64,000 bases of DNA from Candidatus Schekmanbacteria bacterium RIFCSPLOWO2_02_FULL_38_14. Its GTDB lineage: Bacteria > Schekmanbacteria > GWA2-38-11. Position numbers and translations under genes: made by a program. The notes under the pieces are model-generated. The model saw only the letters and a list, made by a program, of their open reading frames with translations. It had not been told where the DNA came from and ran no database searches. How positions within the stretch are numbered: position 1 is the first letter of the stretch; the number at the start of each line of letters is the position of its first letter. The DNA lies in contig MGDH01000022.1 in assembly GCA_001790855.1 (NCBI GenBank), positions 7,116 through 71,115 of the forward strand, given 5' to 3'. Positions 1-64,000 of the stretch are shown here, piece by piece.

Positions 1-1185
1 ACGGTAGCTATTTTTCTTTCTGTTATAATTATCTGCCTGCTTAACTACTCGAATGATATCAAAGTTGGAGTTGCAATAGCTTCTATAACTATCGCAATTT
101 CTGCTTTTGAAACTCTCAGAATCTTATTTCAAATATACTTAAAAATGGAATATCAGGCTGTGATTGATATTGTAAGCAAGATTGTTTTTTTAGGGCTTGT
201 ATTAGGAACTATATTTTATGCAAAAAATTTATATTTTATAATAGCTAGTTTTGTTCTTTCATCCATCATTAGCTTAATCCTCACTATCTATTTTTCTTTC
301 AAATTTATAAAACCCAAGTTTAAAATTCATTTACAATTATGGCCAAATTTACTCAAAGAAGTGCTGCCATTAGGAATATCTTTAATATTAACAATTATAT
401 ATGGAAGAATTGATATCATAATGTTATCTTTAATGAAAAGCAACGAGGATGTCGGGCTTTACAATCTTGCATACAAATTTATTGAACTTTTAACACTTTT
501 AGTTCCCGGTACTATTATGGTATCAATATTTCCAATAATGTCAGAGCAATTTAAAACGAATAAAAATAGCCTTCAGGGTCTTATCCAAAAAACTTTTGAT
601 ATTATGATAATTGTTTCAGTATTTATTGCGATTGAAACAATACTTTCCGCTGAAAAGATTATTTTAATCCTTGGAGGAGAAAATTTTAAAAACTCAACAT
701 CAGCTTTACAAATCCTAATCATGGGAACTGTATTTATTTTCATAGGTAATATATTTGGTTTTTTATTAATATCTGCAGGAATGCAGAGGTTGAATTTAAT
801 AACCGATTTTATCGGAAGTGTTTTAAATATATCTCTAAACCTTTACTTAATATCTAAATTTAGCTTTATAGGAGCTTCAGTTTCAACAGTATTGACACAA
901 GCAGTCGTACTGGTCATTGCTATGATATTTGTTAATAAATTTATAAATATCAAAATCAGCTTTCGAATTTTAAAAAAAATTATATTCATTTCTATTTTAA
1001 TTTATGCTGAAATACTCTTTCTTGAATTTTTTGAAATCAATACATACACAACTATAATAATAAGCTCCTTAACCTATTTTTTGTTAGTATTTCTCTTTAA
1101 ATGTTTTCTTCTTGAAGAATTAAGGCAGATTATGAAAGAAGGGCTTAATAGGCTGGGTTTTAAAGAGTTTTTTGACAAACAATAG
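1..1185 (+). CDS. Polysaccharide biosynthesis/export flippase (Wzx/MOP-superfamily-like multi-TM protein), 5' end truncated by window edge
   Basis: The frame of the 145..1185 ORF stays open back to nt 1, with no stop in the 48 upstream codons. Product is a highly hydrophobic multi-TM protein with the composition typical of O-antigen/EPS flippases. It sits in a glycosyltransferase-rich locus. Confidence 0.55.
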   Translation, partial: TVAIFLSVIIICLLNYSNDIKVGVAIASITIAISAFETLRILFQIYLKMEYQAVIDIVSKIVFLGLVLGTIFYAKNLYFIIASFVLSSIISLILTIYFSFKFIKPKFKIHLQLWPNLLKEVLPLGISLILTIIYGRIDIIMLSLMKSNEDVGLYNLAYKFIELLTLLVPGTIMVSIFPIMSEQFKTNKNSLQGLIQKTFDIMIIVSVFIAIETILSAEKIILILGGENFKNSTSALQILIMGTVFIFIGNIFGFLLISAGMQRLNLITDFIGSVLNISLNLYLISKFSFIGASVSTVLTQAVVLVIAMIFVNKFINIKISFRILKKIIFISILIYAEILFLEFFEINTYTTIIISSLTYFLLVFLFKCFLLEELRQIMKEGLNRLGFKEFFDKQ

Positions 1186-1192
1186 AGGATTC

Positions 1193-2315
1193 TGGACTGC
1201 ACCCTTTGGACTGGAGGCTTAACCGTGTAGTTTTAGGGTGACCCGTCCGAGCAATTGTTTTCTGTTTTTGTCGAGCAATATAGCTTCAAACTCTTCCGGT
1301 GGCAAGTACTGAATTCCTGAATGAACTCGCTTTCTGTTGTAGACCTTTTCTATAAACTCAGGAATGCGTTCCACGACATCCGTAAAAGTCTCATATTCCC
1401 ATAAGCACACCTCCTCGTTTTTTAATGTTTTAAAGAATGACTCAGCATAGGCATTATCATAGGGGTTGCCCTTAGCCAACATGCTGATGAGAATCTAGTT
1501 CCCTGACGTAATCTCTGCAGGCATACTGGACTCCTTGAGCAGAGTGATGGATCAACCCACATCCTTTATCTCCATCCCTCTGAGAAGATTGGGATATATG
1601 TGGAAGGAATGCTCAGAATCGGTTGTCTGGATGAACCGCCTCTTGATATGCCGGAACAGGTCATACTTGTGCATAACCCTCAAAATGCGTTTTCCATTCA
1701 CCCGAAGACCGTAACGAAGCCAAAGCTGGGCTCTCAATGTCCGATACCCCCAACACAAGTAATTTGCCTGTAAAGTCCTCAATCTTATCCCGCAGGTCTG
1801 CATCCACCCGTTCCCTGTCTTTCCGGCATACCTTTGGATTGTAGTAATACGTAGACTCGCTCAGTCCGATCATTTTGCACCCCTCCCTGACTGACCCACA
1901 ATCTCCCCAGTGACAACGCACCCACAGGACCTTCTCATGGATGGATAAGTCTTGTTGAGTTTTTTTAAAAGCTCATTCTGGATGGTCAGCTCTCCAACCT
2001 TCTTCTTGTAACGGTCAAGCTCCTTCTCAAGCTGACGCTCACGGGCAGTGGGACTTGACTGCATCCTGCCTTAGTAAATCTGCTTTTGCCAACAGTTTAT
2101 CAAAGAAGGGGAAATGTCATTCTCTCTCCCAGCCGCTGCCTTGCTGATAGCCCCACTGTCTATCTGGGATACCAGCGACCTCTTGAACTCCTCGCTGAAT
2201 TGACGGTACTTCTTCATCTGTCCGACTCCTTTCTGGAAGATCTTTGCCTCTTCCTCTGTCGAACAAACAACCTAATTCTTAATGCCAAATACTCCAACTA
2301 CAGGGGTGCACTCCA
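1193..2315 (-). mobile_element. Degenerate IS3-family insertion sequence (about 1.1 kb) with imperfect terminal inverted repeats TGGACTGCACCC / GGGTGCACTCCA
   Basis: OrfA- and OrfB-like fragments lie on the minus strand. Left end TGGACTGCACCC (1193..1204) matches the reverse complement of the right end (2304..2315) at 11 of 12 positions. IS3-family ends begin with TG. Confidence 0.65.
1219..2217 (-). pseudogene. IS3-family transposase OrfA/OrfB, disrupted by several frameshifts
   Basis: The HTH N-terminus MKKYRQFSEEFKRSLVSQIDSG is at 2071..2217 (-). The leucine-zipper segment ...RERQLEKELDRYKKKVGELTIQNELLKKL is at 1870..2064. The integrase-core N-terminus ...LSESTYYYNP... and ...WGYRTLRAQLWLRYGLRVNGKRILRVM are at 1552..1921. 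The C-terminus NPYDNAYAESFFKTLKNEEV...RVHSGIQYLPPEEFE is at 1219..1482. The pieces are in different frames, so the gene is inactivated. Confidence 0.7.
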
Positions 2316-2547
2316 CTCTTTGAGAAAGAACAAAACCCTGAACCCTGTCAATTTAGTCTAACCTGAGATTACAGACAGAGGGGTTTACTCCAGACTGAAG
2401 ATTAATATTCATAATATTTTATGTATAGTTAGGTTCGGAAGGTTTTTTATTTGTCAATAATTATTAAGAATGTTATATGATTACTAAAATATTATTAATA
2501 TTTGAAGGCTTTCATCCTTTCTAATATGGATTTGATTTTAAAAACTT

Positions 2548-3681
2548 ATGATAAAATTAAAAATATTTTTTGACTGGTTACAGGTGTTTTTGTTTTCAAT
2601 TATAATCTTCTTAACAATACCGTATACTCCTCTCTTGTGGAAGGTTTTATCTCAGGATCAGAAATCTTTTGTAATTTTTGGAATTTATCTATTGTCTTTT
2701 TCATTTATATTTTCAATCTTAATTTATCTTTTTTTCTACAAAAAAGAAAGAATGCTATTGCCTTATTTGTGGCTTTTAATAATTGCTTTTTTATATATTT
2801 TATTACTTAAGAATCTGAATGAATTTCCAGTTGAAAAGATTCATCTTGTAGAATACGGCATATTAGGATTACTTACATTTAAAGCATTAAAAAATAGTAT
2901 AAAAGATTTAACTGTCTATATATTGTCATTTGTAATTACATTTTATGTAGGGATGTTTGATGAAGTAATTCAATGGATAGTCCCTAATAGAGTTGGTACG
3001 ATTGAAGATGTTTGGCTCAATGTAAAAAGCAGTCTATTAATTTTGATGTTAATAGGATTAGTAATAAAACCTAAAGAAATTACAACAAATATGCATTTAA
3101 GGGATTTAAAAAGAACATATATTCCAATTTCACTGGCTGTAATAGTCACTGGAATATTTATAAACACTATTCACGGATTTGGTTTTAGAATTGAGGTAAA
3201 TGATTATATTGAAGCCTATTCTCGCTTTTCAAAAACAGAGCTAAGATTAATTAATAACTTGCTTAAAAATGATTCATTTTTGCTGGAATCAACTGCTAAA
3301 AAGTTTGAGAGCGTTGATGTATTAAATTTGAAGATCCTTTCAGAAGATGGTAAAAGATTAACTTTTTTTAAAGAAGCTGCTGACCATAAATGGGAAAGAG
3401 ATCACTCCTTTTCTAAAAAAAGATTTATTAAGAGCCTGAATGAACAAATTATACTCATGAATTATTATTCTTCCCTTTTTTATTTTGATTTTTTTAAATG
3501 GAGCGATGGGAAAAAAATATTTGTTGAAAGGTTTTTTCAGAATGAATTGTCAGAAAAGAGAATTTATAAAAGCCCTGTTTGCGGTATTTTGATAACTGAA
3601 TTTTCAAAACTGCATATGTGGGTATTTATTATTTTTACAACTGTAATCTTTACTATTTTATTTATTAAAACCAAGGGATGA
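2548..3681 (+). CDS. VanZ-like membrane protein with C-terminal extension of unknown function
   Basis: Multi-TM N-terminus. VanZ-like motif FDEVIQWIVPNRVGTIEDVWLNVKSS (D-E-x-x-Q...R...D...N). Confidence 0.4.
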   Translation: MIKLKIFFDWLQVFLFSIIIFLTIPYTPLLWKVLSQDQKSFVIFGIYLLSFSFIFSILIYLFFYKKERMLLPYLWLLIIAFLYILLLKNLNEFPVEKIHLVEYGILGLLTFKALKNSIKDLTVYILSFVITFYVGMFDEVIQWIVPNRVGTIEDVWLNVKSSLLILMLIGLVIKPKEITTNMHLRDLKRTYIPISLAVIVTGIFINTIHGFGFRIEVNDYIEAYSRFSKTELRLINNLLKNDSFLLESTAKKFESVDVLNLKILSEDGKRLTFFKEAADHKWERDHSFSKKRFIKSLNEQIILMNYYSSLFYFDFFKWSDGKKIFVERFFQNELSEKRIYKSPVCGILITEFSKLHMWVFIIFTTVIFTILFIKTKG

Positions 3682-3787
3682 TGTTATTAGGCAGATTAGA
3701 AGTAAATTACCACATGCTTCCGCACAGGGTATTCAGGTTGTTTCTTTCATAAAAATAAAATTATAGAAAATATTTTCAGTTGTAATG

Positions 3788-5707
3788 TCAATTTATGTAA
3801 CCTAGAGCTTTCAATTTTTCCATCATTATCTCATCCTTTATTAAGTTTTCATTCTCTTTTTTGAACAGATTTTTTGGATTATAGTTTGTATCATAGGTTT
3901 CTATTGTTGTTGGAGGATATTTTGAGAGCAAATCCTTGTCAATTATTTCAGTTAATACTTTGCCATCCATATCCTTTCCAATTGGCAAACCTAAAAGATA
4001 TAAAATTGTAGGAGTTATATCATAAATAGTCGGGATTTGACTGTGGAAGGTACCAGAAATATTCTTGCCACTTGCTATAAAAATCCCATCAGAACCAATT
4101 TCATGTCCACCAGATATATTATTAGAAAAAAAATTAAATATTGGTTCGTGGCCATGATCTGAAATTACAAAAAAAGTTGTATTAGCATCTTTATACTGCA
4201 ATAAATCTCCTACATATTCATCTACTTGCTGATAATAATCATATATTAAATTTTCATATTTCTTTTTTTCTACTTTATTTACCCATGGGAATTTATCTAT
4301 GTCAGTATATTTCCAAAAATGGTGCTCAAAATCATCTGTTCCTCTGAAATATAGAGCAAAGAAATCTATATTATTAGATGCTGCAAGTAATCGTTTTGCA
4401 ATGTTGAAATAGATATTTTCTGATGTATAAGTATACTTTACATAAGATGATACAAAGTTACGCTTTTTAATTTCAGGTGAAATGTAAGATGTTATATTGT
4501 CAGAAATTTCACGGCATAAGTTAGTTGGATAAATTAAATCTTCTCTATAGCATTGATATTTATTTAAATCATTTTCATAGTCTCCAGTATTTAAAAGGAA
4601 TCTGTCAGATATAAAATAACCATTAATTATTTCTGCTGGATAGGAGAAAAACCAATTCGCCATTAAGACTTTTTTCTTATTTTGTGTGAGTATATTCCAA
4701 ATAGCAGGAGTTTTTCTATAAATAGGATTTATAGGATATACTCTTGTTAATCCTGTAAACTTGAGATATTGTAGTTTGCCAAATATCCCTTCTTGGAAAA
4801 CTTGACACAATGGCTTGCTTACACCGTTAAGTGATATTAATATAAAGGATTTTATTCCGTGTTTCTTAGGATTTTTACCAGTAGCGATTGAAGTCCATAA
4901 GATTGGAGACTCTGTAGGTATTGAAGTTTTAATATGACTTCTAACGCCATTATCAATAAGTCTTTTTAAGTTATTTAATCCTCCCCTTTTTATCATTGGG
5001 TCTATAATATCCCATGTTGCTCCATCTACACCTATAAGAAAGACCTTGTTTTCAGAAAAAGAATCTCTCACTTTTATTTTTTCAGTTGGTATTGTATTAA
5101 CTGATATTTTAGACCTATTATAAAAGATTGGGGAAACAAGAAATAAGATATAAGCAAAAACAATTATAGTGATAATTATAACTGGATTTAATACCTCATG
5201 AGATTTTCTAAGAATGTTTAAATATATGGTTGCAGATAATTTTGCAAGGATAATTGAAATTATTGCTGATACAATGACAGCACACCACATTAATATTGCC
5301 ATTTTCCAGTAGTTGTCAGCAAATGGGAAGACAGAGTAATAAGAATAAGCACGAATAAATTTATTCAGAAATTGGGAAAAAAGAATCAGAGAGAAAATAA
5401 TCAAAAACACAGATTGCTTAAATGGTTTTTTAATAATAAATGATGGCTTGATGAATAGAAGTGAGACATATATTCCACTAAAAATGACAGTCCCTGCGAT
5501 AGATATAAGAATAGTGTAAAGTAGTATCATGTACAGAGAAATCACAAAAGCATCTGAAAAAGATATGATTCTGTCGTTAAGGAGAATGGTGCCGGCTGTA
5601 ACTAGAACACCATCTAAAAAGCCAATGAGAAACAATGGTATAATTAGCCCTTTTAATTCTGAAAAGAATGTTGTATTAAGTGAATTATTTTTAGTTGTAT
5701 CAGTCAT
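3788..5707 (-). CDS. Membrane-anchored alkaline-phosphatase-superfamily protein (type I phosphodiesterase/nucleotide pyrophosphatase-like)
   Basis: An N-terminal region of about 230 aa with multiple TM helices precedes the FLIGVDGATWDIIDPMIKRGGLNNLKRL...SIPTESPILWTSIATGKNPKKHGI signature of the AlkP/PF01663 fold. The metal-binding ISDHGH segment is present later in the protein. Confidence 0.55.
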   Translation of the reverse strand: MTDTTKNNSLNTTFFSELKGLIIPLFLIGFLDGVLVTAGTILLNDRIISFSDAFVISLYMILLYTILISIAGTVIFSGIYVSLLFIKPSFIIKKPFKQSVFLIIFSLILFSQFLNKFIRAYSYYSVFPFADNYWKMAILMWCAVIVSAIISIILAKLSATIYLNILRKSHEVLNPVIIITIIVFAYILFLVSPIFYNRSKISVNTIPTEKIKVRDSFSENKVFLIGVDGATWDIIDPMIKRGGLNNLKRLIDNGVRSHIKTSIPTESPILWTSIATGKNPKKHGIKSFILISLNGVSKPLCQVFQEGIFGKLQYLKFTGLTRVYPINPIYRKTPAIWNILTQNKKKVLMANWFFSYPAEIINGYFISDRFLLNTGDYENDLNKYQCYREDLIYPTNLCREISDNITSYISPEIKKRNFVSSYVKYTYTSENIYFNIAKRLLAASNNIDFFALYFRGTDDFEHHFWKYTDIDKFPWVNKVEKKKYENLIYDYYQQVDEYVGDLLQYKDANTTFFVISDHGHEPIFNFFSNNISGGHEIGSDGIFIASGKNISGTFHSQIPTIYDITPTILYLLGLPIGKDMDGKVLTEIIDKDLLSKYPPTTIETYDTNYNPKNLFKKENENLIKDEIMMEKLKALGYIN

Positions 5708-5788
5708 AATCTAGCTTAGAAAATTCATTAGATGATTTAAAAGACTTGGTTATGCTTAAGCGATATTAAATATACAGATAGTCGAAAA

Positions 5789-7399
5789 TCAGAAAATTGT
5801 ATTATTTATTTTCCAGATTATAAACATTGTTTTTCTTCCAAAATGATTATACTCTTTTGAACGATAAATTTCATCAGATTTTTTTAATGTCAATGTTCCA
5901 CCAAATACATCATATAAATGGCTAAAACTTTTAAAAAGATATTTATCATAATTTCCACTTCTAACATCAGGGTTGTCCCAAAAAGCATGGTGTACAAAAT
6001 ATTTTATATTTTTTTCTCTGATATAGTCAAGAAACTTTCCCTCCTTGAGATAGTCCTGAAACTCAAAATTGTTAATGACACCATCAATATTTACAATTCT
6101 TCTATTTGAAAAATAGGAGATAATTCCAGCATCCTCAAGCATGAAAATGTCATCAGGGGAGGTATTCTCCTTAATCCAGAGAGCTTCCCTGTAACCTTCG
6201 TACTGAAATCTATTCTCAACAGATCTTTTTACAGAAGCAAACTGAGCTAATAATGCAAGTATGATGAGAAGTGATGCTAAGAAAAAAGATGGTTGTTTGA
6301 TGCCAGGAAAATAGTGCTGAAGTTTTTCCTCTGCTGCACGGATGATAAGAGGCATGACTAAGAGGAGAAAAACAGTATATCCTGCAAAATGCCATCTAAA
6401 AACTGCCCATTTCATAAAGAGGAGTGTATCAAAAAAATGTATTATTACATAAATAGCAAGAACTATCAATACAGCTCTGTATTCTATGTTTGGAGCTAAG
6501 TTTTTTATTGCCTTATTTTTGAATAGTGTAAGAACAAAAAACCCAATTGCAATAAAAAAAATAACAGAAAAATCAATAAACTGATAAAAGTATTCAGGGC
6601 TAAATGATGGGGTAGGAAAGGAATGTTTCAGACTTCCGCTAATGGGGGTTATATGCCCGAATGAGGAGTAATTCCATGCAAGATAAGGGAGGGGGATGAA
6701 AGATGCTGGAATAAAGATGGTAAGAATCTTTTTTAAGTATGTTCCTATTTTCTGCCGTGTTTCTGGTATCAAGACATTGTTTTGAATATTGAATGTTAGG
6801 TAGGATACTATTGATATAAAGTAAAAGATAGAGTCAAGTCTTGCGAGAAAAATGAGAGTGAGAATTATTCCAAAAATGAGGTTTTTCCTGAAATTCCCAT
6901 GAGAAGTCAGAATACAGTGGTTCAAACAGTAGTTTACTGATAATAGCAAAAGGAATATAAGCAGGCCTGCCTCAAGGCCATATTCGGTTTGGCTTAAGAA
7001 ACGAGGCCACATAAATATGGCAAGGGTAACAATAGGATATGGGGATCCGAACTCTCTGTAGAGAATCTTTCCTAAAAGAAATATTATGGCTCCAAGAATT
7101 ACTGCCTGAAGCGTCATAACAAAGTGTATTGAGAGTTCTTCGTTGCCATTTGTCAGATAAAATATTGGGAGGATTGAAAACATCCAAAGAGGATGATACC
7201 CGTTTGTTTTGTTTATTCCGTCAAAAGTAGATGTATGTTCTTTTACAATATTCTGAGTTGTCTTAAAATAATAGAATGCATCATCTACAACTCTTCCAAG
7301 GATAAAGCTCATGTCAAGCCATGAGAATATTAAACGAGTTCCGATGACTATAAATGCTAAAATAAAAAAAAGCTTGTTTTTGCTATATAATGTTTCCAT
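5789..7399 (-). CDS. GT-C fold membrane glycosyltransferase (ArnT/PMT-like), putative
   Basis: More than ten predicted TM helices. Conserved acidic loop motif RVVDDAFYYF sits after TM1, as in GT39/GT83 enzymes. A C-terminal soluble domain is present. Confidence 0.4.
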   Translation of the reverse strand: METLYSKNKLFFILAFIVIGTRLIFSWLDMSFILGRVVDDAFYYFKTTQNIVKEHTSTFDGINKTNGYHPLWMFSILPIFYLTNGNEELSIHFVMTLQAVILGAIIFLLGKILYREFGSPYPIVTLAIFMWPRFLSQTEYGLEAGLLIFLLLLSVNYCLNHCILTSHGNFRKNLIFGIILTLIFLARLDSIFYFISIVSYLTFNIQNNVLIPETRQKIGTYLKKILTIFIPASFIPLPYLAWNYSSFGHITPISGSLKHSFPTPSFSPEYFYQFIDFSVIFFIAIGFFVLTLFKNKAIKNLAPNIEYRAVLIVLAIYVIIHFFDTLLFMKWAVFRWHFAGYTVFLLLVMPLIIRAAEEKLQHYFPGIKQPSFFLASLLIILALLAQFASVKRSVENRFQYEGYREALWIKENTSPDDIFMLEDAGIISYFSNRRIVNIDGVINNFEFQDYLKEGKFLDYIREKNIKYFVHHAFWDNPDVRSGNYDKYLFKSFSHLYDVFGGTLTLKKSDEIYRSKEYNHFGRKTMFIIWKINNTIF

Positions 7400-7657
7400 T
7401 TAAACAAGAATATTATCTATAGACATAATATTATATTAAATTTTTTAATTATATCATTGCTTTTCCTGAAGTAGCAATATCATTATTTAAGATACCTATT
7501 TTGAAATTTGACTTAAATTAATGTCATTTAAAAAGTAAATTGATAAGTTTAATGTGAATATATTTTAAAGCTTAAACATTTTTAACGAAAAAATAAGAAA
7601 ATACTCATTGTCAGTTTGATATTTATCAAATTTTTCCACAAAATTATTATGTGAGAC

Positions 7658-8617
7658 ATGAACATAATTATAAAAAAAATTATAAAAGAAACTTTTAGCT
7701 TTTTTGTTTTTTACTCAGGAATTCTTTCTATATATCGTTTTTTAAGAAAAAAAAAGATAACAATATTAAATTATCATGATATTAAAGGTGAGGATTTTGA
7801 AAGACATGTGAAATATTTAATAAGGCATTTTGATATTATTCCTCTCGGTGAATGTGTGGATTGTCTGAATGAGGGTAAGGAAAAGAGCAATAGCCTTGTA
7901 ATTACTTTTGACGATGGCTATAAGTTATTCTATAAAGAAATATTTCCTATACTTAAAAAATATAGTATTCCTGCGACTGTTTTTATAGCAACCGATTATG
8001 TGGGTTCAAGTAAGCTTTTCTGGTTTGATTTGCTAAAACTATATTTCGAAGAAAAAGGTGTTGAAGCCTTCAAAAAAAAATTGGAGAATATAAGAGGAGA
8101 TTTTGATTCAGTAGTTAGCTCTCTAAATCAGTTAGGAGAAGATGAAAAGAGGAGAAAAATCGTAGAAATTATAGAAGGATATGAAATAGATCATGAGAAT
8201 AATAACAAAGCAGCAAATTATCGTATCCTGAACTGGAAAGAGATAAAGGAGATGGCAGGAGGTCTTATTTGTTTTGGTGCCCATACAATGAGCCATCCAA
8301 TACTGACCAAAATTTCACTTGATAGAGCACGAGAGGAAATTTTTGGTTCAAAGGATATATTAGAAAGGCAACTTGAAGTAGAGATAAAATTCTTTGCCTA
8401 TCCCAATGGAGACGTTACTGATTTTGATGATAATATAATCAAAATTGTTAAAAAAGCAGGTTTTTCCTCTGCCCTTACTACAATTGACGGAAATTGCAAA
8501 ATCGGGGATGATTTGTTCATATTAAAGAGAAAGGTGATAGATGGGAAATTTAGTATACCATGTCTTGCAGCTAAGATAGCAGGGTTGTGGGTTTCATTGA
8601 CAAGAAAAGGCATATAA
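7658..8617 (+). CDS. Polysaccharide deacetylase (NodB homology / CE4 family)
   Basis: Motifs VITFDDGYK, TVFIATDYVG and LICFGAHTMSHPIL...FFAYPNGD are typical of the CE4 catalytic domain. Confidence 0.75.
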   Translation: MNIIIKKIIKETFSFFVFYSGILSIYRFLRKKKITILNYHDIKGEDFERHVKYLIRHFDIIPLGECVDCLNEGKEKSNSLVITFDDGYKLFYKEIFPILKKYSIPATVFIATDYVGSSKLFWFDLLKLYFEEKGVEAFKKKLENIRGDFDSVVSSLNQLGEDEKRRKIVEIIEGYEIDHENNNKAANYRILNWKEIKEMAGGLICFGAHTMSHPILTKISLDRAREEIFGSKDILERQLEVEIKFFAYPNGDVTDFDDNIIKIVKKAGFSSALTTIDGNCKIGDDLFILKRKVIDGKFSIPCLAAKIAGLWVSLTRKGI

Positions 8618-8622
8618 GTAGA

Positions 8623-9720
8623 ATGAATAAAAAATATAACTATAATTTAAGAAAATATAAAAAAGAAGACATGAAAGAAATTTTTGAACTCATGAGATTT
8701 ATCTATCCAGAAGAAAAATATAATAATTTTATTCATCGAAGGAGAAAAATGTGGGAGTGGGAGTTCTTGGAAAATCCTTTGATAAAAAAAGGGGAGGAAA
8801 AAATTTGGGTTGCTGAAGATAGCGGAAAAATTATAGGACATGTTGCAACTATGCCAGTGAAGTTGAAATGTGATGACAAATATTACATTGCCCATTTTGC
8901 AATGGATTTAATAGTTGATAGTGCTTATAGAGGGAAAGGTATTGGACAGGGTTTAATGGAAGCTTGGAGAGATAGTAGCGAAATAGCTATTGGACTTGGC
9001 TTAACTCCTGCGGTCTTACCAATCTATTATAAGTTGGGATGGAAAGTTTTTAATACAAAAAAGGTATTGGTAAAGGTATTTAAAAGTAGAAAAATTTTGA
9101 AAAAATTAATAAAAAAAGAAAATATTTTATTGAGAACTGGAGAAAAACTAATTAATTCTGGATTAAAGGCTTTTAACTTCGTTTTGAGTAAGCCTTTAAA
9201 AGTAGATTGGAAGAGTATTTTTGAAATTTATGAATTTGATTCAAAGATTGATATTTTTTGGGAAAAAGTAAAGGATGATTATAACATTGCTTTGAGAAAG
9301 AGTAAGGATTATTTAAATTGGAAATATACCAATCATCCCTATTACCAGTATAAAAAGTTTTATTATATGGGAAAGGATGGAATTAAAGGATATGTAGTTT
9401 TAAGGGAATCAGAGGAAGAGGGTTATTGCGAAGGGCATATTGTAGATATGATGACAAGAGCAGATGATTTTAAATCGATGGGTTTAATGGTAGCATGGAT
9501 AATTGATTATTTTAGAAAAAATGGAGTAGAATGTATTTACTTTATGACCACATGTGCAAATCAGAGAAAAGTGCTTTTAAGGAATGGATTTTTACCTCTT
9601 AAGAGAGGTCCTGTTTTTTCTGTCTATTCCCACGATAAAGATTTGCTTAAAAGATTATGGAGTTTTAACGATTGGTTTCTAACCAAAGATTCTTCGGATT
9701 TAGAAATATCTTACATTTAA
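8623..9720 (+). CDS. GNAT-fold acyltransferase (FemAB/GNAT-like), start adjusted to second Met
   Basis: HFAMDLIVDSAYRGKGIGQGLMEAW resembles the GNAT acyl-CoA binding motif. The ORF is longer than a minimal GNAT, so it is Fem-like. An upstream in-frame Met at 8587 would overlap the deacetylase gene, so the start at 8623 is preferred. Confidence 0.5.
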   Translation: MNKKYNYNLRKYKKEDMKEIFELMRFIYPEEKYNNFIHRRRKMWEWEFLENPLIKKGEEKIWVAEDSGKIIGHVATMPVKLKCDDKYYIAHFAMDLIVDSAYRGKGIGQGLMEAWRDSSEIAIGLGLTPAVLPIYYKLGWKVFNTKKVLVKVFKSRKILKKLIKKENILLRTGEKLINSGLKAFNFVLSKPLKVDWKSIFEIYEFDSKIDIFWEKVKDDYNIALRKSKDYLNWKYTNHPYYQYKKFYYMGKDGIKGYVVLRESEEEGYCEGHIVDMMTRADDFKSMGLMVAWIIDYFRKNGVECIYFMTTCANQRKVLLRNGFLPLKRGPVFSVYSHDKDLLKRLWSFNDWFLTKDSSDLEISYI

Positions 9721-9751
9721 TCCCCTTTGTAAAAGAGCCAACTTCCAGTTT

Positions 9752-10933
9752 TTAAAAATTCTGTTTTAACCTCTCTACTTTTTTAAGATATTCATAGAAC
9801 TTTTTAGCCTGTTTTTCCCAAGTAAATTCTTCCTCTACTAACTCTATCCCAGAATATCCTATTTCTTTTAGGTTTCCTCGCAGATTATAGGCTCTTAGAA
9901 TTCCATCCTTAATATCTAAAGGATTAGAAGAATCTATAAATATTCCACATTTCCTTTCTTTTATTATCTGAAGGTGAGCATCAATTTTGGTTAAAATTAC
10001 AGGCTTCCCCATAGCCAGATATTCCATAAGTTTTAAAGGGCTACTCATTCTCCACCAAAGAAGATCAGGTAAAGGCAAAAGGCCTACATCACACATACCT
10101 ATAAAGATTGGGACAATATCGTATTCTACAGGGTCATGAATTATTATATTATTTTCAAGCCCATTTTCTGCCACAAAACGTTTAAGTTCATTTTCCACAT
10201 TTCCTCTCCCGAGTATAAAGAAACATAATTCTGGTATTTCATCTCTTAAAAGTTCTACAGCCTTGACAGCATCAGCAATCCCCCTTGATATACTTATTCC
10301 ACCATGATACATAACAACAAATTTATCCATTAATTTAAATTTCTCTCTTAAGCTTTTTACAGATTTTGGATTGAAAAGCTTCAGAGAGACACCCGATGTC
10401 CATATCCCCATTCGTTCTTTTTCTATTCCATAATCCTTAGCAATTTTATCTCTGTAAAGTGGAGTAATAACCGTAAATCCATCAAATAAATATTTACATA
10501 AGTAAATTGATAATTTAAATCTTAAGATATGAATTTTATCCTGAATTCCAAATGTATCAACAGGAATACTTCTTATGTCTAATACAAACTTTGTTTTTAT
10601 AATCCTGAGTTTAGATAATATATTGAAAGGAAACGTTGTTAACACGCAGTAGTGGTCAAGAATAACGTAATTATAATCCTTAAATATTACTTTGAATAAA
10701 AGGTAGAAAAATAGTGAAAATTGAAATGAAATACTTGATAAAAAAAAATTTCTTGGATATGGAAGAAAAGATACGTCCAAGTTTTCAACAGAGAGCGATT
10801 TCTTGTTTTTTAATGCTGGAATGAGTAATTTTACTTTATTGCCAAGCTTTTTTAACTCAAAGGCCATTTCTTGCCAAGTGGCAATATCGAGATTTTCATT
10901 AAAGTCAGTTTGAGTTATCCAGATAATTCTCAT
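9752..10933 (-). CDS. Glycosyltransferase family 4 (GT-B fold)
   Basis: C-terminal half VVMYHGGISISRGIADAVKAVELL...FFILGRG...E...ENNIIIHDPVEYDIVPIFIGMCDVGLLPL matches the GT4 retaining-glycosyltransferase domain. Confidence 0.7.
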   Translation of the reverse strand: MRIIWITQTDFNENLDIATWQEMAFELKKLGNKVKLLIPALKNKKSLSVENLDVSFLPYPRNFFLSSISFQFSLFFYLLFKVIFKDYNYVILDHYCVLTTFPFNILSKLRIIKTKFVLDIRSIPVDTFGIQDKIHILRFKLSIYLCKYLFDGFTVITPLYRDKIAKDYGIEKERMGIWTSGVSLKLFNPKSVKSLREKFKLMDKFVVMYHGGISISRGIADAVKAVELLRDEIPELCFFILGRGNVENELKRFVAENGLENNIIIHDPVEYDIVPIFIGMCDVGLLPLPDLLWWRMSSPLKLMEYLAMGKPVILTKIDAHLQIIKERKCGIFIDSSNPLDIKDGILRAYNLRGNLKEIGYSGIELVEEEFTWEKQAKKFYEYLKKVERLKQNF

Positions 10934-11269
10934 GAAAACGAACTGTTATTATATTTCTTTTACTTTGTGTAAAATATTATGAAAAAGCAGAAATGATTGC
11001 TTTTTGAATTTTAATTGACTGAAATATAACTGATATAGGGTTATTAATCAACAAAAATGAATTAGTAATTAATACTTAGTTTATCATGAATTTTTTAAGT
11101 TTTCTAAAAAAATATTATAAATTAACTTTATTTTGATTATAAATTTTATATTTACAAAGCAATTTTAGATATGATTGAGAATAATAAAAGGATTTTAAAA
11201 GTAATTATGTGTTATTTTATAGATTTAAAAGAATTACAAATAAAAAATTAAATTAAAAAAGGAGGTTGT

Positions 11270-12160
11270 GTGAGAATTTTAGTAACTGGGGCGAGTGGAA
11301 TGTTGGGCAGCGATCTTTGCAAATTATTTTCTGAAAAATACGAAATATTGGCTACGGATCTTTCAAGTCGGATATCGCAAAAGTGGAATTGTGGTGCAAA
11401 AATTATGGAAATGGATGTAAGAGACTATGAAAAAATAAATTCTGCTTTTCAATTATTCAGGCCTGATTTTGCAATCCACTTAGCTGCAAAGACTGATGTT
11501 GATGGATGTGAAAGTGATGTTGATGGGGCTTATGGAACAAATACGATTGGAACAAAAAACATAGCGTTAGCGTGCAGGAAGTTTAATTCGGTTATGGTAT
11601 ATATTAGTACGGGAAGTGTTTTCGATGGTGAAAAAGAAGTTCCCTATACTGAGTTTGACATACCAAATCCTATGAGTATTTATTCTAAGTCTAAATACGA
11701 AGGTGAATTGATGGTTCAAAAACTTTTAAATAGATTTTTTATTTTTAGAGCAGGATGGATGTTTGGTGGAGGAAAGGAGGATAAGAAATTTGTTGCGAAG
11801 ATATTGGATTTGGCAATGGCAAGAGATGAACTAAAAGTGGTGAATGATAAATTTGGGTCTCCAACTTATACAAAAGATATTTCAAAAGGAATAATGACTA
11901 TGATAAATTCTGAAGTGTATGGGCTATATCATATGGTTAATCCTGGATATTGCTCAAGATACGAATGCGCAGAAAAAATATTAGAGTTTGCAAAAATTCA
12001 GAAATGCAGACTTATCCCTATCAATTCAGATGAATTTCCACTTCCAGCTAAAAGACCAAGAATGGAAGCTTTAAGAAACTACCATTTGGAACTTATTGGA
12101 ATGAATATCATGAGACCATGGAAAGAAGCACTCGAAGAATATATAAATGAGATAGCTTAA
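11270..12160 (+). CDS. NAD(P)-dependent reductase of the RmlD (dTDP-4-dehydrorhamnose reductase) family, GTG start
   Basis: N-terminus (V)RILVTGASGMLGSDL is a Rossmann motif. YSKSKYEGE supplies the catalytic YxxxK. Length of about 296 aa fits RmlD. RBS AAAGGAGG lies 6 nt upstream. Confidence 0.7.
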   Translation: MRILVTGASGMLGSDLCKLFSEKYEILATDLSSRISQKWNCGAKIMEMDVRDYEKINSAFQLFRPDFAIHLAAKTDVDGCESDVDGAYGTNTIGTKNIALACRKFNSVMVYISTGSVFDGEKEVPYTEFDIPNPMSIYSKSKYEGELMVQKLLNRFFIFRAGWMFGGGKEDKKFVAKILDLAMARDELKVVNDKFGSPTYTKDISKGIMTMINSEVYGLYHMVNPGYCSRYECAEKILEFAKIQKCRLIPINSDEFPLPAKRPRMEALRNYHLELIGMNIMRPWKEALEEYINEIA

Positions 12161-12187
12161 GGATTAACTAAAAATATTTAACTGCCT

Positions 12188-13324
12188 ATGAAGATTTCTA
12201 TTATAGGAATTAACGGAATTCCAGCTCAACACGGAGGATTCGAGACCTGTGTTGATAATACAAGCACAAGGTTGGCTGCAAAGGGTCATGAGCTGACAGT
12301 TTACTGCAAAAGAAGAAATATAAAATTAAAAGATAAGTTTTATAAGGGTGTGAGAGTTATAAAGCTCCCCTCCATTGGTAACAAGCATCTTGAAACCTTA
12401 AGCCATAGTTTTTTGTCTGTAATTCACCTTTTATTTAAAAAATGGGATATAATTCATATTTACGGTATAGGGAGTTCAATTTTTGCACCATTTCTGAAGA
12501 TGTTAGGTAAAAGGATTGTGGTTTCTGTTGATGCCCTTGATTGGGAAAGAAAAAAATGGGGAAAAGTCGCGAGATGGTATCTAAAAAAGTCGGCTTATTT
12601 TGCTATAAAATATTCTGATGAAATGATTGTGGATTCAAAAATAATTCAGAAATTTTACAAAGATAATTTTGCAAGAGATGCAGTATATATTCCATATGGA
12701 GCATTAGTAGGGCGGAAATGTGATGAAAAGGTTTTGAAGAAATTTAGTTTAATAAATGATAAATATCTACTTTTTGTTGGGAGATTAATTCCTGAAAAAG
12801 GAGTCCACCACTTAATTAATGCTTATAAAAAGTTAGATACCGAACTTGATCTTGTTATTGTTGGCGGAGATTGGTTTGCAACTGACTATATTGAGCATCT
12901 AAAAGATTTAGCCAGTGGAACAAAAACAAGATTCCTAGGGTTCGTTTACGGAGAAGATTATAACAACATTTGCAGTGGTGCATATGTTTATATCCAACCT
13001 TCTGAAGTTGATGGAACTTCTCCATCACTTCTTGCATCAATGGGATTTGGGAACTGTGTTATTGTAAATGGAATTCCAGAAAATTTAGAAACTATCGGAG
13101 ATGCAGGTTTAAGCTATAAAAATAATAATGTTGAAGATTTGAAGGAAAAAATAAAATATCTTATATTAAATCCAGAAAAAGTGAATGAGTACAGAAAAAA
13201 GGCTGAAGACAGAATCAGGCATTACTATGATTGGGACAGGGTTTCAAAAACGCTTGAAGAGGTTTATAGAAAAATAATCAATGGTGAAAAAGTAGTTCCT
13301 GATCTTTATGAGTTTGTCAATTAG
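12188..13324 (+). CDS. Glycosyltransferase (DUF1972-type N-terminus plus GT1 domain)
   Basis: N-terminus MKISIIGINGIPAQHGGFETCVDNTSTRLAAKGHELTVYC is characteristic of DUF1972 glycosyltransferases. C-terminus carries a GT-B motif with a conserved E. Confidence 0.65.
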   Translation: MKISIIGINGIPAQHGGFETCVDNTSTRLAAKGHELTVYCKRRNIKLKDKFYKGVRVIKLPSIGNKHLETLSHSFLSVIHLLFKKWDIIHIYGIGSSIFAPFLKMLGKRIVVSVDALDWERKKWGKVARWYLKKSAYFAIKYSDEMIVDSKIIQKFYKDNFARDAVYIPYGALVGRKCDEKVLKKFSLINDKYLLFVGRLIPEKGVHHLINAYKKLDTELDLVIVGGDWFATDYIEHLKDLASGTKTRFLGFVYGEDYNNICSGAYVYIQPSEVDGTSPSLLASMGFGNCVIVNGIPENLETIGDAGLSYKNNNVEDLKEKIKYLILNPEKVNEYRKKAEDRIRHYYDWDRVSKTLEEVYRKIINGEKVVPDLYEFVN

Positions 13325-13373
13325 TCTTGCAGTTAATTTATTTTATAGATAGAATTTCGAAATCAAGTAATCT

Positions 13374-14039
13374 TTATTGTTCGCAAGCCTTGCGAAGCAT
13401 TATAATTTTTTTGACAGGGTCATCACTGTTAAAAATTTCAGATCCAGCAATTAATATATCAGCTCCTGCCATGGCAATTTGTTTTGCATTATCATTTTTT
13501 ACTCCTCCATCTACAGCGAGCAAAATGCGGGAGTTTTTCTTTAATATAAGGTTTTTTAGCTCTTCTATTTTTTTTAATACATGAAAAATAAATTTTTGCC
13601 CGCCAAAGCCTGGATTTACTGACATAAGAAGGACTAAGTCAATATCAGGAAGTATGTATTTAAGGGTACTTATTGAGGTAGCAGGATTTAAAGCTATTCC
13701 TACTTTTGATTTAAAACTTTTTATAAGCTCGATTGTTCTATGAATGTGTTTACAGGTTTCCTGATGAATTGTAATAAATTCACTTCCTGCTTTTGCAAAT
13801 TGCTCGATATATCTATCTGGATTTTCTATCATCAAATGAACATCAAGTGGAAGTTTACTAATTTTTTTTAATGCAGTTATAATCATCGGACCAACAGTTA
13901 TGTTGGGGACAAAATGCCCATCCATGATATCTACATGAATTAAGTCAGCATATTGTTCAATCGGTTTTATTGCTTTTTCCAGATTGCTAAAATCTGCAGA
14001 TAGTATAGAAGGTGCAATTTTTATCATAGAAAGCTCCAT
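13374..14039 (-). CDS. rpe: Ribulose-phosphate 3-epimerase
   Basis: IAPSILSADFSNL...IHVDIMDGHFVPNIT...DVHLMIENP...SVNPGFGGQKFI are classic Rpe motifs. Confidence 0.85.
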   Translation of the reverse strand: MELSMIKIAPSILSADFSNLEKAIKPIEQYADLIHVDIMDGHFVPNITVGPMIITALKKISKLPLDVHLMIENPDRYIEQFAKAGSEFITIHQETCKHIHRTIELIKSFKSKVGIALNPATSISTLKYILPDIDLVLLMSVNPGFGGQKFIFHVLKKIEELKNLILKKNSRILLAVDGGVKNDNAKQIAMAGADILIAGSEIFNSDDPVKKIIMLRKACEQ

Positions 14040-15008
14040 TTAAAAATTTTGTTCTATTGTTTTTATCCCATCGATGAAAATTGTTATATAAGTTTTCCCA
14101 ATAACTTCAATTAAGAGATTAATAGGTTTTCCGGGTGTGACAATTTTGTTAAATAATTCTTTGCTTCCTTTTGCATTTTTAACAATAATTTTTACGTTTT
14201 TATTTTCACTACCATCAGGAACTTTATAGCTGAAAGGTCTAAAAGTTTTAAGAAGTTGTGGTTGAGTTCTAAATGATGTTTTATTTATTGTTAGCTTCAC
14301 AACTTGGCTGTAAGTTAAGGGATATCCAGGTTTTGGATCTTGATCAAAAACTGTATCCGGAGGCTGAGTAGGTGCTGATATTTTTTTTGGTTCTACTATG
14401 TTCACATTTAATTTGTTTAAAATTTTTAAAGCCTTTTCTTCCTTAACACTAATAAGATTAGGCATTAAGAAGTTATTTTCTTTTTTGCCAAGGCTTATTA
14501 AAATGTTTACAGAATCTCCAGGGCTTCCTTTTTCATCTGATTTTGGTTCCTGTGCTATGCAAGAACCTTCAGGGTATATATTTGAATGAACTTTTAAAAT
14601 ATCTCCTATCCTTAACTGCTTCTCTGTTAAAGATAATTCTATTTCTCTAAGTGATTGCCCCAAAAGATTTGGAATTAAGAGAATACGAGGTCCTTTGCTA
14701 ATTAGTATTTTAACCATTCTGCCTTTTTTTATTGTTTTACCAGGTTTGGGTTTTTGGAAAATTATATGGTATATTGGTATATTGTTATCATATCTTGTTC
14801 CTTCGACAATAGGATAAAGGTTATTTTGTCCAAGGGTTATAAGTGCTTGGTCTAGCGGTTTATTGGTAAGGTCTGGAATCGTGACATTTCCGCTTTTGAT
14901 AACAATATTCATTACCATTAAGCCACTTGTAAGCCCAGCAATAATGAAAGTTATTATGATAAGTGAATATTTTATTAGAGTTTTTATTAGCTTGTTTATC
15001 ATTCCCAT
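14040..15008 (-). CDS. PASTA-domain-containing membrane protein
   Basis: An N-terminal TM helix is followed by three repeats of about 70 aa: IPDLTNKPLDQALITL, IPNLLGQSLREIELSL and MPNLISVKEEKALKIL. These are typical PASTA repeats. Confidence 0.55.
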   Translation of the reverse strand: MGMINKLIKTLIKYSLIIITFIIAGLTSGLMVMNIVIKSGNVTIPDLTNKPLDQALITLGQNNLYPIVEGTRYDNNIPIYHIIFQKPKPGKTIKKGRMVKILISKGPRILLIPNLLGQSLREIELSLTEKQLRIGDILKVHSNIYPEGSCIAQEPKSDEKGSPGDSVNILISLGKKENNFLMPNLISVKEEKALKILNKLNVNIVEPKKISAPTQPPDTVFDQDPKPGYPLTYSQVVKLTINKTSFRTQPQLLKTFRPFSYKVPDGSENKNVKIIVKNAKGSKELFNKIVTPGKPINLLIEVIGKTYITIFIDGIKTIEQNF

Positions 15009-15194
15009 TCTATGTATTTGTTTTTAGCCATATAAACTTATCAGGAAGCTGAAATTCTGTCAATCTATAGACAGATATAGTTTTGTTTTCCATATTTCTT
15101 GACACCGGAACTGTTTGAAAGTATTGTTATTTGAATTTTGCTACTCTCTTTATTAGATAAAAAATATAAAATAATTAAAAGGATATTATTTTCT

Positions 15195-15644
15195 ATGAAT
15201 AATTTGATAATATTATTTACGACTGGATTTTATTCTGGGTATTTTCCTATCGCATCAGGAACTGCAGGTTCCTTTGTAGGTGTTGGTTTATATCTGTTAA
15301 TGGATAGATTTATATCAGTTCCTTACTATGCAGTAGTAACTCTTGTTGTTTTTATTTTGGGTATATTAGCTTCTTCAAAAGCTGAAGTTGTTTTTGCTAA
15401 AAAAGACAGCGGAAAAATAGTAATAGATGAAATTGTTGGTTTTATGGTTACAATGTTTGCAATTCCTTCGACCTTGAAATATGTTTTGGCTGGATTTTTT
15501 CTTTTCAGGGTTTTTGATATCATTAAACCCTTTCCGATTCGAAGGTTTGAAAAACTTGAAGGCGGGCTTGGTGTTATGTTGGATGATTTTATAGCAGGGA
15601 TTTATGTTAATTTAATATTGCATGGGTGGAAATATTTAGGATAA
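15195..15644 (+). CDS. pgpA: Phosphatidylglycerophosphatase A
   Basis: TGFYSGYFPIASGTAGSFVGV...DEIVGFMVT...FRVFDIIKPFPIRRFEKLEGGLGVMLDDFIAGIY is the PgpA signature. The internal Met at 15195 is chosen over the longer ORF that starts at 15138. Confidence 0.7.
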   Translation: MNNLIILFTTGFYSGYFPIASGTAGSFVGVGLYLLMDRFISVPYYAVVTLVVFILGILASSKAEVVFAKKDSGKIVIDEIVGFMVTMFAIPSTLKYVLAGFFLFRVFDIIKPFPIRRFEKLEGGLGVMLDDFIAGIYVNLILHGWKYLG

Positions 15645-15708
15645 TATAAAAAAGGGTAAAGAATATAAACAAACTTGAGATTAAGACAGTTAATTTCCTT
15701 AAGATGAA

Positions 15709-15882
15709 TCATTTCTTGTTTTTCAGAAAGACATCATCAAAAATAGATCTGCTAATAGCTTTTTCAGCAATAATTTCTCCTCTGATTTGGTATGTTCCTT
15801 TTTCGATGTCTTTTTTAAGAGCTTCTATTTTTTGGGACCTAATTTTTTGAATATCTTTTAAAATTTTCTTTGAATTTGCCAT
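15709..15882 (-). CDS. Small ORF (57 aa) resembling anti-sigma-28 factor FlgM C-terminal region, not on the supplied ORF track
   Basis: Hand translation of the minus strand gives MANSKKILKDIQKIRSQKIEALKKDIEKGTYQIRGEIIAEKAISRSIFDDVFLKNKK. The segment ALKKDIEKGTYQIRGEIIAEK resembles the FlgM consensus AIKAAIANGTYKVDAEKIADKL. The ORF lies in an otherwise empty 545-bp intergenic region. Confidence 0.3.
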   Translation of the reverse strand: MANSKKILKDIQKIRSQKIEALKKDIEKGTYQIRGEIIAEKAISRSIFDDVFLKNKK

Positions 15883-16189
15883 TTTCTAGGTTCCTTTAAA
15901 AAATTAATATTTCCTTTTAAAGCTTTCTATTTTGATAACTTCTTAATCAAGAAAATAAGTTTATTAGGAATCTATCGGTTAAACAGTATTTAGTTTAAGA
16001 CTTAATTCAGAATAGTAAATAATTTTAATACTAATATCTTGGGAAATAAAAAAGAATTTCAGTATCTGAAAAGCTCCAAAATAAAAAATGATTGTGATTT
16101 TTGATATTCTCATTTATTATTTAAGCAAATTACCTTGATTTATTATCAATATTTATTATGTAAACAATAAAAAATAAAGAAAATATAAT

Positions 16190-17131
16190 ATGAAGAGAGA
16201 AGAGCTTTCAATATTACCAAATAATAAACTGATATCTACCATAAAAAAGTTTAAAAAAAAACACAATGCAATAATTCTTGCTCACAATTATCAAAGAGAT
16301 GAGATTCAGGAAGTTGCTGATATCTGTGGTGATTCCCTCGGACTGTCAATTGAGGCTTCTAAAACAGATGCTGAAGTAATAGTTTTTTGTGGAGTACATT
16401 TTATGGCTGAAAGCGCTTCAATTTTATCTCCCCAAAAGACAGTTATATTGCCTAGAATTGATGCAGGATGTCCTCTGGCAGATATGGTTGACGTTCCAAG
16501 ATTAAAAAAGAAAAAGGAAGAACTTGAGAACATTCCTGTAGTCTGCTATGTGAATTCTTCAGCTGCAGTTAAGGCTGAAAGTGATATCTGCTGTACGTCT
16601 GCTAATGCTATTAAAGTTGTGAGTTCATTAAATGATGCTGATAAAGTTTTAATGATTCCAGATAGAAATTTGGCTTTTTATACATCAAAATTTACATCAA
16701 AAGAAATTATCCCTTGGGAAGGATTTTGTCCTACCCATCATTTGTTAAAGGTTGAGGATGTACAAAAAGCAAAAACTGAGCATCCTAATGCTCTTTTTAT
16801 TGCACACCCTGAATGCACTCCAGAAATACTTAAATATGCTGACCATGTTTGCAGCACCTCAGGAATGTATAGGTTTGCTAAGGAGACCAGTGAAAAGGAG
16901 CTTATCATAGGCACAGAGGAGGGAATTCTGTATCGCTTGAAAAAAGAGAACCCTGATAAAAAATTTTATCTTCCTGCAGAGCATGTGCTGTGCCCGAATA
17001 TGAAACTTACAAGGCTTGAGGATATTGCTGTAAGCCTTGAGACCTTAGAGCCTGTAGTTAAAGTTCCTGAGGAAATAAGAGTTAAAGCATACCAGGCTTT
17101 GAAGAGAATGATAGGAATACCCAGAGACTGA
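16190..17131 (+). CDS. nadA: Quinolinate synthase
   Basis: [25 protein letters not shown]...[13 protein letters not shown]...DAGCPLADM are NadA signature segments. Length is 313 aa. Confidence 0.85.
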
Positions 17132-17165
17132 GGGAGAAGGTGGGAAGGTCACATCGTTCTAAATC

Positions 17166-18461
17166 TTACAGGTATTTTCTCTCCATTGCCTCTTTCTTCA
17201 GCAAATCTCTGAAATCAGGATGGGCAATAGAGATAAGGGCTTTTGCCCTTTCTCTCAGGCTTTTCCCGTGGAGATTTGCAGCTCCGTATTCTGTTACAAC
17301 CCAGTGGACATCCCCACGTGAGGTGACGACTGCAGTGCCGGTGTCAAACCTTGGGACAATGCGTGAAATCTTCCCGTTTTTGGCTGTAGAAGGTAGGGCA
17401 ATAATCGGTTTCCCGCCCTCTGAGCGGGCAGCGCCACGGATAAAGTCAACTTGGCCTCCTATCCCGCTGAATTGTTTTGTTCCAATCGTGTCAGCGCATA
17501 CTTGGCCCGTAATGTCTATCTGAATTGCAGAATTAATTGCTACCATTTTATTGTTCTGAGTTATTATGAAAGGGTCATTTGTATAATCTGAAGGATGAAG
17601 TTCTACAATAGGGTTGTTATCTACAAAGTCGTAAAGATTTTTACTTCCCATTAAAAAACTTGAAATTATTTTTCCAGGATGGAGAGTTTTCTTCTCATTA
17701 TTGATAACACTTTTTTCAACGAGTTCAATTATACCATCTGAGAACATTTCAGTATGGATCCCAAGATCTTTTTTGTTACCAAGAAATGAGAGTACAGCAT
17801 CAGGAATTCCTCCTATTCCCATTTGAAGGGTTGAACCATCCTCTATGAGGTCTGCTATATGGCTCCCAATTTTTCTATGTACCTCAGATGATTCACCCTT
17901 TAGCAGAGTGAGTATAGGTTCTGAGCTTTCAACAACTGCTGTAAGTTTTCTTACATGAATGAAACTATCTCCGAAAACACGCGGCATCTGATCATTGACT
18001 TCAGCAATGACAATTTTGGCATTTTCAGCAGCAGGTTTTATGATATCAACTGATATACCAAAAGAGCAGAAACCATGCTCATCAGGAGGAGAGACCTGTA
18101 TCAGCGCTACATCAACAGAAAGAGTTCCATTTTTAAACAGTTTTGGAATTTCCGAGAGAAATATTGGGGTAAAGTCAGCTCGTCCATCATTTACTGCATC
18201 TCTAGTATTAGTACCCACGAAAAAAGCATTATGCCTGAAAATTCCTTGATATTGTTTATGTGTATAATCTGCAATTCCTGTTGTCAGGAGACTTATAATC
18301 TCTACATTTCTTAGTTTTGGGGCTAAGCTGTTTAAAGCCTTTACCAAAACCTGAGGTTCAGCGCAACCAGAACCAATAATTATTCTATTCCCAGATTTTA
18401 TTAGCTCAACAGCTTTTTCAGGTGTTGTTACTTTGTTTCTGTAAATAGCTGGCCAGTCCAT
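17166..18461 (-). CDS. Acetyl-CoA hydrolase/transferase family protein (4-hydroxybutyrate- or succinyl-CoA:acetate CoA-transferase-like)
   Basis: Length of 431 aa. N-terminal GSGCAEPQ plus C-terminal ...GIGGQVDFIRGA...GKPIIALPST match the family signature. Confidence 0.7.
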   Translation of the reverse strand: MDWPAIYRNKVTTPEKAVELIKSGNRIIIGSGCAEPQVLVKALNSLAPKLRNVEIISLLTTGIADYTHKQYQGIFRHNAFFVGTNTRDAVNDGRADFTPIFLSEIPKLFKNGTLSVDVALIQVSPPDEHGFCSFGISVDIIKPAAENAKIVIAEVNDQMPRVFGDSFIHVRKLTAVVESSEPILTLLKGESSEVHRKIGSHIADLIEDGSTLQMGIGGIPDAVLSFLGNKKDLGIHTEMFSDGIIELVEKSVINNEKKTLHPGKIISSFLMGSKNLYDFVDNNPIVELHPSDYTNDPFIITQNNKMVAINSAIQIDITGQVCADTIGTKQFSGIGGQVDFIRGAARSEGGKPIIALPSTAKNGKISRIVPRFDTGTAVVTSRGDVHWVVTEYGAANLHGKSLRERAKALISIAHPDFRDLLKKEAMERKYL

Positions 18462-19573
18462 TAGAATAAACTCTCAATAGGGAAGTATTTTTTCTTGAAA
18501 AGTTCAGCTAATACTTTCATGGTTATTTTGCCTTTATGGGTATAAGCACCTGATGCTATATCCGGGATATATTTAAGAAAATCATCTCCAGAATTTGTAA
18601 GTTCAAGAATATATGGGAAAAGGACATGGCTTATAGACAGTGAAGATGAGTGAGCGACCAGAGATGTAATGTTTGGAACACAGTAATGAATAACACCTTT
18701 GTATTCATAAACCGGAGATTTTAATGTAGTTGGCCTGCTTGTTGCTATGCATCCTCCCTGATCAATAGAAAGATCTATAATAAGAGATTTCTTTTTCATT
18801 GAAGCCACCATTTCCTCAGAAACTACAATCGGGGCTTTGGCTCCTTTTATATAAATGGCACCAATGACAACATCAGATTCCTTTACCCATTCTGTAAGAC
18901 CATGAACACTTGAGAAACCAGTATGAACCCCCTTTCCATAATGTCTTTCAACCATTCTCAGCTTTTTGATGTCTCTATCAACAATAAGAACATTCGCTCC
19001 TAGAGCTGAAGCTGTTTCTGCCGCTGCTCTGCCAACAGAGCCAGCTCCTATTACAAGAATATTGGCTGGTTGAATTCCTGGTGCTCCGCCCAAAAGTATA
19101 CCCTTTCCTCCAAAATTACTCTGAAGATACTGTGTTGCAACATGGATGCTTAGACTCCCTGCAATTTCACTGGTAGCTGAAAGTATTGGTAACTCTCCGG
19201 AAGAATCAGATATGACCTCAAATCCAATAGCAGTAATTTTTCTGTTTAAAAGTTCAGCAAGATATTTTTCACTTGCAACTGCCAGATGAAGAAAACACAT
19301 CAGAATACTTCCTTTGTTCATTAAAGAGATGACTTCAAATGGCGGCGGTGTAACTGTTAGTATAAGTTTTCCTCTCTGATAGGCTTCTTCAGGGGAATAG
19401 ACAATTTTTGCACCTTTGTTTAAATAATCTTCATCACTGAAATCGCTAGCTGTTCCTGCACCTTTAAGAATATAGACATTGTGACCATTCTTTACGATTG
19501 TGCTTATTGCCCCAGGGGAGAGCGGAATTCTTAAGTCCTGCTCTTGAGGATTATAAACTATGCTAATATCCAT
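18461..19573 (-). CDS. ald: Alanine dehydrogenase
   Basis: AlaDH/PNT family. NAD-binding VIGAGSVGRAAAETASALGANVLIVDRD with flanking conserved blocks. Length is 370 aa. Confidence 0.75.
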   Translation of the reverse strand: MDISIVYNPQEQDLRIPLSPGAISTIVKNGHNVYILKGAGTASDFSDEDYLNKGAKIVYSPEEAYQRGKLILTVTPPPFEVISLMNKGSILMCFLHLAVASEKYLAELLNRKITAIGFEVISDSSGELPILSATSEIAGSLSIHVATQYLQSNFGGKGILLGGAPGIQPANILVIGAGSVGRAAAETASALGANVLIVDRDIKKLRMVERHYGKGVHTGFSSVHGLTEWVKESDVVIGAIYIKGAKAPIVVSEEMVASMKKKSLIIDLSIDQGGCIATSRPTTLKSPVYEYKGVIHYCVPNITSLVAHSSSLSISHVLFPYILELTNSGDDFLKYIPDIASGAYTHKGKITMKVLAELFKKKYFPIESLF

Positions 19574-19757
19574 ATTTTTAACTTAACTAAGGATAAAATT
19601 AAATTCTAATATTTCAAAAAATTTCAGAAATCAAATAGTTCTTAAAGCCAGAGGAAAAAGTTTAGACTAATTATTTGGGATTTTAATTTGTTTTAAACAT
19701 AGATGTCAAAATCTAATATCTATTTAGTTTGATACAACTTATTCGCAAATAAAGTTT

Positions 19758-20837
19758 TTAGTATTGCTGAAATAGTTTTCCCCATTTTGTGTTCATAAAT
19801 TCTTTCACAACCTTTTTACCTTTTACAGGATACCAGAAGAAATCATGGTAAAAATATGAACCAAATACAAAAAGATATACAAGTGGTGTATGGAAAAAGA
19901 GTTTCTGGAAAATTTTTAAAGGAGAAAACCAGAGAATATCTCCAATGTAGCTTGCAGTATTATCTCCGACAAAGAAGTTGAAGTTGACTTTTGATATGTC
20001 ATCTCCAACAATTTCTATTTCTTCAATTTTTCCAACACCCAAACCCTGTTCATGGGCTAATCTGATATATTCAAGACTCATGGGGTCAAAGCCCATCATC
20101 TTGGATGCAACTGCATCTATAGCAACACAATCACCACTTGCCAGAATATAGTCTTTCTCAACAGGAATCATTGTTCTTGGTCCTGGTCCGTTTCCGCATG
20201 TAGTTCCATCCATTACAGCAAAAATTCCGGAGTGGATTTCCTTTTGTATTGCCAGAAGGTCAACAAGGGTTTTATGGATTTCGCTGTGAGTGTAATGTCT
20301 GCGAGTATTTAAAAGTCCACCAAAGGCATTCTTCATAGCTCCGGTAGTTGTAGTATATATATGGGTTTTCATAGTTGGGAGATGGATAATATTTTTATCA
20401 AAGAAAAAGTCGGGAAGATAAATTCCTTCGGGATAGATTTTGTAAAGAATATTCATTTTCGCTTTTGGCTCGTAACGAATCCATTTTATATCTTGGGGAA
20501 GGAAATTATACTTTTTAGGAATATCATATTTTTTAAAAACCGGATTGAATTTATTAAGTTCTTCTCCCTTAAAAGCATTTGTAACAACGGTTTCATTTGC
20601 TACGGACACAAGTTCAGTATAACCAGAAGATTTTAATTTTTTTATTGTTCCTTCAAGCTGCCATGGGGTTGTATTTGCACCAGGGAAAGGGAAATGCCAT
20701 GAAATGTTATCTTTTAATATTGTGGTTTTGTTTTTTGACAGGAATTTATCAAATTCAGCCAAATCAAGTAATTTCTGATAGTCCTCGATTACTGTTTCAG
20801 GTCTTGTCTTTAAAACAGCAACTTTGGTTTTTGCCAT
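19758..20837 (-). CDS. DUF362 domain-containing protein
   Basis: ...FAVMDGTTCGNGPGP...ILASGDCVAIDAVASKMMGFDP... is conserved in DUF362 proteins. Confidence 0.5.
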   Translation of the reverse strand: MAKTKVAVLKTRPETVIEDYQKLLDLAEFDKFLSKNKTTILKDNISWHFPFPGANTTPWQLEGTIKKLKSSGYTELVSVANETVVTNAFKGEELNKFNPVFKKYDIPKKYNFLPQDIKWIRYEPKAKMNILYKIYPEGIYLPDFFFDKNIIHLPTMKTHIYTTTTGAMKNAFGGLLNTRRHYTHSEIHKTLVDLLAIQKEIHSGIFAVMDGTTCGNGPGPRTMIPVEKDYILASGDCVAIDAVASKMMGFDPMSLEYIRLAHEQGLGVGKIEEIEIVGDDISKVNFNFFVGDNTASYIGDILWFSPLKIFQKLFFHTPLVYLFVFGSYFYHDFFWYPVKGKKVVKEFMNTKWGKLFQQY

Positions 20838-20896
20838 TTAGTTTCTCCTTATGTAACACACTTGTTATTTAATTCGTGGCTAATTTAAAAAACGAT

Positions 20897-22798
20897 TTAT
20901 TTTTTTATGACCTTTAATTTAACAGCACCTAAAGATGATCTTACAACTTTTATAATGCCTTCAGTATCAAGTCCGAATTTTTCTCTCAATTCTACCTGAG
21001 ACCCGTGTTCGACAAACTCATCAGGAATTCCTATTCTGCAAGAGACAGAATTTGCCAGTCCGTTTTCTGTTAATATTTCTAAAACTGCACTTCCAAAACC
21101 ACCCTGAAGAACATTTTCTTCAATAGTTATAACTATATTTACTTCAGAAGCAATATTGCAGATTGTAGTTCTGTCCAAAGGTTTTATAAATCTTGAATTA
21201 ACGACAGCTGTTCTGATACCATCTTTTTCTAATTTTTCAGATGCACACAGTGACGGATATACCATGTTGCCTATTGCTAATAGGGCAACATCTTTTCCTT
21301 TTTTAATCACCTCTGCTTTCCCTACTTCAATTAATTTAAATTCCTTTTCGATAACTACTCCGGTACCAATGCTTCTTGGGTATCTTATTGCAACAGGTTG
21401 ATTCATATTAATAGCAGTATAAAGCATATGCTGTAGTTCATTTTCATCTTTTGGTGACATAACAATCATATTGGGCATAAACCTTAGGTATGATATGTCA
21501 AAAACTCCCTGGTGTGTAACCCCATCAGAGCCTACTATTCCTGCCCTATCTATAGCAAATATGACCGGTAGATTTGGGATACATACATCATGTATTATCT
21601 GGTCAAAACCTCTTTGTAAAAAGGTTGAATAGATAGCAACTATAGGTTTAAGTCCTTTTGATGCCATGCCTGCAGCAAATGTTATCCCATGTTGTTCAGC
21701 TATTCCAACATCATAAAACCTTTCAGGGAATTTATCCCTGAAAATGCAGAGGCCAGTACCTTCAGCCATAGCAGCAGTTACTGCTACTACCCTTTCATCT
21801 TTTTCTGCAAGTTTTAAAACTGTTTCTCCAAAAACCTGTGTATAAGATGGAACAGTTGATTTTTCTTTGCTAAAACAGCCGCTTTCAATCTCAAAAGATG
21901 TTACTCCGTGGAAAGTGCAGGGATTTTCTTCAGCATATTTATACCCTTTTCCTTTTTGAGTTATCACATGGATTAAGACAGGACTTTGGATTTCCTTAAC
22001 ATTTTTTAAAGTTTCTATCAGGTAATGAATATTATGCCCATCAATTGGTCCTACATACTTAAAACCCAATTCTTCAAATATTATCCCTGGTACAATAAGG
22101 CTTTTAATTGCTTCTTCAAGCTTTCTTACCTGCTTTGCCACCCGGGTACCGATTTTGGGGATGCTTTTGAGCAAGGTTTCTATCTCTTTTCTGAATTTCA
22201 TGTAGCGGGTTCCAGTAGTAACCTTTGACAGATATGCTGCAATTGCTCCTACATTTGGGGAAATTGACATCTCATTATCATTTAATACGACTATGAAGTT
22301 TTTCTTAAATCGCCCCGCATGATTTAACCCTTCATAGGCTAATCCTCCGGTAAGCGAACCATCACCAACAACTGCTATTACATAGTTTTCTTCTTTCAGA
22401 TGACGCATTGCCTCAGCAATACCCAGAGAAACAGAGATAGAAGTGCTTGCGTGCCCTGCAGTGAAAGGGTCATAGATACTTTCTTCAGGGTGTGGAAACC
22501 CGCTCAATCCTTTATATTTTCTTATTGTAGAAAATTTATCCTTTCTGCCAGTTAAAATCTTATGTGCGTAACTCTGATGGCCAACATCCCATACTATCTT
22601 ATCATCAGGGGCATTAAATACATAATGAAGGGCAATTGTAAGTTCTACAACACCAAGACTTGATGCAAGATGTCCACCATTTTGTGAAATAATCTTGATT
22701 ATCAGTTCTCTGATTTCTGAGGCTAATACATCAAGTTCCTTCAGTGTCATCTCTTTCAAATCATTTGGGTAATTTATCTTTTTTAAAATTTCTTCCAT
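20897..22798 (-). CDS. dxs: 1-deoxy-D-xylulose-5-phosphate synthase
   Basis: N-terminus LKEMTLKELDVLASEIRELI...GGHLASSLGVVELTIALHYVFN...DKIVWDVGHQSYAHKILTGR. The TPP-binding GDG motif is present. Length is 633 aa. Confidence 0.9.
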   Translation of the reverse strand: MEEILKKINYPNDLKEMTLKELDVLASEIRELIIKIISQNGGHLASSLGVVELTIALHYVFNAPDDKIVWDVGHQSYAHKILTGRKDKFSTIRKYKGLSGFPHPEESIYDPFTAGHASTSISVSLGIAEAMRHLKEENYVIAVVGDGSLTGGLAYEGLNHAGRFKKNFIVVLNDNEMSISPNVGAIAAYLSKVTTGTRYMKFRKEIETLLKSIPKIGTRVAKQVRKLEEAIKSLIVPGIIFEELGFKYVGPIDGHNIHYLIETLKNVKEIQSPVLIHVITQKGKGYKYAEENPCTFHGVTSFEIESGCFSKEKSTVPSYTQVFGETVLKLAEKDERVVAVTAAMAEGTGLCIFRDKFPERFYDVGIAEQHGITFAAGMASKGLKPIVAIYSTFLQRGFDQIIHDVCIPNLPVIFAIDRAGIVGSDGVTHQGVFDISYLRFMPNMIVMSPKDENELQHMLYTAINMNQPVAIRYPRSIGTGVVIEKEFKLIEVGKAEVIKKGKDVALLAIGNMVYPSLCASEKLEKDGIRTAVVNSRFIKPLDRTTICNIASEVNIVITIEENVLQGGFGSAVLEILTENGLANSVSCRIGIPDEFVEHGSQVELREKFGLDTEGIIKVVRSSLGAVKLKVIKK

Positions 22799-22813
22799 AT
22801 TTAATTTTTTCTA

Positions 22814-23704
22814 TTATTTGTTTCTTGAAGTTATGTATTTTGTTATCTCCCTAAGCAGTTTAGCACTGCTACCAAAGTTCTGTAAGATATTCAATGCTTC
22901 TTCAACAAGCTGACTGGCTTTCCTTTTGGAAGTATCCATGCCAAGGCATTGTGGATAAGTAGCTTTGTCAGTTTTTTTATCACTTCCTGTTTCCTTGCCA
23001 ATTTTTTCTTCAATCCCTTCAATATCAAGAATATCATCTATTATCTGAAATGCCAAGCCTATTTTTGTACCGTATTGAGTTAGGAGTTTAAGGTTTTTTT
23101 CAGATGCTTTTGCCACAATTGCTCCTGCTCTTACGGATGCTGTTATTAATGCTCCGGTTTTATGTGAGTGAATATAATTAAGTGTTTCCTCCTTTACCAT
23201 TTTTCCTTCTGACTGAATGTCTGCTGCCTGTCCTCCAATCATTCCGTCAATTCCTGAGAAGAATGCTATGTCATTTATTATTTTTAGTGTTAAAGAAGGG
23301 TCAAAATTTTCAAGGTTATCCTCATCACTTATTATTTTAAAAGCAAGAGTCAAAAGTGCATCACCCGCTAAAATAGCTATCGCTTCACCGAAAACCTTAT
23401 GATTTGTCAATTGTCCTCTTCTATAGGTGTCATTATCCATTGCAGGTAGATCATCATGGATTAACGAGTAGGTATGAATAAGTTCAATGGCGCATGCAAA
23501 TGGGATTGCATATTTCACCACACCTCCGAGGGTTTCGCAGATTACAAGAGTAAGAATTGACCTTAATCTTTTTCCTCCAGCAAAAACACTGTAATTAATG
23601 GATTCTTTGAGAGAATCCGGATATCCACTGTATTGAGAAATGAATTTTTTTAATGAATCTTCAATTAATATTTTCCTTGATTCTAATTCTTTTTTGAGCT
23701 CCAT
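22814..23704 (-). CDS. ispA: Polyprenyl diphosphate synthase (farnesyl/geranylgeranyl diphosphate synthase)
   Basis: First aspartate-rich motif LIHDDLPAMDNDTYRRG and second motif FQIIDDILD. Start is placed at the Met (23704) that avoids overlap with xseB. Confidence 0.8.
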   Translation of the reverse strand: MELKKELESRKILIEDSLKKFISQYSGYPDSLKESINYSVFAGGKRLRSILTLVICETLGGVVKYAIPFACAIELIHTYSLIHDDLPAMDNDTYRRGQLTNHKVFGEAIAILAGDALLTLAFKIISDEDNLENFDPSLTLKIINDIAFFSGIDGMIGGQAADIQSEGKMVKEETLNYIHSHKTGALITASVRAGAIVAKASEKNLKLLTQYGTKIGLAFQIIDDILDIEGIEEKIGKETGSDKKTDKATYPQCLGMDTSKRKASQLVEEALNILQNFGSSAKLLREITKYITSRNK

Positions 23705-23711
23705 ACTGTTT

Positions 23712-23960
23712 TTATTCATCAGACTCTTCACTGTTGAGTTCATCAAAAGGCTTTATTATGTTTGATCCGTTTTCTCCTTTAATCAGGATTTCAACTTTTT
23801 TTTCAGCTTCTTCAAGTTTTGAAGCACATACTTTGCTGAGGTTAATACCCTCTTCAAATAACCTCATGGATTCTTCTAAGTTAAGGTTTCCTTCTTCAAG
23901 TTTTTTTACAATTATTTCAAGTTTCCCAAAGGCATCTTCAAATTTTATTTCATTTCCCAT
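23712..23960 (-). CDS. xseB: Exodeoxyribonuclease VII small subunit
   Basis: FEDAFGKLEIIVKKLEEGNLNLEESMRLFEEGINLSKVC is a typical XseB helix pair. Length is 82 aa. It sits directly downstream of xseA. Confidence 0.8.
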   Translation of the reverse strand: MGNEIKFEDAFGKLEIIVKKLEEGNLNLEESMRLFEEGINLSKVCASKLEEAEKKVEILIKGENGSNIIKPFDELNSEESDE

Positions 23961-23999
23961 CAGCAGAATTCCCCTTTTGAAAAAATATTGATTCTATAA

Positions 24000-25325
24000 T
24001 TAATTTACTTCACAAGATATTTTTCCATCTTTTAAGGTCAAGCTTAATTGTTCTCCTGTTTTTACCTGAGATATGCTTTTAATAAGGTTTCCGTCATTTG
24101 ATTTCTGGCATATGCAGTAACCTCTTTCCATCTGAGAATAAGGGTTAAAAAAATTTAATATTTCAAATCGTTTCGAATACTCCTTTTTGTAATTTGCTAT
24201 CAATACCTTCATTGCTGATTGAAGGCGGTTTTCAATTTGTTTTAAAATTCCCTGATAGCTTGATATTCTGTAAGTTGGCTTATGAGCCAAAAATTTTCCA
24301 TACATAATGATAAGGGACTCTTTCTTTTCACTGATGAGATTAAGAGTTTCTCTATTGATTCTGGATGTCAGTTCGTCAGTTTTCTGATAATATTTTCGAA
24401 TGAGGCTTAATGGTGTATATGCCTGGCACAGGCTGATTAATAGCTCCAATGATTTATTTAGATATTTTATTTTTGACAGAAATTTATCTTTTAATCTGCT
24501 TTGCAGAAAATGCAAATTCTTTTGGATTTCTTCTTTGCTTGAAATTACAAGTTCAGCTGCTGCTGATGGGGTTGGAGCTCTGACATCAGCTACAAAATCA
24601 GAAATAGTATAATCAATTTCATGTCCAACAGCAGAGATGACAGGTATTTTTGAGGCAAAGATAGCTCTTGCAACAATTTCTTCATTAAATGCCCAAAGGT
24701 CTTCAATTGAACCTCCACCCCTTCCAACAATCAAAACGTCAATATCACTAAATTTATTCAGTTCTTCTATTCCATAAGCTATCTCTTTTGCTGCTTCATC
24801 GCCCTGGACTTTTACTGGATAAACCAGAATATGCAGGTTAGCAAATCTTCTGTTAATTACATGGATTATGTCCCTTATTGCTGCACCGGTTGGAGAGGTC
24901 ACAATTCCGATTTTTTTTGGAAAAAAAGGGAGCTTCTTTTTAAACTTTTTTTCAAAAAGTCCCTCTTCTGCAAGCTTTACTTTCAACTGCTCAAAAGCTA
25001 ACTGAAGGGCACCTATCCCTTTTGGTTCTATGTAATCAATTATTATCTGATAGATTCCCCTTGCTTCGTAAACTGTTATTCTTCCATTCACAATTACGCT
25101 AAGCCCGTCTTTGACATCAAATTTTATAAATCTTCGTTGTGTTTTAAAGATTACAGCTTGAATCTGGGCAAACTCATCTTTTAAAGTAAAATAGATATGT
25201 CCTGAGGATGGAATTTTTAAGTTAGATATTTCACCTTCTATCCAAATATTATTGAAATTTAGTTCTAGTTTTTCTTTAATAAGCTGAGTAATTTTCGAGA
25301 TAGTATAGATTTGAGTTTCTACCAT
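24000..25325 (-). CDS. xseA: Exodeoxyribonuclease VII large subunit
   Basis: The N-terminal OB-fold ISKITQLIKEKLELNFNNIWIEGEISNLKIPSSGHIYFTLKDEFAQIQAVIF and central ...VGRGGGSIEDLWAFNEE... match XseA. Length is 441 aa. Confidence 0.85.
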   Translation of the reverse strand: MVETQIYTISKITQLIKEKLELNFNNIWIEGEISNLKIPSSGHIYFTLKDEFAQIQAVIFKTQRRFIKFDVKDGLSVIVNGRITVYEARGIYQIIIDYIEPKGIGALQLAFEQLKVKLAEEGLFEKKFKKKLPFFPKKIGIVTSPTGAAIRDIIHVINRRFANLHILVYPVKVQGDEAAKEIAYGIEELNKFSDIDVLIVGRGGGSIEDLWAFNEEIVARAIFASKIPVISAVGHEIDYTISDFVADVRAPTPSAAAELVISSKEEIQKNLHFLQSRLKDKFLSKIKYLNKSLELLISLCQAYTPLSLIRKYYQKTDELTSRINRETLNLISEKKESLIIMYGKFLAHKPTYRISSYQGILKQIENRLQSAMKVLIANYKKEYSKRFEILNFFNPYSQMERGYCICQKSNDGNLIKSISQVKTGEQLSLTLKDGKISCEVN

Positions 25326-25397
25326 AGTTCAGTAAACCTCATGATTTTGAGATTGAGCTTAAGAGAAATAATACTCTGTGTCAAGGGAGTTTTTATA

Positions 25398-25426
25398 GTT
25401 TCTGAAAACTGTTTTATTTCAGAAAC
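25398..25426. promoter_or_regulatory. Inverted repeat GTTTCTGAAA-N9-TTTCAGAAAC upstream of xseA
   Basis: 10-bp perfect inverted repeat read directly. It sits in a 456-bp divergent intergenic region. Confidence 0.3.
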
Positions 25427-25488
25427 ACAATAGGTTCTAAGCTATTTATTTTTATGGCTTTTGAGGACTATGTTTTTAAATTTTTTTT

Positions 25489-25571
25489 AATGTCGGGTTT
25501 TTAGACACTTTTTATATTTATAAAACAATGAGTTAGATTATCTCTGCTAAAAAATGTCGGAAATTTAGACA
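25489..25571. promoter_or_regulatory. Two 19-bp direct repeats AATGTCGG(G/A)(T/A)(T/A)TTTAGACA spaced 64 bp apart
   Basis: Repeats lie at 25489..25507 and 25553..25571, matching at 16 of 19 positions. They are in the same divergent intergenic region and are candidate transcription-factor binding sites. Confidence 0.3.
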
Positions 25572-25781
25572 AATTTCAAGTTTCTATATTTGTACTTTTA
25601 AATAAGTCTAATCGATTATTATGGAATTAAGCAATTAAAACAAATAGTTATATTTTTGCCCTAAAAATGGCATAAATTTTGCATAAATCTTAAGTATCAA
25701 AAGAATATTTTTTAAAAGGGTGAGAATTAAAACTTTTATTAAAGCCTTTCTTCTCTAACCAGCAATTTCTTAAGGAAAACT

Positions 25782-26039
25782 ATGTCTGACAATAGTGGGA
25801 AAAAAGAAGAATTTGCTGAAGAAGAAACAAAATTTCTTCAGCTAAGAACTGCTGTTAACCTTACAAAGTTAATAATATTGCAGGGAGAAATTACGTATGG
25901 AGAGGCTTTAAAACTTGTTGAAAACCTCAGGTCTTATTCCATGAAGCTTTTTCCTGAAAAAGAAGAGACTTTTGAGTTGGTTTATAGAGGAAGATTTAAT
26001 AGAATAATGGACGAAAAATACAAGTATTTGGAAGAATAA
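25782..26039 (+). CDS. Hypothetical small protein (85 aa)
   Basis: ORF with plausible upstream spacing. No recognisable motif. Confidence 0.3.
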   Translation: MSDNSGKKEEFAEEETKFLQLRTAVNLTKLIILQGEITYGEALKLVENLRSYSMKLFPEKEETFELVYRGRFNRIMDEKYKYLEE

Positions 26040-26085
26040 ATTTATTTATTCAGTAAGAGTTTCAAAAATAAGAAGGAAAGTATTA

Positions 26086-27285
26086 TTATAATTTTTTAAG
26101 ATTTAGTATTCTGTCAAAAATCTTCTCTGCAACTTCTTCTTTTGAGAGTTTTGGCAGGTCTTTAATTTTTCCATTTCTGTCTATAAGCTTGACAATGTTT
26201 GTGTCAGAATTAAAACCTGCACCATTCTGAGTTACATCATTTGCAACTATGAGGTCGCAGTTTTTTTCTTTAAGTTTTTTCTGGGCGTTTTTTATAAGGT
26301 TTTCAGTTTCTGCGGCAAAGCCCACAAGAATCCTTTTTCCTTTTTTCTTTCCCACCTCAAGCAATATGTCAGGAGTTTTTTCAAGTTTCAGGGTAACAGA
26401 TTCTTTCTCATCTTTTTTAATTTTGGCGTAAGATTCTTTTTTGGGTTTGAAATCAGAAACAGCAGCAGCTTTGATTATCATAGTGGATTCCGGGAGATTC
26501 TTGAGAACTGCTTCTCTCATTTGCGAAGCAGACAGAACATTTATTATTTTTGCACCGGGAGGGAAGGGAATACCGGTCGGAGCGCTTACCAGGGTTACAT
26601 CTGCCCCCCGGGCTAAAGCTACCTTAGCAAGAGCATAACCCATTTTCCCGCTTGAGCGGTTAGTGATATATCTTACAGGATCAATTGCCTCCTGAGTTCC
26701 TCCTGCAGTAATTAATATTTTTTCTCCCTTGAGGTCTGATTTCTGAAGCAAAGTTTTTTTTACTTTTTCAATTATCAATGAAACTTCAGCTAATTTTCCT
26801 ATACCCTCATCTCCACACGCAAGCTCGCCTGTCTGCGGCTCAATAAATTCAACTCCAAGGGATGATAGTTTTTTTATATTTTCTTTTGTTGTATGATGCA
26901 GATACATATTTGAGTTCATGGCAGGGGCAATTAGTATTTTTCCTCTAAATGCTAAATAAAAAGTTGAAAGAAAATCATCAGCTATGCCGCTAGCAAACTT
27001 TGCAATAATATTGGCTGTTGCAGGGACCACAAGGAGGAGGTCAGTTTCTTTTGCGAGGTTTATATGGCAGACATCAAACTCTGACGGAAGATCAAACTGC
27101 CCACTTATTACCCCGTTTTTTGTAAGAGTCTGTAGGGTTAAAGGAGTTATGAACTCACAAGCATTTTTTGTCATAATTGCAGTGACTGAAACTCCTGCTT
27201 TTCTTAATTCTCTTACAATTTCGCAAGCCTTGTAAGCAGCAATTCCGCCTGTTATTCCGAGAACTATATTTTTACCCTTAAGCAC
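26086..27285 (-). CDS. coaBC: Bifunctional phosphopantothenoylcysteine decarboxylase / phosphopantothenate-cysteine ligase
   Basis: N-terminal flavoprotein MLKGKNIVLGITGGIAAYKACEIVRELRKAGVSV plus a C-terminal CoaB ligase domain. Length is 399 aa. Confidence 0.85.
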   Translation of the reverse strand: MLKGKNIVLGITGGIAAYKACEIVRELRKAGVSVTAIMTKNACEFITPLTLQTLTKNGVISGQFDLPSEFDVCHINLAKETDLLLVVPATANIIAKFASGIADDFLSTFYLAFRGKILIAPAMNSNMYLHHTTKENIKKLSSLGVEFIEPQTGELACGDEGIGKLAEVSLIIEKVKKTLLQKSDLKGEKILITAGGTQEAIDPVRYITNRSSGKMGYALAKVALARGADVTLVSAPTGIPFPPGAKIINVLSASQMREAVLKNLPESTMIIKAAAVSDFKPKKESYAKIKKDEKESVTLKLEKTPDILLEVGKKKGKRILVGFAAETENLIKNAQKKLKEKNCDLIVANDVTQNGAGFNSDTNIVKLIDRNGKIKDLPKLSKEEVAEKIFDRILNLKKL

Positions 27286-27331
27286 AGTTTAAGATTTTTA
27301 CCCGTTATAAGTTTTGTATCATATTCTTTTT

Positions 27332-27438
27332 TGTCATTGCGAGCGATAGCGAAGCAATCTCGGTTTTTAGCTATTAGCTGATAGCTGTCAGTATTGTAAT
27401 GAGATTGCTTCGTCGCTAAATAGCTCCTCGCAATGACA
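27332..27438. repeat. Palindromic repeat element, copy 1 (about 107 bp; arms GTCATTGCGAG...CGAAGCAATCTC)
   Basis: Left arm TGTCATTGCGAGCGATAGCGAAGCAATCTC and right arm GAGATTGCTTCGTCGCTAAATAGCTCCTCGCAATGACA are inverted complements. The central loop holds GCTGATAGCTGTCAG. A second copy lies at 50507..50623. Confidence 0.7.
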
Positions 27439-27467
27439 AAGACTTTTTTCAACAGCCTGTTAAAGCT

Positions 27468-27493
27468 GTTTAGGATTTCGAATTTAGAATTTT
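27468..27493. repeat. AT-rich interspersed repeat GTTTAGGATTTCGAATTTAG, copy
   Basis: Identical 20-mer at 45696. Related copies at 52004 and, in reverse complement, at 49435. Confidence 0.6.
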
Positions 27494-27497
27494 CCCC

Positions 27498-27995
27498 CTA
27501 CTCAACCACAATCAGTGTGTCTCCTGCATTTACAACAACCCCTTCTTCAACTGCTATCTCTTTTACTACACCTTTACTTGACGACTTAAGCTCGTTTTCC
27601 ATCTTCATTGCCTCAACTACGATCATTCCTGCCCCGGACTCAACTTCTTCTCCTTCTTTTACCAGTATCTTAACGATTTTTCCTGGCATAGGAGCCTTGA
27701 TAACCTGTTTTCCGCTTTCGGGTTCCTTTTTTTTCTGAGCCATCCGCCTTGTTGCTTCATCAAACACTTCAATTTCAAAGCTTTCACCACTTATATCAAC
27801 TATGTATTTATTTTCCTCGCTTTTAATATTGGAAAGATATGATTTGTTTGACACAATAAGGGAGTAGAGTTCCTTTTTAAAAAGAGTAGCATCAACATCA
27901 AATTCTTCACCGTCAATCTTTATAAGAAAAGACTTCTCTTTTCTTTCAATTTCAACAGAATATTCTTTATTCCCTACTAAAATGTCAAAAATCAT
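27498..27995 (-). CDS. Biotin carboxyl carrier protein (biotinyl domain protein)
   Basis: C-terminus IKAPMPGKIVKILVKEGEEVESGAGMIVVEAMKMENELKSSSKGVVKEI carries the EAMKM biotinylation motif. Start is placed at Met 27995 (MIFDILVG) to avoid a 113-nt overlap with the upstream biotin carboxylase gene. The start is uncertain. Confidence 0.6.
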   Translation of the reverse strand: MIFDILVGNKEYSVEIERKEKSFLIKIDGEEFDVDATLFKKELYSLIVSNKSYLSNIKSEENKYIVDISGESFEIEVFDEATRRMAQKKKEPESGKQVIKAPMPGKIVKILVKEGEEVESGAGMIVVEAMKMENELKSSSKGVVKEIAVEEGVVVNAGDTLIVVE

Positions 27996-28008
27996 TTTTA
28001 TGTTTTTT

Positions 28009-29514
28009 TTAGAGCCTGCTTCCCCACATCTGCCATTTGCCAGCAACTTTCCAGTGGTTTTTGGGCTGGTGACTCTGGTCATGGAAAAGCGATTCCTTTT
28101 CAGCCTTTTTGAATGATTCAATAACAGCAGTGAGAATGGCTATTTTGAGAGCCTCGTCTGAAGGGAAAGAAGAGGGTTCAATTCTTTTTGCTATAAAATT
28201 CGTATCAATATCACCTTCTATAAAATGTTTATTTGATATTACCTTTTTCAAGAAAGGTATTGTTGTTTTAATTCCTGTTATTGAATACTCATTTAAAGCC
28301 CTTAACATTCTCATTCGCGCTTCTTCTCTGTCTTTTCCCCATACAACAAGTTTTGAAATCAAAGGGTCATAGTGGACTGAGATATTGCATCCTTCATAAG
28401 CACTTGAATCATATCTGATTCCGTAACCTCCGGGACTACGCAGAGTTCTTATTATGCCGGGGGACGGAAGAAAATTTTTTTCAGGGTCTTCTGCGTAAAT
28501 TCTGCATTCCATTGCACAGCCATTTCTTTTAATCTTATCCTGTGTAAGTTTCAGCTTTTCTCCTGAAGCAATTCTTATCTGTTCTCTAACAATATCTATT
28601 CCTGTTACTATTTCAGTTATGGCATGTTCCACCTGAAGACGGGTGTTCATTTCAAGAAAGTAAAAATTATTCTTTTTATCTACAAGGAATTCAACCGTGC
28701 CTGCATTGGTATAGTTAACTGCTTTGACTGCCTTTAGTGCAGCAATTCCCATCCTCTCTCTGAGCTTATCATCCACAACAGTAGAAGGTGTTTCTTCGAT
28801 TATCTTCTGATGTCTTCTCTGGATTGAGCATTCTCTCTCAAAGAGATGGACACTGTTTCCATGCTTATCTGCCAATACCTGAATTTCAATATGTCTCGGG
28901 TTTTCAAGATATTTTTCAACATAGACAGAGGAATTCCCAAAAGCGGCACCTGCTTCTGAACGTGCAGCACGCACGCTTGATTTCAACTCGTTTTCTGTAT
29001 GAACAATTCTCATCCCTTTTCCGCCGCCACCGGCAGCAGCCTTAATCATTATTGGAAATCCTATCTCCTTGGCTATTTTAAAAACCTCATCATCATTCTC
29101 AATGCTTTCAGTTGTTCCTGGAAGGATAGGGATGCCAGCTTCAGCCATTATTTTTCTGGCTGTTGTTTTGTTTCCCATTTTTTCAATAACGTCAGATGAA
29201 GGACCAATAAAGGTTATTTTTTCTTTTTCACACTCTTGAGCAAACCTTGAATTTTCTGAAAGAAAACCATAGCCGGGATGGATTGCATCTGCTCCGCTTT
29301 CTTTTGCAACAGAGATGATTTTATCTATGTTAAGATAGCTTTTGATTGAAGCAGCTTCACCAATACAGTAGGCTTCATCAGCGAGACCTACGTGAAGGGA
29401 ATTTCTGTCGGGTTTAGAATAAACTGCAACTGTAGGGATGTTTAAATCCTGACAGGCGCGGATTATCCTTATGGCAATTTCGCCACGATTAGAAATTAAG
29501 ATTTTTTTAAACAT
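28009..29514 (-). CDS. Biotin carboxylase (AccC/PycA-like, with about 50-aa C-terminal extension)
   Basis: MFKKILISNRGEIAIRIIRAC...ADAIHPGYGFLSEN... and an ATP-grasp core. The protein is about 500 aa, longer than the canonical 450-aa AccC. No carboxyltransferase gene is adjacent. Confidence 0.85.
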   Translation of the reverse strand: MFKKILISNRGEIAIRIIRACQDLNIPTVAVYSKPDRNSLHVGLADEAYCIGEAASIKSYLNIDKIISVAKESGADAIHPGYGFLSENSRFAQECEKEKITFIGPSSDVIEKMGNKTTARKIMAEAGIPILPGTTESIENDDEVFKIAKEIGFPIMIKAAAGGGGKGMRIVHTENELKSSVRAARSEAGAAFGNSSVYVEKYLENPRHIEIQVLADKHGNSVHLFERECSIQRRHQKIIEETPSTVVDDKLRERMGIAALKAVKAVNYTNAGTVEFLVDKKNNFYFLEMNTRLQVEHAITEIVTGIDIVREQIRIASGEKLKLTQDKIKRNGCAMECRIYAEDPEKNFLPSPGIIRTLRSPGGYGIRYDSSAYEGCNISVHYDPLISKLVVWGKDREEARMRMLRALNEYSITGIKTTIPFLKKVISNKHFIEGDIDTNFIAKRIEPSSFPSDEALKIAILTAVIESFKKAEKESLFHDQSHQPKNHWKVAGKWQMWGSRL

Positions 29515-29585
29515 AGTATTAATTTTATTCTTTAACAAAAATAAAACCGAAAAGCAACAGAATTTTCTTCACTCTTTCATTTCTG

Positions 29586-29613
29586 TTGACAATCCTGATT
29601 GTCAAATTATAAT
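29586..29613 (+). promoter_or_regulatory. Near-consensus sigma70-type promoter (TTGACA-16 nt-TATAAT) for aspS, with -35 embedded in the perfect palindrome TTGACAATC-CT-GATTGTCAA
   Basis: Read directly. The -35 TTGACA is at 29586..29591 and the -10 TATAAT at 29608..29613. The 9-bp inverted repeat spans 29586..29605, about 150 nt upstream of the aspS start. Confidence 0.4.
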
Positions 29614-29764
29614 TATTTGCCTATTTCTAAATTAGTTAATTAATTTAATAAGTTAGCAAAAAGGTTGAGGGTTCAAAAACTCTATAGTTTAAATCCCGTC
29701 AACCACCCTTTAAAAAGTTGGGACAAGTGGAATTTGATTTTTATAATTATAGGAGCATAACAAA

Positions 29765-31525
29765 TTGAAAAGAACACATTCATGCGGAGCTTTGAGAAAA
29801 GAAAATATAAATCATGAGGTGTCACTTGCCGGATGGGTGCAGAGAAGAAGGGACCATGGCGGGTTAATATTCATTGATTTAAGAGACAGAGAAGGCATTA
29901 CTCAGATAGTATTCAATCCTACTATAGGTTCTGAAGCTCATTCAAAAGCAAAGGATTTGAGAAGCGAATATGTCATGGCTGTCAGAGGGATTGTTTCTCC
30001 AAGGCCTGAAGGAACTAAAAATCCTAATCTGCCTACTGGTGAGATTGAAGTTCTAGCAAAGGAGCTTGATATACTAAATGAAGCAAAAACACCTCCGTTT
30101 ATGATTGAGGATGACGTGAATGTTGCGGAGGATGTAAGGCTGAAATACAGATACCTTGACCTGAGAAGACCATCCATACAGTCAAAGATAATACTGCGAC
30201 ATAATGTAACAAAAACTGTCAGAGATTATTTAAGCAATGAAGGTTTTTTAGAGGTAGAGACCCCGTTTCTTACAAAAAGTACTCCTGAAGGCGCAAGAGA
30301 TTATCTTGTCCCAAGCAGGGTCAATCCCGGAAGGTTTTATGCCCTTCCGCAGTCTCCACAGCTTTTTAAGCAGATACTCATGGTTGCTGGCTATGAAAAA
30401 TATTTCCAGATTGTAAGATGCTTCAGGGATGAGGATTTACGGGCAGACAGGCAGCCTGAATTTACTCAGATTGATATAGAAATGTCATTTGTTGACAGAG
30501 AAGATATTTATTCTACAATAGAAGGATTGTTCTTAGAACTTTGGAAAAAGATAAAAGGCATAGAGCTTAAAATTCCTTTCCCAAGGCTTTCATACAAAGA
30601 GGCAATGTCAAGGTTTGGAAATGATAAGCCTGATACAAGATTCGGACTGGAACTTTGTGATTTGGGAGAGATACTTGGAAACTCTGAGTTTAAGGTCTTT
30701 TCTGATGCTATTAAATCAGGAGGAAAAATTTGCGGAATAAATGCAAAGGGATGTGCCAATTTTACAAGAAAGGAAATTGATGAATTTACGGAGTTTGTCA
30801 AGATATACAATGCAAAAGGGCTTGCAACTTTTAAGGTTACAGAGACTGAGCTACAGTCCCCAATAACAAAGTATTTAAAAGATGAACAGATTCAGAAAAT
30901 AAAAAAGACAATGGGGGCTGAGGTTGGTGACCTTTTGATGATTGTTGCTGATAAGGAAAAAGTTGTTTATGATTCTCTTGCAAATCTGAGGTTGAAACTC
31001 GGAGAGAAAATAAATATTATAGATAAGGATAAATTCAATTTTCTCTGGGTTACAGATTTCCCTTTGCTTGAATACAGCGAGGAGGATAAAAGGTTTGTGG
31101 CAATGCACCATCCCTTTACTTCACCAAAAGATGAGGATATAAACTTTTTTGATACTGAGCCTTCCAAAATTCTTGCAAAGGCATATGACCTTGTTCTTAA
31201 TGGTTCAGAAGTTGGAGGCGGGAGTATCAGAATCCACAAGAGGGATGTTCAGAACAAAATGTTCAGGACTCTTGGAATTTCAGATGAAGAAGCTCAGGTG
31301 AAATTTGGGTTCCTCCTTGAGGCCCTAGAATATGGAACTCCTCCTCACGGAGGCATTGCTTTTGGTCTGGACAGAATTGTAATGATACTTACAGGTGCAT
31401 CATCAATCCGTGAGGTTATTGCTTTTCCAAAGACACAGAAGGCAACCTGTCTTATGACTGATGCACCTTCAGAAGTTGATAAAAAACAGCTTGATGAGTT
31501 GGGAATAAAATTGAAGGTTAATTAA
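29765..31525 (+). CDS. aspS: Aspartate--tRNA ligase (TTG start)
   Basis: The N-terminal anticodon-binding domain and class II motifs are present, including [20 protein letters not shown] and GGGSIRIH...GLDR. Length is 586 aa. Confidence 0.9.
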
Positions 31526-31646
31526 AAAGGGTTTGAGGATTCTATGTTTTTACGCTTTGCGCTTTAAGCTGTTTTGACTATTGAACCCATTGTTCTTTAC
31601 CTTTTGGGCAGAGTCAGACTAATAAATCAAAATAGAGGGATTAAGT

Positions 31647-33533
31647 ATGCTTGATGTGATGAGAAAGAACATAAAGTCTTTATCAATATTTTTATGGCTC
31701 GTGATTTTTTCTTTCATAGCCTTTTACGGTGTTAACACAAGGAATCCCAGTGAGACTGAATCAGTGGCAGTAGTAAACGGAGATGCAATATCTTTTTCTT
31801 TATACAGACAAGAATATTACAAGACACAGGAGTTCTTTAGAAATATTTTAAAAGAAAATGCAGATGAGTATCTGAAAACTGTTGATTTGAAAAAGATAGT
31901 TCTTGATAGATTGATAGAAAGAACTCTTTTGTCCCAGCTTGCAAAGAAGATGGAGATAACTGCAACTGATGAGGAGCTTGTTGACAGGCTCAAAAAGTAT
32001 GATGTGTTCTTGAATGAGAGAGGTGACATTGATAATGACAGAATAGTGAACGTTCTGGAGAAAAATAGAATTGATCCTAAGAATTTCATGGAAGAGCAGA
32101 AACAGGAGATTCTTGTTGAAAAGATGAAAAAGCTGATTGAAGATTCTGCAAAGGTTTCCACTTCTACTGTGAGGGATGAATATATCAAAAAATATGAAAA
32201 AATAATGGTAGAATATGCATTTACTCCAAACGATTTTTACAATGACAATGTTAATGTCAACGAATCTGATACGAAGAGTTATTTTGATAAGAATAAAGAA
32301 AATTACCGCAAGCCAAAAATCAGAAAGGTAAAGTACACCATCATAGATACAAATGGATTTGATAAGGATTTAAAAATTGGGGAGAATGAGGTCAGGGATT
32401 ATTACAATAAAAATATTGATCTCTACAGGGCAAAAAACAAAGAAGTCAGGGCAAGACATATACTCTTTTCCTTAAAACCAGATGCGCCAAAAGAGGAGGA
32501 GGAAATAGTAAGAAAAAAGGCTGAAAAGGTTTTAAAAGAAGCAAGAAACGGAAAGGATTTCACAGCGCTTGCACAGCTTAATTCTGATGAGCCAATGGCA
32601 ACTGTAAGCGGTGGCGAGCTTGGATATTTTTCAAAAGGAAGGATGGTTCCGGAGTTTGAAAAGGCAGCATTTTCTTTAAAAAAAGGTGAAATCAGTGATT
32701 TGGTAAAGACTAACTTTGGATACCATATAATAAAAGTAGAAGATATACTTGAAGCAGGAACACCAAGACCTTTTGAGTATGTTAAGGCTGAGATAAGATC
32801 AAAAATTATTAATGAGAGAAAAAGGAGTTTAGGATTAGAGAAGGCTAATGAGGTTTATAATGAGTGGGTAAAACAAAAAGAAAAAGAAAACCTTGAGGAA
32901 ATAAGAGGCAATAGGATTATAAGTGACGAGATTGAAGAAGGAAGTTTTATAAAGGAGATGGGCAGGAATACTGATGTTAACAGGACTTTGGCAGAACTCA
33001 GGGAAGGAGAGTTTTCAAAACCATTTTTAACAGGTAATGGATGGGTAGTGTTAAAGCTTGAAAAAATAATTCCATCTTCTCTTTCTTCATTTGAGGAAGT
33101 AAAAGAGAAAGTGAGAAAAGATGTGGGTTCAGAGAAAAGTTCTCAGATGTTGGCTGAAAGGGCGAAAGAATGGTCAAAGAGTTTAAACAATAAATTAGCT
33201 TTTAAACAGATAGTTGATAAGAAAATTACAGTCAAAGAAAGCGGCGAGATAAACAGAGATAGTAATCTTGCAGGGATATCAGAGCAGGAAAATTTTAAAG
33301 GCTTTGCTTTCTCTTTATCAGAAAAAAATCCTGCAACTTATTTTAAAGCAAAAGATGGATACTTCTTAATAAATCTTATTAAGAGAATTCAAATAGATGA
33401 AAAGGATTTTGAAAAAAAGAAAAATGAATTCTATAAAAGCCTTCTTGCAGAGGAAAAAAACAGAGTTTTTACCGAGTCAATAAAAAATCTTAAAGCTCAG
33501 GCTGAAATTAAAACCTACAAAGAATTCTTGTGA
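31647..33533 (+). CDS. Periplasmic chaperone / peptidyl-prolyl isomerase of the PpiD/SurA family (parvulin domain)
   Basis: An N-terminal TM helix is followed by a long chaperone region. Parvulin domain ARHILFSL...GGELGYFSKGRMVPEFEKAAFSLKKGEISDLVKTNFGYHIIKVED. Length is 628 aa. Confidence 0.65.
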   Translation: MLDVMRKNIKSLSIFLWLVIFSFIAFYGVNTRNPSETESVAVVNGDAISFSLYRQEYYKTQEFFRNILKENADEYLKTVDLKKIVLDRLIERTLLSQLAKKMEITATDEELVDRLKKYDVFLNERGDIDNDRIVNVLEKNRIDPKNFMEEQKQEILVEKMKKLIEDSAKVSTSTVRDEYIKKYEKIMVEYAFTPNDFYNDNVNVNESDTKSYFDKNKENYRKPKIRKVKYTIIDTNGFDKDLKIGENEVRDYYNKNIDLYRAKNKEVRARHILFSLKPDAPKEEEEIVRKKAEKVLKEARNGKDFTALAQLNSDEPMATVSGGELGYFSKGRMVPEFEKAAFSLKKGEISDLVKTNFGYHIIKVEDILEAGTPRPFEYVKAEIRSKIINERKRSLGLEKANEVYNEWVKQKEKENLEEIRGNRIISDEIEEGSFIKEMGRNTDVNRTLAELREGEFSKPFLTGNGWVVLKLEKIIPSSLSSFEEVKEKVRKDVGSEKSSQMLAERAKEWSKSLNNKLAFKQIVDKKITVKESGEINRDSNLAGISEQENFKGFAFSLSEKNPATYFKAKDGYFLINLIKRIQIDEKDFEKKKNEFYKSLLAEEKNRVFTESIKNLKAQAEIKTYKEFL

Positions 33534-33598
33534 TAACTAATCATTAACTTAGTTTCAAATACCAAAGCTGAAATTCCAAATATGCCTTTATAACTGCA

Positions 33599-34540
33599 AT
33601 GACTAAAACCGGTTTAGTTTATCATGACGATTATCTGACCCATATTGCAGGTCTTAGTCATCCGGAAAGACCGGAAAGGCTTAAGTCAATTATAAGTTTT
33701 CTTGAAAATAGCAGATTGATGAAGCAACTTATCAGGATTGAGCCTGTGAAAGCAGGAATTGAATGGATAGGAGAAATTCATAGTCAACACTATATAGAAC
33801 ATGTAAGAGAATCATGTGAAAAGGGTGATATCTTCCTTGATTCAATGGATACAGGGATTTGCAAAAATTCCTATGATGTTGCACTTCTTGCATCAGGAGG
33901 ATGTTTGAAGGCAGCAGATGCTGTTATGGAAAATCTTGTTAATAATGTCTTTTGTGCTGTAAGGCCACCTGGACACCATGCAGAAAAAAACCAAGCGATG
34001 GGGTTTTGTATTTTCAATAATATTGCAATTTTAGCAAGATATCTTCAAAAGAAACATGATATAAAAAATATTCTTATAATAGACTGGGATGTACATCACG
34101 GCAATGGCACTCAAAAGGCTTTTTATGACGACGATTCAGTTTTTTACTTCAGCATCCATCAATTTCCCCATTATCCAGGAACAGGCAGGGAATCGGAAAA
34201 AGGAAATGGTTCAGGGACAGGATATACTCTAAATGTTCCTGTAAGCATAGGATATGGAGATGAAGATTACATTAAAATATTCAAAGAAACATTAAAGTCT
34301 GCTGCTTTACGCTTTGAGCCTGACTTTGTTTTGATTTCTGCAGGGTTTGATGCTCATTCAAATGATCCCCTGTCAGGGATTTATATGTCAGAAAAGGGAT
34401 TTAATGGTATTACAAGAATTGTAAAGGAAATTGCAGATGAATGCAGCAGAGGAAGAATAATCTCTGTTTTGGAAGGAGGATATGACTTAAACTCTTTGGT
34501 AAAAAGTGTTAACGCACATATTTCAGCATTAATGGAGTAG
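33599..34540 (+). CDS. Histone deacetylase-family amidohydrolase (AcuC/HDAC-like)
   Basis: CAVRPPGHHA...ILIIDWDVHHGNGTQ...SAGFDAH are the HDAC zinc- and substrate-binding motifs. Confidence 0.75.
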   Translation: MTKTGLVYHDDYLTHIAGLSHPERPERLKSIISFLENSRLMKQLIRIEPVKAGIEWIGEIHSQHYIEHVRESCEKGDIFLDSMDTGICKNSYDVALLASGGCLKAADAVMENLVNNVFCAVRPPGHHAEKNQAMGFCIFNNIAILARYLQKKHDIKNILIIDWDVHHGNGTQKAFYDDDSVFYFSIHQFPHYPGTGRESEKGNGSGTGYTLNVPVSIGYGDEDYIKIFKETLKSAALRFEPDFVLISAGFDAHSNDPLSGIYMSEKGFNGITRIVKEIADECSRGRIISVLEGGYDLNSLVKSVNAHISALME

Positions 34541-34548
34541 TTTCACAG

Positions 34549-35274
34549 ATGAGAAGCTTATTGAGCTGTTTTTTGATTTTTCTGTTAATGACAATATTTA
34601 CTGAAGCTGGAATGAATAAAGAAAAAGCTAAAAGCAGTGAAACTTTATACGCAGGCTTAAGGGACAGAATGGTTGAGGAGCAGATAGTTGCCAGAGGGGT
34701 AAAAGACAAAAGGGTAATAGGTGCAATGAGGAAGGTTCCCCGCCACAAGTTCATTCCTGAGGAAAACAGGGAATATGCTTATGAAGATGAGCCGGTTCCA
34801 ATAGGATATGGACAAACCATTTCACAGCCGTATATTGTTGCACTTATGACTGAATACATCGGAATTAAGGGGAATGAAAAAGTTCTTGAGATTGGTACCG
34901 GTTCCGGTTATCAGGCTGCAGTCTTAGCTGAGATTGCAAGGGAAGTTTATACAGTAGAAATTATTGAGCCTTTGGGCAGGTATGCAAAAAAGAGACTGGA
35001 TGAGATGGGATATAAAAATATAAAGGTTAAAATTGGAGATGGATACAAGGGATGGAAAGAATATGCGCCGTTTGATTGTATAATTGTGACAGCAGCTCCT
35101 GCAGAAATTCCACAGGCTTTAATAGAACAGCTCAGGGTTGGAGGTAAAATGGTAATACCTGTGGGGAAATGGTTTCAGGATCTGGTTCTCGTAGAGAAAC
35201 TTGATAAAGGGATTAAAAAAAGAACAGTTGCTCCTGTAAGGTTTGTTCCGATGACAGGAGAAACCCAGAGATGA
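34549..35274 (+). CDS. pcm: Protein-L-isoaspartate O-methyltransferase (with N-terminal signal/TM segment)
   Basis: MRKVPRHKFIPE...YGQTISQPYIVALMTE...VLEIGTGSGYQAAVLAEI...GGKMVIPVG is the PIMT signature. Confidence 0.8.
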   Translation: MRSLLSCFLIFLLMTIFTEAGMNKEKAKSSETLYAGLRDRMVEEQIVARGVKDKRVIGAMRKVPRHKFIPEENREYAYEDEPVPIGYGQTISQPYIVALMTEYIGIKGNEKVLEIGTGSGYQAAVLAEIAREVYTVEIIEPLGRYAKKRLDEMGYKNIKVKIGDGYKGWKEYAPFDCIIVTAAPAEIPQALIEQLRVGGKMVIPVGKWFQDLVLVEKLDKGIKKRTVAPVRFVPMTGETQR

Positions 35275-35415
35275 TTTTTGTTGAAAAAAGGTTAGAAAAA
35301 ATTATAATAAAAACTTTAAAAATCGTGGAGTTTTTTTAATCCAAAACAGAGTAACTCTTAAAATATTATTTCAGAAATCATAAGCAAACAAGTAAGTTAA
35401 AATTTATTAAAACTT

Positions 35416-35718
35416 ATGGAAAAAATTAATAAGTGCTTAAAATGCGGGAAGAAATTTGGAGAAGGAGAGTTAAAATACAAAATTAATATGGTTATTGCTT
35501 CGGATTTTGATGGTGTGCTTGGTGAATCTGAAGAAGAAATGGAGATTGATGAGTTGATGGAAGAGATTGAAAACAAAGAGCCTGAAGAACTGGAGGATGA
35601 AGTATATAAGGAAGTTAATTTTCTTCTATGCAAGCCTTGCAGGGATATTTTTCTAAAAAAAATAACTGATCTTCAGATAAAGCAGATTATCGAGGATGAA
35701 GATCTTACTTGGCAGTAA
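35416..35718 (+). CDS. Small acidic zinc-ribbon protein (CxxC...CxxC), hypothetical
   Basis: CLKCGKKF and CKPCRDIF pairs flank a highly acidic (E/D-rich) middle. Confidence 0.35.
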   Translation: MEKINKCLKCGKKFGEGELKYKINMVIASDFDGVLGESEEEMEIDELMEEIENKEPEELEDEVYKEVNFLLCKPCRDIFLKKITDLQIKQIIEDEDLTWQ

Positions 35719-35885
35719 GGTTGTGAGTTTATTAGTATAGTACAAATTAATGATTTGGATTTAATTTGGCAGATAATAGATAATTTATAGCAAGTTTAAA
35801 TTTTATTTGGGGAGGTGGTACAGAGGGGAAATAATTTATATATTAAAGACGAAGATTAAGTTATAATTTTTTTACAGGAGTAGGG

Positions 35886-36845
35886 TTGATGAAAAGAATA
35901 TATTTTTTTGGAATTTTGTTTTTATTAATTTTAGGATGTGAACAATTTCAGTTGAGAGATCCAAAGGAATTTTATGACAGAGGAGATAATCTGGCAAAAC
36001 TTGGCCAGATTGAACTTGCTCAGTTAGAATATCAAAAGGGGCTGAAAGTAAATCCCAATGATCCAAGAGGGCATTACAGTTTAGGAGTCACATATAAAAT
36101 TTTAGACAAGAGAGCCGAAGCTATCAGAGAATTTCATGAAACACTTAAATTAGCCCCAACCGATCCCGGCGCACATCATATGTTAGGTGATATGTATTTT
36201 ACTGAGGGGAAACGGGATGAGGCTATAAAAGAATTTAATGAAGCTTTAAAGAATGGAACGAATTATCCTGGTTTGTCTGAATTGCTGTTGATGATGGGAC
36301 ATGTTTATTTTGATAAAAAGGATTATGAACATGCTGCTAAATATTACACTGATTCAATAGCAAAAAACCCTAATAGCTATATATCTCATCTTTTTCTTGG
36401 TTATAGCTATTCAAGCATAAACAAGCTTGATGATGCTCTAAAAGAGTTTCACGAGGCATCAAGGCTTGAACCGAATGACTATGAGCCTTTTTTCAGAATA
36501 GCCCTGATTTATGATGTTCAGGGTAAACTTGATGAAGCAATGAATAAGTATAATGAAGCATTGAAGTTGAAACCAGACCTTAAAGATGCAGTTTTCAGAA
36601 TGGGTACCATTTATTACAAAAAAGAAAAATATGAGGATGCATTAAAAAAATATGAGGAGGTCTTGAAAATTGACCCTAATGATGCAGATTCACACCTTAA
36701 CCTTGGCTCGATTTATGAGAATAAACTGAAATCAGATGAAAAAGCAATTTATTATTATAAAGAGTTTTTGAGGTTAAATCCAAGTTATAAAGATGCAGAT
36801 GTAATAAAAGTAAGGATAGAACAGTTAGAACCATCAAAAAAATAG
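35886..36845 (+). CDS. Tetratricopeptide-repeat lipoprotein
   Basis: Lipobox LLILGC near the N-terminus. Multiple 34-aa TPR units, for example AQLEYQKGLKVNPNDPRGHYSLGVTY. Confidence 0.6.
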   Translation: MMKRIYFFGILFLLILGCEQFQLRDPKEFYDRGDNLAKLGQIELAQLEYQKGLKVNPNDPRGHYSLGVTYKILDKRAEAIREFHETLKLAPTDPGAHHMLGDMYFTEGKRDEAIKEFNEALKNGTNYPGLSELLLMMGHVYFDKKDYEHAAKYYTDSIAKNPNSYISHLFLGYSYSSINKLDDALKEFHEASRLEPNDYEPFFRIALIYDVQGKLDEAMNKYNEALKLKPDLKDAVFRMGTIYYKKEKYEDALKKYEEVLKIDPNDADSHLNLGSIYENKLKSDEKAIYYYKEFLRLNPSYKDADVIKVRIEQLEPSKK

Positions 36846-36969
36846 CAAACAACACATTGCAGAAATCATAGATTTTTACGCTTTAATAAAATAACTGCTA
36901 CCTTGGATTATTTAAAGCTTTTATTCTTTTCGCTAAGGGTTATGATGAAAACTTTTAGAAAGGAATCCA

Positions 36970-38361
36970 GTGATAAGCAATACAGCTTTTAGGAGAATTT
37001 TTGTCATAGACAGAGTAATCTCTGATGTGATTTCTTTAGTAATTGCTTTTTATCTGGCACACTTTATACGCTATACTGTCCAAGAGCCGCTTTTTTACAG
37101 GCCATTAAGCGAATACTATGATAATTTTGCTGTGGGGCTGGTAGCTTGGATTCTGCTTTTTATAAGATCTACCTTGTACAAGCACAAGGCTCAGTTATGT
37201 AAGTTTGATCAGTTTTTTTCCATTCTTGGGAACGGGGTTTTAGCTACGCTGACTATTTTTACATATATGGCATTGGTAAAGGAGTCAGAGTATGCAAGAT
37301 TGACAATCATATACTTTGGAGCTTTAGGGGTTGTTTTTATTTCTATTGGAAGGTTCTCTATCAGAAAAATTCACAATAAATTCAGGAGAATGGGATATGG
37401 AGTCAAAAATGTGCTTCTTGTAGGAAGTGGAAAATCAGGAGATATGCTGGAGAATAAAATCAAAAATCATCCTGAACTTGGCTACAGGCTTGTTAAAGTG
37501 ATAAAACCTGAAGTTGTTAATGAAAATGGACAGGTTAGCACGGAAAAAATTAACAAGCTCTTTGATGAAACTTTTTCTTTTGTTGAGAAGAACAGGGTTG
37601 ATGATATCATCTATATCCATTCAAGAGGTTATAAAGAAGATATAATGAAACTGCTTTACTTATGCGAGGATAAAAAAATTGTGCTTACAATTGTTCCTAA
37701 TCTTTTTGAAATTATGACCAAACAACTGGATTTTACAGATATTGGCAATATTCCTTTGATAAAACTCAAAGAAAAACCGTTAAAAAAATGGCAGGAGTTT
37801 TTCAAGAGAATAATAGATTTAGCTCTTGCAATTCCAGGGGTTATAGTTCTTCTGCCATTTATGGTTCTTGTCTGGGTTTTAATAAAAATTGATTCCCAGG
37901 GACCAGGATTATTCAGCCAGGAACGCATAGGAAAGGGTGGCAAACCTTTTATAATGTATAAATTCAGATCAATGCAGGTCTATGCAGCCTCTCTACCTCC
38001 TACAAGAACTCAGGCTAATGACCCAAGAATGACAATGATAGGAAAGTATTTGAGAAAGTACAGCATTGATGAACTGCCGCAGCTTTTTAATGTAATTAAG
38101 GGAGATATGACTCTGGTTGGTCCAAGACCTGAAACAGCATTGTATGTTGACCAGTACACAAGCTGGCAGAGGAGAAGGCTTGAAACCAAACCAGGAGTAA
38201 CAGGATTGGCTCAGGTAAACGGAGTCAGAGGCAATATAGATTCTGTAGATGAAAGAGTTATGTACGATGTTGAATATATTGAAAACCAGAGCATAACCCT
38301 TGATGCAAAAATTCTATTTGCAACACTTCTTGTGTTTCCTTTTCAGACAAAAGCCGAATGA
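36970..38361 (+). CDS. Undecaprenyl-phosphate hexose-1-phosphate transferase (WbaP/bacterial sugar transferase family), GTG start
   Basis: TM N-terminus. C-terminal catalytic domain GPGLFSQERIGKGGKPFIMYKFRSM...DELPQLFNVIKGDMTLVGPRPE. Confidence 0.8.
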   Translation: MISNTAFRRIFVIDRVISDVISLVIAFYLAHFIRYTVQEPLFYRPLSEYYDNFAVGLVAWILLFIRSTLYKHKAQLCKFDQFFSILGNGVLATLTIFTYMALVKESEYARLTIIYFGALGVVFISIGRFSIRKIHNKFRRMGYGVKNVLLVGSGKSGDMLENKIKNHPELGYRLVKVIKPEVVNENGQVSTEKINKLFDETFSFVEKNRVDDIIYIHSRGYKEDIMKLLYLCEDKKIVLTIVPNLFEIMTKQLDFTDIGNIPLIKLKEKPLKKWQEFFKRIIDLALAIPGVIVLLPFMVLVWVLIKIDSQGPGLFSQERIGKGGKPFIMYKFRSMQVYAASLPPTRTQANDPRMTMIGKYLRKYSIDELPQLFNVIKGDMTLVGPRPETALYVDQYTSWQRRRLETKPGVTGLAQVNGVRGNIDSVDERVMYDVEYIENQSITLDAKILFATLLVFPFQTKAE

Positions 38362-38393
38362 TAGAACACTTTTGTTTTTGTACCAGGTAGTAG

Positions 38394-39089
38394 ATGAAAG
38401 CATTTCTGTTAGCTGCAGGACTGGGAACACGCCTCAGACCAATAACGAATAAGATTCCAAAATGTTTGGTTAAGATTCATAATCAACCTCTTTTATATTA
38501 CTGGTTGAAGCTGTGCGAGAAGTATGGGGTAAATGAAGTTATTATTAACCTCCATTATCTTCCTGAGAAGGTCAAAGAATTCCTTGAGAAAAATCAGACT
38601 GCTGTCCGTTTAAAAACTGTGTATGAGGAAGAACTTTTTGGAAGCGGAGGAACGATTTTTAAGAATAAGGATTTTGTTAAAGGCGAAGAGTCATTTTTTA
38701 TTTTTTATGCTGATAATCTTACAAATGTCAACCTTGATAAAATAAAATCCTTTCACAAAACACACAACGGCTTTCTTACAATGGGACTTTTTATGACAAA
38801 CTCTCCAGAAAACTGCGGGATTGCAGAACTTGACGGGAATAAAAGGATAATTGATTTTGTGGAAAAACCTAAGAAACCCAAAAGCAATCTGGCAAATGCA
38901 GGAATTTATCTCGCCCGGCAAGAGATATTTTCATTCTTTCCTAATGATAACAAGCTGATAGATTTTGGGGTTGACATTTTGCCAAAATTGGTAAATAAAA
39001 TGTACGGATATCTTATATCAGAGTATCTGATTGATATAGGTACTATGGAGAATTACGAAAAAGCTCAGAAAGAGTGGAAAGGTTTGTGA
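38394..39089 (+). CDS. hddC: Sugar-phosphate nucleotidyltransferase (D-glycero-alpha-D-manno-heptose-1-phosphate guanylyltransferase-like)
   Basis: MKAFLLAAGLGTRLRPITNKIPKCLV is an NTP-transferase motif. It is followed immediately by a GHMP kinase gene, a SIS isomerase gene and a heptose bisphosphate phosphatase gene. The gene name comes from operon context. Confidence 0.55.
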   Translation: MKAFLLAAGLGTRLRPITNKIPKCLVKIHNQPLLYYWLKLCEKYGVNEVIINLHYLPEKVKEFLEKNQTAVRLKTVYEEELFGSGGTIFKNKDFVKGEESFFIFYADNLTNVNLDKIKSFHKTHNGFLTMGLFMTNSPENCGIAELDGNKRIIDFVEKPKKPKSNLANAGIYLARQEIFSFFPNDNKLIDFGVDILPKLVNKMYGYLISEYLIDIGTMENYEKAQKEWKGL

Positions 39090-39092
39090 GGT

Positions 39093-40073
39093 ATGATAAT
39101 TTCTCAAACCCCCTTAAGAATCAGCTTTGCAGGCGGGGGAACAGATTTTAAGGATTATTACAAGAACTTTGATGGTGGAGTTGTTATAAGCACAGCTATT
39201 GATAAATATGTTTATGTTATTATAAAAAAAAGGTTTGATAAGAATATTCGCATTGGTTATTCAATAACAGAGCTGGTGGATGAAGTAGATTCGATAAAAC
39301 ATGACCTTGTAAGAGAGGGGTTGAAACGGGCTAAGATTTCCGGAGGAGTTGAGATATCGACGATGGCAGATATCCCTTCAACAGGCTCTGGTCTTGGTTC
39401 ATCAAGCAGTGTTACAGTAGGCCTTCTTAATGCGATGTATGCTTTCCAGGGAATACAGAAAACATCAGAAGAGCTGGCAAAAGAAGCCTGCGAGATAGAG
39501 ATAGATATTTTAAAAAAACCAATCGGAAAACAGGATCAGTATATAGCGGCATATGGGAGTTTAAGAGAAATCCATTTCAAAAAGGACGGGAAGGTGAAAG
39601 TTGATGAGATAAAAATTCCAGAGGAAGTTAAGGAGAAATTAAATAGGAACCTGCTTTTGTTTTATACCGGGGAAAAAAGAGATTCAAGTACTGTTTTATT
39701 AGAGCAGAAAAATAATATTAACACCTTTTTTAACACTTTGAATGAAATGAAGGCAATGGTTCCTGAATTTAAAAAAGCCCTGCAGAAAGGTGAAATTGAT
39801 GAGTTTGGGAGGCTTTTGCATAGTACATGGGAATACAAGAAAAGTTTGGCAAGCAAGATAACAAATTCTCATATAGACAAACTCTACGAGAAAGCCATTG
39901 ATGCAGGTGCGCTTGGAGGGAAAATTGCAGGCGCAGGAGGCGGTGGTTTTCTCCTCCTATACTGTCCCTATAAAAAACAGGATAAAGTAAAAAGCTCTTT
40001 AACCGGTTTGAAGGAACTCAAGTTTGGATTTGAAAGGGACGGAAGTAAAATTATTTTCAATATAAATAAGTAA
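39093..40073 (+). CDS. hddA: GHMP-family sugar kinase (D-glycero-alpha-D-manno-heptose 7-phosphate kinase-like)
   Basis: GHMP motif [19 protein letters not shown] and C-terminal GAGGGGF. Operon context with gmhA and gmhB. Confidence 0.6.
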
Positions 40074-40117
40074 ATTGCAGCTATGAACTGTAAGGCATAA
40101 GTGATAAGGAATTTCTT

Positions 40118-40699
40118 ATGAGAGAGATAAAAGAATATTTGATTGACGTAGGGTCTATATTAAACACATTTCCTGTTGAAAAAATTAATGAAATTATAAA
40201 CAAGCTTATAGATGCTTACAGAAACAACAGACAGATATTTCTGTTTGGAAACGGAGGAAGTGCAGCTACAGCCTCCCATTTTGCTTGCGATTTGGGAAAA
40301 AGTACCGCAATGCAAAACAGAAAAAGATTCAGGGTGTATTCATTGGCAGATAACATTCCTCTTCTGACTGCGTGGGCAAATGATACTGATTATGAATTCA
40401 TATTTTCAGAACAGATGGAGAATTTTATTGAAAATGGCGACATAGCTTTTGCACTCAGCGGAAGCGGAAATTCAAAAAATGTGCTTAATGCCCTGAAACT
40501 TGCGAAGGGAAAAAATATTTTCACAATAGGGCTTACTGGCTATGCAGGAGGAAAGATGAAAGACCTCTGTGATATATGCCTCATAGTTCCGAGTGATAAT
40601 ATGCAAAAGATAGAAGATGTTCATCTCGTTTTATGCCATGTAATCTTTTCAAGAATCAGAGACAGATTATCTGTAAATGGAAGCAGTATTCATAGATAG
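40118..40699 (+). CDS. gmhA: Phosphoheptose isomerase (SIS domain)
   Basis: IFLFGNGGSAATASHFACDLGK...IAFALSGSGNSKN... is the GmhA signature. Confidence 0.8.
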   Translation: MREIKEYLIDVGSILNTFPVEKINEIINKLIDAYRNNRQIFLFGNGGSAATASHFACDLGKSTAMQNRKRFRVYSLADNIPLLTAWANDTDYEFIFSEQMENFIENGDIAFALSGSGNSKNVLNALKLAKGKNIFTIGLTGYAGGKMKDLCDICLIVPSDNMQKIEDVHLVLCHVIFSRIRDRLSVNGSSIHR

Positions 40700-41234
40700 A
40701 GACGGCGTTATAAATGAAAACCTTAACGGCGATTATGTTAAGGAGTGGAAAGAATTTAAATTCCTTCCAGGAGTTCTTCACTCGCTTAAACTCCTCAAAA
40801 CAAATAAGGTAAAAGTAGTAGTTGTGTCTAATCAATCAGGAGTTGCCAAAGGATTGATGACAGAGAAACAGCTCAGCAATGTAAGCCGTTATTTTGTTAA
40901 AAAAGTAAAGGATTGTGGAGGAAATATAGAAGCTATTTATTACTGCGTTCATAATGTCGGCGAGAACTGTGACTGCAGAAAGCCAAAACCAGGACTCCTG
41001 TTAAAAGCATCAAAAGAGCTCGGAATTGACCTTAATAAAACTTATATTGTTGGTGATTACATAAGCGATATAGAGGCAGGAGTTACTGCTGGTTCAAAAA
41101 CAATTTTGGTTAGAACCGGGAGAGGAAAAGAAACTATCTCAAAGAGAGACGAATGGACTGTTGAACCTGATTATATAGTCTCAGACCTCAGTGAGGCAGT
41201 AGAGATTATAATAAAATCAAAACTTAAGAGTTAA
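40677..41234 (+). CDS. gmhB: D-glycero-D-manno-heptose 1,7-bisphosphate phosphatase (HAD-IIIA)
   Basis: AVFIDRDGVIN... is the HAD motif I. A CxxxC...CDCRKPKPG zinc motif and GDYISD are typical of GmhB. Confidence 0.75.
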   Translation: MEAVFIDRDGVINENLNGDYVKEWKEFKFLPGVLHSLKLLKTNKVKVVVVSNQSGVAKGLMTEKQLSNVSRYFVKKVKDCGGNIEAIYYCVHNVGENCDCRKPKPGLLLKASKELGIDLNKTYIVGDYISDIEAGVTAGSKTILVRTGRGKETISKRDEWTVEPDYIVSDLSEAVEIIIKSKLKS

Positions 41235-41278
41235 AAGGCAGAACTAAAAATATAACTCTGATACAGAGGGAGGGATGA

Positions 41279-42220
41279 GTGAAAAAAGCTTTAGTAACTG
41301 GCGGGGCAGGTTTTATTGCTTCCCACGTTGTTGATGCCCTGATTGAAAGAGGTTACGAGGTTGCAATAGTTGATAACCTTTCAACAGGGTATGAGAGAAA
41401 CCTCAACTCAAAGGCTAAATTCTATAAAATGGATATAAGGGACGAGAACCTTAAAGATGTTTTTGATAAGGAAAAACCCGAACTTGTAAACCATCATGCT
41501 GCTCAGATGGATGTGAGAAAATCTGTTACAGACCCGATTTATGATGCTCAGGTAAATGTTCTTGGCTCTTTAAACCTTCTTGAAAACTGCAAAAGAGTTG
41601 GAGTTAAAAAGATAGTTTATGCTTCAACAGGAGGCGCGGTTTATGGTGAGCCAAGCCCCGATATTTTTCCTGTTGATGAGAAGTGTGATGTTGATCCACT
41701 TTCCCAGTATGGAATTACAAAGCATGTTGTAGAGCATTATTTATCACTTTATTATAAACTCTACAGCTTGAGATATGCTGTTCTGAGATACCCCAATGTC
41801 TATGGACCGAGGCAGGATCCTCACGGTGAGGCAGGAGTTGTTGCAATTTTCACAGAACAGATGCTTGAAGGAATTACTCCAAAGATTTTTGGTGATGGTT
41901 CTAAAACAAGAGACTACGTATTTGTTGGAGACATAGTAAAAGCTAATATGATTGCCATTGATAAAGGGGAGAATGATGTTTTTAATCTTGGCTGGGGCAG
42001 GGAAATTACTGATTTTGAAATATTTGATGCAATACGTATAGCATTGGGGCTGAAAATTAAACCAATTTATGCAGAGAAACGGCTTGGAGAGATAGACAGA
42101 ATCTGCCTTGATGCTTCAAAGGCAAAAAAAGTTTTAGGCTGGCAGCCAACTGTATGCCTAAAAGAAGGGATTGCAAAGGCAGTTGAGTATTACAGGAAGA
42201 AAAAAACAGGCTCATTGTAA
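41279..42220 (+). CDS. NAD-dependent sugar-nucleotide epimerase/dehydratase (GalE-like SDR), GTG start
   Basis: VTGGAGFIASHVVDAL plus a YxxxK catalytic pair at YGITKHVVE. It terminates the heptose cluster and is possibly a GDP-heptose epimerase. Confidence 0.7.
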   Translation: MKKALVTGGAGFIASHVVDALIERGYEVAIVDNLSTGYERNLNSKAKFYKMDIRDENLKDVFDKEKPELVNHHAAQMDVRKSVTDPIYDAQVNVLGSLNLLENCKRVGVKKIVYASTGGAVYGEPSPDIFPVDEKCDVDPLSQYGITKHVVEHYLSLYYKLYSLRYAVLRYPNVYGPRQDPHGEAGVVAIFTEQMLEGITPKIFGDGSKTRDYVFVGDIVKANMIAIDKGENDVFNLGWGREITDFEIFDAIRIALGLKIKPIYAEKRLGEIDRICLDASKAKKVLGWQPTVCLKEGIAKAVEYYRKKKTGSL

Positions 42221-42763
42221 GATTTCGCTTTTCCTAAAAAGTGCTTCAAATTCATAACCTTCCTTTTGAACATTTTTCCTTCCACCCTCTTCGCGGTCAA
42301 CAAGGGCAATTACTTTTATTATTTTACCTCTTTCATTTTCAACTGCTTTTATTATTTTTAGTGTTGAAGCCCCTGTTGTCACAACATCCTCAACAATTAT
42401 AACCCTGTTTCCGGGTTTGAATATTCCTTCAATCATTTTCATTGTTCCATGGGATTTTGCCTCTTTTCTCACATAGAAACCCGGGACAGGTTTTTCTGAC
42501 AACGCACTTGCAATTGAAACAGCGCTTACAATCGGGTCAGCACCAAGGGTTGGACCTCCTATGCAGTCAAAATCCAGATGTTTTATTTTTTTAAAAATAA
42601 TTTCTCCTATTAATTTTGCTCCCATTGGATGCAATGATGTTCTGCGCATATCAATATAGAAATTACTCTTTTTCCCGGAAGCTAATATGAATTCTCCTTT
42701 AAATACTGATTCTTTTTTTATAATATCAAGCAACTGTTTTTTAAGTTTCTCAATTTTATCCAT
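42212..42763 (-). CDS. pyrE: Orotate phosphoribosyltransferase
   Basis: PRPP-binding VIIVEDVVTTGAST and upstream conserved blocks. Length is 183 aa. Confidence 0.85.
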   Translation of the reverse strand: MDKIEKLKKQLLDIIKKESVFKGEFILASGKKSNFYIDMRRTSLHPMGAKLIGEIIFKKIKHLDFDCIGGPTLGADPIVSAVSIASALSEKPVPGFYVRKEAKSHGTMKMIEGIFKPGNRVIIVEDVVTTGASTLKIIKAVENERGKIIKVIALVDREEGGRKNVQKEGYEFEALFRKSEILQ

Positions 42764-42807
42764 TTCCGCTCCTAAAAATTTACAGTTTATAGCCTGAAGC
42801 TAACCAA

Positions 42808-44316
42808 TTAATTATATTCTATAATTTCAGCTTGGATTTTTCCAATTATATTTACAAGTGGACTTATATCATCAAAGGTTTCTCCTTCGACGAATTTTAT
42901 ATGAGTTGCATCAGCAGGAATCTGGTTGAATGTAGGGTCAATAGCAACCCATTTCCCAGCATAGCTTTCAGCCCAGGCATGATAGAGAAAACCTTTTTCC
43001 TCCATATAGACTATCCCTGAAACGATTTTTGTTGGTATGCCAGAAGCCCTTGCAAGGGCTGTGTAGAGATAAGTGTGCGCCTGACATTCTCCTTTTTTTG
43101 AATGAAGAACGTTCAGTGCTGAGAATGAATCAGAAAAATCATTTTCAACTTCCCTACTTACCCACTGTACAAGCTTCTTTATTGCAATAAAAGAGTTTTT
43201 TTCATCTCCAACTACTTCTTTGGATTTTTCAATAATCTCCTGATTGGAACTCTGGATGTAAATAGACGGTTTTAGATATTTATTCAGCAGAGGCTCATTT
43301 ATTGGCAGCAATGATGGTTTTTCTATTTCAGCAGGGATTAAATCTATTTTATACTCAACCTTTGAAATGCCATTTTTAGCAAGCTTATATGCTTTCTGTC
43401 TCTCATCAGAGATTATAGCATCTTCCTCATCCATTCCTACCAGCTTTAAATGGAGAGTTTTAACATTCTTGGGGTTGTTGATAATTTTATCAGCTTTTAC
43501 CAGGCTGAAATCAAGAAGGATGTCATCTTTAGAGAGGCTTTCCTGATATATAAATTTTTTTGCAGAGATTTCATCTTCTTTCATTGAGATTAAAAGCCCC
43601 CCCATTTCAATTTCAATAAGGCTTTCACCATCTTTATTTATCCAGCTATCTGCGCTTACAAGTCCAATTGATGTTCTGACCTTGAATGCAGGTTCATCAC
43701 AGAGTTCATTTTTTTCATAGGAAAGAATTTTTTGTTTTATGTTCTGGAGTGATTGTATTTCTAAAAGGTAACTCTGATAGCTAAAAACATCTCCAATTTT
43801 AAATCCTTTAAGAAAAGGATAGAGATATGGTGCAGTTGAGGAATATAGTTTATTTTTTAATTTAAATTTTTGGGAATGGGTTAAGTTTTCATCTACAATT
43901 TTAACTGTAAGTTCTTCATCTTTAACTTCACCATTCATAATAACCTTTTTATCCCCAATCCTCTCCTCTCCGGAGAAGCTAATAAGAGAAAGGTCTGGAT
44001 TTACGAGGTCTGTTTCTTTAAGATTTATTTCTTGCTTAAAACCTAAAAAGCTGAATTTTAGAAGTGCTTCTGATGTTATTTTGTAGACTTCAGGGTTGTC
44101 CTGATATTTTTCAATCTTGTAATGGTTAAACCCTACTTTTTTCTGCCCGTTGAGTATTATCCCGAACCATGATTCATTATGCTTGAGGTTAGATAGATTT
44201 TCAAATGGCTTGACCGGCTCAGTGAGTGGGATCTTCTTTGCATACATCCATGAGAAATTACAGCATGCTGAAAGAAAAAACGGAGAAATTAAAATTAAAA
44301 ATGTTTTATGTTTCAT
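42808..44316 (-). CDS. Transglutaminase-like domain lipoprotein
   Basis: N-terminal lipobox FLSAC. C-terminal GECQAHTYLYTALARASGIPTKIVSGIVY...YHAWAESY is a transglutaminase-like Cys-His core. Confidence 0.6.
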   Translation of the reverse strand: MKHKTFLILISPFFLSACCNFSWMYAKKIPLTEPVKPFENLSNLKHNESWFGIILNGQKKVGFNHYKIEKYQDNPEVYKITSEALLKFSFLGFKQEINLKETDLVNPDLSLISFSGEERIGDKKVIMNGEVKDEELTVKIVDENLTHSQKFKLKNKLYSSTAPYLYPFLKGFKIGDVFSYQSYLLEIQSLQNIKQKILSYEKNELCDEPAFKVRTSIGLVSADSWINKDGESLIEIEMGGLLISMKEDEISAKKFIYQESLSKDDILLDFSLVKADKIINNPKNVKTLHLKLVGMDEEDAIISDERQKAYKLAKNGISKVEYKIDLIPAEIEKPSLLPINEPLLNKYLKPSIYIQSSNQEIIEKSKEVVGDEKNSFIAIKKLVQWVSREVENDFSDSFSALNVLHSKKGECQAHTYLYTALARASGIPTKIVSGIVYMEEKGFLYHAWAESYAGKWVAIDPTFNQIPADATHIKFVEGETFDDISPLVNIIGKIQAEIIEYN

Positions 44317-44459
44317 ATGTCCTACTAGTTTTAATTAATTTAAAACATATCAGGAGTAAAGGCAATTAAAAACAGGATTGTTCTGACTTTTATGTTGAAT
44401 TATTTAACAGAATTCCTATGTTTAGTATAGAAATAAAAATTATTATAAGGAGGAATGAA

Positions 44460-45231
44460 ATGAAAAAAAGATTGATCCTAATAAATGTTTGCTTGCTGGT
44501 TTTATTAAGTTTTTTATCATTTGAATACTTGCAAGCAGGTTATAGTGTTGGTGGAAAAAAGGGTAGTAAAATCACAAAGGTTCAGCTTTTACCTCAGACT
44601 GCAAAGGTTAAGGTTGGAAAGACAAGGAAATTTACTGCAAATGTAATTGGCAAGGGCAAGTTTAACAGGAGTGTATTATGGTCTGTTGATGGCGGAGATG
44701 TTGACGGTACATTTTCTTCTACAGGGAGTAAACAAGCGACCTATCAAGCCCCTGATTCTGTTCCTGAAGGTGGAAAGGTAATAATTCCGTGCAACAAGCA
44801 ATGGTGATAGTTTAGTCTCAGGAACAGCAAACATTACAATCTTAGGAGTTTCGACTACAACAACAACTACAACCACTACTTCAACCACAACAACCACTAT
44901 TCCAACAGCTATTCCAGGAAGCAGCGTTAACAATACAATCACAATTGAAAATTTTTCCTTTAGCCCTATTAATATAAGCGTTGACTCGGGAACTACAATA
45001 ACTGTTACAAATAAAGACGGAAGCGGGCACTCAGTGACAAGCCAGGCTAAAGCAGGAGATTTTAAATCAGGCTCAGTTGGCGGAGTTTCTTTTGACACAG
45101 GTTTATTTACAACTACTGACCAAACAATTACGATTCCATCTGATGCGGTTTCAGGAACTGTTATTCCATATTTTTGCACACTTCACAAATCCTCTATGTC
45201 AACTAAAAACGGCTATGTGACTGTGGAATAA
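44460..45231 (+). pseudogene. Secreted Big_2 domain / Thr-rich linker / cupredoxin-domain protein, interrupted by a single-base frameshift near 44788
   Basis: Signal peptide MKKRLILINVCLLVLLSF. Big_2-like KVKVGKTRKFTANVIG...WSVDGG...ATYQAP...GGKVII continues in the +1 frame as ATSNGDSLVSGTANITILGV. Then a Thr/Ser-rich linker. Then ITIENFSFSPINISVDSGTTITVTNKDGSGHSV...YFCTLHKSSM carries type-1 copper ligands H, C-x2-H-x3-M. Removing one base in CCGTGCAAC restores a single 256-aa ORF. Confidence 0.55.
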
Positions 45232-45274
45232 ATGGAAAGTGAGAGGGAATTGTTTTATTCAAGTATTTCATTTG

Positions 45275-45577
45275 CTATGGCATCGTGTTTTTCAGAATTG
45301 TATTCTCTATCGCTATTTTATCTTCTTCTATTATTTTTTCCTCTCTCTCACCTGTTCTGTTATCCACTGCAACTATCCTGCACCTGCTTCCGAAAACGCA
45401 GATTACTTCGTTTTGATATTGATGATAATGATTCCCGCGAACAACTTCTGGTTTAAGACTTACAAGATGCAGATTGAAAAGCTTTTTGCTTTGAAGCTCT
45501 TCATCGCTGATTGGTCTTATTGCAATACCGCGGTTATCAGATGAGAAGTTTAAATCCTCAATTTTTATAAATTTCAT
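45275..45577 (-). CDS. Cupin-fold small protein, hypothetical
   Basis: 100 aa. ...VVRGNHYHQYQNEVICVFGSRCRIV resembles a cupin metal-binding motif. Confidence 0.3.
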   Translation of the reverse strand: MKFIKIEDLNFSSDNRGIAIRPISDEELQSKKLFNLHLVSLKPEVVRGNHYHQYQNEVICVFGSRCRIVAVDNRTGEREEKIIEEDKIAIENTILKNTMP

Positions 45578-45589
45578 AACATCTCACTT

Positions 45590-45730
45590 TTATGTTTAAG
45601 TTCCAAATTCTAATATCTAAATCCTAAACAAATTCCAAATTCTAATCACCTAAATTCAAAACAAATTTGAAGATTTGAATTTTGGATTTAGATATTGTTT
45701 AGGATTTCGAATTTAGGATTTAATCCCACT
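45590..45730. repeat. AT-rich palindromic intergenic repeat cluster (GTTTAGGATTTCGAATTTAGGATTT and its complement)
   Basis: Left part TTCCAAATTCTAATATCTAAATCCTAAACAA and right part GATATTGTTTAGGATTTCGAATTTAGGATTT are mutual reverse complements. Family members occur at 27468, 47394-47500, 49430-49571 and 51975-52040. Confidence 0.6.
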
Positions 45731-45735
45731 ATCTA

Positions 45736-46587
45736 TCATTTCCACGCAATTAATATGCTTATGTACGGTGATTTTATTGCTTCCTGTGCTTCCTTGTCAA
45801 AAAAGTAGTAATTGCTATAATATTTATCAAGCTCTGCTTTTACATCACTGTATAGCAGAGTTTTAGCGCCTATTTTTGAAAATGCCTTGTCATATCCATA
45901 AATCTTTCCTGTGATACTAAGCCAGTCTCCGAGAACAAGGATATCTGCAGCTTTTGCAATGTTTGCAATTGAACTTATGCCTGCATAGGTTATTGTGTAG
46001 CGCTCGTATAAAAGGGCTGGTGGAGTTATAGAGGCGAGGAGTTCTTTTGATGGTGATTCCTTAATGTCCCAGAGAAACGGGTTTATTTTAACTTCTGGGA
46101 AATCTTCTTTTAGCTTATCTATTACTTTATTTATTACAGGTTTTGACTCGGTGACAACAAGTGGAAAATAGTTTTTTTTACTTTTCATTGCTTTGCAGGC
46201 AAGACGTGTTAGTTTGCCGTTTCCTGCGCCTATTTCCAAAAGAGTTTTAGGTTTGATTGCTCCAGCAAGTGTGATTGCAATTTCTACAACTGTTTCCCCG
46301 AAAAACTGGTGAAAAACTCCGCCTGAAATTGCTGCAAAGGCTTCTCTCAGTTTAGGGCTGTTCCAGTCAAACTCTCCAAGGTTTTCCATTTCAATCAAAA
46401 TCTTCATTGCCCGCAGTTCGTTGTGGAATGCTTTTGGAATTTTATTTTCATCTACCGGTTGGCGATGATAAACCTTTTCTGACGCTTCAGCCCAGATTTC
46501 CCAGTTTTCAAAATGCTCTATCTGAAAACGAGTATATCTTTCTTGAAGAGCTACGAGTTTATCTTTTACAAGCTGGTGGTTAAGCAT
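45736..46587 (-). CDS. Hypothetical protein, possible class I SAM-dependent methyltransferase
   Basis: LLEIGAGNGKLTRLA resembles SAM-binding motif I (E/D-x-G-x-G-x-G). No further motif support. Confidence 0.3.
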   Translation of the reverse strand: MLNHQLVKDKLVALQERYTRFQIEHFENWEIWAEASEKVYHRQPVDENKIPKAFHNELRAMKILIEMENLGEFDWNSPKLREAFAAISGGVFHQFFGETVVEIAITLAGAIKPKTLLEIGAGNGKLTRLACKAMKSKKNYFPLVVTESKPVINKVIDKLKEDFPEVKINPFLWDIKESPSKELLASITPPALLYERYTITYAGISSIANIAKAADILVLGDWLSITGKIYGYDKAFSKIGAKTLLYSDVKAELDKYYSNYYFFDKEAQEAIKSPYISILIAWK

Positions 46588-46637
46588 TTAAAAATCCCTT
46601 ATGTGTAAAGGGTTAAAGGATTCGAGGATTTCCGGGT

Positions 46638-47393
46638 TTATCCCTGTTGTACGAGCTTTTTTACTTTTTCAACAACATCCTTACTTTCTGAAAATCCTTT
46701 TGGACATTCAACAACGCATTCAGATGGCTTTTCGCATTTAAGGATTCCAAGTTCCCTTAACTCATGGATTCTTGCATCTCTTGTTGCATCTCTTGCATCA
46801 AGGATGAACCTATATGATTTTACAATGCTGGCTGGGCTTAAAAAAGAGCTGTCCTTATCGAGTACCATACAATCTGAATGGCATACAGCACAAAGTGTGC
46901 ACTGGGAGATCTTTGTGAGAGTATTGAAATCATCAGAATAATTAACCCTGAATTCACCTGATTCCGGAATTTTTGAAAAATCCTTTACAAGCCATGGCTT
47001 TGCTTTTTTCAAATTTTCTATGAAGGGTTCAAGGTCAACAACGAGGTCTTTAATGAGATTAAAATGCTTTAATGGCTCAATTACTATTACCCCGTTTTTA
47101 GGGAGTATGTCCTTTGCCTGAGTATTACAGGCGAGCATTGCCTTTCCATTAATGCGGACTGCGCAGGAACCACAGATGGCGCTTCTGCATGAACGTCTAA
47201 AGGTCAGTGTTCCATCAATTGTTTCTTTTATCTTAATCAGGGTATCAAGAACAGTCTCTCCGCCGGTGATTTTAATCTTGTAGTTTTTAAAATGTGGTTT
47301 GGGGTCTGTATCCTTATTGAACCTCTGGATTTCAAGGGTGATTTGTTTGTCCTTCATTTTTGCTCCTTTAGTAATTATAAGTTTAAATGACAA
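46638..47393 (-). CDS. sdhB: Succinate dehydrogenase / fumarate reductase iron-sulfur subunit
   Basis: 2Fe-2S motif FRRSCRSAICGSCAVRINGKAMLAC, then CxxCxxC...CP cluster motifs. Length is 251 aa. Confidence 0.85.
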   Translation of the reverse strand: MSFKLIITKGAKMKDKQITLEIQRFNKDTDPKPHFKNYKIKITGGETVLDTLIKIKETIDGTLTFRRSCRSAICGSCAVRINGKAMLACNTQAKDILPKNGVIVIEPLKHFNLIKDLVVDLEPFIENLKKAKPWLVKDFSKIPESGEFRVNYSDDFNTLTKISQCTLCAVCHSDCMVLDKDSSFLSPASIVKSYRFILDARDATRDARIHELRELGILKCEKPSECVVECPKGFSESKDVVEKVKKLVQQG

Positions 47394-47500
47394 AATCCAA
47401 ATTTCAAATCAATAACAAAATCCAAATGTTAAAAGTTTTAATCATTGGAGCTTTGAATTTCATTTGAACTTTGAGATTTAGCATTTGTCATTAGCTTGTC
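47394..47500. repeat. AT-rich intergenic repeat (AAAATCCAAAT / GAATTT units) between frdA and frdB
   Basis: AAAATCCAAATTTCAAATCAATAACAAAATCCAAAT...TTTGAATTTCATTTGAACTTTGAGATTTAG shares ATCCAAAT/GAATTT unit motifs with the 45590, 49430 and 51975 repeats. Confidence 0.45.
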
Positions 47501-49177
47501 TTAATAAACCCTTTTCTGTGGCTGATACTTTGTTACAGACACTGGCTCGTAGGAAATATTTATTTTTCCATCCTTGCCTTTTTTTGCGATAGTATGCTTC
47601 ATCCAGTTTTTGTCATTTCTTTCAGTATAGTCATTCCTGTAATGTGCTCCTCTGCTTTCCTTCCTGTTCAGGGCACCAAGGGCTATAATCTCAGAAATCG
47701 TAAGAAGGAACTCCATCTCAATGACTGAAGTGAGCTGTGTATTGTAAACAGTGCCTTTGTCCTGGATAAAAACTTTTTTTGCCCTTTCCTGAAGTTTCTT
47801 TATTTCTTTAAGAGCCTGTTCTATTTCATTACCGACTCTAAAGACCCCTACTTTGAATGTAAGAATTTCTGAAAGTTCTTTTCTTATTGCAGAGGATGAT
47901 TCTTTTCCTTTACGGTCAACAAGCTTCTTTATCCTTTTCTCTTCATCTTTTAGAATATTTTCGCTTATCTTGGAAAACTCAGCGGATGATACAAATTTTT
48001 CTAAATTTCTTCCGACTCTTCTGCCAAAAACAACTGTCTCAAGAAGTGAATTTCCTCCAAGCCTGTTGGCTCCGTGGACACTTACGCAGCCACACTCTCC
48101 AACCGCATACAGCCCTTTTATGTTTGTTTCTCCGTTAACATTATTCCTGATTCCGCCCATGGAATAGTGCTGTGCGGGTTGAACAGGCATTGGTTCTTTA
48201 ACTATGTCAACACCTGCAAATTTCTTTGCAAGCTCTTTTACCTGAGGGATCTTTTCATTTATTTTTGCTTCACCAAAGTGAGTTACATCGAGGTGAACAT
48301 ATTCATTCTCAAATCCTCTTCCTTCTCTTACCTCTATTTGTATACACCGAGAAACAACGTCTCTTGGGGCAAGTTCCATTTTTGATGGAACATATCTTTC
48401 CATAAACCTCTCATCTTTGTTGTTTTTAAGATATCCGCCTTCACCCCTTACACCTTCTGATACGAGAATGTTGGTTCCAAAAAGAGTTGTTGGGTGGAAC
48501 TGGACAAATTCCATATCAGCAAGAGGTGTTCCTATCTCATAGGCAAGAGCCATTCCATCACCGGTATTTATATGAGCATTGGTAGTTCGAGCAAAGGCTC
48601 TCCCATATCCCCCTGTTGCTAAGACTATTGCCTTTGTTTTCAAGAGTTCAAAATTACCTTTTTGCATATTATAGCAAATAGCACCTTTGCAGACCCCATC
48701 TTCTGCGATCAATTTGGTGACAAATCGTTCATTATAGATTTTTACATTGCTCTTAAGAAGTTGTTCATAGAGGAGGTGAAGAAGGGTATGACCTGTTAAG
48801 TCTCCAAAAAAACAAGCTCGAGGAAAGCTTGCGCCTCCTAGCTCTCTCTGGGCAATCTTTCCATCCTCAGTCCTGCTAAAGATTGCTCCCATGTGCTCTA
48901 TTTCGTAGATGTTTTCAGGGGCTTCCTTAATGAGAATCTCAATGGCGTTCTGGTCACCAAGATAATCGCCTCCCTTTACAGTATCAAAAATATGGCTTTC
49001 AAGAGTATCTTCAGGGTTAAGTACTGCATTGATTCCTCCCTGCGCTGCACCTGAATGGGAGCGTGTGGGATAGACTTTTGAAATAATTCCTACGTTGGCA
49101 TATTTAGATGCTTCTATTGCAGCCCTCATTCCTGCAATTCCTGCGCCGACTATGACTATGTCGTGGTAAATCATCAA
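47501..49177 (-). CDS. sdhA: Succinate dehydrogenase / fumarate reductase flavoprotein subunit
   Basis: FAD-binding [13 protein letters not shown]. The covalent-FAD histidine context [13 protein letters not shown] is present. Catalytic ...HYSMGGI... region. Length is 558 aa. Confidence 0.9.
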
Positions 49178-49193
49178 TTAATCTCCCTTCTTA

Positions 49194-49406
49194 TTAATAT
49201 AGTCTTACTATTTCTATTGCATCAACAGGACATTTTTCAAGGCAGAGATTGCACAGAGTGCATTCGTCTTCATTTGCCTCAACAGAGATTATGGTGTTAT
49301 CTTTCTTGTCAAAAATATTCACAGGACATATTTTGACACATTCACCACAGTCCTTGAATCCGCGGCATGTTTTCTGGTTGATTTTTATGTTTATGAAAAT
49401 ACTCAT
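49194..49406 (-). CDS. 2x[4Fe-4S] dicluster ferredoxin (70 aa)
   Basis: CRGFKDCGECVKICP and CTLCNLCLEKCP are two CxxCxxCxxxCP motifs. It lies 16 nt upstream of frdA on the same strand. Confidence 0.75.
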   Translation of the reverse strand: MSIFINIKINQKTCRGFKDCGECVKICPVNIFDKKDNTIISVEANEDECTLCNLCLEKCPVDAIEIVRLY

Positions 49407-49429
49407 CCTTTTCTCCCTCTGTGTATGAG

Positions 49430-49571
49430 TTATAAATCCTAAATTCTAATATCTAAATTCCCTGCCTGTCGGCAGACAGGTAAACAATATCAAAATTCCA
49501 ATTTTTAAAACTGTTTTGGATTTTGGTCATTTGAATTTGTTTAGAATTTAGAGCTTAGGCTTTAGAATTTT
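49430..49571. repeat. AT-rich intergenic repeat cluster plus GC hairpin CCTGTC-GGCA-GACAGG
   Basis: TAAATCCTAAATTCTAATATCTAAATTCC is the reverse complement of the 45696-type repeat. TTTGTTTAGAATTTAGAGCTTAGGCTTTAGAATTTT is a forward copy. A GC hairpin lies at 49461..49480. Confidence 0.55.
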
Positions 49572-50468
49572 TTATGATACATTCTTTCTAATAAGCTCTA
49601 TTATCTCAGAAAATTTTTCTGCAACAAGGATTCCTGCATCCCTGAATTTTTCTATTTTGCCTTTTGTACTTCCTCTATTTCCTTCAACAATTGCTGCTGC
49701 GTGGCCAAAACGGATACCCGGCATCTCATCAGCGAATCTTCCTGCAACAAATGCGATTATTGGAAGTTTGATTTTGTTTTCCTTTACAAACTCTGCAAGA
49801 AGTTCTTCTGCTGTACCTCCGGGTTCGCAGAAGATTACGATTGCCTTTGTCTGGTTGTCTTTCTGGAAAAGTGGAACGAGGTCAAGGTAGTTTGAACCGA
49901 CAATTGCATCTCCTCCAACGCTAATGCAGGTGCTCTGTCCGATTCCGTTTAATGTCAGGAGGTTGGCAATCTCTGTTGTCATTCCTCCGCTTCTTGAGAT
50001 TATTCCTATATTCCCTTCACTGTAAGCCTTCTTTACATCATCAACTCTTCCGCCAACCATTCCAATTTTGGTCTTGTGAGGCGATATTATTCCAAGGGAG
50101 TTTGGTCCTATTACTGTTGCGCCTTTTTCTCTTGCAAAAGCAACTATCTCAACTACATCCTTTCTTGGAACTCGTTCTGTTACAATGACAACAAGTTTAA
50201 TGCCATTATCAATCGCCTCAAGGCTTGCACCTTTTACCATTCCGGGCGGAACTGATATTATGCTTGCTTCAGCAGGGTGTACGGTTATTGCTTCTTTTAC
50301 TGTATCATAGACAGGGACACCGTAAACATCCCATCCGCCCTTGCCGGGAGTTATTCCTGCAACAACTTTTGAGCCGTAATCAAGTAAATCCCTCGTAAAA
50401 GTGGTTGCCTCTCTGCCGGTAATTCCCTGAATGATTATCCTTGTATTTTCATCAGCCAAGATTGACAT
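49572..50468 (-). CDS. sucD: Succinate--CoA ligase [ADP-forming] alpha subunit
   Basis: The CoA-binding N-terminus RIIIQGITGREATTF and the SRSGGMTTE segment are present. The expected phosphohistidine loop around GHAAAI is present. Length is 298 aa. Confidence 0.9.
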   Translation of the reverse strand: MSILADENTRIIIQGITGREATTFTRDLLDYGSKVVAGITPGKGGWDVYGVPVYDTVKEAITVHPAEASIISVPPGMVKGASLEAIDNGIKLVVIVTERVPRKDVVEIVAFAREKGATVIGPNSLGIISPHKTKIGMVGGRVDDVKKAYSEGNIGIISRSGGMTTEIANLLTLNGIGQSTCISVGGDAIVGSNYLDLVPLFQKDNQTKAIVIFCEPGGTAEELLAEFVKENKIKLPIIAFVAGRFADEMPGIRFGHAAAIVEGNRGSTKGKIEKFRDAGILVAEKFSEIIELIRKNVS

Positions 50469-50506
50469 CTCATTCTCCTTAATTTATCTCTTGAACTTTA
50501 TTTTTT

Positions 50507-50623
50507 GTCATTGCGAGCGACCAACGGGAGCGTGGCAATCTCATCTTTTACTTGGGAATGTTGTAACATGTTACTATAATTACTGAATTGAGATTGCTTC
50601 GTCGCTTTGCTCCTCGCAATGAC
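50507..50623. repeat. Palindromic repeat element, copy 2, inserted between sucC and sucD
   Basis: Arms TGTCATTGCGAGCGA...GGCAATCTC and GAGATTGCTTCGTCGCTTTGCTCCTCGCAATGAC match copy 1 at 27332..27438. It occupies most of the 182-bp sucC-sucD spacer. Confidence 0.7.
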
Positions 50624-50650
50624 TTTTTAAAACTGTTCACTAATCACTGT

Positions 50651-51829
50651 TCACTTACTCGCTCTCTCAACAGCCATTCTTGCGGCTTCATCTATTGAAA
50701 CGGTTCTGTCGCAGTATGGCACACCATATTTCTTCAATATTCTGAACCCTTCATCCTCCCAAGCGCCTGGAATTCTGAAAACGGTTATGGTTTCTGAAGG
50801 AACCTTGCCGCTTTCAATTACGCCTTTAACTACTCCTCTTGCTACCAGGTCAACTCTGGTGTTGCTGACTACATTCATTATGACTGCAATTTTATTGATT
50901 CCTGGCTTTGAAAGGATGTGCTTGACAAGTTCTTTAACTTTGAAAACAGAAGGGTTCCCTCCAATCTCACAGTAATTGGCAGGTTTGCCGCCATATTTTT
51001 TTATTGCGTCAAATGATGTCAGGCTCGCTCCACCGCCGCCAATCAGAAGACCGAGATTCCCGTCAAATTCAATCATTCTTCCTGCAACTCCACGATGGTC
51101 CATTTTGTCAATTTCCGCTGCCTTTTTCTCAAATTCTGTCTGCTTCTTTGACTGGCTTTCCCTTTCACCAAATTCTGCGACAAGACTCTTTTGGCGGTAG
51201 AGGGCATCGTCATCAATCTCAATATGTCCATCAAGGGCTATGAATTTCCCGTCCTTTGTTTTTCCAAGAGGGTTTATTTCAGCAAGGGTTGCATCATATT
51301 TCAGAAATACCTGAACGAGCCTGTAAAGAACCGATGAAATCTGGAGCAGGTCATTTCCATTTATTCCTGCCTGCGCGACCATTTCTCTTGCATGGTGTTC
51401 CTGAAACCCCTCAATGATGTTAAAACTTTTTCTTACAATTTTTTCAGGATTGGTTTTTGCCAGTTCTTCGATATCAACCCCGCCTTCAGTGCAGAAAATT
51501 ACAACGGGGAGTTTTCTTGTAGTGTCGTAGGTTGCAGCCATAAAGAGCTCTTTTTCAAGAGCTATCTGGTCTTCAACAAGAAGCTTTGAAACAAGGTGGT
51601 TCTTAATAGTGCTTCCGAGAAGCTGCTTTCCTTTATCTTTGGCTTCTTTTAAATCTTTTGAGAAAAGAACACCGCCTGCTTTTCCTCTGCCGCCTGTTGG
51701 TATCTGTGCTTTGATTACAGAAGGAGTTTCCGCCTTGATTTCATCAACAGACGAGACTACCTGCCCTTTGGGTGCCGGAATGTTGTTTGCCTGAAAAATT
51801 TTTTTACTTTCAAATTCATAAAGTCGCAT
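50651..51829 (-). CDS. sucC: Succinate--CoA ligase [ADP-forming] beta subunit
   Basis: MRLYEFESKKIF...IPAPKG ATP-grasp N-terminus. C-terminal ligase-CoA domain ...NPLG...GGGA.... Length is 392 aa. Confidence 0.9.
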   Translation of the reverse strand: MRLYEFESKKIFQANNIPAPKGQVVSSVDEIKAETPSVIKAQIPTGGRGKAGGVLFSKDLKEAKDKGKQLLGSTIKNHLVSKLLVEDQIALEKELFMAATYDTTRKLPVVIFCTEGGVDIEELAKTNPEKIVRKSFNIIEGFQEHHAREMVAQAGINGNDLLQISSVLYRLVQVFLKYDATLAEINPLGKTKDGKFIALDGHIEIDDDALYRQKSLVAEFGERESQSKKQTEFEKKAAEIDKMDHRGVAGRMIEFDGNLGLLIGGGGASLTSFDAIKKYGGKPANYCEIGGNPSVFKVKELVKHILSKPGINKIAVIMNVVSNTRVDLVARGVVKGVIESGKVPSETITVFRIPGAWEDEGFRILKKYGVPYCDRTVSIDEAARMAVERASK

Positions 51830-51926
51830 TTTCTAACTCCCAAAATATGCTTTGCTTTTAAGCTCAAGTTTATATAAAAATCGTGGCTTTCATATTGATA
51901 TTTGCTCTATTTGTCAAGGCAAAAAA

Positions 51927-52040
51927 CGAAGCAATCTTTTTAAAAAGCTGACAGCAGACAGCTATCAGCTTTGAGCATTTGGAATTTGAATAATTTAGAT
52001 ATTGTTTAGGATTTAGGATTTTGAATTTAGAAATTAATAT
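51927..52040. repeat. Partial palindromic-element fragment (CGAAGCAATCT + GCTGACAGCAGACAGCTATCAGC) followed by AT-rich GTTTAGGATTT repeat copy
   Basis: It shares CGAAGCAATCT and the GCTGATAGCTGTC motif with copy 1. It is followed by GATATTGTTTAGGATTTAGGATTTTGAATTTAG. Confidence 0.5.
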
Positions 52041-52043
52041 CTA

Positions 52044-53018
52044 CTAACTTGCCAACAACCTTGCTGCTTCCTTTGCAAAATATGTGATTATCATATCTGC
52101 GCCTGCGCGTTTGATTGATAGGAGGCTTTCCATCATGATTCGTTTCTCATCTATCCATCCGAGTTTACCGCCTGCTTTTATCATGGAGTATTCACCGCTT
52201 ACCTGAAAGGCTGCAAGAGGGATATTGAACTGCTGTTTAGCCCTGTAGATTATATCAAGATAGGGAAGGGCAGGTTTTACCATTACAATGTCAGCGCCTT
52301 CCTCTATGTCCTGAGCTATTTCTCTTATTGTCTCATCAGAGTTTGCAGGGTCTATCTGGTGAGATTTTCTGTCTCCAAATTCTGGCCTTGATTCTGCTGC
52401 TTCCCTGAAAGGAGCATAAAAAGATGATGCGTATTTTGCTGCATATGACATTATTGATATATCTTCAAAACCGTTTTCATCAAGAATTTTTCTGATTGCT
52501 TTCACTCTTCCATCCATCATATCTGATGGGGCAACAATATCAGCGCCTGCTTCAGCGTGGCTTAAGGAAATTTTTGTCAAAGTATCTATTGTCGCGTCAT
52601 TATCAATTTTTCCTTTTTTAATCACTCCGCAGTGGCCATGGTTTGTGTATTCACACAGACAGATATCAGTGATTACAATAAGTTCAGGAATGTTGTTTTT
52701 AATCCTTCTGATTGCCTTTTGAATTATTCCATCCTTTGTATAGGCTTCTGAGCCAAACTCATCCTTTTTCTTAGGAATTCCAAACAGGATTATTGCGGGG
52801 ATGTTTAATTTACTGACTTCCTTTGCTTCTTTAAGGAGGTTGTCAATTGACAACTGAAAGCATCCGGGCATCGACTTAATTCCATTCCTGACATTTTTCC
52901 CTTCGCAGACAAAAACCGGGCATATAAGGTTGTCAGTTGAAAGCCTTGTTTCTCTGACCATCCTTCTTATATTTTCATTCCTTCTAAGCCGACGCAAACG
53001 GTGAGTTGGGTAAGACAT
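52044..53018 (-). CDS. hemB: Porphobilinogen synthase (delta-aminolevulinic acid dehydratase)
   Basis: Active-site region ...[19 protein letters not shown]-like ([18 protein letters not shown]). The metal-binding Cys-rich segment [14 protein letters not shown] is present. Length is 324 aa. Confidence 0.9.
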
Positions 53019-53140
53019 AATATATTATCTTTCTATTTAAATTCTAAAGCCAATTCTCCTTTATAAAACTCTTTTGGCAACCTGTGTCTTTTTTTTACAA
53101 ACATTTTATTCTCGCAGGCTAAAGCCTGCGGCTACCATTG

Positions 53141-54664
53141 TTAATTAATATTATTAAAATAATTATCAATCGCTTCTACCATTCCTTTAATGGTGTATTC
53201 TTTTGGCATGATATCTGCTTTCATTTCAAACTCTTCAATTGCCTTTGATGTTACAGGACCAATTGAAGCTATGCTTATCTTATTAAAATAATAGATTATT
53301 TCTTTTTTTGTAAATAAATTAAAAAAGCTTTTTACCCCGGAAGGGCTTGTAAATGCAACAACATCTGCGTTGTTTTCTTTTAAAAGAGATTTAACTTTAT
53401 TGCAGTTGACCTTTTCATTCTGAATTCTGTATAAGACTATTTCATCAACTTTTGCTCCTATTTTTTTGAGCCCTAAAGGCAATACCTTGCTTGTTTCCTG
53501 TGCCCTCGGGATTAAAATATTTTTTCCCTTAAGAGAATATTTTTTTAAGCCTGACAGAAGTGCTTCTGAATTATACTTTTTTGGGATAAAGCTTGCTTTG
53601 ATTCCATATTTTTTTAGTTTTCCACCGGTTACTTTTCCGATAACTGCAAATTTAATTGCCTTAAAATCCTTTAAATGTTTTCCTTTTAAAATAAATCTTT
53701 TCATGAACAAATCTATTCCGTTCTGGCTTGTAAAGATTATCCAGTGGTATTTATTTATTTCCTTTATTGCTTTATCAATTATGAGAAAGTTTTCAACCGG
53801 AACTATTTTTATAACCGGAAGCTTAATTGCTTCTGCGCCGAAATTTTCAAGATGAGATGCTATTTTCGAGGCTCCGGGCTCCGGGCTTGTTATAAGAAAT
53901 TTTTTATTAAAGAGAGGTTTCTTTTCATACCATCTAAGCTTTTTGCTTAAATTCACCACATCTCCAATAACAATTACTGCTGGAGGTTTTACCCTTTTAG
54001 TATTAGTCTTATTTTTTAATTCTTTAATAGTCCCGGTCAGAATTTCCTGCCGGGGTGTTGTACCTGAACTTATTATTGCTATCTGAGCAGAAGGGGATTT
54101 GCCAAGCCTTATGAAGTCGTCAAGTATTGAGCCAAGATTTCCTGCTCCCATCAGTATTACCAGAGTTCCTTGCAGGCTTGCTATCTCCTTTGTGATTACC
54201 GGCAGTGAAGAGCCATCTTTTTTATGTCCTGTAATGAAAGTAACAGCAGAGGCATAGTCTCTGTGCGTCAAAGGAATCCCTGCATAGGTAGGAACTGCGA
54301 TTGCAGAGCTGACTCCGGGAACTATTTCAAAGGGAATTCTTTTTTCTGCAAGTGCAAGGGCTTCTTCTCCTCCTCTGCCAAAGATAAAAGGGTCTCCTCC
54401 CTTTAAACGGACGATTGTCTTCCCTTCCCTTGCTTTCTTTATGATTAACCTGTTAATTTCATCCTGTTTTATTGAATGGGATTTTGGTTTTTTGCCAAAG
54501 TATATCAGCTCAGCATCTTCTCTTGCGTAGGATAGAATGTCCTGATTAATGAGGCGGTCATAAACGACAACATCAGCATTTTTAATGCAGTTCACTCCTT
54601 TAAGGGTAATGAGTGAAGGATCTCCGGGACCGGCACCAACAAGATAAACTTTTCCTTTGTTCAT
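53141..54664 (-). CDS. Bifunctional uroporphyrinogen-III C-methyltransferase / uroporphyrinogen-III synthase
   Basis: The N-terminal half KVYLVGAGPGDPSLITLKG...VVVYDRL matches the SUMT tetrapyrrole methylase domain (cobA-like). The C-terminal half of about 250 aa has HemD-like topology. Total length is 507 aa. Confidence 0.8.
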   Translation of the reverse strand: MNKGKVYLVGAGPGDPSLITLKGVNCIKNADVVVYDRLINQDILSYAREDAELIYFGKKPKSHSIKQDEINRLIIKKAREGKTIVRLKGGDPFIFGRGGEEALALAEKRIPFEIVPGVSSAIAVPTYAGIPLTHRDYASAVTFITGHKKDGSSLPVITKEIASLQGTLVILMGAGNLGSILDDFIRLGKSPSAQIAIISSGTTPRQEILTGTIKELKNKTNTKRVKPPAVIVIGDVVNLSKKLRWYEKKPLFNKKFLITSPEPGASKIASHLENFGAEAIKLPVIKIVPVENFLIIDKAIKEINKYHWIIFTSQNGIDLFMKRFILKGKHLKDFKAIKFAVIGKVTGGKLKKYGIKASFIPKKYNSEALLSGLKKYSLKGKNILIPRAQETSKVLPLGLKKIGAKVDEIVLYRIQNEKVNCNKVKSLLKENNADVVAFTSPSGVKSFFNLFTKKEIIYYFNKISIASIGPVTSKAIEEFEMKADIMPKEYTIKGMVEAIDNYFNNIN

Positions 54665-55575
54665 ATTCTTAGAATTTCTTTTCCGCCATTCTCCAATAAT
54701 TTTTCTGCAAGCCTGATTCCTATCTCTTCAAAAGAGTTTATTTCTCCTTCCATGCTATCCCTGATAACTTTCTTTCCATCTTTTGTAGCAACAAGCCCTG
54801 TCAGTTTTAGTTTTTTATTTAAAACCTCTCCATAGGCTGCAACAGGAAATCTGCATGATGCTCCAATTTTTTTTGTGAAAACTCTTTCTGCAGAAACAGC
54901 AATAAGGCTCTCCCTGTTGTTGAGAAAGCTGACGAATTCCTGTATATCAGTATCATCATTTCTTGTTTCAATACCAAGCGCGCCCTGCCCGGCATCAGGG
55001 AGCATAATATCAGTTGAGATGTATTCAGTAATTTTATCTTTTAATCCAAGCCTTATAAGTCCTGCTGCTGCAAGAACGATTGCGTCATAATCTTCATTTT
55101 CTAACTTCTTAAGCCTTGTATCAACATTGCCTCTTATGTCTTTTATCAACAGGTCTTTCCTTGAATTTAAAATCTGAGCTTTCCTTCGCAGGCTTGATGT
55201 GCCAACAATTGAGTTGTGAGGCAATTCCTTAAGCTTCCCTCTTTTTGAAATCAGCACATCCCTTGGGTCTTCCCGTTCAGTTATTGCAGCTATACAAAGT
55301 TCATCAGGAATAGTGACTGGCACATCTTTCATGCTGTGGACACCAATATCGATTTCTTCTTTCAAGAGTGCTTCTTCAATTTCCTTTATGAACATATCAT
55401 TTTTGCTAAATTCTCTTAATGGCTTGTCAGGTAATTTGTCGCCATAAGTTTTAATTTTGATTATTTTGACCTCTAATAGTGGATATTTTTTAACGATTTG
55501 CGCTTTTACCCAATCAGACTGTTTTAAGGCAAGAGGGCTTTTCCTTGTGCCAAGCCTCAGCTTTGTAATAACCAT
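54661..55575 (-). CDS. hemC: Hydroxymethylbilane synthase (porphobilinogen deaminase)
   Basis: LRLGTRKSPLALKQ N-terminus. The dipyrromethane cofactor Cys region ...GASCRFPV... is present. Length is 304 aa. Confidence 0.85.
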   Translation of the reverse strand: MVITKLRLGTRKSPLALKQSDWVKAQIVKKYPLLEVKIIKIKTYGDKLPDKPLREFSKNDMFIKEIEEALLKEEIDIGVHSMKDVPVTIPDELCIAAITEREDPRDVLISKRGKLKELPHNSIVGTSSLRRKAQILNSRKDLLIKDIRGNVDTRLKKLENEDYDAIVLAAAGLIRLGLKDKITEYISTDIMLPDAGQGALGIETRNDDTDIQEFVSFLNNRESLIAVSAERVFTKKIGASCRFPVAAYGEVLNKKLKLTGLVATKDGKKVIRDSMEGEINSFEEIGIRLAEKLLENGGKEILRI

Positions 55576-55613
55576 TGGCAGTTTTCAATAAACGGGTTTG
55601 AGAGAATCAACAA

Positions 55614-56165
55614 TTAATTGTGAATATTCTTTCTGCCATTTCTGGCTACTAAAGATAAACGCATAGATTTCAATCTATCTCTAATCCTTGCCAATCTTTC
55701 AAGCTCTGCTCCATATTCCTTCCCAACGATATCTTCAAGCATTATTCTTAACTTTTTTGCAAAAGCCGGATATCTCCCGCTTGTGGAAATCGCTATCACA
55801 AGGTCTCCTCTCCGTATCACAGAAGGCATTATAAAGTCACATAGTTCAGGGCCATCAGCTACATTAACCAGCACTTTTCTTTTTTTAGCCTCTTTTGCAA
55901 CTTCCTTGTTGATTTCAGAATCATCAGTTGCCACCACTGCAAGAAATGTATCCTTCAAATCCCCAACCCGGTATTTTCTGCAAATAACACTAATCTCAGA
56001 TTTGTCTGCTAATCTCCTGATGTTTTTTGTGATTTTCGGGCTAACCACCATCATCTTTGCCCCACAATTAAGAAGGGACATTATTTTCCTCTCAGCTACT
56101 TTTCCACCACCTATAACTACACATTTTTTCCCATTGATATTTAAATGTATTGGATAATATTTCAT
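55614..56165 (-). CDS. sirC: Precorrin-2 dehydrogenase / sirohydrochlorin ferrochelatase (siroheme synthase N-terminal domain type)
   Basis: NAD-binding VVIGGGKVAERKI after MKYYPIHLNINGKKC. Length is about 183 aa. Start is placed at the internal Met (56165). Confidence 0.7.
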   Translation of the reverse strand: MKYYPIHLNINGKKCVVIGGGKVAERKIMSLLNCGAKMMVVSPKITKNIRRLADKSEISVICRKYRVGDLKDTFLAVVATDDSEINKEVAKEAKKRKVLVNVADGPELCDFIMPSVIRRGDLVIAISTSGRYPAFAKKLRIMLEDIVGKEYGAELERLARIRDRLKSMRLSLVARNGRKNIHN

Positions 56166-56438
56166 AGCAAAATAAAAGTAGAACCTGTTAATTGTTTGCA
56201 AACTATAGTTTGTAAGAATGGTAATGTCAAATGCAGTATTTAATTCCTTTAAACACCATCCCCATTACTTCCACTCTGCCTGTGCGGAGCACGCCTGACT
56301 GCGAGCATCGCTCAGGCAGGCAGACAGGTCTCTTTTGTTCTTTTATTGTCAAAGTTATGTTTTCCATAACCTGACATTTTAACCTTGCAGTTAACCCCTG
56401 TCATTTTTACTTTGCTACCACAGTATAATTAAAATGCC

Positions 56439-56467
56439 TTGACAAAAGAGGTTTTTATAAAATAATA
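56439..56467 (+). promoter_or_regulatory. Candidate sigma70-type promoter for the acyl-CoA dehydrogenase gene (TTGACA-17 nt-ATAATA)
   Basis: Read directly. The -35 TTGACA is at 56439..56444 and a -10-like ATAATA at 56462..56467, about 40 nt upstream of the ATG at 56508. RBS AAAGGAG is present. Confidence 0.3.
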
Positions 56468-56507
56468 GAATATTTTTAAGTTAATTTAGTAAAAAGGAGC
56501 AATACAG

Positions 56508-57641
56508 ATGTATGAACTTACAGAAGAACAGAAGATGCTCAAAGAACTTGCAAGACAGATTGCCGAGGAAGAAATAAAACCTATCAGGGCAGAGCTTGAT
56601 AATACAGGAGAGTTCCCTTATAAAGTAGTAAAGGCTCTTGTTGACGCTGACCTTATGGGTTTGTTTATTCCAACTGAATATGGCGGTTCAGCCCAGGGAA
56701 CTTTTGAGATGTGTCTTGTTATGGAAGAGCTTTCAAAGGCGTGCGGAGGAATAGCCCTTTGCTATGGCGCAACAGCCCTTGGAACTTATCCAATACTTCT
56801 TTTTGGCAGCGAGGAGCAGAAAAAAAAATATCTTCCAAGGATTGTAAAGGGGGAGCTTGCTGCATTTGCTCTTACAGAGGCTGAAGCAGGAAGCGATGCG
56901 GGTGGTGTCAGGCTGAAGGCTGAAGCTGGTGGCGATTATTATGTTCTTAACGGCGTAAAGCAGTGGATAACCAACGGAGGGGTTGCAGAAATCTACACAG
57001 TAATTGCTGCAACCAATAAAGCAAGGGGAAGCCGAGGGCTGTCAGGATTCATAGTTGAAAAGAATACACCCGGCTTTACTTTCGGGAACAAGGCAGACAA
57101 GATGGGCATAAGGGCTTCAATAACAAGCGAGCTTGTTTTTGAGGATTGCCACGTACCAAAGGCTAATATGCTTGGGAAAGAGGGAATGGGTTTTCCTGTT
57201 GCAATAAAAACCCTTGATAAGGCAAGGCCCGGTGTTGCAGCGCAGGCGCTTGGAATTGCGCAGGGAGCCCTTGATGAAGCTGTTGCATATTCAAAGACAA
57301 GGGTTCAGTTTGGGAAAGCAATCTCAACCTTTCAGACAATTCAGGTTATGCTTGCAGATATGGCAACAAAAACTGAGGCTGCAAGGGCGCTTGTTTACTC
57401 AGTGGCAAAATATATTGACAGCGGAGCTTCTGACATTTCAAAAGAATCCGCAATGTGCAAGCTCTATGCCTCTGATGTTGCAATGGAGGTAACAACTGAT
57501 GCTGTGCAGATTCTTGGCGGATACGGATATATGAGGGATTACCCTGTTGAAAAGATGATGCGTGATGCAAAGATAACCCAAATCTATGAAGGCACAAACC
57601 AGATTCAGAGGCTTGTAATTGCGAACAGGCTGCTGAGGTAA
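56508..57641 (+). CDS. Acyl-CoA dehydrogenase (short/medium-chain, butyryl-CoA dehydrogenase-like)
   Basis: MYELTEEQKMLKELARQIAEEEIKPIRAELD...GGSAQGTFE...ALTEAEAGSDAGG...QIYEGTNQIQRLVIA match the full ACAD signature. Length is 377 aa. Confidence 0.85.
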   Translation: MYELTEEQKMLKELARQIAEEEIKPIRAELDNTGEFPYKVVKALVDADLMGLFIPTEYGGSAQGTFEMCLVMEELSKACGGIALCYGATALGTYPILLFGSEEQKKKYLPRIVKGELAAFALTEAEAGSDAGGVRLKAEAGGDYYVLNGVKQWITNGGVAEIYTVIAATNKARGSRGLSGFIVEKNTPGFTFGNKADKMGIRASITSELVFEDCHVPKANMLGKEGMGFPVAIKTLDKARPGVAAQALGIAQGALDEAVAYSKTRVQFGKAISTFQTIQVMLADMATKTEAARALVYSVAKYIDSGASDISKESAMCKLYASDVAMEVTTDAVQILGGYGYMRDYPVEKMMRDAKITQIYEGTNQIQRLVIANRLLR

Positions 57642-57803
57642 ATAGCTGTCAGCATTCAGCTATCAGATGTCAGTTTCCCATCAATAGTATTTTTTCATTG
57701 TCAATCAATAAACAGAATGGTATTATTTCCTTATTAAAGTTTGCATTGCTTAATTCACTTTCATTCAGACAAGTCCTTATTTAAGCAAAATCTGGATAAA
57801 AAT

Positions 57804-57992
57804 ATGGTTAAGAAAGTATTGAAAAGAAGTAATTTTAAAAATTCCTTATCAATAAAAGAGGACCTGTCATATTGGTTGAGCAGACCTACTGAAGAGCGCA
57901 TTTCAGCAGTAGAGTATCTAAGAAAACAATATTATGGAAGTACAGCAAGACTTCAGAGAGTTGTTAGCATTATTCAATTCCCACAAAGTTGA
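57804..57992 (+). CDS. Small hypothetical protein (62 aa) overlapping the downstream nucleotidyltransferase-fold gene
   Basis: MVKKVLKRSNFKNSLSIKEDLSYWLSRPTEERISAVEYLRKQYYGS... Its 3' end overlaps the next ORF by 59 nt in another frame. It is either a partner gene or the two ORFs are a frameshift artefact. Confidence 0.25.
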   Translation: MVKKVLKRSNFKNSLSIKEDLSYWLSRPTEERISAVEYLRKQYYGSTARLQRVVSIIQFPQS

Positions 57993-58380
57993 ATACATAA
58001 TCACAGGGGGGTATGCCTTGGCGTTTCATGGCGCCCCTCGCTATACTGGTGATCTTGATATTTTTGTAAAACCCGATGAAGAAAACGCCCGCAGGGTATT
58101 AGCAGCACTTGATGAATTTGGATTTGGTTCAGTTGGCCTGAAGGAATCAGATTTTACTTATCCTGAGAAAGTTGTACAGCTTGGTGTTCCACCAGTCCGT
58201 ATTGATATTATTTCATCCCTGTCAGGAGTTTTATGGGAAGAGGCACTTTTGGGCAGAGTCGAAGGAAAATATGGAGACATTTCCGTATATTACCTTGGTA
58301 AAAATCAGTTTATATCTAACAAGAGAGCAATGGGGAGGAAAAAGGACATGGCTGATATTGAGGCACTTGGTGAAGAATAA
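57934..58380 (+). CDS. Nucleotidyltransferase-fold protein (minimal NTase / AbiEii-DUF6036-like)
   Basis: FRELLALFNSHKVEYIITGGYALAFHGAPRYTGDLDIFV contains the G-G/S...hG...D-h-D NTase signature. Length is about 148 aa. Confidence 0.45.
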   Translation: MEVQQDFRELLALFNSHKVEYIITGGYALAFHGAPRYTGDLDIFVKPDEENARRVLAALDEFGFGSVGLKESDFTYPEKVVQLGVPPVRIDIISSLSGVLWEEALLGRVEGKYGDISVYYLGKNQFISNKRAMGRKKDMADIEALGEE

Positions 58381-58406
58381 AAAAGAGCGGGAAACAAAAT
58401 CCCTTT

Positions 58407-59687
58407 CTACAGACACTGCATCAGGTTTCGGCTCCAGAGGCAGTCGCCGCAAGGCTCGTCGTTCCCAAAGCAGTCTCCCTCAAACCTGTCTAAGAATCCG
58501 CAGCTTCCATAGGCAGGGCATTCAAGGCAGTGAGGATAAGTAAATTTATCAACACATGCCCTTAGTTCAACAAACTTTTTGGAATTCCAGATTTTTTCTA
58601 AAGATTTGTCATTTATATTCCCAAGACTCAATGGATAAACCTCACGACTTGTGCTGTCAAGATGGAATTTATGGGAGTGCATTAGCCTTGAGCAGGGTTT
58701 TACCTCGCCATCCCAAGAAATAAAAGCAGTTCTGTTCTTAACGAATTTGCATTCACGCTTTACATCTGAGTTTATTGGTGGAAGTGATAGCTCTATATTC
58801 AGCTTATCTGCTATTTTTTTTGTGGCTGCAAAAATATCTCTTTCCTTTGCAAGTGTTTTTTCATCTCTTTCAAAAAGCTTTCTTAAGTTTAGGAATATAT
58901 CGTGGGATGCTGCTTCAGAATATGCGTCATTTATAACTGAATTTAATTTCTGTTCATACTCTTTTGTAACCATTTCTTTTCTGAAGAAGCTGAAGTTATA
59001 GTAATTTTTAAGATTCACTCCCTCTGTCCTTGCGCGTTTCATTGCTTTCTGGAAAATATCAATTGAAGCCTGAGACAGCATTTCAAATGATACCTCATTG
59101 AGCATTTCTTCTGTGTAGGGGAGGAGATGGGAAACTATTATAAACTCTATTTTATTTTCCTTTGCAAAATTTACTGCAAGAGGAAGCTCATCAAGATTGC
59201 GTTTCATTACCACGAATTCAAGTCCGAGTTTAGGCTTGCTTGTTTTTATTTTCTCTTTATACTGATTAATAAAATCTATGCTTTCTTTAATCTTTTTAAA
59301 ATTTCCGCCCCTTCTTATATAGCCATAGGTTTCTGGTTTTATTCCGTCTATTGAGATTACAAGTTTGTCAATTTTGCTGCTTACAATTGCCTGAGCAGTT
59401 TTTTCGCATATAAGCATTGCGTTTGTTGTAAAACCGATTTCACTGTTTTCAGGCAAAAGTTCCTTTGCGATTTTAATTATTTCAAAAAGGCTGGCGTTCA
59501 TCAAAGGTTCGCCGAGTCCGGTAAGATTCAGAAATTTTATTTGAGGCAAAGCAGGGATGAGTTTTTTAAATGTGCTGAGGTCCATATCTCCCTGATTTTC
59601 AGAGAATGTACCTCTCATGCACGTCCTGCAACTGATATTGCAGCGTGAAGATGTTTCAACATAAAGCTGTTTGATATGGTCTGTCAT
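58407..59687 (-). CDS. Radical SAM enzyme with C-terminal SPASM domain (possible Cmo-like cofactor/peptide-modifying maturase)
   Basis: CNISCRTC is a CxxxCxxC motif within LYVETSSRCNISCRTCMRG. The C-terminus is Cys-rich and SPASM-like (C...CPAYGSCGF...CGDCLWSRN). Length is 426 aa. Confidence 0.75.
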   Translation of the reverse strand: MTDHIKQLYVETSSRCNISCRTCMRGTFSENQGDMDLSTFKKLIPALPQIKFLNLTGLGEPLMNASLFEIIKIAKELLPENSEIGFTTNAMLICEKTAQAIVSSKIDKLVISIDGIKPETYGYIRRGGNFKKIKESIDFINQYKEKIKTSKPKLGLEFVVMKRNLDELPLAVNFAKENKIEFIIVSHLLPYTEEMLNEVSFEMLSQASIDIFQKAMKRARTEGVNLKNYYNFSFFRKEMVTKEYEQKLNSVINDAYSEAASHDIFLNLRKLFERDEKTLAKERDIFAATKKIADKLNIELSLPPINSDVKRECKFVKNRTAFISWDGEVKPCSRLMHSHKFHLDSTSREVYPLSLGNINDKSLEKIWNSKKFVELRACVDKFTYPHCLECPAYGSCGFLDRFEGDCFGNDEPCGDCLWSRNLMQCL

Positions 59688-59774
59688 AATGATTAAGAAT
59701 ACTAATTTAATTAAAAAAATCCATGATTTTAATCATAGTTTATTGAAAAAAGTTTAGCAGAAAGCTTATATCCC

Positions 59775-59804
59775 ATAAAATAAAAACGCACCCAAAGGGG
59801 TGCG
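59775..59804 (-). terminator. Rho-independent terminator downstream of the moaD-like gene
   Basis: On the minus strand, hairpin CGCACCC-CTTT-GGGTGCG (7-bp GC-rich stem) is followed by TTTTTATTTTAT. Confidence 0.6.
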
Positions 59805-59843
59805 CAACATTTTGCAATTTAAAATTTCCAATTTTAAATTTAT

Positions 59844-60092
59844 TTAAGATGCTCCTCCTGCAACAGGTGGGAATATGGCTACACGGTCTCCGTCTTTTAA
59901 AAGACAGCTGAGTTCAGCATGGACTCCGTTCACAATAATTATCTTTGTTTCTTTTTCAGGGATTCCAAGCTGGTGAAGCAGCCCCTGTATGGTAAGACCT
60001 TCTTTGGCGGAAATCTTTTTGCCTTCTTTCAAATCAAGTCCGGGCAAATATTTTAATAAAGTAGCATATGTCCTGACTTCAATATCTGCCAT
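59844..60092 (-). CDS. MoaD/ThiS-family ubiquitin-like small protein ending ...VAGGAS (Gly-Gly followed by two extra residues)
   Basis: 82 aa. Beta-grasp-like composition. C-terminus DRVAIFPPVAGGAS has the GG motif of sulfur carriers plus a 2-residue tail. It sits immediately downstream of the AOR gene. Confidence 0.55.
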   Translation of the reverse strand: MADIEVRTYATLLKYLPGLDLKEGKKISAKEGLTIQGLLHQLGIPEKETKIIIVNGVHAELSCLLKDGDRVAIFPPVAGGAS

Positions 60093-60154
60093 TTTAAGCT
60101 TCCTAAATTAATCCCCTATGAACTTACAAACTTGCTTTTTATCTATTTCAAACT

Positions 60155-60201
60155 AAATCCCCCCTACCCCCCTTTGTTAAAGGGGGGATTTGGGGGGATT
60201 T
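60155..60201. repeat. Strong G6/C6 inverted repeat AAATCCCCCC-TA-CCCCCCTT...AAGGGGGG-ATTT-GGGGGGATTT between the AOR gene and the moaD-like gene
   Basis: Read directly. Two C6 runs face two G6 runs about 10 nt away, giving a stem of at least 20 bp with an internal loop. It lies inside the aor-moaD intercistronic spacer. Confidence 0.55.
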
Positions 60202-60230
60202 TAACTTCTCGAAGAAACATATTCTTACCC

Positions 60231-61967
60231 TTAGATATTAGCCCAAACTTTATCAAGCTCTTCAGGTTTAATCTCAAATGTTATATTGTGAGGCGGGCAT
60301 TTTTCATCATCAAAAAATTCCGGCAGACGGTCATCAGCCTTGGTAAAGCCTGCTTTCCTGTTGAACTCAAGCTCTGTCTTAATGACCTGTGTGCCGATTT
60401 TTGGAATATCATCAACTGTAAGTGTTGTGCCGTATTCGGCATTGATCATGTCTATAATCGCCTGCAATCCTTCCGGCAGGTCAAGGCAGGCAATTGCAAC
60501 AAAGAGGCAAAGCCCTGTGCAATCAACTGTTGCTGTTGCAATCTGCATGGCTCTTGACACATCTACCTGCCCCTCCGGTTTTAATGGATTAACATCTCCG
60601 CCTACCTTAAGGATATTCTGCAGTACCGCATATCCTGCAGTATGGTCTCCACCCATTGTGCTGGTTGCATAAGTTACACCGATTCCTTTTACAGTCCTCG
60701 GGTCATATGCGGGTAATCCCTGTCCTTTAACTGCTGCAACTCTTGAAATTCCAAAAACTCTACCTGTTACTGCTGCTCCCTGACCTAAAATTTTTCCAAG
60801 AGGAGTTTTCTTGCCAATTTCCTGAAGCAACTTAATGAAAGAATCTGCATCACCCCATTTTGCAAGCCCTGCTTCTGCGGCAACTGCAAGAGTAACACCT
60901 GACTCTATAGTATCAAGTCCGGTGTCTGAACAAATCCTTATCATCTGGGCAACCTTGTCAAGGTCATCTACTTCAAGATTAGCACCAAGAGACCATACAG
61001 ATTCATATTCCATTGGTGCTGTTATAGCCTTGCCATTTTTGTCAGGATATATATTTGAACATCTGATAACACAACCCGGATGGCATGCATGGACAGCCTT
61101 CCCTTCTCCTCCACGGGCTTTGGCTACTTCTGCTATTTTTTCTCCACTAATGTTGGCTGCTGTTTCAAAACGCCCTCTTCTGAAATTCTTTGTTGGGAAG
61201 CCTCCAGCTTCATTCAATATGTTTACAAGAACTGCTGTGCCGTAATTCGGCAGGGCTTCACCTGTTACGGGATGCTTTAGCAAAACCTGTGAAAATACCT
61301 TTGCAGCATTTTTAAACTTTTCTTCATCTTTTATAGGAACCTTATCTGCACCCTTGTCATCTACGATGATAGCCTTAATTTTTTTTGAACCCATTACTGC
61401 GCCAAGACCACCGCGCCCGGCAAATCTGCCCGGTCCTCCTTCAGGGTCATTTACTGAAATCCCTGCATTGCACATTCTTTCCTCACCGGCAACGCCAATG
61501 CATATTACGCCAACCTTTCCGTATTTGTCCCAGAGCTTTTTATTAAGCTCATATGTTCCAATGCCTGCTAAGTCATTGGCAGGAACGATTTTTACACCGT
61601 CCTTGGTCACTTCCAGCATATAAAATTTATTATCTTTTGGCATCCCTTCAATGATAATGGCTTTCACATTACATTTTGCAAGTTTCTGACTTGCAATACC
61701 GCCTACGTTGGATTCCTTAATTGCTCCGGTCAGAGGGCTTTTCCCGCCAAAAGACATCCTTCCTGAACAGGCAGCAGATGTTCCGCTTAAAAGTCCCGGC
61801 GCCAGAATCAATTTATTGTGAATGCCCAGAGGATGGCAGGTAGCAGGAACTTCATCATTAACTATTGATGACGTTAATCCCCTTCCCCCTGCAGCAGCAT
61901 ATTTAGAAGGACATTTCTCCTCCTTGACCTTCAAATCGGTCATGTTCACCCTATAAATTTTGTCCAT
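60231..61967 (-). CDS. aor: Aldehyde:ferredoxin oxidoreductase (tungsten/molybdopterin AOR family)
   Basis: N-terminal AOR_N domain MDKIYRVNMTDLKV...GGRGL...GKSPLTG. Central ...GPGRFAGRGGLGAVMGSKKIKAIIV.... C-terminal AOR family domain. Length is 578 aa. Confidence 0.85.
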   Translation of the reverse strand: MDKIYRVNMTDLKVKEEKCPSKYAAAGGRGLTSSIVNDEVPATCHPLGIHNKLILAPGLLSGTSAACSGRMSFGGKSPLTGAIKESNVGGIASQKLAKCNVKAIIIEGMPKDNKFYMLEVTKDGVKIVPANDLAGIGTYELNKKLWDKYGKVGVICIGVAGEERMCNAGISVNDPEGGPGRFAGRGGLGAVMGSKKIKAIIVDDKGADKVPIKDEEKFKNAAKVFSQVLLKHPVTGEALPNYGTAVLVNILNEAGGFPTKNFRRGRFETAANISGEKIAEVAKARGGEGKAVHACHPGCVIRCSNIYPDKNGKAITAPMEYESVWSLGANLEVDDLDKVAQMIRICSDTGLDTIESGVTLAVAAEAGLAKWGDADSFIKLLQEIGKKTPLGKILGQGAAVTGRVFGISRVAAVKGQGLPAYDPRTVKGIGVTYATSTMGGDHTAGYAVLQNILKVGGDVNPLKPEGQVDVSRAMQIATATVDCTGLCLFVAIACLDLPEGLQAIIDMINAEYGTTLTVDDIPKIGTQVIKTELEFNRKAGFTKADDRLPEFFDDEKCPPHNITFEIKPEELDKVWANI

Positions 61968-62144
61968 AGGACTCCTCCTTGATTAAAATGTTGTTAAACA
62001 GAAATAATGCGATATTGCCTTTTCCGGAATGAATGACAAACATTCTTATAAAGGACTCTTAAAATCTAGTCAAGGGAATTCTGAGGGTTGATTACGCAGA
62101 TTAAAAATGATTACAAAGATTTCAGGTTGTAAGGTTTTTTGTTG

Positions 62145-63584
62145 TTATTTCAGAGGGAAGTAGAGGACTCTCCAGTGATTTTTCACACCTTCTTTTTTAT
62201 GTTCGAAAAGTCCTTTTAATATTGAAAAGCCTTTTCCGCTTTTATCGCTTTCATACGAGAAAAGAAGCGGTATTTTAATTGTTTTCCAATCATCTTTCTT
62301 CTGGTATTTGTAAAGGTCCCAGAAAAGGGTTGTCTCGGAATTACCCTTTTTGTCCCTGTTGTATCTGCAGAAAGTCCAGAAAGGCGAGAAGTTTTTTTCA
62401 AATTTTTCTATGAACAGTCCCTCCCCTGAAAAAGGTATCAATGACAGGGAAGAAATTTCTGTTCTGTCCTCTTTGTCCCTTCTGTAAGACAGAAAAGGCC
62501 AGAGATTGATTTTTCTTGCGGTTTTCTTTCCGTCTGTCCATGTTTCCTTTCTGTCTGTAAAAAAAGGTACAAGGGTTTTAACCTTTTTTTCATGTCCATC
62601 TGTGGTTATTTTATCAAACCAGAAGAATGGCCAGAGGAAAAAATTGTGTGTTATATCTTCGCTTTTATCGAATCTGAAAAGAGGGAAGAATTGCCTTACC
62701 TGCCTTGTTTCTCCGGAAGTAAAAGAAAAAACAGGCCAGATGATATCGTAGCGAGCATAGTTCCGTTTTTTGTTATTATCATACAGATATAAAGGAAACA
62801 TTACGACTCCAACTTCTCTTTCCTCTGATTTCTCATAACCATAGAATGGAAGCACAATCAGACTCTCTTCTGCAAGTTTATTCCCTTCATAGAATTTCTG
62901 GTTGCTGTAGAATGGCCAGAGATAATATTTTTTAAGGTATTTTCCTTCTGCTTTGTCAAAGCCGTAAAATGGAAAGAATTTAAAACCTGTATGCCCTTCT
63001 CCCTTTGCGTAATGGAATATGGGCCAGAGAATTTCCCATCCTCTGTCATCACCTTTTCTTGTTTCAACATAGAGAGGAAAGCCTATAAATTTTAATTCAT
63101 CCTTATTAAGCCACTTTTTTAAGTTTCCATAAAATGGGAAGAAAAGGTTGTATTTTCCGTTTTCTGCTTCTCCGCCTATATAGAAGGGAAGAAACAGAGT
63201 GGAGCCAATCCTTCTGCCGTCATCCTGTGTTTCATATTTTGAATAATAAAATGGGATAAACCTTCCAAGCACCCCTTTTTCATCTCTCGCATATCTTCCA
63301 AGGGGCCAGAAAAAGTCTATATTTATCTTTTTTTTATCAATATCTTCTTCAACATCAAGGACAGGTCTCAATGCATAATTTAACTTTTCCGGACTGTATT
63401 TCAGTTCAAACAGAGGACCCAAGATTCTTACTTCTGCGGATTGCCTTGAGTCATCAGTTTTTTTATAATACAGGGGGCTTAAGTCTAAATATTCTTCTTC
63501 TGAGAAAGCGGGTAAAGGATTTGAAAGAATCAGTCCATAGAATAGCAGCGCAATGATGGATAAAAAACAACATTTCTTTGTCAT
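62145..63584 (-). CDS. Secreted aromatic-rich repeat protein (about 20 degenerate h-W/F-P-h-F/Y repeats of roughly 22 aa), function unknown
   Basis: Signal peptide MTKKCCFLSIIALLFYGLILS. Periodic units include FFPFYGN, IGFPLYVE, ILWPIFHY, FFPFYGFDK, YLWPFYSNQ, IVLPFYGYE, VMFPLYLYD, IIWPVFSF, FFPLFRFDK, FLWPFFWFDK, LVPFFTDRK and NLWPFLSYRRD. Start is placed at the internal Met (63584). Confidence 0.4.
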   Translation of the reverse strand: MTKKCCFLSIIALLFYGLILSNPLPAFSEEEYLDLSPLYYKKTDDSRQSAEVRILGPLFELKYSPEKLNYALRPVLDVEEDIDKKKINIDFFWPLGRYARDEKGVLGRFIPFYYSKYETQDDGRRIGSTLFLPFYIGGEAENGKYNLFFPFYGNLKKWLNKDELKFIGFPLYVETRKGDDRGWEILWPIFHYAKGEGHTGFKFFPFYGFDKAEGKYLKKYYLWPFYSNQKFYEGNKLAEESLIVLPFYGYEKSEEREVGVVMFPLYLYDNNKKRNYARYDIIWPVFSFTSGETRQVRQFFPLFRFDKSEDITHNFFLWPFFWFDKITTDGHEKKVKTLVPFFTDRKETWTDGKKTARKINLWPFLSYRRDKEDRTEISSLSLIPFSGEGLFIEKFEKNFSPFWTFCRYNRDKKGNSETTLFWDLYKYQKKDDWKTIKIPLLFSYESDKSGKGFSILKGLFEHKKEGVKNHWRVLYFPLK

Positions 63585-63686
63585 AGTATTAAAATGCGGG
63601 GTCAGAAGACCCCACCTGTCTGCATGCAGAATATTCCTCTCATGCGAGCGGGTTATAATGAATTTTAAGCTCAGCACAATAAATTC

Positions 63687-64000
63687 TCAGAAGAGAGAGA
63701 ACAGGGCGCTTATGAAAGTTGATATCGGAGAAAGCTCGCTTGCCTGCTCTGCCGAATCCCCAAGCTGTTTCAGAGATTTTTTAGCATCATGGTAGAGCGT
63801 TTCATCATTGACAAGTTTTCCAAGGGTTCCTTCGCCCTTATCAACCTTTGCAGTAATGCTGTTTAAGGATTTTGTGGTATCTTTAAGTCCAGCAATTGTT
63901 TCTTTAAGGTTTTCCCTGTTCTCCTGAATGACTGAATCAAGGTCTTTGCTGATTTTTGAAAATTTCTCCATTACCTCAGGGGTTTTTTCTCTTAATGTGC
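63687..64000 (-). CDS. MCE/MlaD-family protein, C-terminal part (gene continues beyond window end)
   Basis: The frame is open to nt 64000. C-terminal segment DKGEGTLGKLVNDETLYHDAKKSL resembles the conserved GEGT/SLGKLLNDD.LY motif of MCE-domain proteins. Confidence 0.45.
   Translation of the reverse strand, partial: TLREKTPEVMEKFSKISKDLDSVIQENRENLKETIAGLKDTTKSLNSITAKVDKGEGTLGKLVNDETLYHDAKKSLKQLGDSAEQASELSPISTFISALFSLF

Follow-up and report, generated by a model that had tools for sequence, protein, structure and literature searches.

Few non-coding elements are as common in bacteria as REP-type repeats, and one group of these repeats, the CGTC-tagged superfamily, has no known mobilising enzyme. 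As defined by Di Nocera, De Gregorio & Rocco (BMC Genomics 14:522, 2013; PMC3733652), its units are palindromes of 20-40 bp that form a stem-loop with A-T in stem positions one and two, carry an unpaired terminal CGTC tag that is often TGTC or CCTC, and end in a short, unpaired tail that is mostly CCA. Head-to-head dimers predominate, often as heterodimers, and other arrangements are rare; the sites are mostly intergenic, between unidirectional or convergent ORFs and near the upstream stop codon, with some in-frame copies inside genes. The published families have an uninterrupted stem of 8 bp (families 1 and 2) or 9 bp (3 and 4) and a loop of 4 nt (1) or 5 nt (2-4), and the authors remark that bulged variants may have escaped detection. 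According to the same paper, the superfamily was reported from five phyla and lacks a dedicated transposase, and no RAYT (REP-associated tyrosine transposase) gene was flanked by CGTC units in any species examined. Rickettsia RPE-4 and RPE-6 are there equated with CGTC-4 and CGTC-1, respectively, and Neisseria CGTC-1 elements are described as clustering in mosaic intergenic regions. A second described arrangement is the REPIN, an inverted REP doublet with a spacer that forms a hairpin in single-stranded DNA or mRNA (Bertels & Rainey 2011; PMC3116915).

Here we analyse two repeat elements in a stretch of 64,000 nucleotides (64 kb, hereafter the window) from a Candidatus Schekmanbacteria genome recovered from an aquifer. 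We conclude with good confidence that they are head-to-head doublets of REP-type units belonging to the CGTC/TGTC-tagged superfamily, and that they are small, non-coding, non-autonomous and REPIN-like. Such repeats are newly described for the Schekmanbacteria phylum.

Repeat copies in the window

The original prediction placed two palindromic, hairpin-forming elements of about 110 bp in this DNA, and both are borne out by four occurrences of one 11-mer, by four units found with a covariance model (CM) and by folding. The 11-mer, GTCATTGCGAG, occurs exactly four times in the 64-kb window, at 27333 (+), 27427-27437 (-), 50507 (+) and 50613-50623 (-), which makes two inverted pairs (27333/27437 and 50507/50623); 0.41 occurrences were expected from shuffled sequence, and a count of four was reached in none of 100 shuffles. 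The covariance model, built from units of the long form that we call class B (described below) and run over the whole window with filters off, returned the four units listed here and no other match below E=1. Layouts are given in the order of the unit, from tag to tail:

27332..27362, plus strand: left unit of copy 1, a short class A arm (TGTC tag, ATTGC, GA, GC-GATA-GC, GAA, GCAAT, CTC tail); CM 36.0 bits, E=1.6e-6
27363..27399: loop of copy 1, holding a second palindromic motif, AGCTATTAGCTGATAGCTGTCAG, at 27369-27392
27400..27438, minus strand: right unit of copy 1, a long class B arm (TGTC, ATTGC, GA, G, GA, GC-TATTTA-GC, GA, C, GAA, GCAAT, CTC); CM 48.5 bits, E=1.6e-9
50506..50543, plus strand: left unit of copy 2, a variant arm (TGTC, ATTGC, GA, GC-GA-CC-AAC-GG-GA-GC, GTG, GCAAT, CTC); CM 23.3 bits, E=0.0016
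50544..50588: loop of copy 2, 45 nt; it and the copy 1 loop are unrelated
50589..50624, minus strand: right unit of copy 2, a class B arm (AGTC, ATTGC, GA, G, GA, GC-AAA-GC, GA, C, GAA, GCAAT, CTC); CM 57.8 bits, E=1.1e-11
51914..51970, plus strand: decayed third copy, in which a TGTCAAGGCAAAAAACGAAGCAATCT half unit precedes the GCTGACAGCAGACAGCTATCAGC loop motif and the second arm is missing

All four units are 31-39 nt long and follow one common fold plan, the divergent arm at 50506-50543 included. Folding, which the original prediction had put forward for both strands, gives long hairpins for both doublets on either strand, at -40 to -52 kcal/mol (z -6.4 to -7.0). The arms had been described as nearly identical and inverted: this holds for the GTCATTGCGAG ends that they share and fails within a single element, where a class B arm (GAGGAGC...GCGACGAA) is paired with a shorter or variant one. 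The central loops do differ, as stated. Besides the copy 1 loop, the AGCTATTAGCTGATAGCTGTCAG motif is found at 51947-51970 and, in metagenome data, in the loop of L258, an unrelated doublet; the type of arm on the left of copy 2 is abundant in metagenomes and also present in a relative, L255.

A truncated fragment reported near 51927 proved real. Its 45 nt (51926-51970) are 78% complementary to 27369-27413, the loop and inner arm of copy 1, and since it adjoins a decayed TGTCA...ACGAAGCAATCT half unit we regard it as the remnant of a third copy, one that scores below the CM threshold. A low-stringency scan of the window for other tagged palindromes returned only noise, and the window is free of tRNA and tmRNA genes. 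Rfam 15, searched over the whole window, gave zero matches at gathering score and, under relaxed thresholds, only miRNA-precursor-like long-hairpin matches far below threshold. The doublet locus is 100% identical in three independent assemblies (ENA, NCBI and JGI) and is thus not an assembly artefact.

Both copies are intergenic and lie between co-directional genes:

26086..27285, minus strand: coaBC gene (TIGR00521, 476 bits), downstream of copy 1
27498..28121, minus strand: gene for a biotin carboxyl carrier-like protein (BCCP), upstream of copy 1 in the direction of transcription
49572..50468, minus strand: sucD-like gene (alpha subunit), downstream of copy 2
50651..51829, minus strand: sucC-like gene (beta subunit of a succinyl-CoA-synthetase-family enzyme; Pfam ATP-grasp_2 and Citrate_bind), upstream of copy 2

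Copy 1 ends 46 nt from the coaBC start codon, and the stop codon of the sucC-like gene lies 26 nt before copy 2. The spacer said to separate sucC from sucD is indeed 182 nt long and mostly taken up by copy 2; the gene names need softening, as both genes fall under the NCBIfam SucC and SucD cut-offs (for the sucC-like gene, TIGR01016 at 289.9 bits versus a cut-off of 375.6) and are best called sucC-like and sucD-like. No gene flanked by units was seen in the window, most of whose ORFs are without annotation.

Unit structure, organisation and spread

The anatomy of the unit was examined in 354 units from 240 public loci, retrieved with the pattern CATTGCGAG-N4-24-GAAGCAATC, which itself fixes the tag C, the basal stem and the GA/GAA loop, so that the invariance of these positions in the public sets is uninformative. 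In order, a unit reads YGTC tag, ATTGC, GA, a variable apical hairpin, GAA, GCAAT and a C-Y-(A/C) tail. Conservation reaches beyond the search pattern across the 354 units, with Y-G-T before it and Y-(A/C) after it: ahead of CATTGC, G is present in 97% and T in 96%, the base before these being C (53%) or T (41%), and the tail starts with C, has C (53%) or T (41%) in second place and continues with A (42%) or C (45%). The window units carry TGTC in three cases and AGTC in one, the ATT...AAT stem in all four, and CTC tails; alphaproteobacterial copies, and those of a relative discussed below (L254), end in CCA.

The variable middle opens with G and closes with C in 162 of 180 distinct versions, and its terminal stem averages 2.4 bp against 0.5 in shuffled sequence, the longest reaching 9 bp. 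Apical loops run from 3 nt at the shortest to over 60 nt (GATA, TATTTA, AAC and AAA in the four window units), and the commonest apex, found in 106 of 361 units, is GCGNAGC with its 3-nt loop. Two forms dominate: short class A units, with the GCGNAGC apex, and long class B units, G-GA-GC-GNA-GC-GA-C, in some copies of which Watson-Crick pairs stand in place of the tandem G.A. The oligonucleotide d(GCGAAGC) is an unusually stable DNA mini-hairpin.

Covariation supports pairing in the apical part. Among 43 class B units, 16 cells were changed on both sides, compared with 2.7 in shuffles, none of 500 of which scored as high; the register is specific, in that 82% of cells pair versus 14-52% with a slid partner; and 126 distinct model matches gave 33 against 13. 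Because nearest-neighbour DNA energies make single units no more stable than their shuffles (z about 0), the proposed unit hairpin is argued from comparative evidence, namely covariation together with non-canonical G.A and GNA motifs, whose contribution the energy model ignores. In this fold the unpaired YGTC tag would lead into a basal stem of 5 bp; an internal loop of purines, with GA facing GAA, would separate that stem from a variable apical stem-loop, in which tandem G.A pairs and a GNA triloop are frequent, and the tail would close the unit. A K-turn and a hammerhead core were each considered for the GA/GAA motif and rejected on a reading of the sequence, the strand lengths and conserved bases being a misfit for both. 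Two unlike units would face each other with their tags outward, so that the whole doublet could fold into one long hairpin as single-stranded DNA or RNA.

This arrangement recurs in public loci. Doublets with tags outward predominate (55, versus 6 with tags inward and 11 in tandem, in one set; 87 versus 5 in a second), the two arms are unequal in length in 84 of 103 doublets, and the gap between arms is about 18-23 nt; units are also seen as singletons and in tandem runs. Spacers holding an element are unidirectional in 42 cases, convergent in 17 and divergent in 7, against a spacer background of 244, 55 and 60, so that the depletion of divergent spacers is modest (roughly p = 0.04, on gene calls from a crude ORF caller); metagenome loci divide 22/7/2 in the same order. 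Of the unidirectional cases, half are no more than 40 nt away from the stop codon upstream. The orientation of heterodimers is borderline biased (16 versus 6, p = 0.05), and singletons are unbiased overall with respect to gene strand (25 versus 27 in viral loci, 19 versus 9 in genome loci), which argues against purely RNA-level selection.

The likeness to the CGTC superfamily, as set out in PMC3733652, extends to the tag, the A-T start of the stem, the head-to-head polarity and the gene context, and neither a target duplication nor a linked transposase is found here either. The window tails (CTC) depart from the predominant CCA, and the units differ from families 1-4, their basal stem being 5 bp long and set off by the GA/GAA internal loop from a separate apical hairpin that has G.A pairs and, in most cases, a GNA loop of 3 nt. 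We therefore place the window element in the superfamily as what seems, with some doubt, to be a new structural variant, set apart from families 1-4 by the stem and loop dimensions given in that paper. The window unit sequence and its typical translated peptides are absent from the supplements of PMC3733652 and from its intragenic-REP list, and a full-text literature search with both returned only unrelated primer matches.

The elements are not peculiar to the window, since matches number at least 120 in each of three public collections: the unit pattern has at least 120 in viral contigs and at least 120 in species-representative genomes, and the variant arm of copy 2, with 33 fixed bases, has at least 120 in metagenomes. 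Among the matches listed, carriers span more than ten phyla and include soil bacteria as well as phages. Record titles from the genome scan, again among the matches listed, name Alpha-, Gamma- and Deltaproteobacteria, Chloroflexota, Bacteroidota, Patescibacteria, Cyanobacteria, Melainabacteria, Planctomycetota, Zixibacteria, Latescibacterota, Ignavibacteria, a Sporomusa and a Helicobacter. Compared with the five phyla reported in PMC3733652, the range here also takes in Schekmanbacteria, Chloroflexota, Patescibacteria, Cyanobacteria, Planctomycetota, Firmicutes and phage contigs. Plasmids of cultured strains of Methylosinus, Methylocystis, Novosphingobium, Legionella, Calothrix and Halomonas carry the unit, and in those of Novosphingobium and Methylosinus a long-plus-short doublet sits just downstream of a gene. 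The phage and plasmid records have no annotated feature at the matching sites. Metagenome contigs also tend to end at units, at which assemblies are broken.

For the variant arm, the 125 metagenome occurrences among the matches listed have 113 different pairs of flanks, and the host DNA there covers 26-64% GC. At one intergenic site, some of a set of related phage contigs have a unit and others have none, and one phage contig (L116) holds an in-frame doublet of 90 nt that its relatives are without. The latter case resembles Rickettsia RPE-4 and RPE-6, CGTC-tagged palindromes that can insert in frame within genes; the window copies differ from these in being both intergenic and of another sequence subfamily. 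The core stays near-invariant in phage contigs and in hosts of 26% to 64% GC. Such constancy is difficult to account for unless a conserved partner acts in trans or horizontal spread is frequent, and we suggest that it may reflect an enzyme partner or frequent transfer, perhaps by phages.

Relatives and a proposed mode of spread

The spacer between the sucC-like and sucD-like genes was compared in four relatives, named here by locus and by the identity of their SucD to that of the window:

L248, SucD 95% identical: a scaffold gap and a different repeat in the spacer
L249, 89%: spacer of 452 nt, in which other repeats flank a degraded 23S-rRNA-IVS-protein gene
L250, 82%: spacer of 42 nt, empty
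L251, 80%: spacer of 46 nt, empty

The relatives thus do not share the window spacer as ordinary intergenic DNA: it is empty in two and holds other elements in two, a distribution that points to an insertion hot spot and to the doublet as a lineage-specific gain. The site of copy 1 tells of replacement. In L254, whose CoaBC is 80% identical, the left flank retains 20 identical bases (GGCTGTTGAAAAAAGTCTTT) and the right flank is closely similar into coaBC, and between them stand TGTCATACCCGCGAAAGCGGGTATCCA and TGTCATTCCCGTGAAAACGGGAATCCA, a canonical CGTC-1 head-to-head dimer with 8-bp stems starting with AT, 4-nt loops and CCA tails. This type matches the CGTC-1 peptides VIPAKAGI and LDSRFRGND listed in PMC3733652. 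In L255 (85%), the BCCP-coaBC site is occupied by a doublet whose arms match those of window copy 2, with 2 mismatches and 2 one-base indels in the respective arms, and whose loop is 10 nt long as against 45 nt in copy 2. Relatives at 87% and 74% have other sequences upstream of coaBC.

On sequence comparison, these sites show doublets that have been gained within the lineage, that occupy different loci in related genomes, and that turn over at a fixed site. They amount to a clean natural experiment in an uncultured phylum: a single operon spacer is empty, doublet-filled or otherwise filled in close relatives, and two subfamilies occupy one site between shared flanks. The spacers interleave REP-type units with a TTTAGGATTTCGAATTT family and a GCTGACAGCTATCAGC motif, a mixture of REP-type units and other short repeats in one spacer that recalls E. 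coli BIMEs and Neisseria NIMEs, as do spacers that are hot spots differing between close relatives. The difference lies in the partner repeats, which here are other sequences, NIMEs being built on dRS3, ATTCCC-N8-GGGAAT.

We infer mobility solely from presence or absence among relatives and from dispersal, as no mobilising enzyme was found. Spread or renewal would involve an intermediate of single-stranded DNA on which an enzyme encoded elsewhere acts, and the elements would persist in spacers downstream of genes because such positions are tolerant. The swap at the copy 1 site, with the ATTGCGAG type in the window and CGTC-1 in L254 between shared flanks, fits a putative tag-directed copy-and-replace, a gene-conversion-like process in which the interior would be exchanged between the shared TGTCAT...ATGACA ends. 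A bolder possibility, of which this exchange would be a part and which we advance tentatively and consider doubtful as it stands, is that the units form an orphan class of single-stranded-DNA hairpin elements, cross-phylum and phage-carried, whose 18 or more conserved bases would be kept by one conserved enzyme and which may renew in place, not by random transposition. If true, the family could lead to the mobilisation machinery that has been sought for the CGTC REPs since 2013.

The closest competitor is that the doublets are REPINs in the strict sense, mobilised by a cognate RAYT of the same genome. The architecture of two inverted REPs with a spacer hairpin is the same, doublets are over-represented in both, GNA loops and G.A pairs would suit recognition by HUH/Y1 enzymes, and the decayed copy at 51914-51970 parallels REPIN singletons, which look like decayed doublets (PMC3116915). 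Yet REPINs are GTAG-tagged and have a RAYT gene flanked by REPs (PMC3116915), whereas the tag here is YGTC and the fetched loci have no RAYT-like neighbour, with no recurring Y1-transposase-like gene beside units at about 360 loci; the lack of RAYT genes flanked by CGTC units in the species examined for PMC3733652 is a further count against. REPIN sequences are, moreover, normally lineage-specific, confined to a genus or species (PMC3116915), and the window unit type is near-identical across phyla. Mobilisation of this strict kind strikes us as improbable.

The original prediction had named MITE- and REP-type elements together, and of the two only the REP-type label stands. A classical MITE would be a deletion derivative of a DDE-transposase insertion sequence, its arms serving as terminal inverted repeats and its cut-and-paste movement leaving a target-site duplication. 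Inverted ends, a size of about 110 bp, intergenic position, multiple copies and variable presence among relatives would all suit such an origin, and an IS256-like ORF does lie between units at one Patescibacteria locus (L176), an arrangement that we judged fortuitous. Against it, 96 of 103 doublets have no target-site duplication, the same as the control, and the two arms of a doublet generally differ from each other. Arms covary as hairpins in their own right and are also met as singletons or in tandem runs. No parent insertion sequence emerged: among ORFs within 1.2-1.5 kb of units at about 360 loci, neither a transposase nor any other protein family recurs, and clustering of these ORFs yielded only phage structural genes and assorted housekeeping genes. 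We consider a MITE origin very unlikely. Palindromic extension beyond the tag was not found in the doublets examined.

The doublet in the predicted sucC-sucD-like transcript

Copy 2 would be transcribed within the sucC-sucD operon mRNA, and it might accordingly be supposed that the element is a dedicated cis-regulatory RNA selected at that site, for instance an attenuator, a place of RNase processing or a device akin to a riboswitch. Its place inside a polycistronic transcript, the very stable RNA hairpin predicted for it and the ability of REPs in E. coli operons to alter the ratio of upstream to downstream expression all lend themselves to this idea. The idea sits poorly with relatives at 80-82% SucD identity, whose spacer is without the element, with those at 89% and 95%, which have unrelated elements there, and with the occurrence of the same doublet type in unrelated contexts across many phyla and phages; nor does any Rfam family match at gathering threshold, the relaxed search yielding just the far-sub-threshold miRNA-precursor matches. 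Selection for such a role at this site has, in our judgement, very little to recommend it. That the elements are intrinsic (Rho-independent) or bidirectional terminators that happen to be repeated can be set aside as highly improbable, since the G+C-rich stem in an A+T-rich genome and the TTTTT directly after copy 2 on the plus strand, antisense to the genes, are outweighed by A-runs, not U-runs, after both copies in the sense direction, by a terminator scan that found no terminator-like site on either strand of either copy, by the position of both copies between co-directional genes that are adjacent in relatives, and by a cross-phylum sequence conservation that is not a terminator property.

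For a head-to-head REP-type doublet in this spacer, read-through would be expected, because the sense strand has no U-tract, no terminator is predicted and the sucD-like ribosome-binding site is free: its AAGGAG, 8 nt ahead of the ATG, is reached about 22 nt after copy 2, outside the hairpin. The original prediction suggested an intercistronic processing or stability site; judging from the REPs of E. coli, the hairpin might at most shield the sucC part of the message, which lies upstream, against 3' exonucleases, or reduce transcription of sucD. A precedent is REP325 of the E. coli yjdMN operon, likewise a REP between two co-transcribed genes, which stabilises the upstream mRNA and partly terminates transcription within the operon, with partial, Rho-dependent attenuation of the downstream gene (bioRxiv 10.64898/2026.03.23.713779). 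REP325 differs in being a GTAG-type REP cluster in another organism. On this precedent the doublet between the sucC-like and sucD-like genes may cause a slight shift in the sucC:sucD ratio, and it may equally be neutral cargo in a tolerant spacer; either way, the consequence for the sucCD-like operon is probably mild. The units also give rise to many spurious small ORFs, such as one of 62 aa at 27264-27452.

Possible polarity and nested palindromes of the doublets

Among the metagenome loci with doublets (L256-L375), 22 doublets lie between co-directional genes, and 16 of them have the long, class B arm leading in the sense direction (p = 0.05); the same order is seen in copies 1 and 2 of the window and in L255, a relative's locus with 85% CoaBC identity. 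The doublets may have a polarity, with class B first in co-directional gene pairs.

Within the loop of copy 1 (27369-27392) and beside the decayed third copy (51947-51970) is a palindromic motif, GCTGACAGC(N)GACAGCTATCAGC. Because it recurs in the loop of an unrelated doublet, at the metagenome locus L258, some doublets may contain it as a nested module. At L073, another public locus with units (~10089-10175), a sister-type tagged unit, TGTCATTCTGAGCGAAGCGAAGAATCTG, is nested in the apex of another unit and has the basal stem ATTCT/AGAAT; sister subfamilies therefore differ in their basal stem too, while retaining the GA...GAA plan. Larger outer palindromes enclose doublets at four metagenome loci (L284, L285, L263 and L293), examples being GAGGCTGTGTCATAA...TTATGACACAGCCTC and AAACGCATTAAGTAAAG...TTAAATGCGTTTG. 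They are reminiscent of the 'target palindromes' described in certain REP families, and the left flank of copy 1, CAGGCTGTTGAAAAAAGTC, is partly like the first of these examples.

Other repeats and the sucC-sucD spacer in relatives

A second dispersed repeat family in the window is built from heptamers (TTTAGGA/TTTCGAA/TTTAGAA-like, TGTTTAGGATTTCGAATTTAGAATTT) and occurs at four places:

27457-27493, heptamer-type repeat
45596-45722, heptamer-type repeat, of which 45605-45721 is a palindrome with 56-nt arms
49528-49564, heptamer-type repeat
51993-52029, heptamer-type repeat

Copy 1 and the decayed copy are each adjoined by a member of this family, which also forms the contig end in several relatives (L376, 1-15; L248, ~1828-1845; L255, ~2465-2480). 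In L248, the relative with 95% SucD identity, the sucC-sucD spacer has another widespread-looking repeat, GCTCAGGATGCAGCATGGTGAGCTTGTCGAACC, at 1780-1830 beside a scaffold gap, which again suggests that these assemblies are broken by repeats. In the 89% relative (L249, 2549-3000), the same spacer is occupied by a degraded PF05635 gene (23S rRNA intervening-sequence protein), broken into ORFs of 73 and 38 aa and with inverted GCAAAATGCAAA-type repeats on both sides; gene and repeats together look like a different small insertion cassette.

Carriers, reading frames and the neighbouring enzyme

The 9.4-kb metagenome contig L263 has one doublet with identical flanks at both of its ends (60-95 and 9367-9402), and is probably a circular replicon of ~9.3 kb, a plasmid or phage, that carries the doublet. 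On the Patescibacteria contig L176, a 308-aa ORF (665-1591) with a doublet on one side and a third unit on the other looks, from its motifs, like an IS256-type transposase; we judged its association with the units to be fortuitous.

Mechanical ORFs run through both window elements (62 aa, 27264-27452, minus strand; 51 aa, 50431-50586, plus strand), and such repeats are a likely origin of spurious 'hypothetical proteins' in annotations.

The sucC/sucD-like pair scores below the NCBIfam SucC and SucD cut-offs, its beta subunit matches Pfam Citrate_bind, and fumarate reductase and a ferredoxin are encoded beside it (whole region 47501-51829); a biotin carboxylase and carrier pair lies elsewhere in the window (27498-29538). 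The pair may encode a citryl-CoA synthetase of a reductive TCA cycle rather than a succinyl-CoA synthetase.

Follow-up and report, generated by a model that had tools for sequence, protein, structure and literature searches.

Small blue copper proteins, such as plastocyanin, amicyanin, pseudoazurin and the Nitrosopumilus maritimus cupredoxin 5fc9, share a Greek-key beta-sandwich and a His...Cys-X2-His-Xn-Met arrangement near the C-terminus. Stand-alone 'plastocyanin' lipoproteins of high-GC soil/sediment bacteria (P0003-P0013) have a cupredoxin domain that is 45–60% identical to the one described below, with the same invariant ligands and motifs. These are either proteins of 125-190 aa with a lipobox Cys and Gly/Pro-rich tails or tandem multi-domain proteins, and they lack a Big_2 domain. 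Big_2 domains of the Leptospira LigA type, in turn, are seven-strand beta-sandwiches of ~90 residues with ...ATS...SG.A.I.V in the C-terminal strands. With regard to changes of reading frame, a comparable described case is the programmed +1 frameshift of prfB (RF2).

The gene analyzed here is located in a 64,000-nucleotide stretch of Candidatus Schekmanbacteria DNA (the window, referring to the whole stretch). Its C-terminal domain resembles the small blue copper proteins, but differs from them in a His-Met spacing of 3, in the subfamily motif GSVGGVSFDTG, and in its fusion to an Ig-like domain and a poly-Thr linker that precede it, with no partner enzyme nearby. The Ig-like domain has the LigA-type features, but occurs as a single copy and scores just under the Pfam cutoff. 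The gene is interrupted by a change of frame and, like prfB, it would need a +1 shift and has a purine-rich SD-like stretch upstream. Unlike prfB, it shows no in-frame stop at the shift codon and no CUU-type slippery codon, the shift is not conserved in orthologs, and an unshifted allele occurs in the same population. Very probably, a recent 1-bp duplication inactivated an exported Ig-like-cupredoxin gene in the dominant Schekmanbacteria strain at Rifle, one clonal population in which the ancestral allele is now rare.

Identification of a frameshifted gene

An earlier note, made from the sequence of the window, proposed that two ORFs and the stretch between them form a single gene interrupted by a one-base frameshift, and considered a sequencing error, a recent pseudogenization, and a programmed or phase-variable frameshift as possible reasons. 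The ORFs that it named (44418..44807 and 45034..45231, and 44676..45179 on the opposite strand) were all present in the ORF list. The first of these, a mechanical ORF of 129 aa on the forward strand, begins too far upstream. The true start is the ATG at 44460, where the NCBI gene call (115 aa, P0016) and all orthologs begin (MKK...), and a Shine-Dalgarno sequence, AAGGAGG, could be read on the forward strand 6 nt upstream of it (44447-44453). The frame-0 part of the broken gene thus measured covers 115 aa (44460..44807, forward strand), of which residues 1-109 are authentic; the product then acquires the out-of-frame tail PCNKQW. The frame-0 reading is ...PEGGKVIIPCNKQW, followed by two stop codons (44805-44810).

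Frame +1, in contrast to the stopped frame that it abuts, is open for 148 codons, from 44785 (FRATSNGDSLVSG...) to a TAA at 45229-45231, and a start-codon search detected no ATG, GTG or TTG in it upstream of 45034. Because a long open frame devoid of starts directly adjoins a stopped one, a frameshift could be inferred. The portion of this frame that belongs to the gene (44788..45231, forward strand; residues 110-256 and the TAA stop) is 100% identical to an intact allele, P0017. When P0017 was compared with the window by tblastn, residues 1-109 matched 44460-44786 and residues 110-256 matched 44788-45228, each segment at 100% identity and in two different frames. Joined, the frames give one protein of 256 aa, and the proposal of one gene split by a single-base frameshift was therefore borne out.

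The second annotated ORF (45034..45231, forward strand, 65 aa, GTG start) arises from gene calling and holds only a remnant of the cupredoxin domain. It begins at Val192, past the ligand His190, so it would be unable to form the copper site, and it had no Pfam match when scanned alone. The third, a 167-aa ORF on the reverse strand (44676..45179), is a shadow ORF generated by Val runs opposite the Thr codons and is not a gene. It has no family match on record and was called on frameshifted contigs only, being absent from the calls on the contig with the intact allele; its description as an artefact in the earlier note agrees with this behavior. No paralog of the cupredoxin gene was found by tblastn elsewhere in the 64-kb window, and scans for promoters and terminators gave results at chance level.

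Features of the encoded protein

The order of elements in the protein is a signal peptide, an Ig-like (Big_2-like) domain, a Thr-rich linker and a cupredoxin domain. The N-terminal hydrophobic signal sequence is of the Sec type and has no lipobox; it extends over 44460-44537 on the forward strand (MKKRL...YLQA), with a predicted cleavage site at YLQA|G/E, which is conserved in orthologs. A signal of this kind would indicate export only, not the surface display mentioned in the earlier note, and the protein is probably located in the periplasm of a diderm cell.

The Ig-like domain corresponds to a beta-sandwich of residues ~37-126 (44568..44838, forward strand) and was analyzed with Pfam, AF2 and Foldseek. 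The Pfam evidence is borderline, since Big_2 (PF02368) scored 22.0 bits on the 115-aa N-terminal part against a cutoff of 22.8, and the match is not listed for the joined protein. An ortholog, P0001, has a precomputed PF02368 match that is marked as faint. AF2 predicted a seven-strand sandwich with strands in residues 37-126 at moderate confidence (pLDDT 61-71), and Foldseek matched the domain to a LigA Big_2 structure (8gyr_B). The Big_2-like fold and the linker described in the earlier note are both present, the Big_2 family score itself being borderline (22.0 vs 22.8).

The linker, STTTTTTTTTSTTTTTIPTAIPG, is encoded at 44851..44919 on the forward strand and is predicted to be disordered, with AF2 pLDDT <50 at residues 131-147 and 151-155. 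Its length varies among orthologs, which suggests a rapidly evolving spacer, possibly O-glycosylated. In more distant relatives on contigs L008 and L009, there is no poly-Thr run, only a short Thr-poor connecting segment, and the relative on L010 (1-543) has ~45 residues of T/S.

The cupredoxin (type-1 copper) domain is encoded at 44926..45228 on the forward strand. PF00127 (Copper-bind) matched residues 156-248 of the joined protein with 25.0 bits against a cutoff of 21.2. The ligand codons, all on the forward strand, are those of His190 (45028-45030), Cys239 (45175-45177), His242 (45184-45186) and Met246 (45196-45198), in a C-X2-H-X3-M arrangement, and the four ligands are invariant in 16 homologs. 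AF2 modeled the domain with pLDDT 90-96. In Foldseek searches, it matched plastocyanin 2gim (TMt 0.68), the Nitrosopumilus cupredoxin 5fc9 (TMt 0.77, rmsd 2.1), amicyanin and pseudoazurin, with TMt in the range 0.57-0.77 and a probability of 1.00, and sequence matches in PDB included plastocyanins as well as the cupredoxin at the C-terminal end of a nitrite reductase. These data support the plastocyanin/amicyanin-like domain with His, Cys, His and Met ligands that was recognized initially. By analogy with the family, the domain would act in the cell envelope as a small carrier of single electrons. It falls outside plastocyanin and halocyanin in the strict sense: the NCBIfam models for plastocyanin (TIGR02656) and halocyanin (TIGR03102) gave 21.1 and 20.3 bits, below their cutoffs of 87.85 and 93.8 bits, respectively.

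Instead, the domain belongs to an uncharacterized, moderately large cupredoxin subfamily, for which 660 cluster representatives were counted at E<=1e-3; at E<=1e-10, there were 154. Its members are mostly single-domain proteins of 125-190 aa, some are tandem multi-domain proteins, and many are lipoproteins of high-GC bacteria that are labeled 'plastocyanin' by JGI. The fusion with an Ig-like domain was found only in AT-rich Schekmanbacteria-like lineages (L004, L005 and L008-L010). In one stand-alone homolog (L022, 3001-3339), a Tyr replaces the second His ligand (YYCTVYKGVM), and its copper site may be non-canonical or degenerate. A literature search on Schekmanbacteria and copper, or on cupredoxin together with Big_2, yielded nothing relevant. 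The combination of an Ig-like domain, a Thr linker and a cupredoxin is a small addition to the catalog of envelope electron carriers and raises no new mechanistic question.

The lesion and the intact allele

The lesion is a TT in place of a single T (a 1-bp duplication causing a +1 frameshift) at 44785..44786 on the forward strand, and was located in alignments with contigs L006 and L004. The intact allele is carried by L006 (ENA ERZ27254803, 1267 bp), which was found by look-up of the 90%-identity cluster that holds both fragments. Aligned with the window at 44018..45285, this contig shows zero mismatches and one 1-bp gap: it reads GTAATAA-TCCGTGC where the window has GTAATAATTCCGTGC, so that GTAATAA-T-CCG in the intact allele corresponds to GTAATAA-TT-CCG in the window. 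L006 encodes the intact 256-aa protein P0017. The intact codons are ATA ATC CGT GCA (I-I-R-A), and the protein reads ...GGKVIIRATSNGD... across the junction (also given as ...GGKVIIRATSNGDS...), that is, VIIRATS; a junction peptide would be VIIR/PATSNGDSLVSGTANITILGV. A DNA alignment with the more distant ortholog on L004 placed a 1-bp gap at the same spot (ACA ATC AAA GCG, T-I-K-A).

A single extra base had been suspected near 44788. One extra base is indeed present, but comparison with the intact allele places it at 44785/44786. Similarly, the protein is continuous through the site, as proposed, but P0017 has an Arg and not a Pro at the junction (VIIRATS, not VIIPATS).

The frameshift occurs at residue 110, in the middle of a predicted strand (106-113) of the Ig-like domain, and the 115-aa product lacks the last one and a half Ig-like strands and everything downstream. 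Relative to L006, and also to L004 and L005, the window carries a frame-disrupting change, and no rescuing start precedes 45034. We propose that the ancestral gene coded for the exported 256-aa Ig-like-cupredoxin protein and was broken by duplication of a single T at 44785/86. The product of the TT allele would then be cut short at 115 residues, within a beta-strand of the Ig-like domain. Neither the linker nor any of the cupredoxin domain would be made any longer, as no in-frame start codon lies ahead of the ligand His190. The TT allele has presumably lost its function. The mutation would be recent and close to fixation in a clonal population, with the intact ancestral allele persisting at low frequency, and the locus would represent ordinary gene inactivation (a young pseudogene) and not regulated recoding.

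Distribution of the TT allele

The 115-aa reading of the TT allele was detected in at least 24 contigs and in 27 index blocks of the collection, while 7 contigs have the 129-aa reading. These counts were taken from protein look-ups and not from a DNA pattern scan. The contigs are up to 194 kb long and were produced by several assemblers. They derive from JGI metagenomes (3300025308 and 3300025319), Logan (SRR2090161), ENA assemblies (ERZ27254735/754/844/864, ERZ4903070 and ERZ28563588), GCA_001790785.1 and four NCBI Candidatus Schekmanbacteria MAGs (GWA2_38_9, a RIFCSPHIGHO2 bin and two others). In the MAGs, the fragment pairs have the accessions OGL39556/7, OGL49635/6, OGL50357/8 and OGL52988/9; these public genomes list 115-aa and 65-aa 'hypothetical proteins' that are really one frameshifted cupredoxin gene, and other pipelines call the spurious 167-aa antisense ORF at the frameshifted locus. 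The practical use of the result is chiefly to correct such annotations. The ratio of TT to T is ~24 contigs to 1, with the T allele resting on one short contig (L006), whose coverage is probably low.

All fetched loci with the TT allele were 100% identical to the window, with the exception of L041 (ERZ4903070; window 43064-45179), a slightly diverged contig that has the TT allele with 6 SNPs. Three are intergenic, upstream of the gene (44353, 44354 and 44361). The other three (44869, 44885 and 44979) are in the untranslated frame +1 part and all are non-synonymous (T137S, T142I and S173R), with 0 SNPs across 1253 bp of the adjoining transglutaminase gene. This pattern, small as the numbers are, fits relaxed constraint on the downstream part. 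The SNPs are mostly G>T/C>A, and they could reflect low-coverage sequencing damage instead of true divergence.

With the TT allele recurring in this manner, and with an intact allele and orthologs in existence, recent pseudogenization was selected among the three reasons that the earlier note had left side by side. The locus then offers a clear case of a groundwater population, known without cultivation, in which a loss-of-function allele has come close to fixation and the ancestral allele persists, and the TT allele may be used as a strain marker in population genomics of the Rifle aquifer.

Orthologs and selection history

An ortholog on L004, P0001 (252 aa), is a single ORF and is syntenic with the window gene. 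The order NTP-transferase, GHMP kinase, SIS, HAD, epimerase and phosphoribosyltransferase is common to L004 and the window, and it continues with a 502-aa transglutaminase-like protein, the cupredoxin gene and a convergent cupin gene. P0002, P0018 and P0020 (259 aa; from Rifle groundwater, on L005 and L007) are also single ORFs and, like P0001, read VTIKATS across the lesion site. The more distant Ig-like and cupredoxin proteins on L008 and L009 are single ORFs as well, and the gene on L010, which is cut at the contig start, is unbroken through the lesion site. With all orthologs being single ORFs, the gene is not a conserved split gene, the outcome that would have contradicted a frameshift. 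One protein of the ortholog cluster, P0019 (153 aa), starts with 'MTIKATS' and was considered as a second independent break, but was rejected: an N run (scaffold gap) lies upstream of it on L007, and its start is a GTG picked by the gene caller past this gap.

The repaired gene has 64% protein identity to the L004 ortholog, with dN/dS of 0.32 over the whole gene; for the part downstream of the shift, it is 0.35. Seven neighboring genes in the same comparison are 79-92% identical, with dN/dS of 0.05-0.18. The gene evolves fast, as exported proteins often do. Nevertheless, the dN/dS values of 0.32 and 0.35 point to purifying selection over most of its history, and such past selection together with the presence of only a single lesion implies that the lesion is young.

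Alternative explanations

A further possibility is that the TT allele is alive, either through low-efficiency +1 ribosomal frameshifting or as one state of a T/TT switch. A switch would turn an electron carrier of the envelope on and off in this candidate phylum. With frameshifting, slippage at AUU-CCG, where CCG is rare among the codons for Pro, would keep the exported Ig-cupredoxin protein at a lowered dose. In a milder version, the near-fixed frameshift and a 79-bp deletion in the neighboring cupin gene (see below) would reflect selection, in a sulfidic aquifer poor in copper, for losing an envelope protein that depends on copper. We regard these readings as very unlikely.

Phase variation, in which reversible T/TT slippage toggles an exported or surface protein, is a very improbable reading when taken by itself. 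Both alleles occur in the same groundwater assembly set in an otherwise identical sequence, which is also what a reversible switch would be expected to give, and exported products with Ig-like domains are a class that is often phase-variable. However, contingency loci need long homopolymers or repeats, and the tract here is only T1/T2; the gene has its longest runs (A7 at 44463, T6 and A6) elsewhere. In addition, the contig ratio of ~24:1 is not that of a mix, and no off allele was found in other lineages, where the truncation of P0019 is a scaffold gap.

Programmed +1 ribosomal frameshifting is a highly implausible explanation. According to it, AUU (44784-86) slips to UUC with the rare CCG in the A site, and the full-length protein is made; an SD-like stretch upstream, GGUGGAAAGGU, may serve as a helper. 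In its favor, CCG is a rare Pro codon (4.2 per 1000), purine-rich AGGU/GGUGG occurs 4-10 nt upstream, and the downstream frame is perfectly intact. Against it, neither the orthologs nor the intact allele has a shift; because an identical allele exists in unshifted form and no ortholog is shifted, the site cannot have evolved for recoding. Re-pairing of tRNA-Ile on UUC would also be poor, the site AUA AUU CCG UGC has neither an in-frame stop nor a recognized +1 slippery codon, the fold of the 93 nt downstream is no better than that of shuffled sequences (z = -0.92), and the L041 SNPs beyond the shift change the amino acid in three of three cases. An Rfam search at the frameshift site gave no match. 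The suggestion of a programmed or phase-variable frameshift is thus unsupported, as slippery motif, repeat and RNA structure are all missing and the orthologs are single ORFs. Low-level spontaneous +1 frameshifting at AUU-CCG might still take place. The internal SD-like sequence GGTGGAAAGGT, weighed as a possible stimulator of a +1 shift, was rejected, since it codes for the conserved PEGGKV and orthologs with no shift have it as well.

A sequencing or assembly error, with the extra T absent from the DNA of the organism and the gene intact, has only the faintest chance of being correct. In its favor, the change is an indel of one base, and L006 is an assembly that does give an intact reading. 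However, JGI, ENA (megahit), Logan and the original MAG assemblies all gave the same TT, across many samples and several assemblers and with contigs of 85-194 kb among them, and it is a dinucleotide and not a homopolymer, where systematic indel errors arise. This recurrence excluded the sequencing error that had been put forward in the earlier note.

Finally, a conserved split gene, in which a Big_2 fragment and a 65-aa peptide are both functional, is practically negligible: NCBI annotates the 115-aa and 65-aa ORFs in four MAGs, but an intact allele exists alongside the single-ORF orthologs, the 115-aa product ends within a beta-strand (AF2), the 65-aa ORF is without the ligand His190 and any family match of its own, and the 246 nt between the ORFs (44788-45033) encode, in frame +1, protein identical to the intact allele.

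Genomic neighborhood

The preferred explanation, recent inactivation by a 1-bp duplication, is in agreement with the state of the adjacent gene. The locus is surrounded by LPS-heptose genes and genes for a transglutaminase-like protein, a cupin and a methyltransferase, followed by sdhBA, and no copper or redox partner gene adjoining it was found. The convergent cupin gene (Polysacc_synt_C / FdtA-like; 45275..45577, reverse strand) codes for 100 aa and has a 79-bp internal deletion. In a DNA alignment, the deletion junction is near 45316/45317, ~26 codons are lost and the frame is shifted; the old C-terminus, SDREYNSEKHDAIANEILE with its stop, is still readable in another frame. Relatives of this cupin are all 132-133 aa. 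An ortholog matched PF14667 with 53 bits (cutoff 28.7), as well as FdtA and dTDP_sugar_isom, versus 23.5 bits for the window copy. The truncated form was present on 19 contigs, and for the window strain an undeleted allele was not found. Since two adjoining genes are broken in one strain, local gene decay is suggested, rather than a designed recoding signal.

Several independent short contigs (L002, L003 and L006) stop within 45268-45311, just before the junction of the 79-bp deletion, and the same contigs stop near 44018-44263 on the other side. Strain variation that breaks the assembly graph on either side of the gene may be the cause of these ends. Further downstream, at 46638-51829 on the reverse strand, we observed genes for an sdhB-like protein (Fer2_3) and an sdhA/frdA-like flavoprotein, and then CoA-ligase genes. 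The beta-like subunit of the CoA-ligase also matches the ATP-citrate-lyase domains Citrate_bind and Citrate_synth_N, and, judging from these matches, the genes could code for succinyl-CoA synthetase or for an ATP-citrate-lyase-type enzyme of the reductive TCA cycle.

Follow-up and report, generated by a model that had tools for sequence, protein, structure and literature searches.

The ERIC/IRU, Correia/NEMIS, RUP and REP/BIME families of bacteria are palindromic, MITE-like repeats, of which the ERIC and Correia elements are imperfect palindromes of 100-160 nt. Repeats of the ERIC and Correia type are inserted at intercistronic or 3′ positions, are co-transcribed and modulate the processing or stability of the mRNA, and in phage T7 intercistronic stem-loops are sites for RNase III. 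The ERIC, Correia, RUP and REP families are each confined to a genus or family, and for Correia and RUP elements there are duplications (TA or other) as well as IS relatives that can be identified.

A different kind of repeat is built from 7-nt units, heptamers being the most over-represented class of long simple sequence repeat (SSR) in bacteria (cited in PMC4679880 and PMC4692102). The units GGGAATC in Xanthomonas and GGGGA(C/T)T (STRR-type) in Nostoc and Anabaena form inverted pairs of repeats (Rehm et al. 2015, PMC4692102). About 90% of these are intergenic, lying 0-50 bp from a stop codon, and they are transcribed; about four units are preferred, and convergent pairs are frequent and able to form stem-loops (PMC4692102). 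Direct repeats of the heptamer TAACTGA are found in Beggiatoaceae, Cyanobacteria and Bacteroidetes (MacGregor 2015, PMC4679880). Heptamers also occur in Coxiella burnetii's 23S rRNA intervening sequence (IVS), which contains the S23p (PF05635) ORF (Warrier et al. 2016, PMC4990558). Upstream of the S23p ATG the IVS stem contains a tandem series of heptamers, the first of which is where RNase III cuts (PMC4990558).

We have analysed a 64,000-nt stretch of DNA (the window) from a Candidatus Schekmanbacteria genome. The 20-mer GTTTAGGATTTCGAATTTAG is present there in exact copies at 27468-27487 and 45697-45716; the identity had been pointed out in an earlier note, although with the second copy placed at 45696. 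Allowing up to three mismatches gives five matches in the window, against 0.01 expected from shuffles. A repeat search of the window groups 27457-27493, 45686-45722, 49528-49564 and 51993-52029 as one family of direct repeats; inverted partners lie at 45596-45641, and 45605-45660 pairs with 45666-45721 as an internal palindrome. TRF finds period-7 arrays at every copy of this family, the units being degenerate (70-84% matches). When a profile made from unrelated genomes was run on the window using nhmmer it recovered exactly the sites listed in the earlier note, whose variants are all members of a single family; its 'looser variant' corresponds to 47379-47486 (23 bits). Low-complexity AT bias is rejected as the source of the similarity, because the inner arm has conserved non-repetitive features whose scores across phyla reach 114 bits. 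What the 20-mer represents is the 3′ arm of an AT-rich hairpin element.

Two copies in the window are complete, one is degenerate and two are partial. The first complete hairpin (45596-45725; nhmmer 88 bits, both strands) lies in the spacer between a gene for a Methyltransf_33-like protein (stop codon 45736-45738) and the 'cupin', a small ORF at 45275-45577 (start codon 45575-45577) whose 133-aa homologues in relatives match FdtA/Cupin_2. In the sense of the genes its 5′ arm comprises AAATCCT/AAATTCG heptads followed by AAAC, and its 3′ arm GTTT followed by AGGATTT/AGATATT heptads. The inverted repeat has 56-nt arms with 71% complementarity, and the RNA fold has an MFE of -34.8 kcal/mol (z = -4.1). 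An orthologous but diverged counterpart occupies the same site in the related genome L126.

The second complete hairpin (49431-49572; nhmmer 60 bits) fills the spacer between sucD and the ferredoxin gene fdx, abutting the sucD stop codon (49572-49574) at one end and finishing 24 nt before the ferredoxin start (49406) at the other. Its fold has an MFE of -42.1 kcal/mol (z = -6.6). Inside one arm is a GC-rich 20-nt palindrome, CCTGCCTGTCGGCAGACAGG (49462-49481), that breaks the heptad register and forms its own side hairpin on folding. Similar nested palindromes are present in L140, L043, L111, L107, L083 and L126; the element accepts insertions of other small palindromes.

The spacer between frdA and frdB contains a degenerate full-length copy (47379-47486; nhmmer 23 bits, MFE -27.8 kcal/mol, z = -3.3), with the conserved block reaching to ~47500. 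A half copy (51954-52036; nhmmer 36 bits) sits just past the hemB stop codon (52044-52046) and, read in the sense of the gene, represents the 5′ arm with its outer and inner parts; no hairpin partner was found for it (fold z = -1.6). After it come a piece of another palindromic family (51927-51970) and next the promoter of sucC, which is conserved and lies outside the element. The fifth copy is an arm alone (27468-27493; the exact 20-mer, nhmmer 19 bits), comprising three heptads and GTTT. It begins 7 nt past the stop codon of a gene on the minus strand that ends ...GDTLIVVE* and abuts a palindromic element at 27333-27437. Loop length in the window copies is 5-30 nt. Contrary to the earlier note, the element does not occupy every spacer of this region: none is present in the fdx-frdA (16 nt) or frdB-methyltransferase (50 nt) spacers, and that between sucC and sucD contains a different palindrome (50507-50623) outside the family.

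The element is ~100-150 nt long, has ~27% G+C and contains no ORF. Each arm consists of 3-6 degenerate units of 7 nt (AAATYCN ... NGRATTT), and the order along the element is 5′ (AAATYCN)n-AAAC, an inner arm that is less periodic, the loop, the complementary inner arm and GTTT-(NGRATTT)n 3′. When copies from 13 genomes are aligned with MAFFT, conserved non-periodic blocks appear, namely CTAAACAAAT, CAAATGAC/GTCATTTG and AAAAC...GTTTTG. For 55 full-length copies the medians are 139 nt in length, -33 kcal/mol in MFE and -4.9 in z, with z below -3 in 45. Both strands fold equally well. Selection on RNA of the transcribed strand was not seen, either in folding (the sense strand is better in only 20 of 38; p = 0.68) or in the strand comparison of G-U pairs (151 versus 146). 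Rfam gave no match to the whole window at the gathering threshold, nor to 45400-52200 at E values up to 1.

A pattern scan across genomes returned at least 120 matches, and nhmmer identified 133 sites in 105 sources. Fifty-five full-length copies with the same detailed consensus come from MAGs of about 12 phyla, and phage contigs have it too. By their record titles, the hosts among the matches listed include Patescibacteria, Elusimicrobia, Planctomycetota, Nitrospirota, Chloroflexota, Gamma- and Deltaproteobacteria, Bacteroidota, WOR-3, Omnitrophota, Stahlbacteria and Schekmanbacteria; since every full-length member comes from a MAG or an uncultured virus contig, some phylum labels may reflect mis-binning. 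Two phage contigs carry four copies in 6.7 kb (L242) and three in 8.2 kb (L222), which occupy spacers separating the genes for capsid, adaptor, portal and terminase. One phage copy fills its spacer exactly, the upstream gene ending at 2180, the copy extending over 2183-2322 and the next gene starting at 2327.

Could such arrays have arisen in situ as heptameric SSRs by polymerase slippage, with the likeness between genomes due to convergence and nothing mobile? The abundance of heptamers among long bacterial SSRs would be consistent with this, as would pure tandem (TTTAGGA)n arrays that we find in Pedobacter, Pirellulales and Anaerolineales, the differing numbers of heptads in orthologous copies and the strain-to-strain variation of heptamer number in the Coxiella IVS (PMC4990558). 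Yet different phyla share the conserved non-periodic blocks of the inner arm, together with a fixed polarity of the arms (30 versus 8), and the elements remain AT-rich even in hosts of 58-61% G+C (G+C fraction 0.18-0.39 for the elements overall, and 0.31-0.61 for the hosts). Moreover orthologous sites either have or lack an entire 140-nt unit, and copies in L126 have the same nested insert and have therefore been propagated as units. We regard slippage as an improbable origin.

The closest relatives of the element are the inverted repeats of heptamers in Xanthomonas and Nostoc. Like the element, they have intergenic 7-nt units that favour aligned ORFs and are rare between divergent ones (PMC4692102), and the window family shares the intergenic 7-nt units near stop codons and the inverted pairs of the STRR, GGGAATC and TAACTGA class. 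However, the Xanthomonas and Nostoc repeats are G-rich, near-perfect tandem arrays, restricted to a genus and interpreted as G-quadruplex formers. The window heptads (GG at most) cannot form a G-quadruplex; they are degenerate and belong to a 140-nt element whose inner arms are conserved and non-periodic and which about 12 phyla and phages share. The TAACTGA repeats are similar in being intergenic heptamer arrays in distant phyla, with horizontal transfer suspected (PMC4679880), and a further point in common is that the units give stops in every frame, at times overlapping the stop codon of the upstream gene (PMC4679880). But those repeats are direct (with one inverted set only) and lie just upstream of start codons (PMC4679880), whereas the window family consists of palindromes whose anchor is the stop codon upstream.

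Of 63 sites counted for context, 41 are co-directional, six convergent and two divergent, at a median of ~10 nt from the upstream stop codon and ~50 nt from the next start. The niche of the element is the 3′UTR or intercistronic spacer, shortly after a stop codon. These positions bear on the suggestion of the earlier note that the repeats are operators or UP elements, with the frd, suc and ferredoxin genes under the joint control of a single DNA-binding protein. All window copies but one do lie within 6.5 kb around frd and suc, and some regulators bind heptad direct repeats, those of the SARP-LAL type being an example. Against this, the copies are 3′ of genes and away from promoters, that of sucC being conserved separately; the copy at 27468 follows an unrelated gene; elsewhere the neighbours are unrelated genes in about 12 phyla and phage structural modules; and relatives with identical gene order have no element in the orthologous spacers. 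Copies are thus neither in the promoters of related genes nor kept with them, as a transcription-factor regulon motif would be. The operator reading is largely refuted, and we consider it very improbable indeed.

A location directly after stop codons, with divergent spacers under-represented, would also suit bidirectional intrinsic terminators or attenuators, in which a long hairpin is set between an A-run and a T-run. The elements open with AAAAT... and close with ...ATTTT(T), and the equal folding of the strands agrees with this. On the other hand the stems are A-U rich with only A-U pairs at the base, a terminator scan flagged no element (counts equalled those of shuffled controls), and a separate canonical GC-rich terminator follows a heptad array at ~59760-59800. 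Copies also lie inside sucD-fdx and between frdA and frdB, which encode subunits of one enzyme, and in phages they fill spacers inside capsid, portal and terminase modules, in which ending transcription would come at a cost. Terminator function is therefore unlikely, to about the same degree as slippage.

The spacers of related Schekmanbacteria that keep the gene order show the element as a presence/absence polymorphism. The sucD-fdx spacer is 165 nt in the window and 19-25 nt in L128, L129, L211, L212 and L213, and sucC-sucD is 182 nt compared with 42-46 nt in the same five genomes. Both spacers are empty (19-46 nt) in these and in L130. In the window, L126 and L127 they are filled, the last two having different elements in the same spacers. 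Most copies look neutral, with fast turnover. The frdA-frdB copy behaves differently: it is 84-86% identical to its L127 orthologue, with no indels, while identity at 4-fold sites in the flanking genes is 44-47%. It is conserved far above neutral expectation, which does not fit purely selfish DNA, and this copy at least appears to have been co-opted by the host. For an orthologous pair of copies, substitutions are not depleted in stems (p = 0.36) and no clean compensatory pattern was found; a seemingly strong result was due to selection bias in RNAalifold.

Among the possibilities raised earlier, a second MITE family is closest to the truth. The element is short and non-coding with inverted repeats, it is dispersed in five window copies, and it is polymorphic in presence. 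Target-site duplications, for which a check had been proposed, were not found: the longest word shared by the flanks averages 3.43 nt for 53 copies and 3.28 nt for unmatched control flanks, the element ends being fuzzy enough for very short duplications such as TA to escape notice. No neighbouring protein family recurred across 54 loci in 8-kb genome pieces, no linked transposase was seen there, no Y1 or RAYT-like gene was detected near copies, and no convincing IS200-like TnpA was found in what was a weak test, using an approximate query sequence on 8-kb pieces. With neither duplication nor cognate transposase found, the element is MITE-like rather than a demonstrated MITE. It differs from Correia and RUP in showing no such duplications, and from the ERIC, Correia, RUP and REP families in having no heptad-free TIR and in its cross-phylum range. 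REP/BIME was rejected as a classification, the unit being ~140 nt with heptad arms and no GTAG head, where an imperfect palindrome of 20-40 nt that a RAYT mobilises is expected.

Kinship with the 23S rRNA IVS is mainly architectural. Genes of the PF05635/TIGR02436 family are flanked by heptad-periodic inverted arms. Comparing 67 PF05635 genes with 132 controls, the flanks have an excess of period 7 (p = 3e-7 and 7e-9) and are A- and T-rich (p = 8e-15 and 4e-18); heptad arms are also present at PF05635 genes of cultured Anabaena, Planktothrix, Nostoc, Bernardetia, Chlorohelix and Treponema. Arms of the window's particular family were found at only a few PF05635 loci. In one supported case (L143) the gene is nested between such arms, the 3′ arm being detected by nhmmer and the 5′ arm seen; in another (L149) similar arms are apparent by eye, and are not significant by nhmmer. 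Conserved 23S motifs were found at none of 80 PF05635 loci, and outside rRNA these genes share with the element both the heptad arms and the niche after a stop codon. Like the 23S rRNA IVS, a selfish, horizontally acquired insertion (PMC4990558), the element is AT-rich relative to its host and its inverted repeats form a long stem containing tandem heptamers. Unlike the IVS, the window copies lack an ORF (the window has no PF05635 ORF and no rRNA), belong to a different heptad sequence family and lie in mRNA spacers between protein-coding genes, not in 23S helices 25 or 45. RNase III cuts within the IVS stem (PMC4990558), and the Coxiella IVS is excised by this enzyme; the window copies are putative substrates only.

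The constant period suggests a further possibility, that the arrays are a platform for protein binding and the hairpin is secondary. Candidates would be a pentameric PF05635/Avd-like four-helix-bundle protein, or OB-fold proteins of the Csp/S1 type that occupy ~7 nt each. Period 7 is kept while the heptads of PF05635 families differ (AAAATCA, AAAGGCA, AATCCCC, GTAAAAA), which points to a spacing constraint; the arms usually have 3-6 units and the PF05635 protein is a homopentamer (PMC4990558); and CspB binds T-rich heptamers (PMC4679880). But the absence of a PF05635 gene from the window, the scarcity of this heptad family at PF05635 loci and a strongly non-random arm complementarity make the platform doubtful, though a little less so than slippage or termination.

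The element is a dispersed non-coding palindromic insertion element and not a control signal for TCA-cycle genes. It is multi-copy, present or absent at orthologous spacers, without a linked gene, and has a consensus common to about 12 phyla and phages. We favour, as the probable explanation, an ORF-less, IVS-like invasive palindrome that is tolerated in 3′UTRs and intercistronic spacers and probably forms an RNase III-type stem-loop. It would be an ORF-less member of the architectural class in which heptamer-repeat inverted arms surround the S23p ORF, spreading horizontally with phages as plausible vehicles and invading spacers by a mechanism that leaves no target-site duplication. In the operon transcript it may fold as an imperfect stem-loop of 40-55 bp, a plausible substrate for RNase III and protector of 3′ ends; instead of ending transcription, it would let the cistrons on either side have separate fates.

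The AT-rich repeats of the window are genuine: they are copies of a palindromic element that has heptad arms and is dispersed in multiple copies. Read in the sense of the genes, a complete copy opens with a stop codon and (AAATYCN)x3-5, followed by AAAC; an inner arm, a loop and the complement of that inner arm come next, and GTTT with (NGRATTT)x3-5 closes it. The 20-mer GTTTAGGATTTCGAATTTAG, which the earlier note had reported as identical at two places, is where the 3′ arm begins. It matches exactly at 27468 as claimed, and the second exact site lies at 45697, not 45696; with up to three mismatches there are five matches in the window, compared with 0.01 expected from dinucleotide shuffles. 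The sites grouped together in that note do form one family, each being a short period-7 array of TTTAGGA, TTTAGAA or TAAATTC units (Tandem Repeats Finder), and a repeat search of the window gave a direct-repeat family at 27457-27493, 45686-45722, 49528-49564 and 51993-52029. Inverted partners were also found for the local palindromes described around 45590..45730, including an internal palindrome (45605-45660 / 45666-45721). The G+C content of the window is 27-43%, and it contains no tRNA or Rfam features.

All the listed genes between 45.2 and 53 kb lie on the minus strand. The spacer between hemB (53018-52044) and sucC (51829-50651) contains a half element (51954-52036), while that between sucC and sucD (50468-49572) is occupied by a different palindrome (50507-50623). 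A full element (49431-49572) separates sucD from the ferredoxin gene (49406-49194), which lies 16 nt from frdA (49177-47501). A degenerate element (47379-47486) follows between frdA and frdB (47393-46638); a 50-nt spacer leads to the Methyltransf_33 gene (46587-45736), and a second full element (45596-45725) lies between this and a cupin-like ORF (45577-45275). The family is thus present in four of the eight spacers of the frd/suc stretch, and not in every intergenic space as had been proposed. The fifth copy, at 27468-27493, follows an unrelated gene on the minus strand, beginning 7 nt past its stop codon.

Some other features of these spacers were observed. The palindrome between sucC and sucD belongs to a second, unrelated family (GTCATTGCGAG...CGAAGCAATCTC ... 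GAGATTGCTTCG...CTCGCAATGAC) of ~105-117 nt, found also at 27333-27437 and in part at 51927-51970, that adjoins two partial heptad copies; its sequence type is presumably widespread in groundwater MAGs. A promoter-like site, TTGACA-N17-TATGAA (~51889-51917), lies upstream of sucC and is conserved in the related loci L127 and L128 (CCTTGACA...), which indicates that a separate transcription unit begins at sucC, downstream of the half element on the hemB side. The cupin-like ORF encodes 100 aa in the window compared with 133 aa (with FdtA/Cupin_2 hits) from the same start in L127 and a further related locus, L126; the window ORF may be C-terminally truncated or frameshifted. Elsewhere, at 59755-59848, the stop codon of a ThiS-like gene is followed by an A-rich heptad array (AAATAAA TTTAAAA TTGGAAA TTTTAAA TTGCAAA in gene sense) and then a canonical GC-rich terminator (GCGCACCCCTTTGGGTGCG plus a T-run); this array does not match the profile of the heptad-element family.

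The predicted RNA folds of the window copies have energies of -34.8, -42.1 and -27.8 kcal/mol (z = -4.1, -6.6 and -3.3), and no fold is predicted for the half copy. Across 38 co-directional elements neither folding energy nor G-U pairs gave any advantage to the sense strand, so that the palindromy looks to be a property of the DNA; selection on a sense-strand RNA was rejected on this absence of asymmetry. The idea that the AGGA-rich 3′ arm provides a Shine-Dalgarno sequence, sequestered by the UCCU-rich 5′ arm, was also rejected: many downstream genes have their own Shine-Dalgarno sequence outside the element, the spacing is inconsistent, and AGGA is absent from the arms associated with PF05635 genes (see below). 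The 5′ arm of the window family has TAA in all three frames, and several upstream ORFs terminate within the first heptad. Other heptad families do not share this property, so provision of stop codons in all frames cannot be the general rationale for the heptads.

Small GC-rich palindromes are recurrently nested in the heptad hairpins. A 20-nt example (49462-49481) lies within one arm of the 49431-49572 copy, and others were seen in loci L140, L043, L111, L107, L083 and L020 and at 2870-2955 of L126, where the insert is 85 nt; they are of the CCTGCCTG..CAGGCAGG and GGAATCCCGC..GCGGGAAT types. Such recurrent nesting suggests a preference of palindromic elements for one another as insertion sites.

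Copies of the element sit just past stop codons, and their presence varies among relatives. Five contigs (L001-L005) are 99.99-100% identical to the window and hence uninformative. The window organism belongs to Candidatus Schekmanbacteria, and its SucD is 100% identical to a protein of a RIFCSPHIGHO2_02_FULL MAG. Empty sites are found in relatives whose SucD is 80-83% identical to that of the window (L128, L129/L130, L211 and L212/L213), where the sucC-sucD spacer is 42-46 nt compared with 182 nt in the window, and the sucD-fdx spacer 19-25 nt compared with 165 nt. L126 (95% SucD identity) also has heptad hairpins in its sucD-fdx and methyltransferase-cupin spacers, in a genome-specific version sharing its own nested GC-rich insert; these are 61-74% identical to the window hairpins with many indels, while 4-fold sites are 62-70% identical. 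In L127 (89% SucD identity) the same two spacers contain other palindromes, and the sucC-sucD spacer holds a PF05635 gene. These differing contents imply that the spacers have been repeatedly invaded, and that the elements turn over or are homogenized within genomes. We also observed in L126 a 92-aa GIY-YIG ORF (5982-6260) between frdB and the methyltransferase gene that is absent from the 50-nt spacer of the window. L127 has an extra frdA-like flavoprotein gene and then a ferredoxin-like coding stretch (5243-7320) upstream of sucC, where the window has hemB directly, so the arrangement of genes around the rTCA genes is fluid.

One copy is conserved. That between frdA and frdB is orthologous in the window and L127, and is 84-86% identical with no indels, compared with 44-47% identity for sucC, sucD, fdx, frdA and frdB at their 4-fold degenerate sites, and 57% in the stretch that immediately follows the element. 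The copy evolves like coding DNA, suggesting that at least one copy is under constraint at the level of the host. An apparently striking signal of compensatory evolution in this pair (4 vs 20, based on RNAalifold) was discarded as circular and biased, and single-sequence MFE structures gave no depletion of substitutions in stems (p = 0.36).

An exact scan with TTTAGGATTTNGRATTTNGRATTT, using one genome per GTDB species, gave at least 120 matches. Among the matches listed some are pure (TTTAGGA)n arrays, and about half have the window-type architecture including the non-periodic blocks CTAAACAAAT, CAAATGAC/GTCATTTG and AAAAC-loop-GTTTTG. With a profile HMM based on 13 genomes and one window copy, 133 sites were found in 105 sources, and exactly the five window sites of the earlier note were recovered. 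The 55 full-length copies have a median length of 139 nt, a median MFE of -33 kcal/mol and a median z of -4.9 (z < -3 in 45 of them); their G+C content is 0.18-0.39, compared with 0.31-0.61 for the host loci. The A-rich arm comes first in 30 cases and second in 8. Going by record titles, the bacterial hosts, all MAGs, include Patescibacteria (many classes), Saccharibacteria, Elusimicrobia, Planctomycetota, Nitrospirota, Chloroflexota, Gamma- and Deltaproteobacteria, Bacteroidota, WOR-3, Omnitrophota, Stahlbacteria and Schekmanbacteria. Closed MAGs among the carriers include CP070802 (WOR-3) and CP070770 (Deltaproteobacteria). To our knowledge, the MITE, REP and ERIC families known from bacteria are restricted to a genus or family.

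The element is also shared with phages. The heptad pattern occurs in 34 IMG/VR stretches, and copies positive with the profile are present in virus contigs L242 (four in 6.7 kb), L222 (three in 8.2 kb), L244 (two) and L236 (two or three). Capsid, adaptor, portal and terminase genes are present on L242 and L222, and the copies occupy the spacers that separate them; one copy (2183-2322) exactly fills its spacer, the preceding gene ending at 2180 and the next lying at 2327. The element is therefore compatible with tightly packed, highly expressed operons, and phages offer a vehicle for its spread between hosts. We note that these structural modules carry three or four copies, one per intergenic spacer, a density far above that of bacterial loci. 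PLSDB plasmids gave no match, and GenBank phages a single weak partial hit (56 bits).

The context was surveyed at 63 sites scoring at least 40 bits. The neighboring genes are co-directional at 41, convergent at 6 and divergent at 2; crude ORF calls put the median distance to the stop codon upstream at ~10 nt, and that to the start that follows at ~50 nt. No neighboring protein family recurs among 438 ORFs from 54 loci. The earlier note had raised co-regulation of TCA-branch genes through a shared motif, or UP elements, given copies flanking these genes. Neither reading is borne out: copies follow stop codons, lie between unrelated genes and are absent from relatives with the same gene order, and the element is unrelated to TCA regulation. 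Scans found no enrichment of promoter-like or terminator-like sites at the elements, and Rfam gave no match even at E up to 1. Examination of the copies for target-site duplications (TSDs) found none, and a search with an approximate IS200-like TnpA query gave nothing convincing near the elements, its one marginal hit lying 3.4 kb from an element. The spread of the element would be horizontal, through a mechanism leaving no TSD.

Heptad arms also surround genes for PF05635, the 23S rRNA intervening-sequence (IVS) protein (S23p; TIGR02436, 'four helix bundle protein'). L127 has two (4230-4592 and 8544-8906), in the spacer downstream of hemB and that between sucC and sucD, both flanked by inverted arms (AAATTGC/AAAATGC ... 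TTTTGCA), and such arms were present at 6/6 PF05635 genes among the loci first examined. The pattern is general in 80 metagenome loci found with a three-sequence PF05635 alignment, with A-rich heptads reaching the ATG and T-rich heptads, complementary to them, from the stop codon onwards. Comparing 67 PF05635 genes with 132 long control genes from the same loci, the period-7 excess is 0.129 vs 0.030 upstream (p 3e-7) and 0.173 vs 0.043 downstream (p 7e-9), the upstream A fraction 0.45 vs 0.28 (p 8e-15) and the downstream T fraction 0.47 vs 0.24 (p 4e-18). None of the 80 loci contains conserved 23S motifs. The heptad varies with lineage and host G+C (AAAATCA, AAAAGTC, AAAGGCA, AATCCCC, GTAAAAA, ATGAAGG), and at most loci differs from that of the window family. 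In metagenome locus L143 a PF05635 gene with its own arms itself lies between arms of the window's family, the 3′ arm being scored by nhmmer and the 5′ arm seen by eye; similar arms in L149 were seen by eye only and were not significant with nhmmer.

Heptad arms are found at PF05635 genes of cultured Anabaena cylindrica, Planktothrix, Nostoc flagelliforme, Bernardetia, Chlorohelix and Treponema. On A. cylindrica pANACY.01 the four-helix-bundle gene lies between cas2 and cas1, on Planktothrix p1 between DISARM drmD and BREX pglX (with AATCCCC/AATCGTA ... CGATTTA/GGATTTA heptads), and on a Chlorohelix plasmid between a helicase and an N6-methylase. These three cassettes lie inside defence operons.

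The IVS of Coxiella, a selfish element of 428 nt, has terminal inverted repeats and carries an S23p ORF. In it, two or three tandem GACAGAT heptamers, variable in number between strains, lie just upstream of the ATG; the first is the RNase III cut site, and S23p is a homopentamer (PMC4990558). Rehm et al. described heptamer repeats, GGGAATC in Xanthomonas and GGGGA(C/T)T in Nostoc, that are 89-93% intergenic, mostly between aligned ORFs and 0-50 bp away from the stop codon; each genome has ~70 inverted pairs, with four units preferred, and they are transcribed, stable in location and read as G-quadruplex formers (PMC4692102). TAACTGA direct repeats are common to Beggiatoaceae, Cyanobacteria and Bacteroidetes, with horizontal transfer suspected by a mechanism not known (MacGregor; PMC4679880). 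The window family obeys the placement rules of the Xanthomonas and Nostoc repeats. Unlike the known heptamer repeats it is AT-rich with no possibility of forming G4 structures, is degenerate and palindromic, has conserved non-periodic parts, and extends over many phyla and phages. The same placement without G4 capacity argues that the common denominator of heptamer repeats is a period-7 hairpin, and not the G-quadruplex. No published description of the family was found in a literature search of incomplete coverage, and searching by element sequence returned only primer coincidences.

We infer that the element belongs architecturally with the IVS/PF05635 elements and the bacterial heptamer repeats. 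In transcripts it is predicted to form a long stem-loop, which is probably processed by RNase III or acts as a 3′ stabilizer. A broader and, taken as a whole, rather doubtful reading is that ORF-less hairpins, PF05635 cassettes, 23S rRNA IVSs and the heptamers of cyanobacteria, Xanthomonas and Beggiatoaceae constitute a single unrecognized invasive class crossing phyla. It would include the S23p/four-helix-bundle cassettes scattered in operons, among them those at cas2-cas1 and DISARM/BREX loci. The 7-nt period could then be the footprint of a pentameric PF05635 (Avd-like) protein or an RNA chaperone, which would serve ORF-less copies in trans, either in their mobility or in their RNase III-dependent removal from transcripts, and phages would shuttle the elements between phyla.

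The elements also matter for annotation, since they lengthen intergenic spacers, interrupt metagenome assemblies and can be taken for regulatory motifs, as in the earlier note. It is unusual for a non-coding sequence of 140 nt to be nearly unchanged in about a dozen phyla, hosts of ~60% G+C among them, and in phages. The general embedding of PF05635 genes in inverted heptad arms, like the RNase III-cut IVS of Coxiella, provides a testable route to the function of S23p/Avd-like proteins and to the origin of rRNA IVSs.

Follow-up and report, generated by a model that had tools for sequence, protein, structure and literature searches.

An frdA/frdB pair in the genome of the groundwater organism Candidatus Schekmanbacteria bacterium RIFCSPLOWO2_02_FULL_38_14 lies close behind a small ferredoxin gene and appears to come without a membrane anchor, which raises the question of how the encoded enzyme exchanges electrons. 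Among anaerobes, methanogens and candidate phyla, SdhAB/FrdAB pairs with no anchor turn up repeatedly, and the gap in knowledge of their donors limits the genome-based reconstruction of reductive or branched TCA pathways; the locus described here supplies one concrete candidate donor. Our analysis covers a window of 64,000 nucleotides (contig MGDH01000022.1), to which all coordinates refer. The explanation that we favour, with about even confidence, is that the locus encodes a cytoplasmic, quinone-uncoupled FrdAB of the complex II superfamily, which is attached to a conserved core of sucC-like, sucD-like and ferredoxin genes.

Organization of the gene cluster

The features of the cluster, in their order along the minus strand, are:

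52044..56201, minus strand: sirohaem/tetrapyrrole genes (sirC-like, hemC, cobA-hemD, hemB), upstream and co-oriented; assigned by Pfam, context only
50651..51829, minus strand: beta subunit (sucC-like, ATP-grasp type) of an NDP-forming CoA ligase, 392 aa (PF08442, E 2.6e-53)
49572..50468, minus strand: sucD-like alpha subunit, 298 aa, with a GHAAA phosphohistidine motif (PF02629 and PF00549)
49425..49571, minus strand: long imperfect hairpin (REP-like) in the sucD-fdx spacer, inverted repeat I3
49194..49406, minus strand: putative dicluster ferredoxin (fdx), 70 aa, of a distinct family marked by NEDECTLCNLC (Pfam Fer4/Fer4_7/Fer4_21)
47501..49174, minus strand: frdA/sdhA, a flavoprotein of 557 aa that has the histidine for covalent FAD and the conserved catalytic His/Arg residues (TIGR01812, 779.9 bits)
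47370..47500, minus strand: hairpin repeat in the frdA-frdB spacer, inverted repeat I2
46638..47357, minus strand: frdB/sdhB, an Fe-S subunit of 239 aa that has motifs for 2Fe-2S, 4Fe-4S and 3Fe-4S clusters (NF004616, TIGR00384)
45736..46587, minus strand: SAM-methyltransferase-like protein, 283 aa (weak PF10017 match)

A first-pass annotation of this DNA had placed several genes of central metabolism near frdAB. The sucCD-like genes do lie directly upstream, but the CoA-transferase (17166-18461), the alanine dehydrogenase (18461-19573) and the biotin carboxylase with its BCCP-like protein (27498-29538) lie at a distance of 17-30 kb, outside the locus. The sirohaem and haem genes on the same strand, a block that is partly conserved in the related locus L008, are counted in favour of the FrdAB-ligase module. 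Only the closest relatives (L001-L004, L008) retain the methyltransferase-like gene, which is absent after frdB in L024; we reject it as a subunit of the enzyme on account of this narrow retention.

FrdA and FrdB carry all catalytic and Fe-S cluster motifs

The score of FrdA against TIGR01812 is well above the cut-off of 567.3 bits, the domains PF00890 and PF02910 are matched, and the PDB matches include 6lum_A (536 bits) and 1nek_A (481 bits). The covalent-FAD histidine motif is present, the catalytic motifs FHPT, RGEGG and HYSMGG have their counterparts in alignments with M. smegmatis Sdh2 and E. coli SdhA, and GANRLGG is aligned to 1nek_A and 6lum_A. The gene starts at an ATG, with a TTG 3 nt further upstream. 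FrdB scores 230.5 bits against NF004616 (cut-off 228) and 205.9 bits against TIGR00384 (cut-off 88), and carries all three cluster motifs (CRSAICGSC...C, CTLCAVCHSDC and CEKPSECVVECP). Its open reading frame spans 46638-47393; the start probably lies at 47357, where an ATG with the ribosome-binding site AAGGAG gives the 239 aa that gene callers likewise report. Profile scores, motifs and alignments thus bear out the initial identification of a flavoprotein with the covalent-FAD His motif and of its Fe-S subunit. The covalent-FAD histidine and the cognate FrdB rule out an L-aspartate oxidase, for which the nadB models also score far lower.

In these features the pair matches the SdhAB/FrdAB proteins of complex II (M. 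smegmatis Sdh2, 6LUM; E. coli SQR, 1NEK), with the same covalent-FAD histidine, catalytic residues and three Fe-S motifs. It differs from them in that neither the Schekmanbacteria locus nor its clade relatives have adjacent SdhC/D, FrdC/D or SdhE/F genes, and in the replacement of the tryptophan, histidine and proline of the SdhB quinone site. Counted against the explanation that we favour is that sequence does not tell fumarate reduction from succinate oxidation. The residue at the flavin site of FrdA is a glutamine, as in SdhA-type enzymes, where E. coli FrdA has a glutamate.

Loss of quinone-site residues and absence of adjacent anchor genes

The quinone-site residues of SdhB are Pro160, Trp164 and His207 in E. 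coli numbering. Alignment of FrdB to 6lum_B and 1zoy_B (B-subunit PDB match of 149 bits) and comparison across 80 FrdB sequences show that SCPSYWWN has become DCMVLDKD and CHTIMNC has become CEKPSEC, so that tryptophan, histidine and proline are replaced by Asp/Lys, Glu and Met, respectively; the anchored enzymes of the same data set retain SCPSYWWN and CHT(I/L)xNC. The locus defines a testable clade, for which the shift from CHT to C(E/D)xP, along with the missing tryptophan, offers a sequence marker of lost quinone coupling.

Our searches for an anchor covered the 64-kb window and the frdAB neighbourhoods of the sampled loci. Neither hydropathy nor tblastn revealed an SdhC/D-like, CCG-type or other hydrophobic partner in the window, where tblastn with the Sdh_cyt anchor and with the CCG domain gave no match; SdhE/F-type (CCG) anchors, for which a genome-wide search had been proposed at the outset, are thus not seen in this window. 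The only ORFs of at least 80 aa within ~10 kb with predicted transmembrane segments are frdA itself and a 502-aa transglutaminase-like protein (42808-44316), each with a single call, and a low-complexity ORF of 167 aa (44676-45179). The last is probably spurious and is ruled out as an anchor, since it is of low complexity, overlaps an ORF on the opposite strand and is not seen in L008.

Nor does an anchor gene adjoin frdAB in the seven other sampled loci whose FrdA is nearest to this one, namely L005, L009/10, L183, L184, L101 and L104, together with the slightly more distant Methanolobus L006/7; a co-encoded hydrophobic anchor, which characterizes the membrane-bound complex II classes A-F, is seen neither in the window nor beside frdAB in these loci. 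A neighbor-joining tree groups the window FrdA with L005, L009/10, L101 and L104; L183 (64% identity) and L184 (58%) are assigned to the clade by identity only. A scan of GTDB genomes with FrdA alone was dominated by the universal DMEFVQFH pattern, returned mixed SdhA types and did not recover the Schekmanbacteria genome; its loci served as input for the tree and as positive controls for anchor detection, the anchor genes of anchored enzymes being plainly visible. Because no anchor gene lies in the 64-kb window or beside frdAB in the clade and the quinone-site residues are missing, FrdAB is probably a cytoplasmic, soluble two-subunit enzyme. Two early claims, that no SdhC/SdhD-like genes flank frdAB and that the enzyme may be soluble or non-canonically anchored rather than a classical membrane SQR, are in line with these results.

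The ferredoxin follows the ligase genes

The ferredoxin has eight cysteines, arranged as Cx5Cx2Cx3CP and Cx2Cx2Cx3CP. It has Fer4 matches, but its first motif departs from the clostridial type, which has two CxxCxxCxxxCP motifs in some 55-80 aa. We found 219 relatives in metagenomes; in the family alignment Cys 14, 23, 27, 49, 52, 55 and 59 are invariant, and the second cysteine of the first motif is a serine in 15 of 76 members.

A dedicated ferredoxin:fumarate oxidoreductase, in which this ferredoxin would dock on FrdB as its specific third subunit or as an obligate donor and hand electrons on to fumarate, is possible but rather doubtful. The two genes are co-oriented, with a gap of 16 nt to the TTG or 19 nt to the ATG of frdA, which confirms the close spacing first described, and a ribosome-binding site is present. 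The order sucD-fdx-frdA is kept in all Schekmanbacteria-group relatives (L008, L021-L024), an FrdA-type gene of some kind occurs within 5.5 kb downstream of the ferredoxin-family gene in 13 of 18 loci, the former anchor face of FrdB is hydrophilic, and the cluster encodes no other redox partner. Yet every metagenomic locus with enough flank (27/27) has SucC- and SucD-like genes no more than 4.5 kb from the ferredoxin-family gene, and the family persists without frdAB, both in a second Schekmanbacteria lineage with sucC-sucD-fdx and no frdAB on the contig (L019/20/25, L181/182) and in L016-18. It persists also where SdhAB has its own anchor: in the commonest cluster of the family, fdx has a CitE-like lyase gene on one side and a PrpD-like gene on the other, and SdhAB is accompanied by Sdh_cyt. 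Overall the company of ligase and ferredoxin varies: it may be anchored SdhCAB, a TfrAB-like pair, or genes resembling those for KorAB or citryl-CoA lyase, and redox enzymes may also be missing altogether; in L032 the ferredoxin gene is followed immediately by genes for a KorAB-like oxoacid:ferredoxin oxidoreductase. Even in close relatives the fdx-frdA spacing widens to 72-144 nt, and no ferredoxin gene adjoins frdAB in any of the seven closest loci outside the Schekmanbacteria.

Judged by this gene context, in which the link of fdx to frdAB is restricted to certain lineages, the ferredoxin belongs mainly to the sucCD-like genes and not specifically to the reductase. The proposal of a ferredoxin-linked reductase therefore stands as regards the proximity of fdx to frdA, but is weakened by the tie of the family to sucCD and its absence beside other FrdAB; the caveat attached to it, that the ferredoxin might prove to be part of another unit, has in part come true. 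A role as electron donor to FrdB is plausible but unproven, and the ferredoxin stays a reasonable donor in this genome because of its tight co-expression with frdA.

A partner encoded elsewhere in the genome, either a thiol/CCG module as in methanogen TfrB and SdhE or an NAD(P)H-oxidizing module as in the five-subunit enzyme of Hydrogenobacter, with the ferredoxin serving only oxoacid oxidoreductases, is an unlikely source of electrons. It would fit the clade members that do without an adjacent ferredoxin, and one ferredoxin-family cluster (L013) does contain a TfrAB-like pair to which a CCG domain is fused. A dsrAB-bearing lineage would moreover suggest an Hdr-like partner. One study lists Schekmanbacteria among such lineages (PMC6018805). 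Methanogen TfrAB is likewise a soluble, anchor-less, two-gene A/B enzyme on the reductive branch to succinate, but TfrB has a C-terminal CCG (HdrB-like) domain and ~490 aa, whereas FrdB here has no CCG or any other additional domain. Both thiol:fumarate reductase models score below their cut-offs (NF004900 for TfrA, 539 vs 718; NF004898 for TfrB, 152 vs 385), and no CCG or GltD-like gene lies in the 64-kb window.

The ligase and its substrate

The phosphohistidine motif and the fold family suggest that the SucCD-like pair works like an NDP-forming dicarboxylate-CoA ligase. Bacteria with the reductive TCA cycle have citryl-CoA and succinyl-CoA synthetases (CcsAB, SucCD) and dedicated PFOR/OGOR ferredoxins (PMC10052474). 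Among PDB entries, Thermus SCS-beta (194.6 bits) and the large subunit of Hydrogenobacter citryl-CoA synthetase (182.2 bits) match the SucC-like protein about equally well, and the best PDB match of the SucD-like protein is the archaeal SCS-alpha 2yv2 (277.9 bits). Both subunits fall under the cut-offs of TIGR01016 (SucC-like, 289.9 vs 375.55 bits) and TIGR01019 (SucD-like, 301.2 vs 353.2), and under those of the NCBIfam succinyl-CoA synthetase equivalogs (288.5 vs 370 and 298.5 vs 336). Because of these scores, and because relatives stand beside citryl- or citramalyl-CoA-lyase-like genes, the substrate may be other than succinate.

The wider clade shares the link to a ligase: in five of seven neighbouring contexts frdAB directly follows an NDP-forming CoA ligase or ligase cluster, the genes upstream being those of the window, a sucD-like gene in L005, an ACD-type ligase in L009, sucCD-like genes and then PrpD in L104, and PrpD in L101. 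The last two, from Desulfoscipio (L104) and Pelotomaculum (L101), belong to HpcH lyase-sucCD-PrpD-frdAB clusters, and could mean that the substrate of FrdAB is not fumarate or succinate but a substituted dicarboxylate, for example methylsuccinate or mesaconate, in a branched C5-dicarboxylate pathway. The CitE-like lyase and PrpD-like gene of the main ferredoxin-family cluster and a methylaspartate ammonia-lyase flanking one variant point the same way, as does the characterization of these lyase and PrpD-type families in itaconate and methylsuccinate degradation (PMC12290011). We consider this improbable for the present enzyme: FrdA conserves all dicarboxylate-binding residues of SdhA, neither an HpcH lyase nor a PrpD gene is found in the 64-kb window, and the genomic company here is tetrapyrrole biosynthesis and not catabolism.

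An ordinary membrane-bound SQR/QFR with its anchor genes elsewhere in the genome is very improbable, for although sdh genes are split in some phyla (cyanobacterial and Nitrospirota loci of our scan have sdhA without adjacent sdhB), the anchor search covered the 64-kb window of the MAG, and the solved structure nearest to FrdA is a membrane enzyme, the altered quinone site and the anchor-free clade, set against the visible anchors of anchored enzymes, argue against it.

A model for the FrdAB-ligase module

Our analysis suggests a model in which electrons from a soluble donor, met by the hydrophilic face of FrdB around the distal 3Fe-4S cluster, would pass through the three Fe-S clusters of FrdB to the flavin, where covalently flavinylated FrdA would reduce fumarate to succinate. 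The SucCD-like ligase would then convert succinate to succinyl-CoA, which an oxoacid:ferredoxin oxidoreductase encoded elsewhere could carry on to 2-oxoglutarate, glutamate and tetrapyrrole synthesis. We propose that in this ligase-centred module low-potential electrons are carried by the ferredoxin, which, while not a dedicated subunit of FrdAB, is the sole candidate donor to FrdB that the cluster encodes. We infer the solubility, catalytic direction, donor identity and 2-oxoglutarate link of this module, the last because no oxoacid:ferredoxin oxidoreductase lies in the 64-kb window. Against the model, direct transfer from ferredoxin to fumarate would waste ~0.4 V, which would be unusual for an energy-limited anaerobe.

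A bolder form of the proposal, which we regard as doubtful, is that the sucCD-like and ferredoxin genes are an obligate, previously undescribed three-gene core that in Schekmanbacteria wires reduced ferredoxin directly into a quinone-blind FrdAB. Relatives of the core adjoin citrate-synthase-domain (CCL-like) or KorAB-like genes; if the proposal is true, the core plugs into anchor-less FrdAB, TfrAB-like, anchored SdhCAB, CCL-like, KorAB-like and citramalyl-CoA-lyase-like modules, and the Schekmanbacteria FrdAB would be a true ferredoxin:fumarate oxidoreductase that feeds succinyl-CoA synthesis. In the literature that we searched, neither a ferredoxin-coupled FrdAB nor a sucCD-fdx core is described, nor does a ferredoxin gene appear there as a constant companion of the ligase pair. 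That this distinct ferredoxin family is invariably paired with a SucCD-like ligase family in many uncultured lineages suggests an uncharacterized organization of dicarboxylate-CoA metabolism in anoxic sediments and aquifers.

Comparison with soluble fumarate reductases

Hydrogenobacter thermophilus reportedly has a soluble, NADH-dependent, five-subunit fumarate reductase, said to have been described by Miura et al. in 2008. The locus shares with it a cytoplasmic FrdA/FrdB core, a reductive TCA context and the absence of a quinone anchor, but by gene annotation no FrdCDE-like neighbours are seen; frdAB is surrounded by the sucCD-like, fdx, methyltransferase-like and hem genes, and the gene of the 70-aa ferredoxin is the one additional redox gene. 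Genome surveys have noted A/B pairs without an anchor before: one of reductive TCA organisms, which cites the Hydrogenobacter thermophilus enzyme, lists 'putative soluble fumarate reductase subunits A/B' and no C/D genes (PMC13147460). Those pairs are catalogued only; the Schekmanbacteria locus adds a clade, the loss of the quinone site and the ligase-ferredoxin neighbourhood.

Hairpins in the spacers

A promoter and terminator scan of the cluster gave counts no better than shuffles, with just a weak terminator-like hairpin between frdB and the methyltransferase-like gene, and no Rfam family matched the cluster or its long spacers, the sucD-fdx hairpin included. Spacers with hairpins set fdx apart from sucD and frdA apart from frdB, which is counted in favour of the explanation that we prefer: the sucD-fdx hairpin has a predicted RNA fold of -42.1 kcal/mol (z = -6.5), and the repeat between frdA and frdB has a fold z of -4.2.

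Organisation of the gene run

The minus strand carries a single co-oriented run in which tetrapyrrole genes are followed by suc-like genes, a ferredoxin gene (fdx), the frdAB pair and a methyltransferase-like gene:

52044-56201, minus strand, sirC-like, hemC, cobA-hemD and hemB
50651-51829, minus strand, sucC-like gene
49572-50468, minus strand, sucD-like gene
49194-49406, minus strand, ferredoxin of 70 aa (fdx)
47501-49174, minus strand, frdA
46638-47357, minus strand, frdB
45736-46587, minus strand, methyltransferase-like gene

The description of a ferredoxin with an frdA/frdB pair in the first-pass annotation is borne out by profile scores, motifs and an fdx-frdA gap of 16 nt (to TTG) or 19 nt (to ATG), which has a ribosome-binding site; the coordinates of the pair hold overall, with a small correction that places the frdB start most likely at 47357. 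FrdA scores 779.9 bits against the TIGR01812 profile and carries the covalent-FAD motif, and its catalytic His and Arg match those of E. coli SdhA and M. smegmatis Sdh2 position by position in an alignment. FrdB scores above the thresholds of the SdhB models, and each of the three cluster motifs is in place. The pair thus shows every defining feature tested and belongs to the SdhA/SdhB families. Eight Cys are present in the ferredoxin, whose first motif (Cx5Cx2Cx3CP) is atypical.

The SucCD-like ligase scores below the NCBIfam SCS cut-offs and, by PDB comparison, is equally close to Hydrogenobacter citryl-CoA synthetase and Thermus SCS, leaving its predicted identity ambiguous. We infer that the upstream sirohaem and haem genes suit an anabolic route leading from 2-oxoglutarate via glutamate to tetrapyrroles; the window encodes no OGOR.

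Evidence for a soluble FrdAB

A hydropathy scan revealed no credible membrane protein near frdAB, and tblastn searches of the entire 64-kb window, the part of the source genome covered for anchors, gave no match to an Sdh_cyt anchor (query from locus L089) or an HdrB-like cysteine (CCG) domain (query from locus L013). When 107 FrdA sequences of known gene context were placed in a neighbour-joining tree without support values, the window FrdA and its close Schekmanbacteria relatives (L008, L021-L024) clustered with L005, L009/10, Pelotomaculum L101 and Desulfoscipio L104; two further sequences, retrieved after the tree had been built and not included in it, come from L183 (64% identity) and from Candidatus Magnetomorum L184 (58%). 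No hydrophobic or CCG gene adjoins frdA-frdB in any of these loci, so that the anchors in relatives which the first-pass annotation had named as contrary evidence did not appear. Methanolobus L006/7, with the order fumC-frdA-frdB, is also anchor-less. This absence is no failure of detection, because the same pipeline readily showed SdhC/D, single 3-TM anchors, Sdh_cyt fusions and SdhE-type proteins adjoining other SdhA clades.

The sequence of FrdB points the same way. Quinone-linked enzymes have SCPSYWWN and CHTIMNC, whereas the window protein has DCMVLDKD and CEKPSEC, and its clade mates have CDKPHEC, CDNPEKC and CREPDRC as equivalents of the second motif. The Trp and His of these SdhB motifs, which line the quinone site in the solved structures of E. 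coli and porcine complex II, are gone, with charged residues in their place. The missing anchor, here and in relatives, and the lost quinone-site signature support the view that FrdAB is a soluble, quinone-independent enzyme; the first-pass annotation had suggested a soluble or non-canonically anchored one rather than a membrane SQR. Such a pair is a variant of a kind already catalogued: a 2026 survey (PMC13147460) enters A/B pairs that come without C/D genes under the name "putative soluble fumarate reductase". Soluble homologues are also listed in a 2023 complex II review (PMC10238741), with no ferredoxin-coupled A/B enzyme among them.

A conserved ferredoxin-ligase core

The signature NEDECTLCNLC marks the ferredoxin as one of a small and distinctive family, and a metagenome scan gave 219 relatives. 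Eighty loci, on short metagenomic contigs, were retrieved and neighbourhoods counted over 76 distinct ferredoxins, with neighbouring ORFs called and labelled by simple BLAST against window and reference-locus proteins. In all loci with sufficient upstream sequence (27/27), both a SucC-like and a SucD-like gene are found no more than 3.5-4.5 kb from the ferredoxin, and 13 of 18 loci have an FrdA-type gene downstream at a distance of up to 5.5 kb. The next gene downstream is PrpD-like in 18 of 44 cases, frdA in six, all from the Schekmanbacteria group of the window, and an HpcH/CitE-like lyase in five.

The commonest cluster, by Pfam on L089, comprises sucC, sucD, HpcH lyase, fdx, PrpD, GntR, SdhC (Sdh_cyt), SdhA, SdhB and a DHDPS-family gene; the Sdh of this cluster comes with an anchor of its own, and the genes around the ferredoxin are not redox genes. 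Elsewhere the core of sucC-like, sucD-like and fdx genes is followed by KorA/KorB-like oxoacid:ferredoxin oxidoreductase genes (L032 1427-5786) or by a 267-aa citrate-synthase-C-domain, citryl-CoA-lyase-like protein (L074 5901-9012), is flanked by methylaspartate ammonia-lyase and a dicarboxylate symporter (L038 2037-8604), or stands beside a xanthine-dehydrogenase-like set (L016-18) or a TfrAB-like pair in which a CCG domain is fused (L013). In another lineage that bears the label Candidatus Schekmanbacteria (GCA_003695725.1; L181/182, as well as L019/20/25), sucC-sucD is followed after a 19-nt gap by fdx and then by unrelated genes, with no frdAB on the retrieved contigs; the non-Schekmanbacteria loci in the anchor-less FrdAB clade all lack this ferredoxin near frdAB. 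Given these varied neighbours, the lineage without frdAB and the clade mates without the ferredoxin, the conserved unit is the sucCD-like genes plus the ferredoxin, and frdAB is one of several attached modules. Neither this invariant core nor the sucCD-HpcH-fdx-PrpD-SdhCAB cluster was found described in the literature searched.

The commonest cluster, with its HpcH/CitE-like lyase and MmgE/PrpD-like protein, lies at L089 4998-14654 and recurs in L043, L050, L078, L084 and many other loci. On the model of the itaconate and methylsuccinate clusters already characterised (PMC12290011), its products may make up an anaerobic pathway for branched C5-dicarboxylates or (methyl)citrate. In family alignment A1 (L001-L100), 15 of 76 ferredoxins have Ser in place of the second Cys of the first motif (Cys20 of the window protein), so that some members may carry a 3Fe-4S or Ser-ligated cluster.

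Model for the locus

The locus is most likely a cytoplasmic segment leading from fumarate to succinate to succinyl-CoA. FrdAB would reduce fumarate with electrons from a soluble donor, the SucCD-like ligase would activate the succinate so made, and the ferredoxin would be the module's low-potential carrier. Judging by the KorAB genes adjoining the core in L032, the most general role of the ferredoxin is probably to supply oxoacid:ferredoxin oxidoreductase reactions (succinyl-CoA to 2-oxoglutarate, or pyruvate).

Additional donation to FrdB in this organism is favoured by the translationally tight fdx-frdA pair, by the hairpin-bearing spacers that part sucD from fdx and frdA from frdB, and by the lack of any other redox partner encoded in the cluster. 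To this extent the possibly ferredoxin-linked reductase first proposed stands, but the ferredoxin goes with the sucCD-like genes in all 27 informative loci, support for donation to FrdB is restricted to one lineage, and direct transfer would dissipate about 0.4 V. A dedicated ferredoxin:fumarate reductase is a tentative alternative. It is rather unlikely that the partner of FrdAB is encoded elsewhere and is of thiol/CCG or NADH type. The window FrdAB differs from TfrAB in having no CCG domain and in scoring below the cut-offs, and no part of the gene set that goes with the five-subunit NADH enzyme of Hydrogenobacter is seen at the locus. The HpcH/PrpD neighbours of clade mates and the characterised itaconate and methylsuccinate clusters (PMC12290011) would suit a substituted dicarboxylate as the FrdAB substrate, a reading we consider improbable. 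A classical membrane enzyme with anchor genes far away in the genome is more improbable still, FrdAB falling outside the anchor-defined membrane-bound complex II classes A-F on both anchor and quinone site.

Additional features of the window and related loci

In L008 (FrdA 87% identical; 2958-4869), a very divergent additional FrdA-superfamily flavoprotein (574 aa, 28% identity to FrdA) is directly followed by a second small ferredoxin-like ORF. These two genes, which have no counterpart in the window, are placed between hemB and sucC. FrdB has only 213 aa and 9-10 Cys in Desulfoscipio geothermicus (L104 9690-10331) and Pelotomaculum sp. (L101 5906-6547), and probably binds one cluster fewer, because the full CxxCxxCxxxC motif is missing. 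The genes after frdB in L104 encode a DUF1847 protein rich in Cys and a sigma-54 regulator of PrpR-like type.

Anchor-less frdAB lies between pyrB-pyrC and a second dihydroorotase in Candidatus Magnetomorum (L184 3691-9788), L183 has an OMP decarboxylase gene close to frdAB (12745-13434), and the window has a PyrE-like phosphoribosyltransferase (42212-42763) 4 kb from frdB; these may reflect a tie to pyrimidine synthesis, or coincidence. Aldehyde:ferredoxin oxidoreductase (AOR), ThiS/MoaD-like and radical-SAM/SPASM proteins are encoded 9-13 kb from frdA (58407-61967), and AOR directly follows a TfrB-like gene in the ferredoxin-family locus L013 (10463-12216). An acyl-CoA dehydrogenase gene lies divergently upstream of the hem-suc-frd run (56508-57641, plus strand); another acyl-CoA dehydrogenase gene comes directly after frdB in clade mate L005 (8471-9598).

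Long imperfect palindromes with AAATCCTAAA/TTTAGGATTT-like units occupy spacers of the run (45605-45721, 47386-47492, 49434-49570 and 52003-52021) and are predicted to form hairpins (z = -4.2 to -6.5). With 18 copies of the unit in the window against 6.2 expected by chance, they look like a REP-like repeat family within an apparent operon. The 182-nt sucC-sucD spacer (50469-50650) is filled by a different long inverted repeat, GTCATTGCGAGGAGCAAAGCGACGAAGCAATCTCA ... TGAGATTGCCACGCTCCCGTTGGTCGCTCGCAATGAC.
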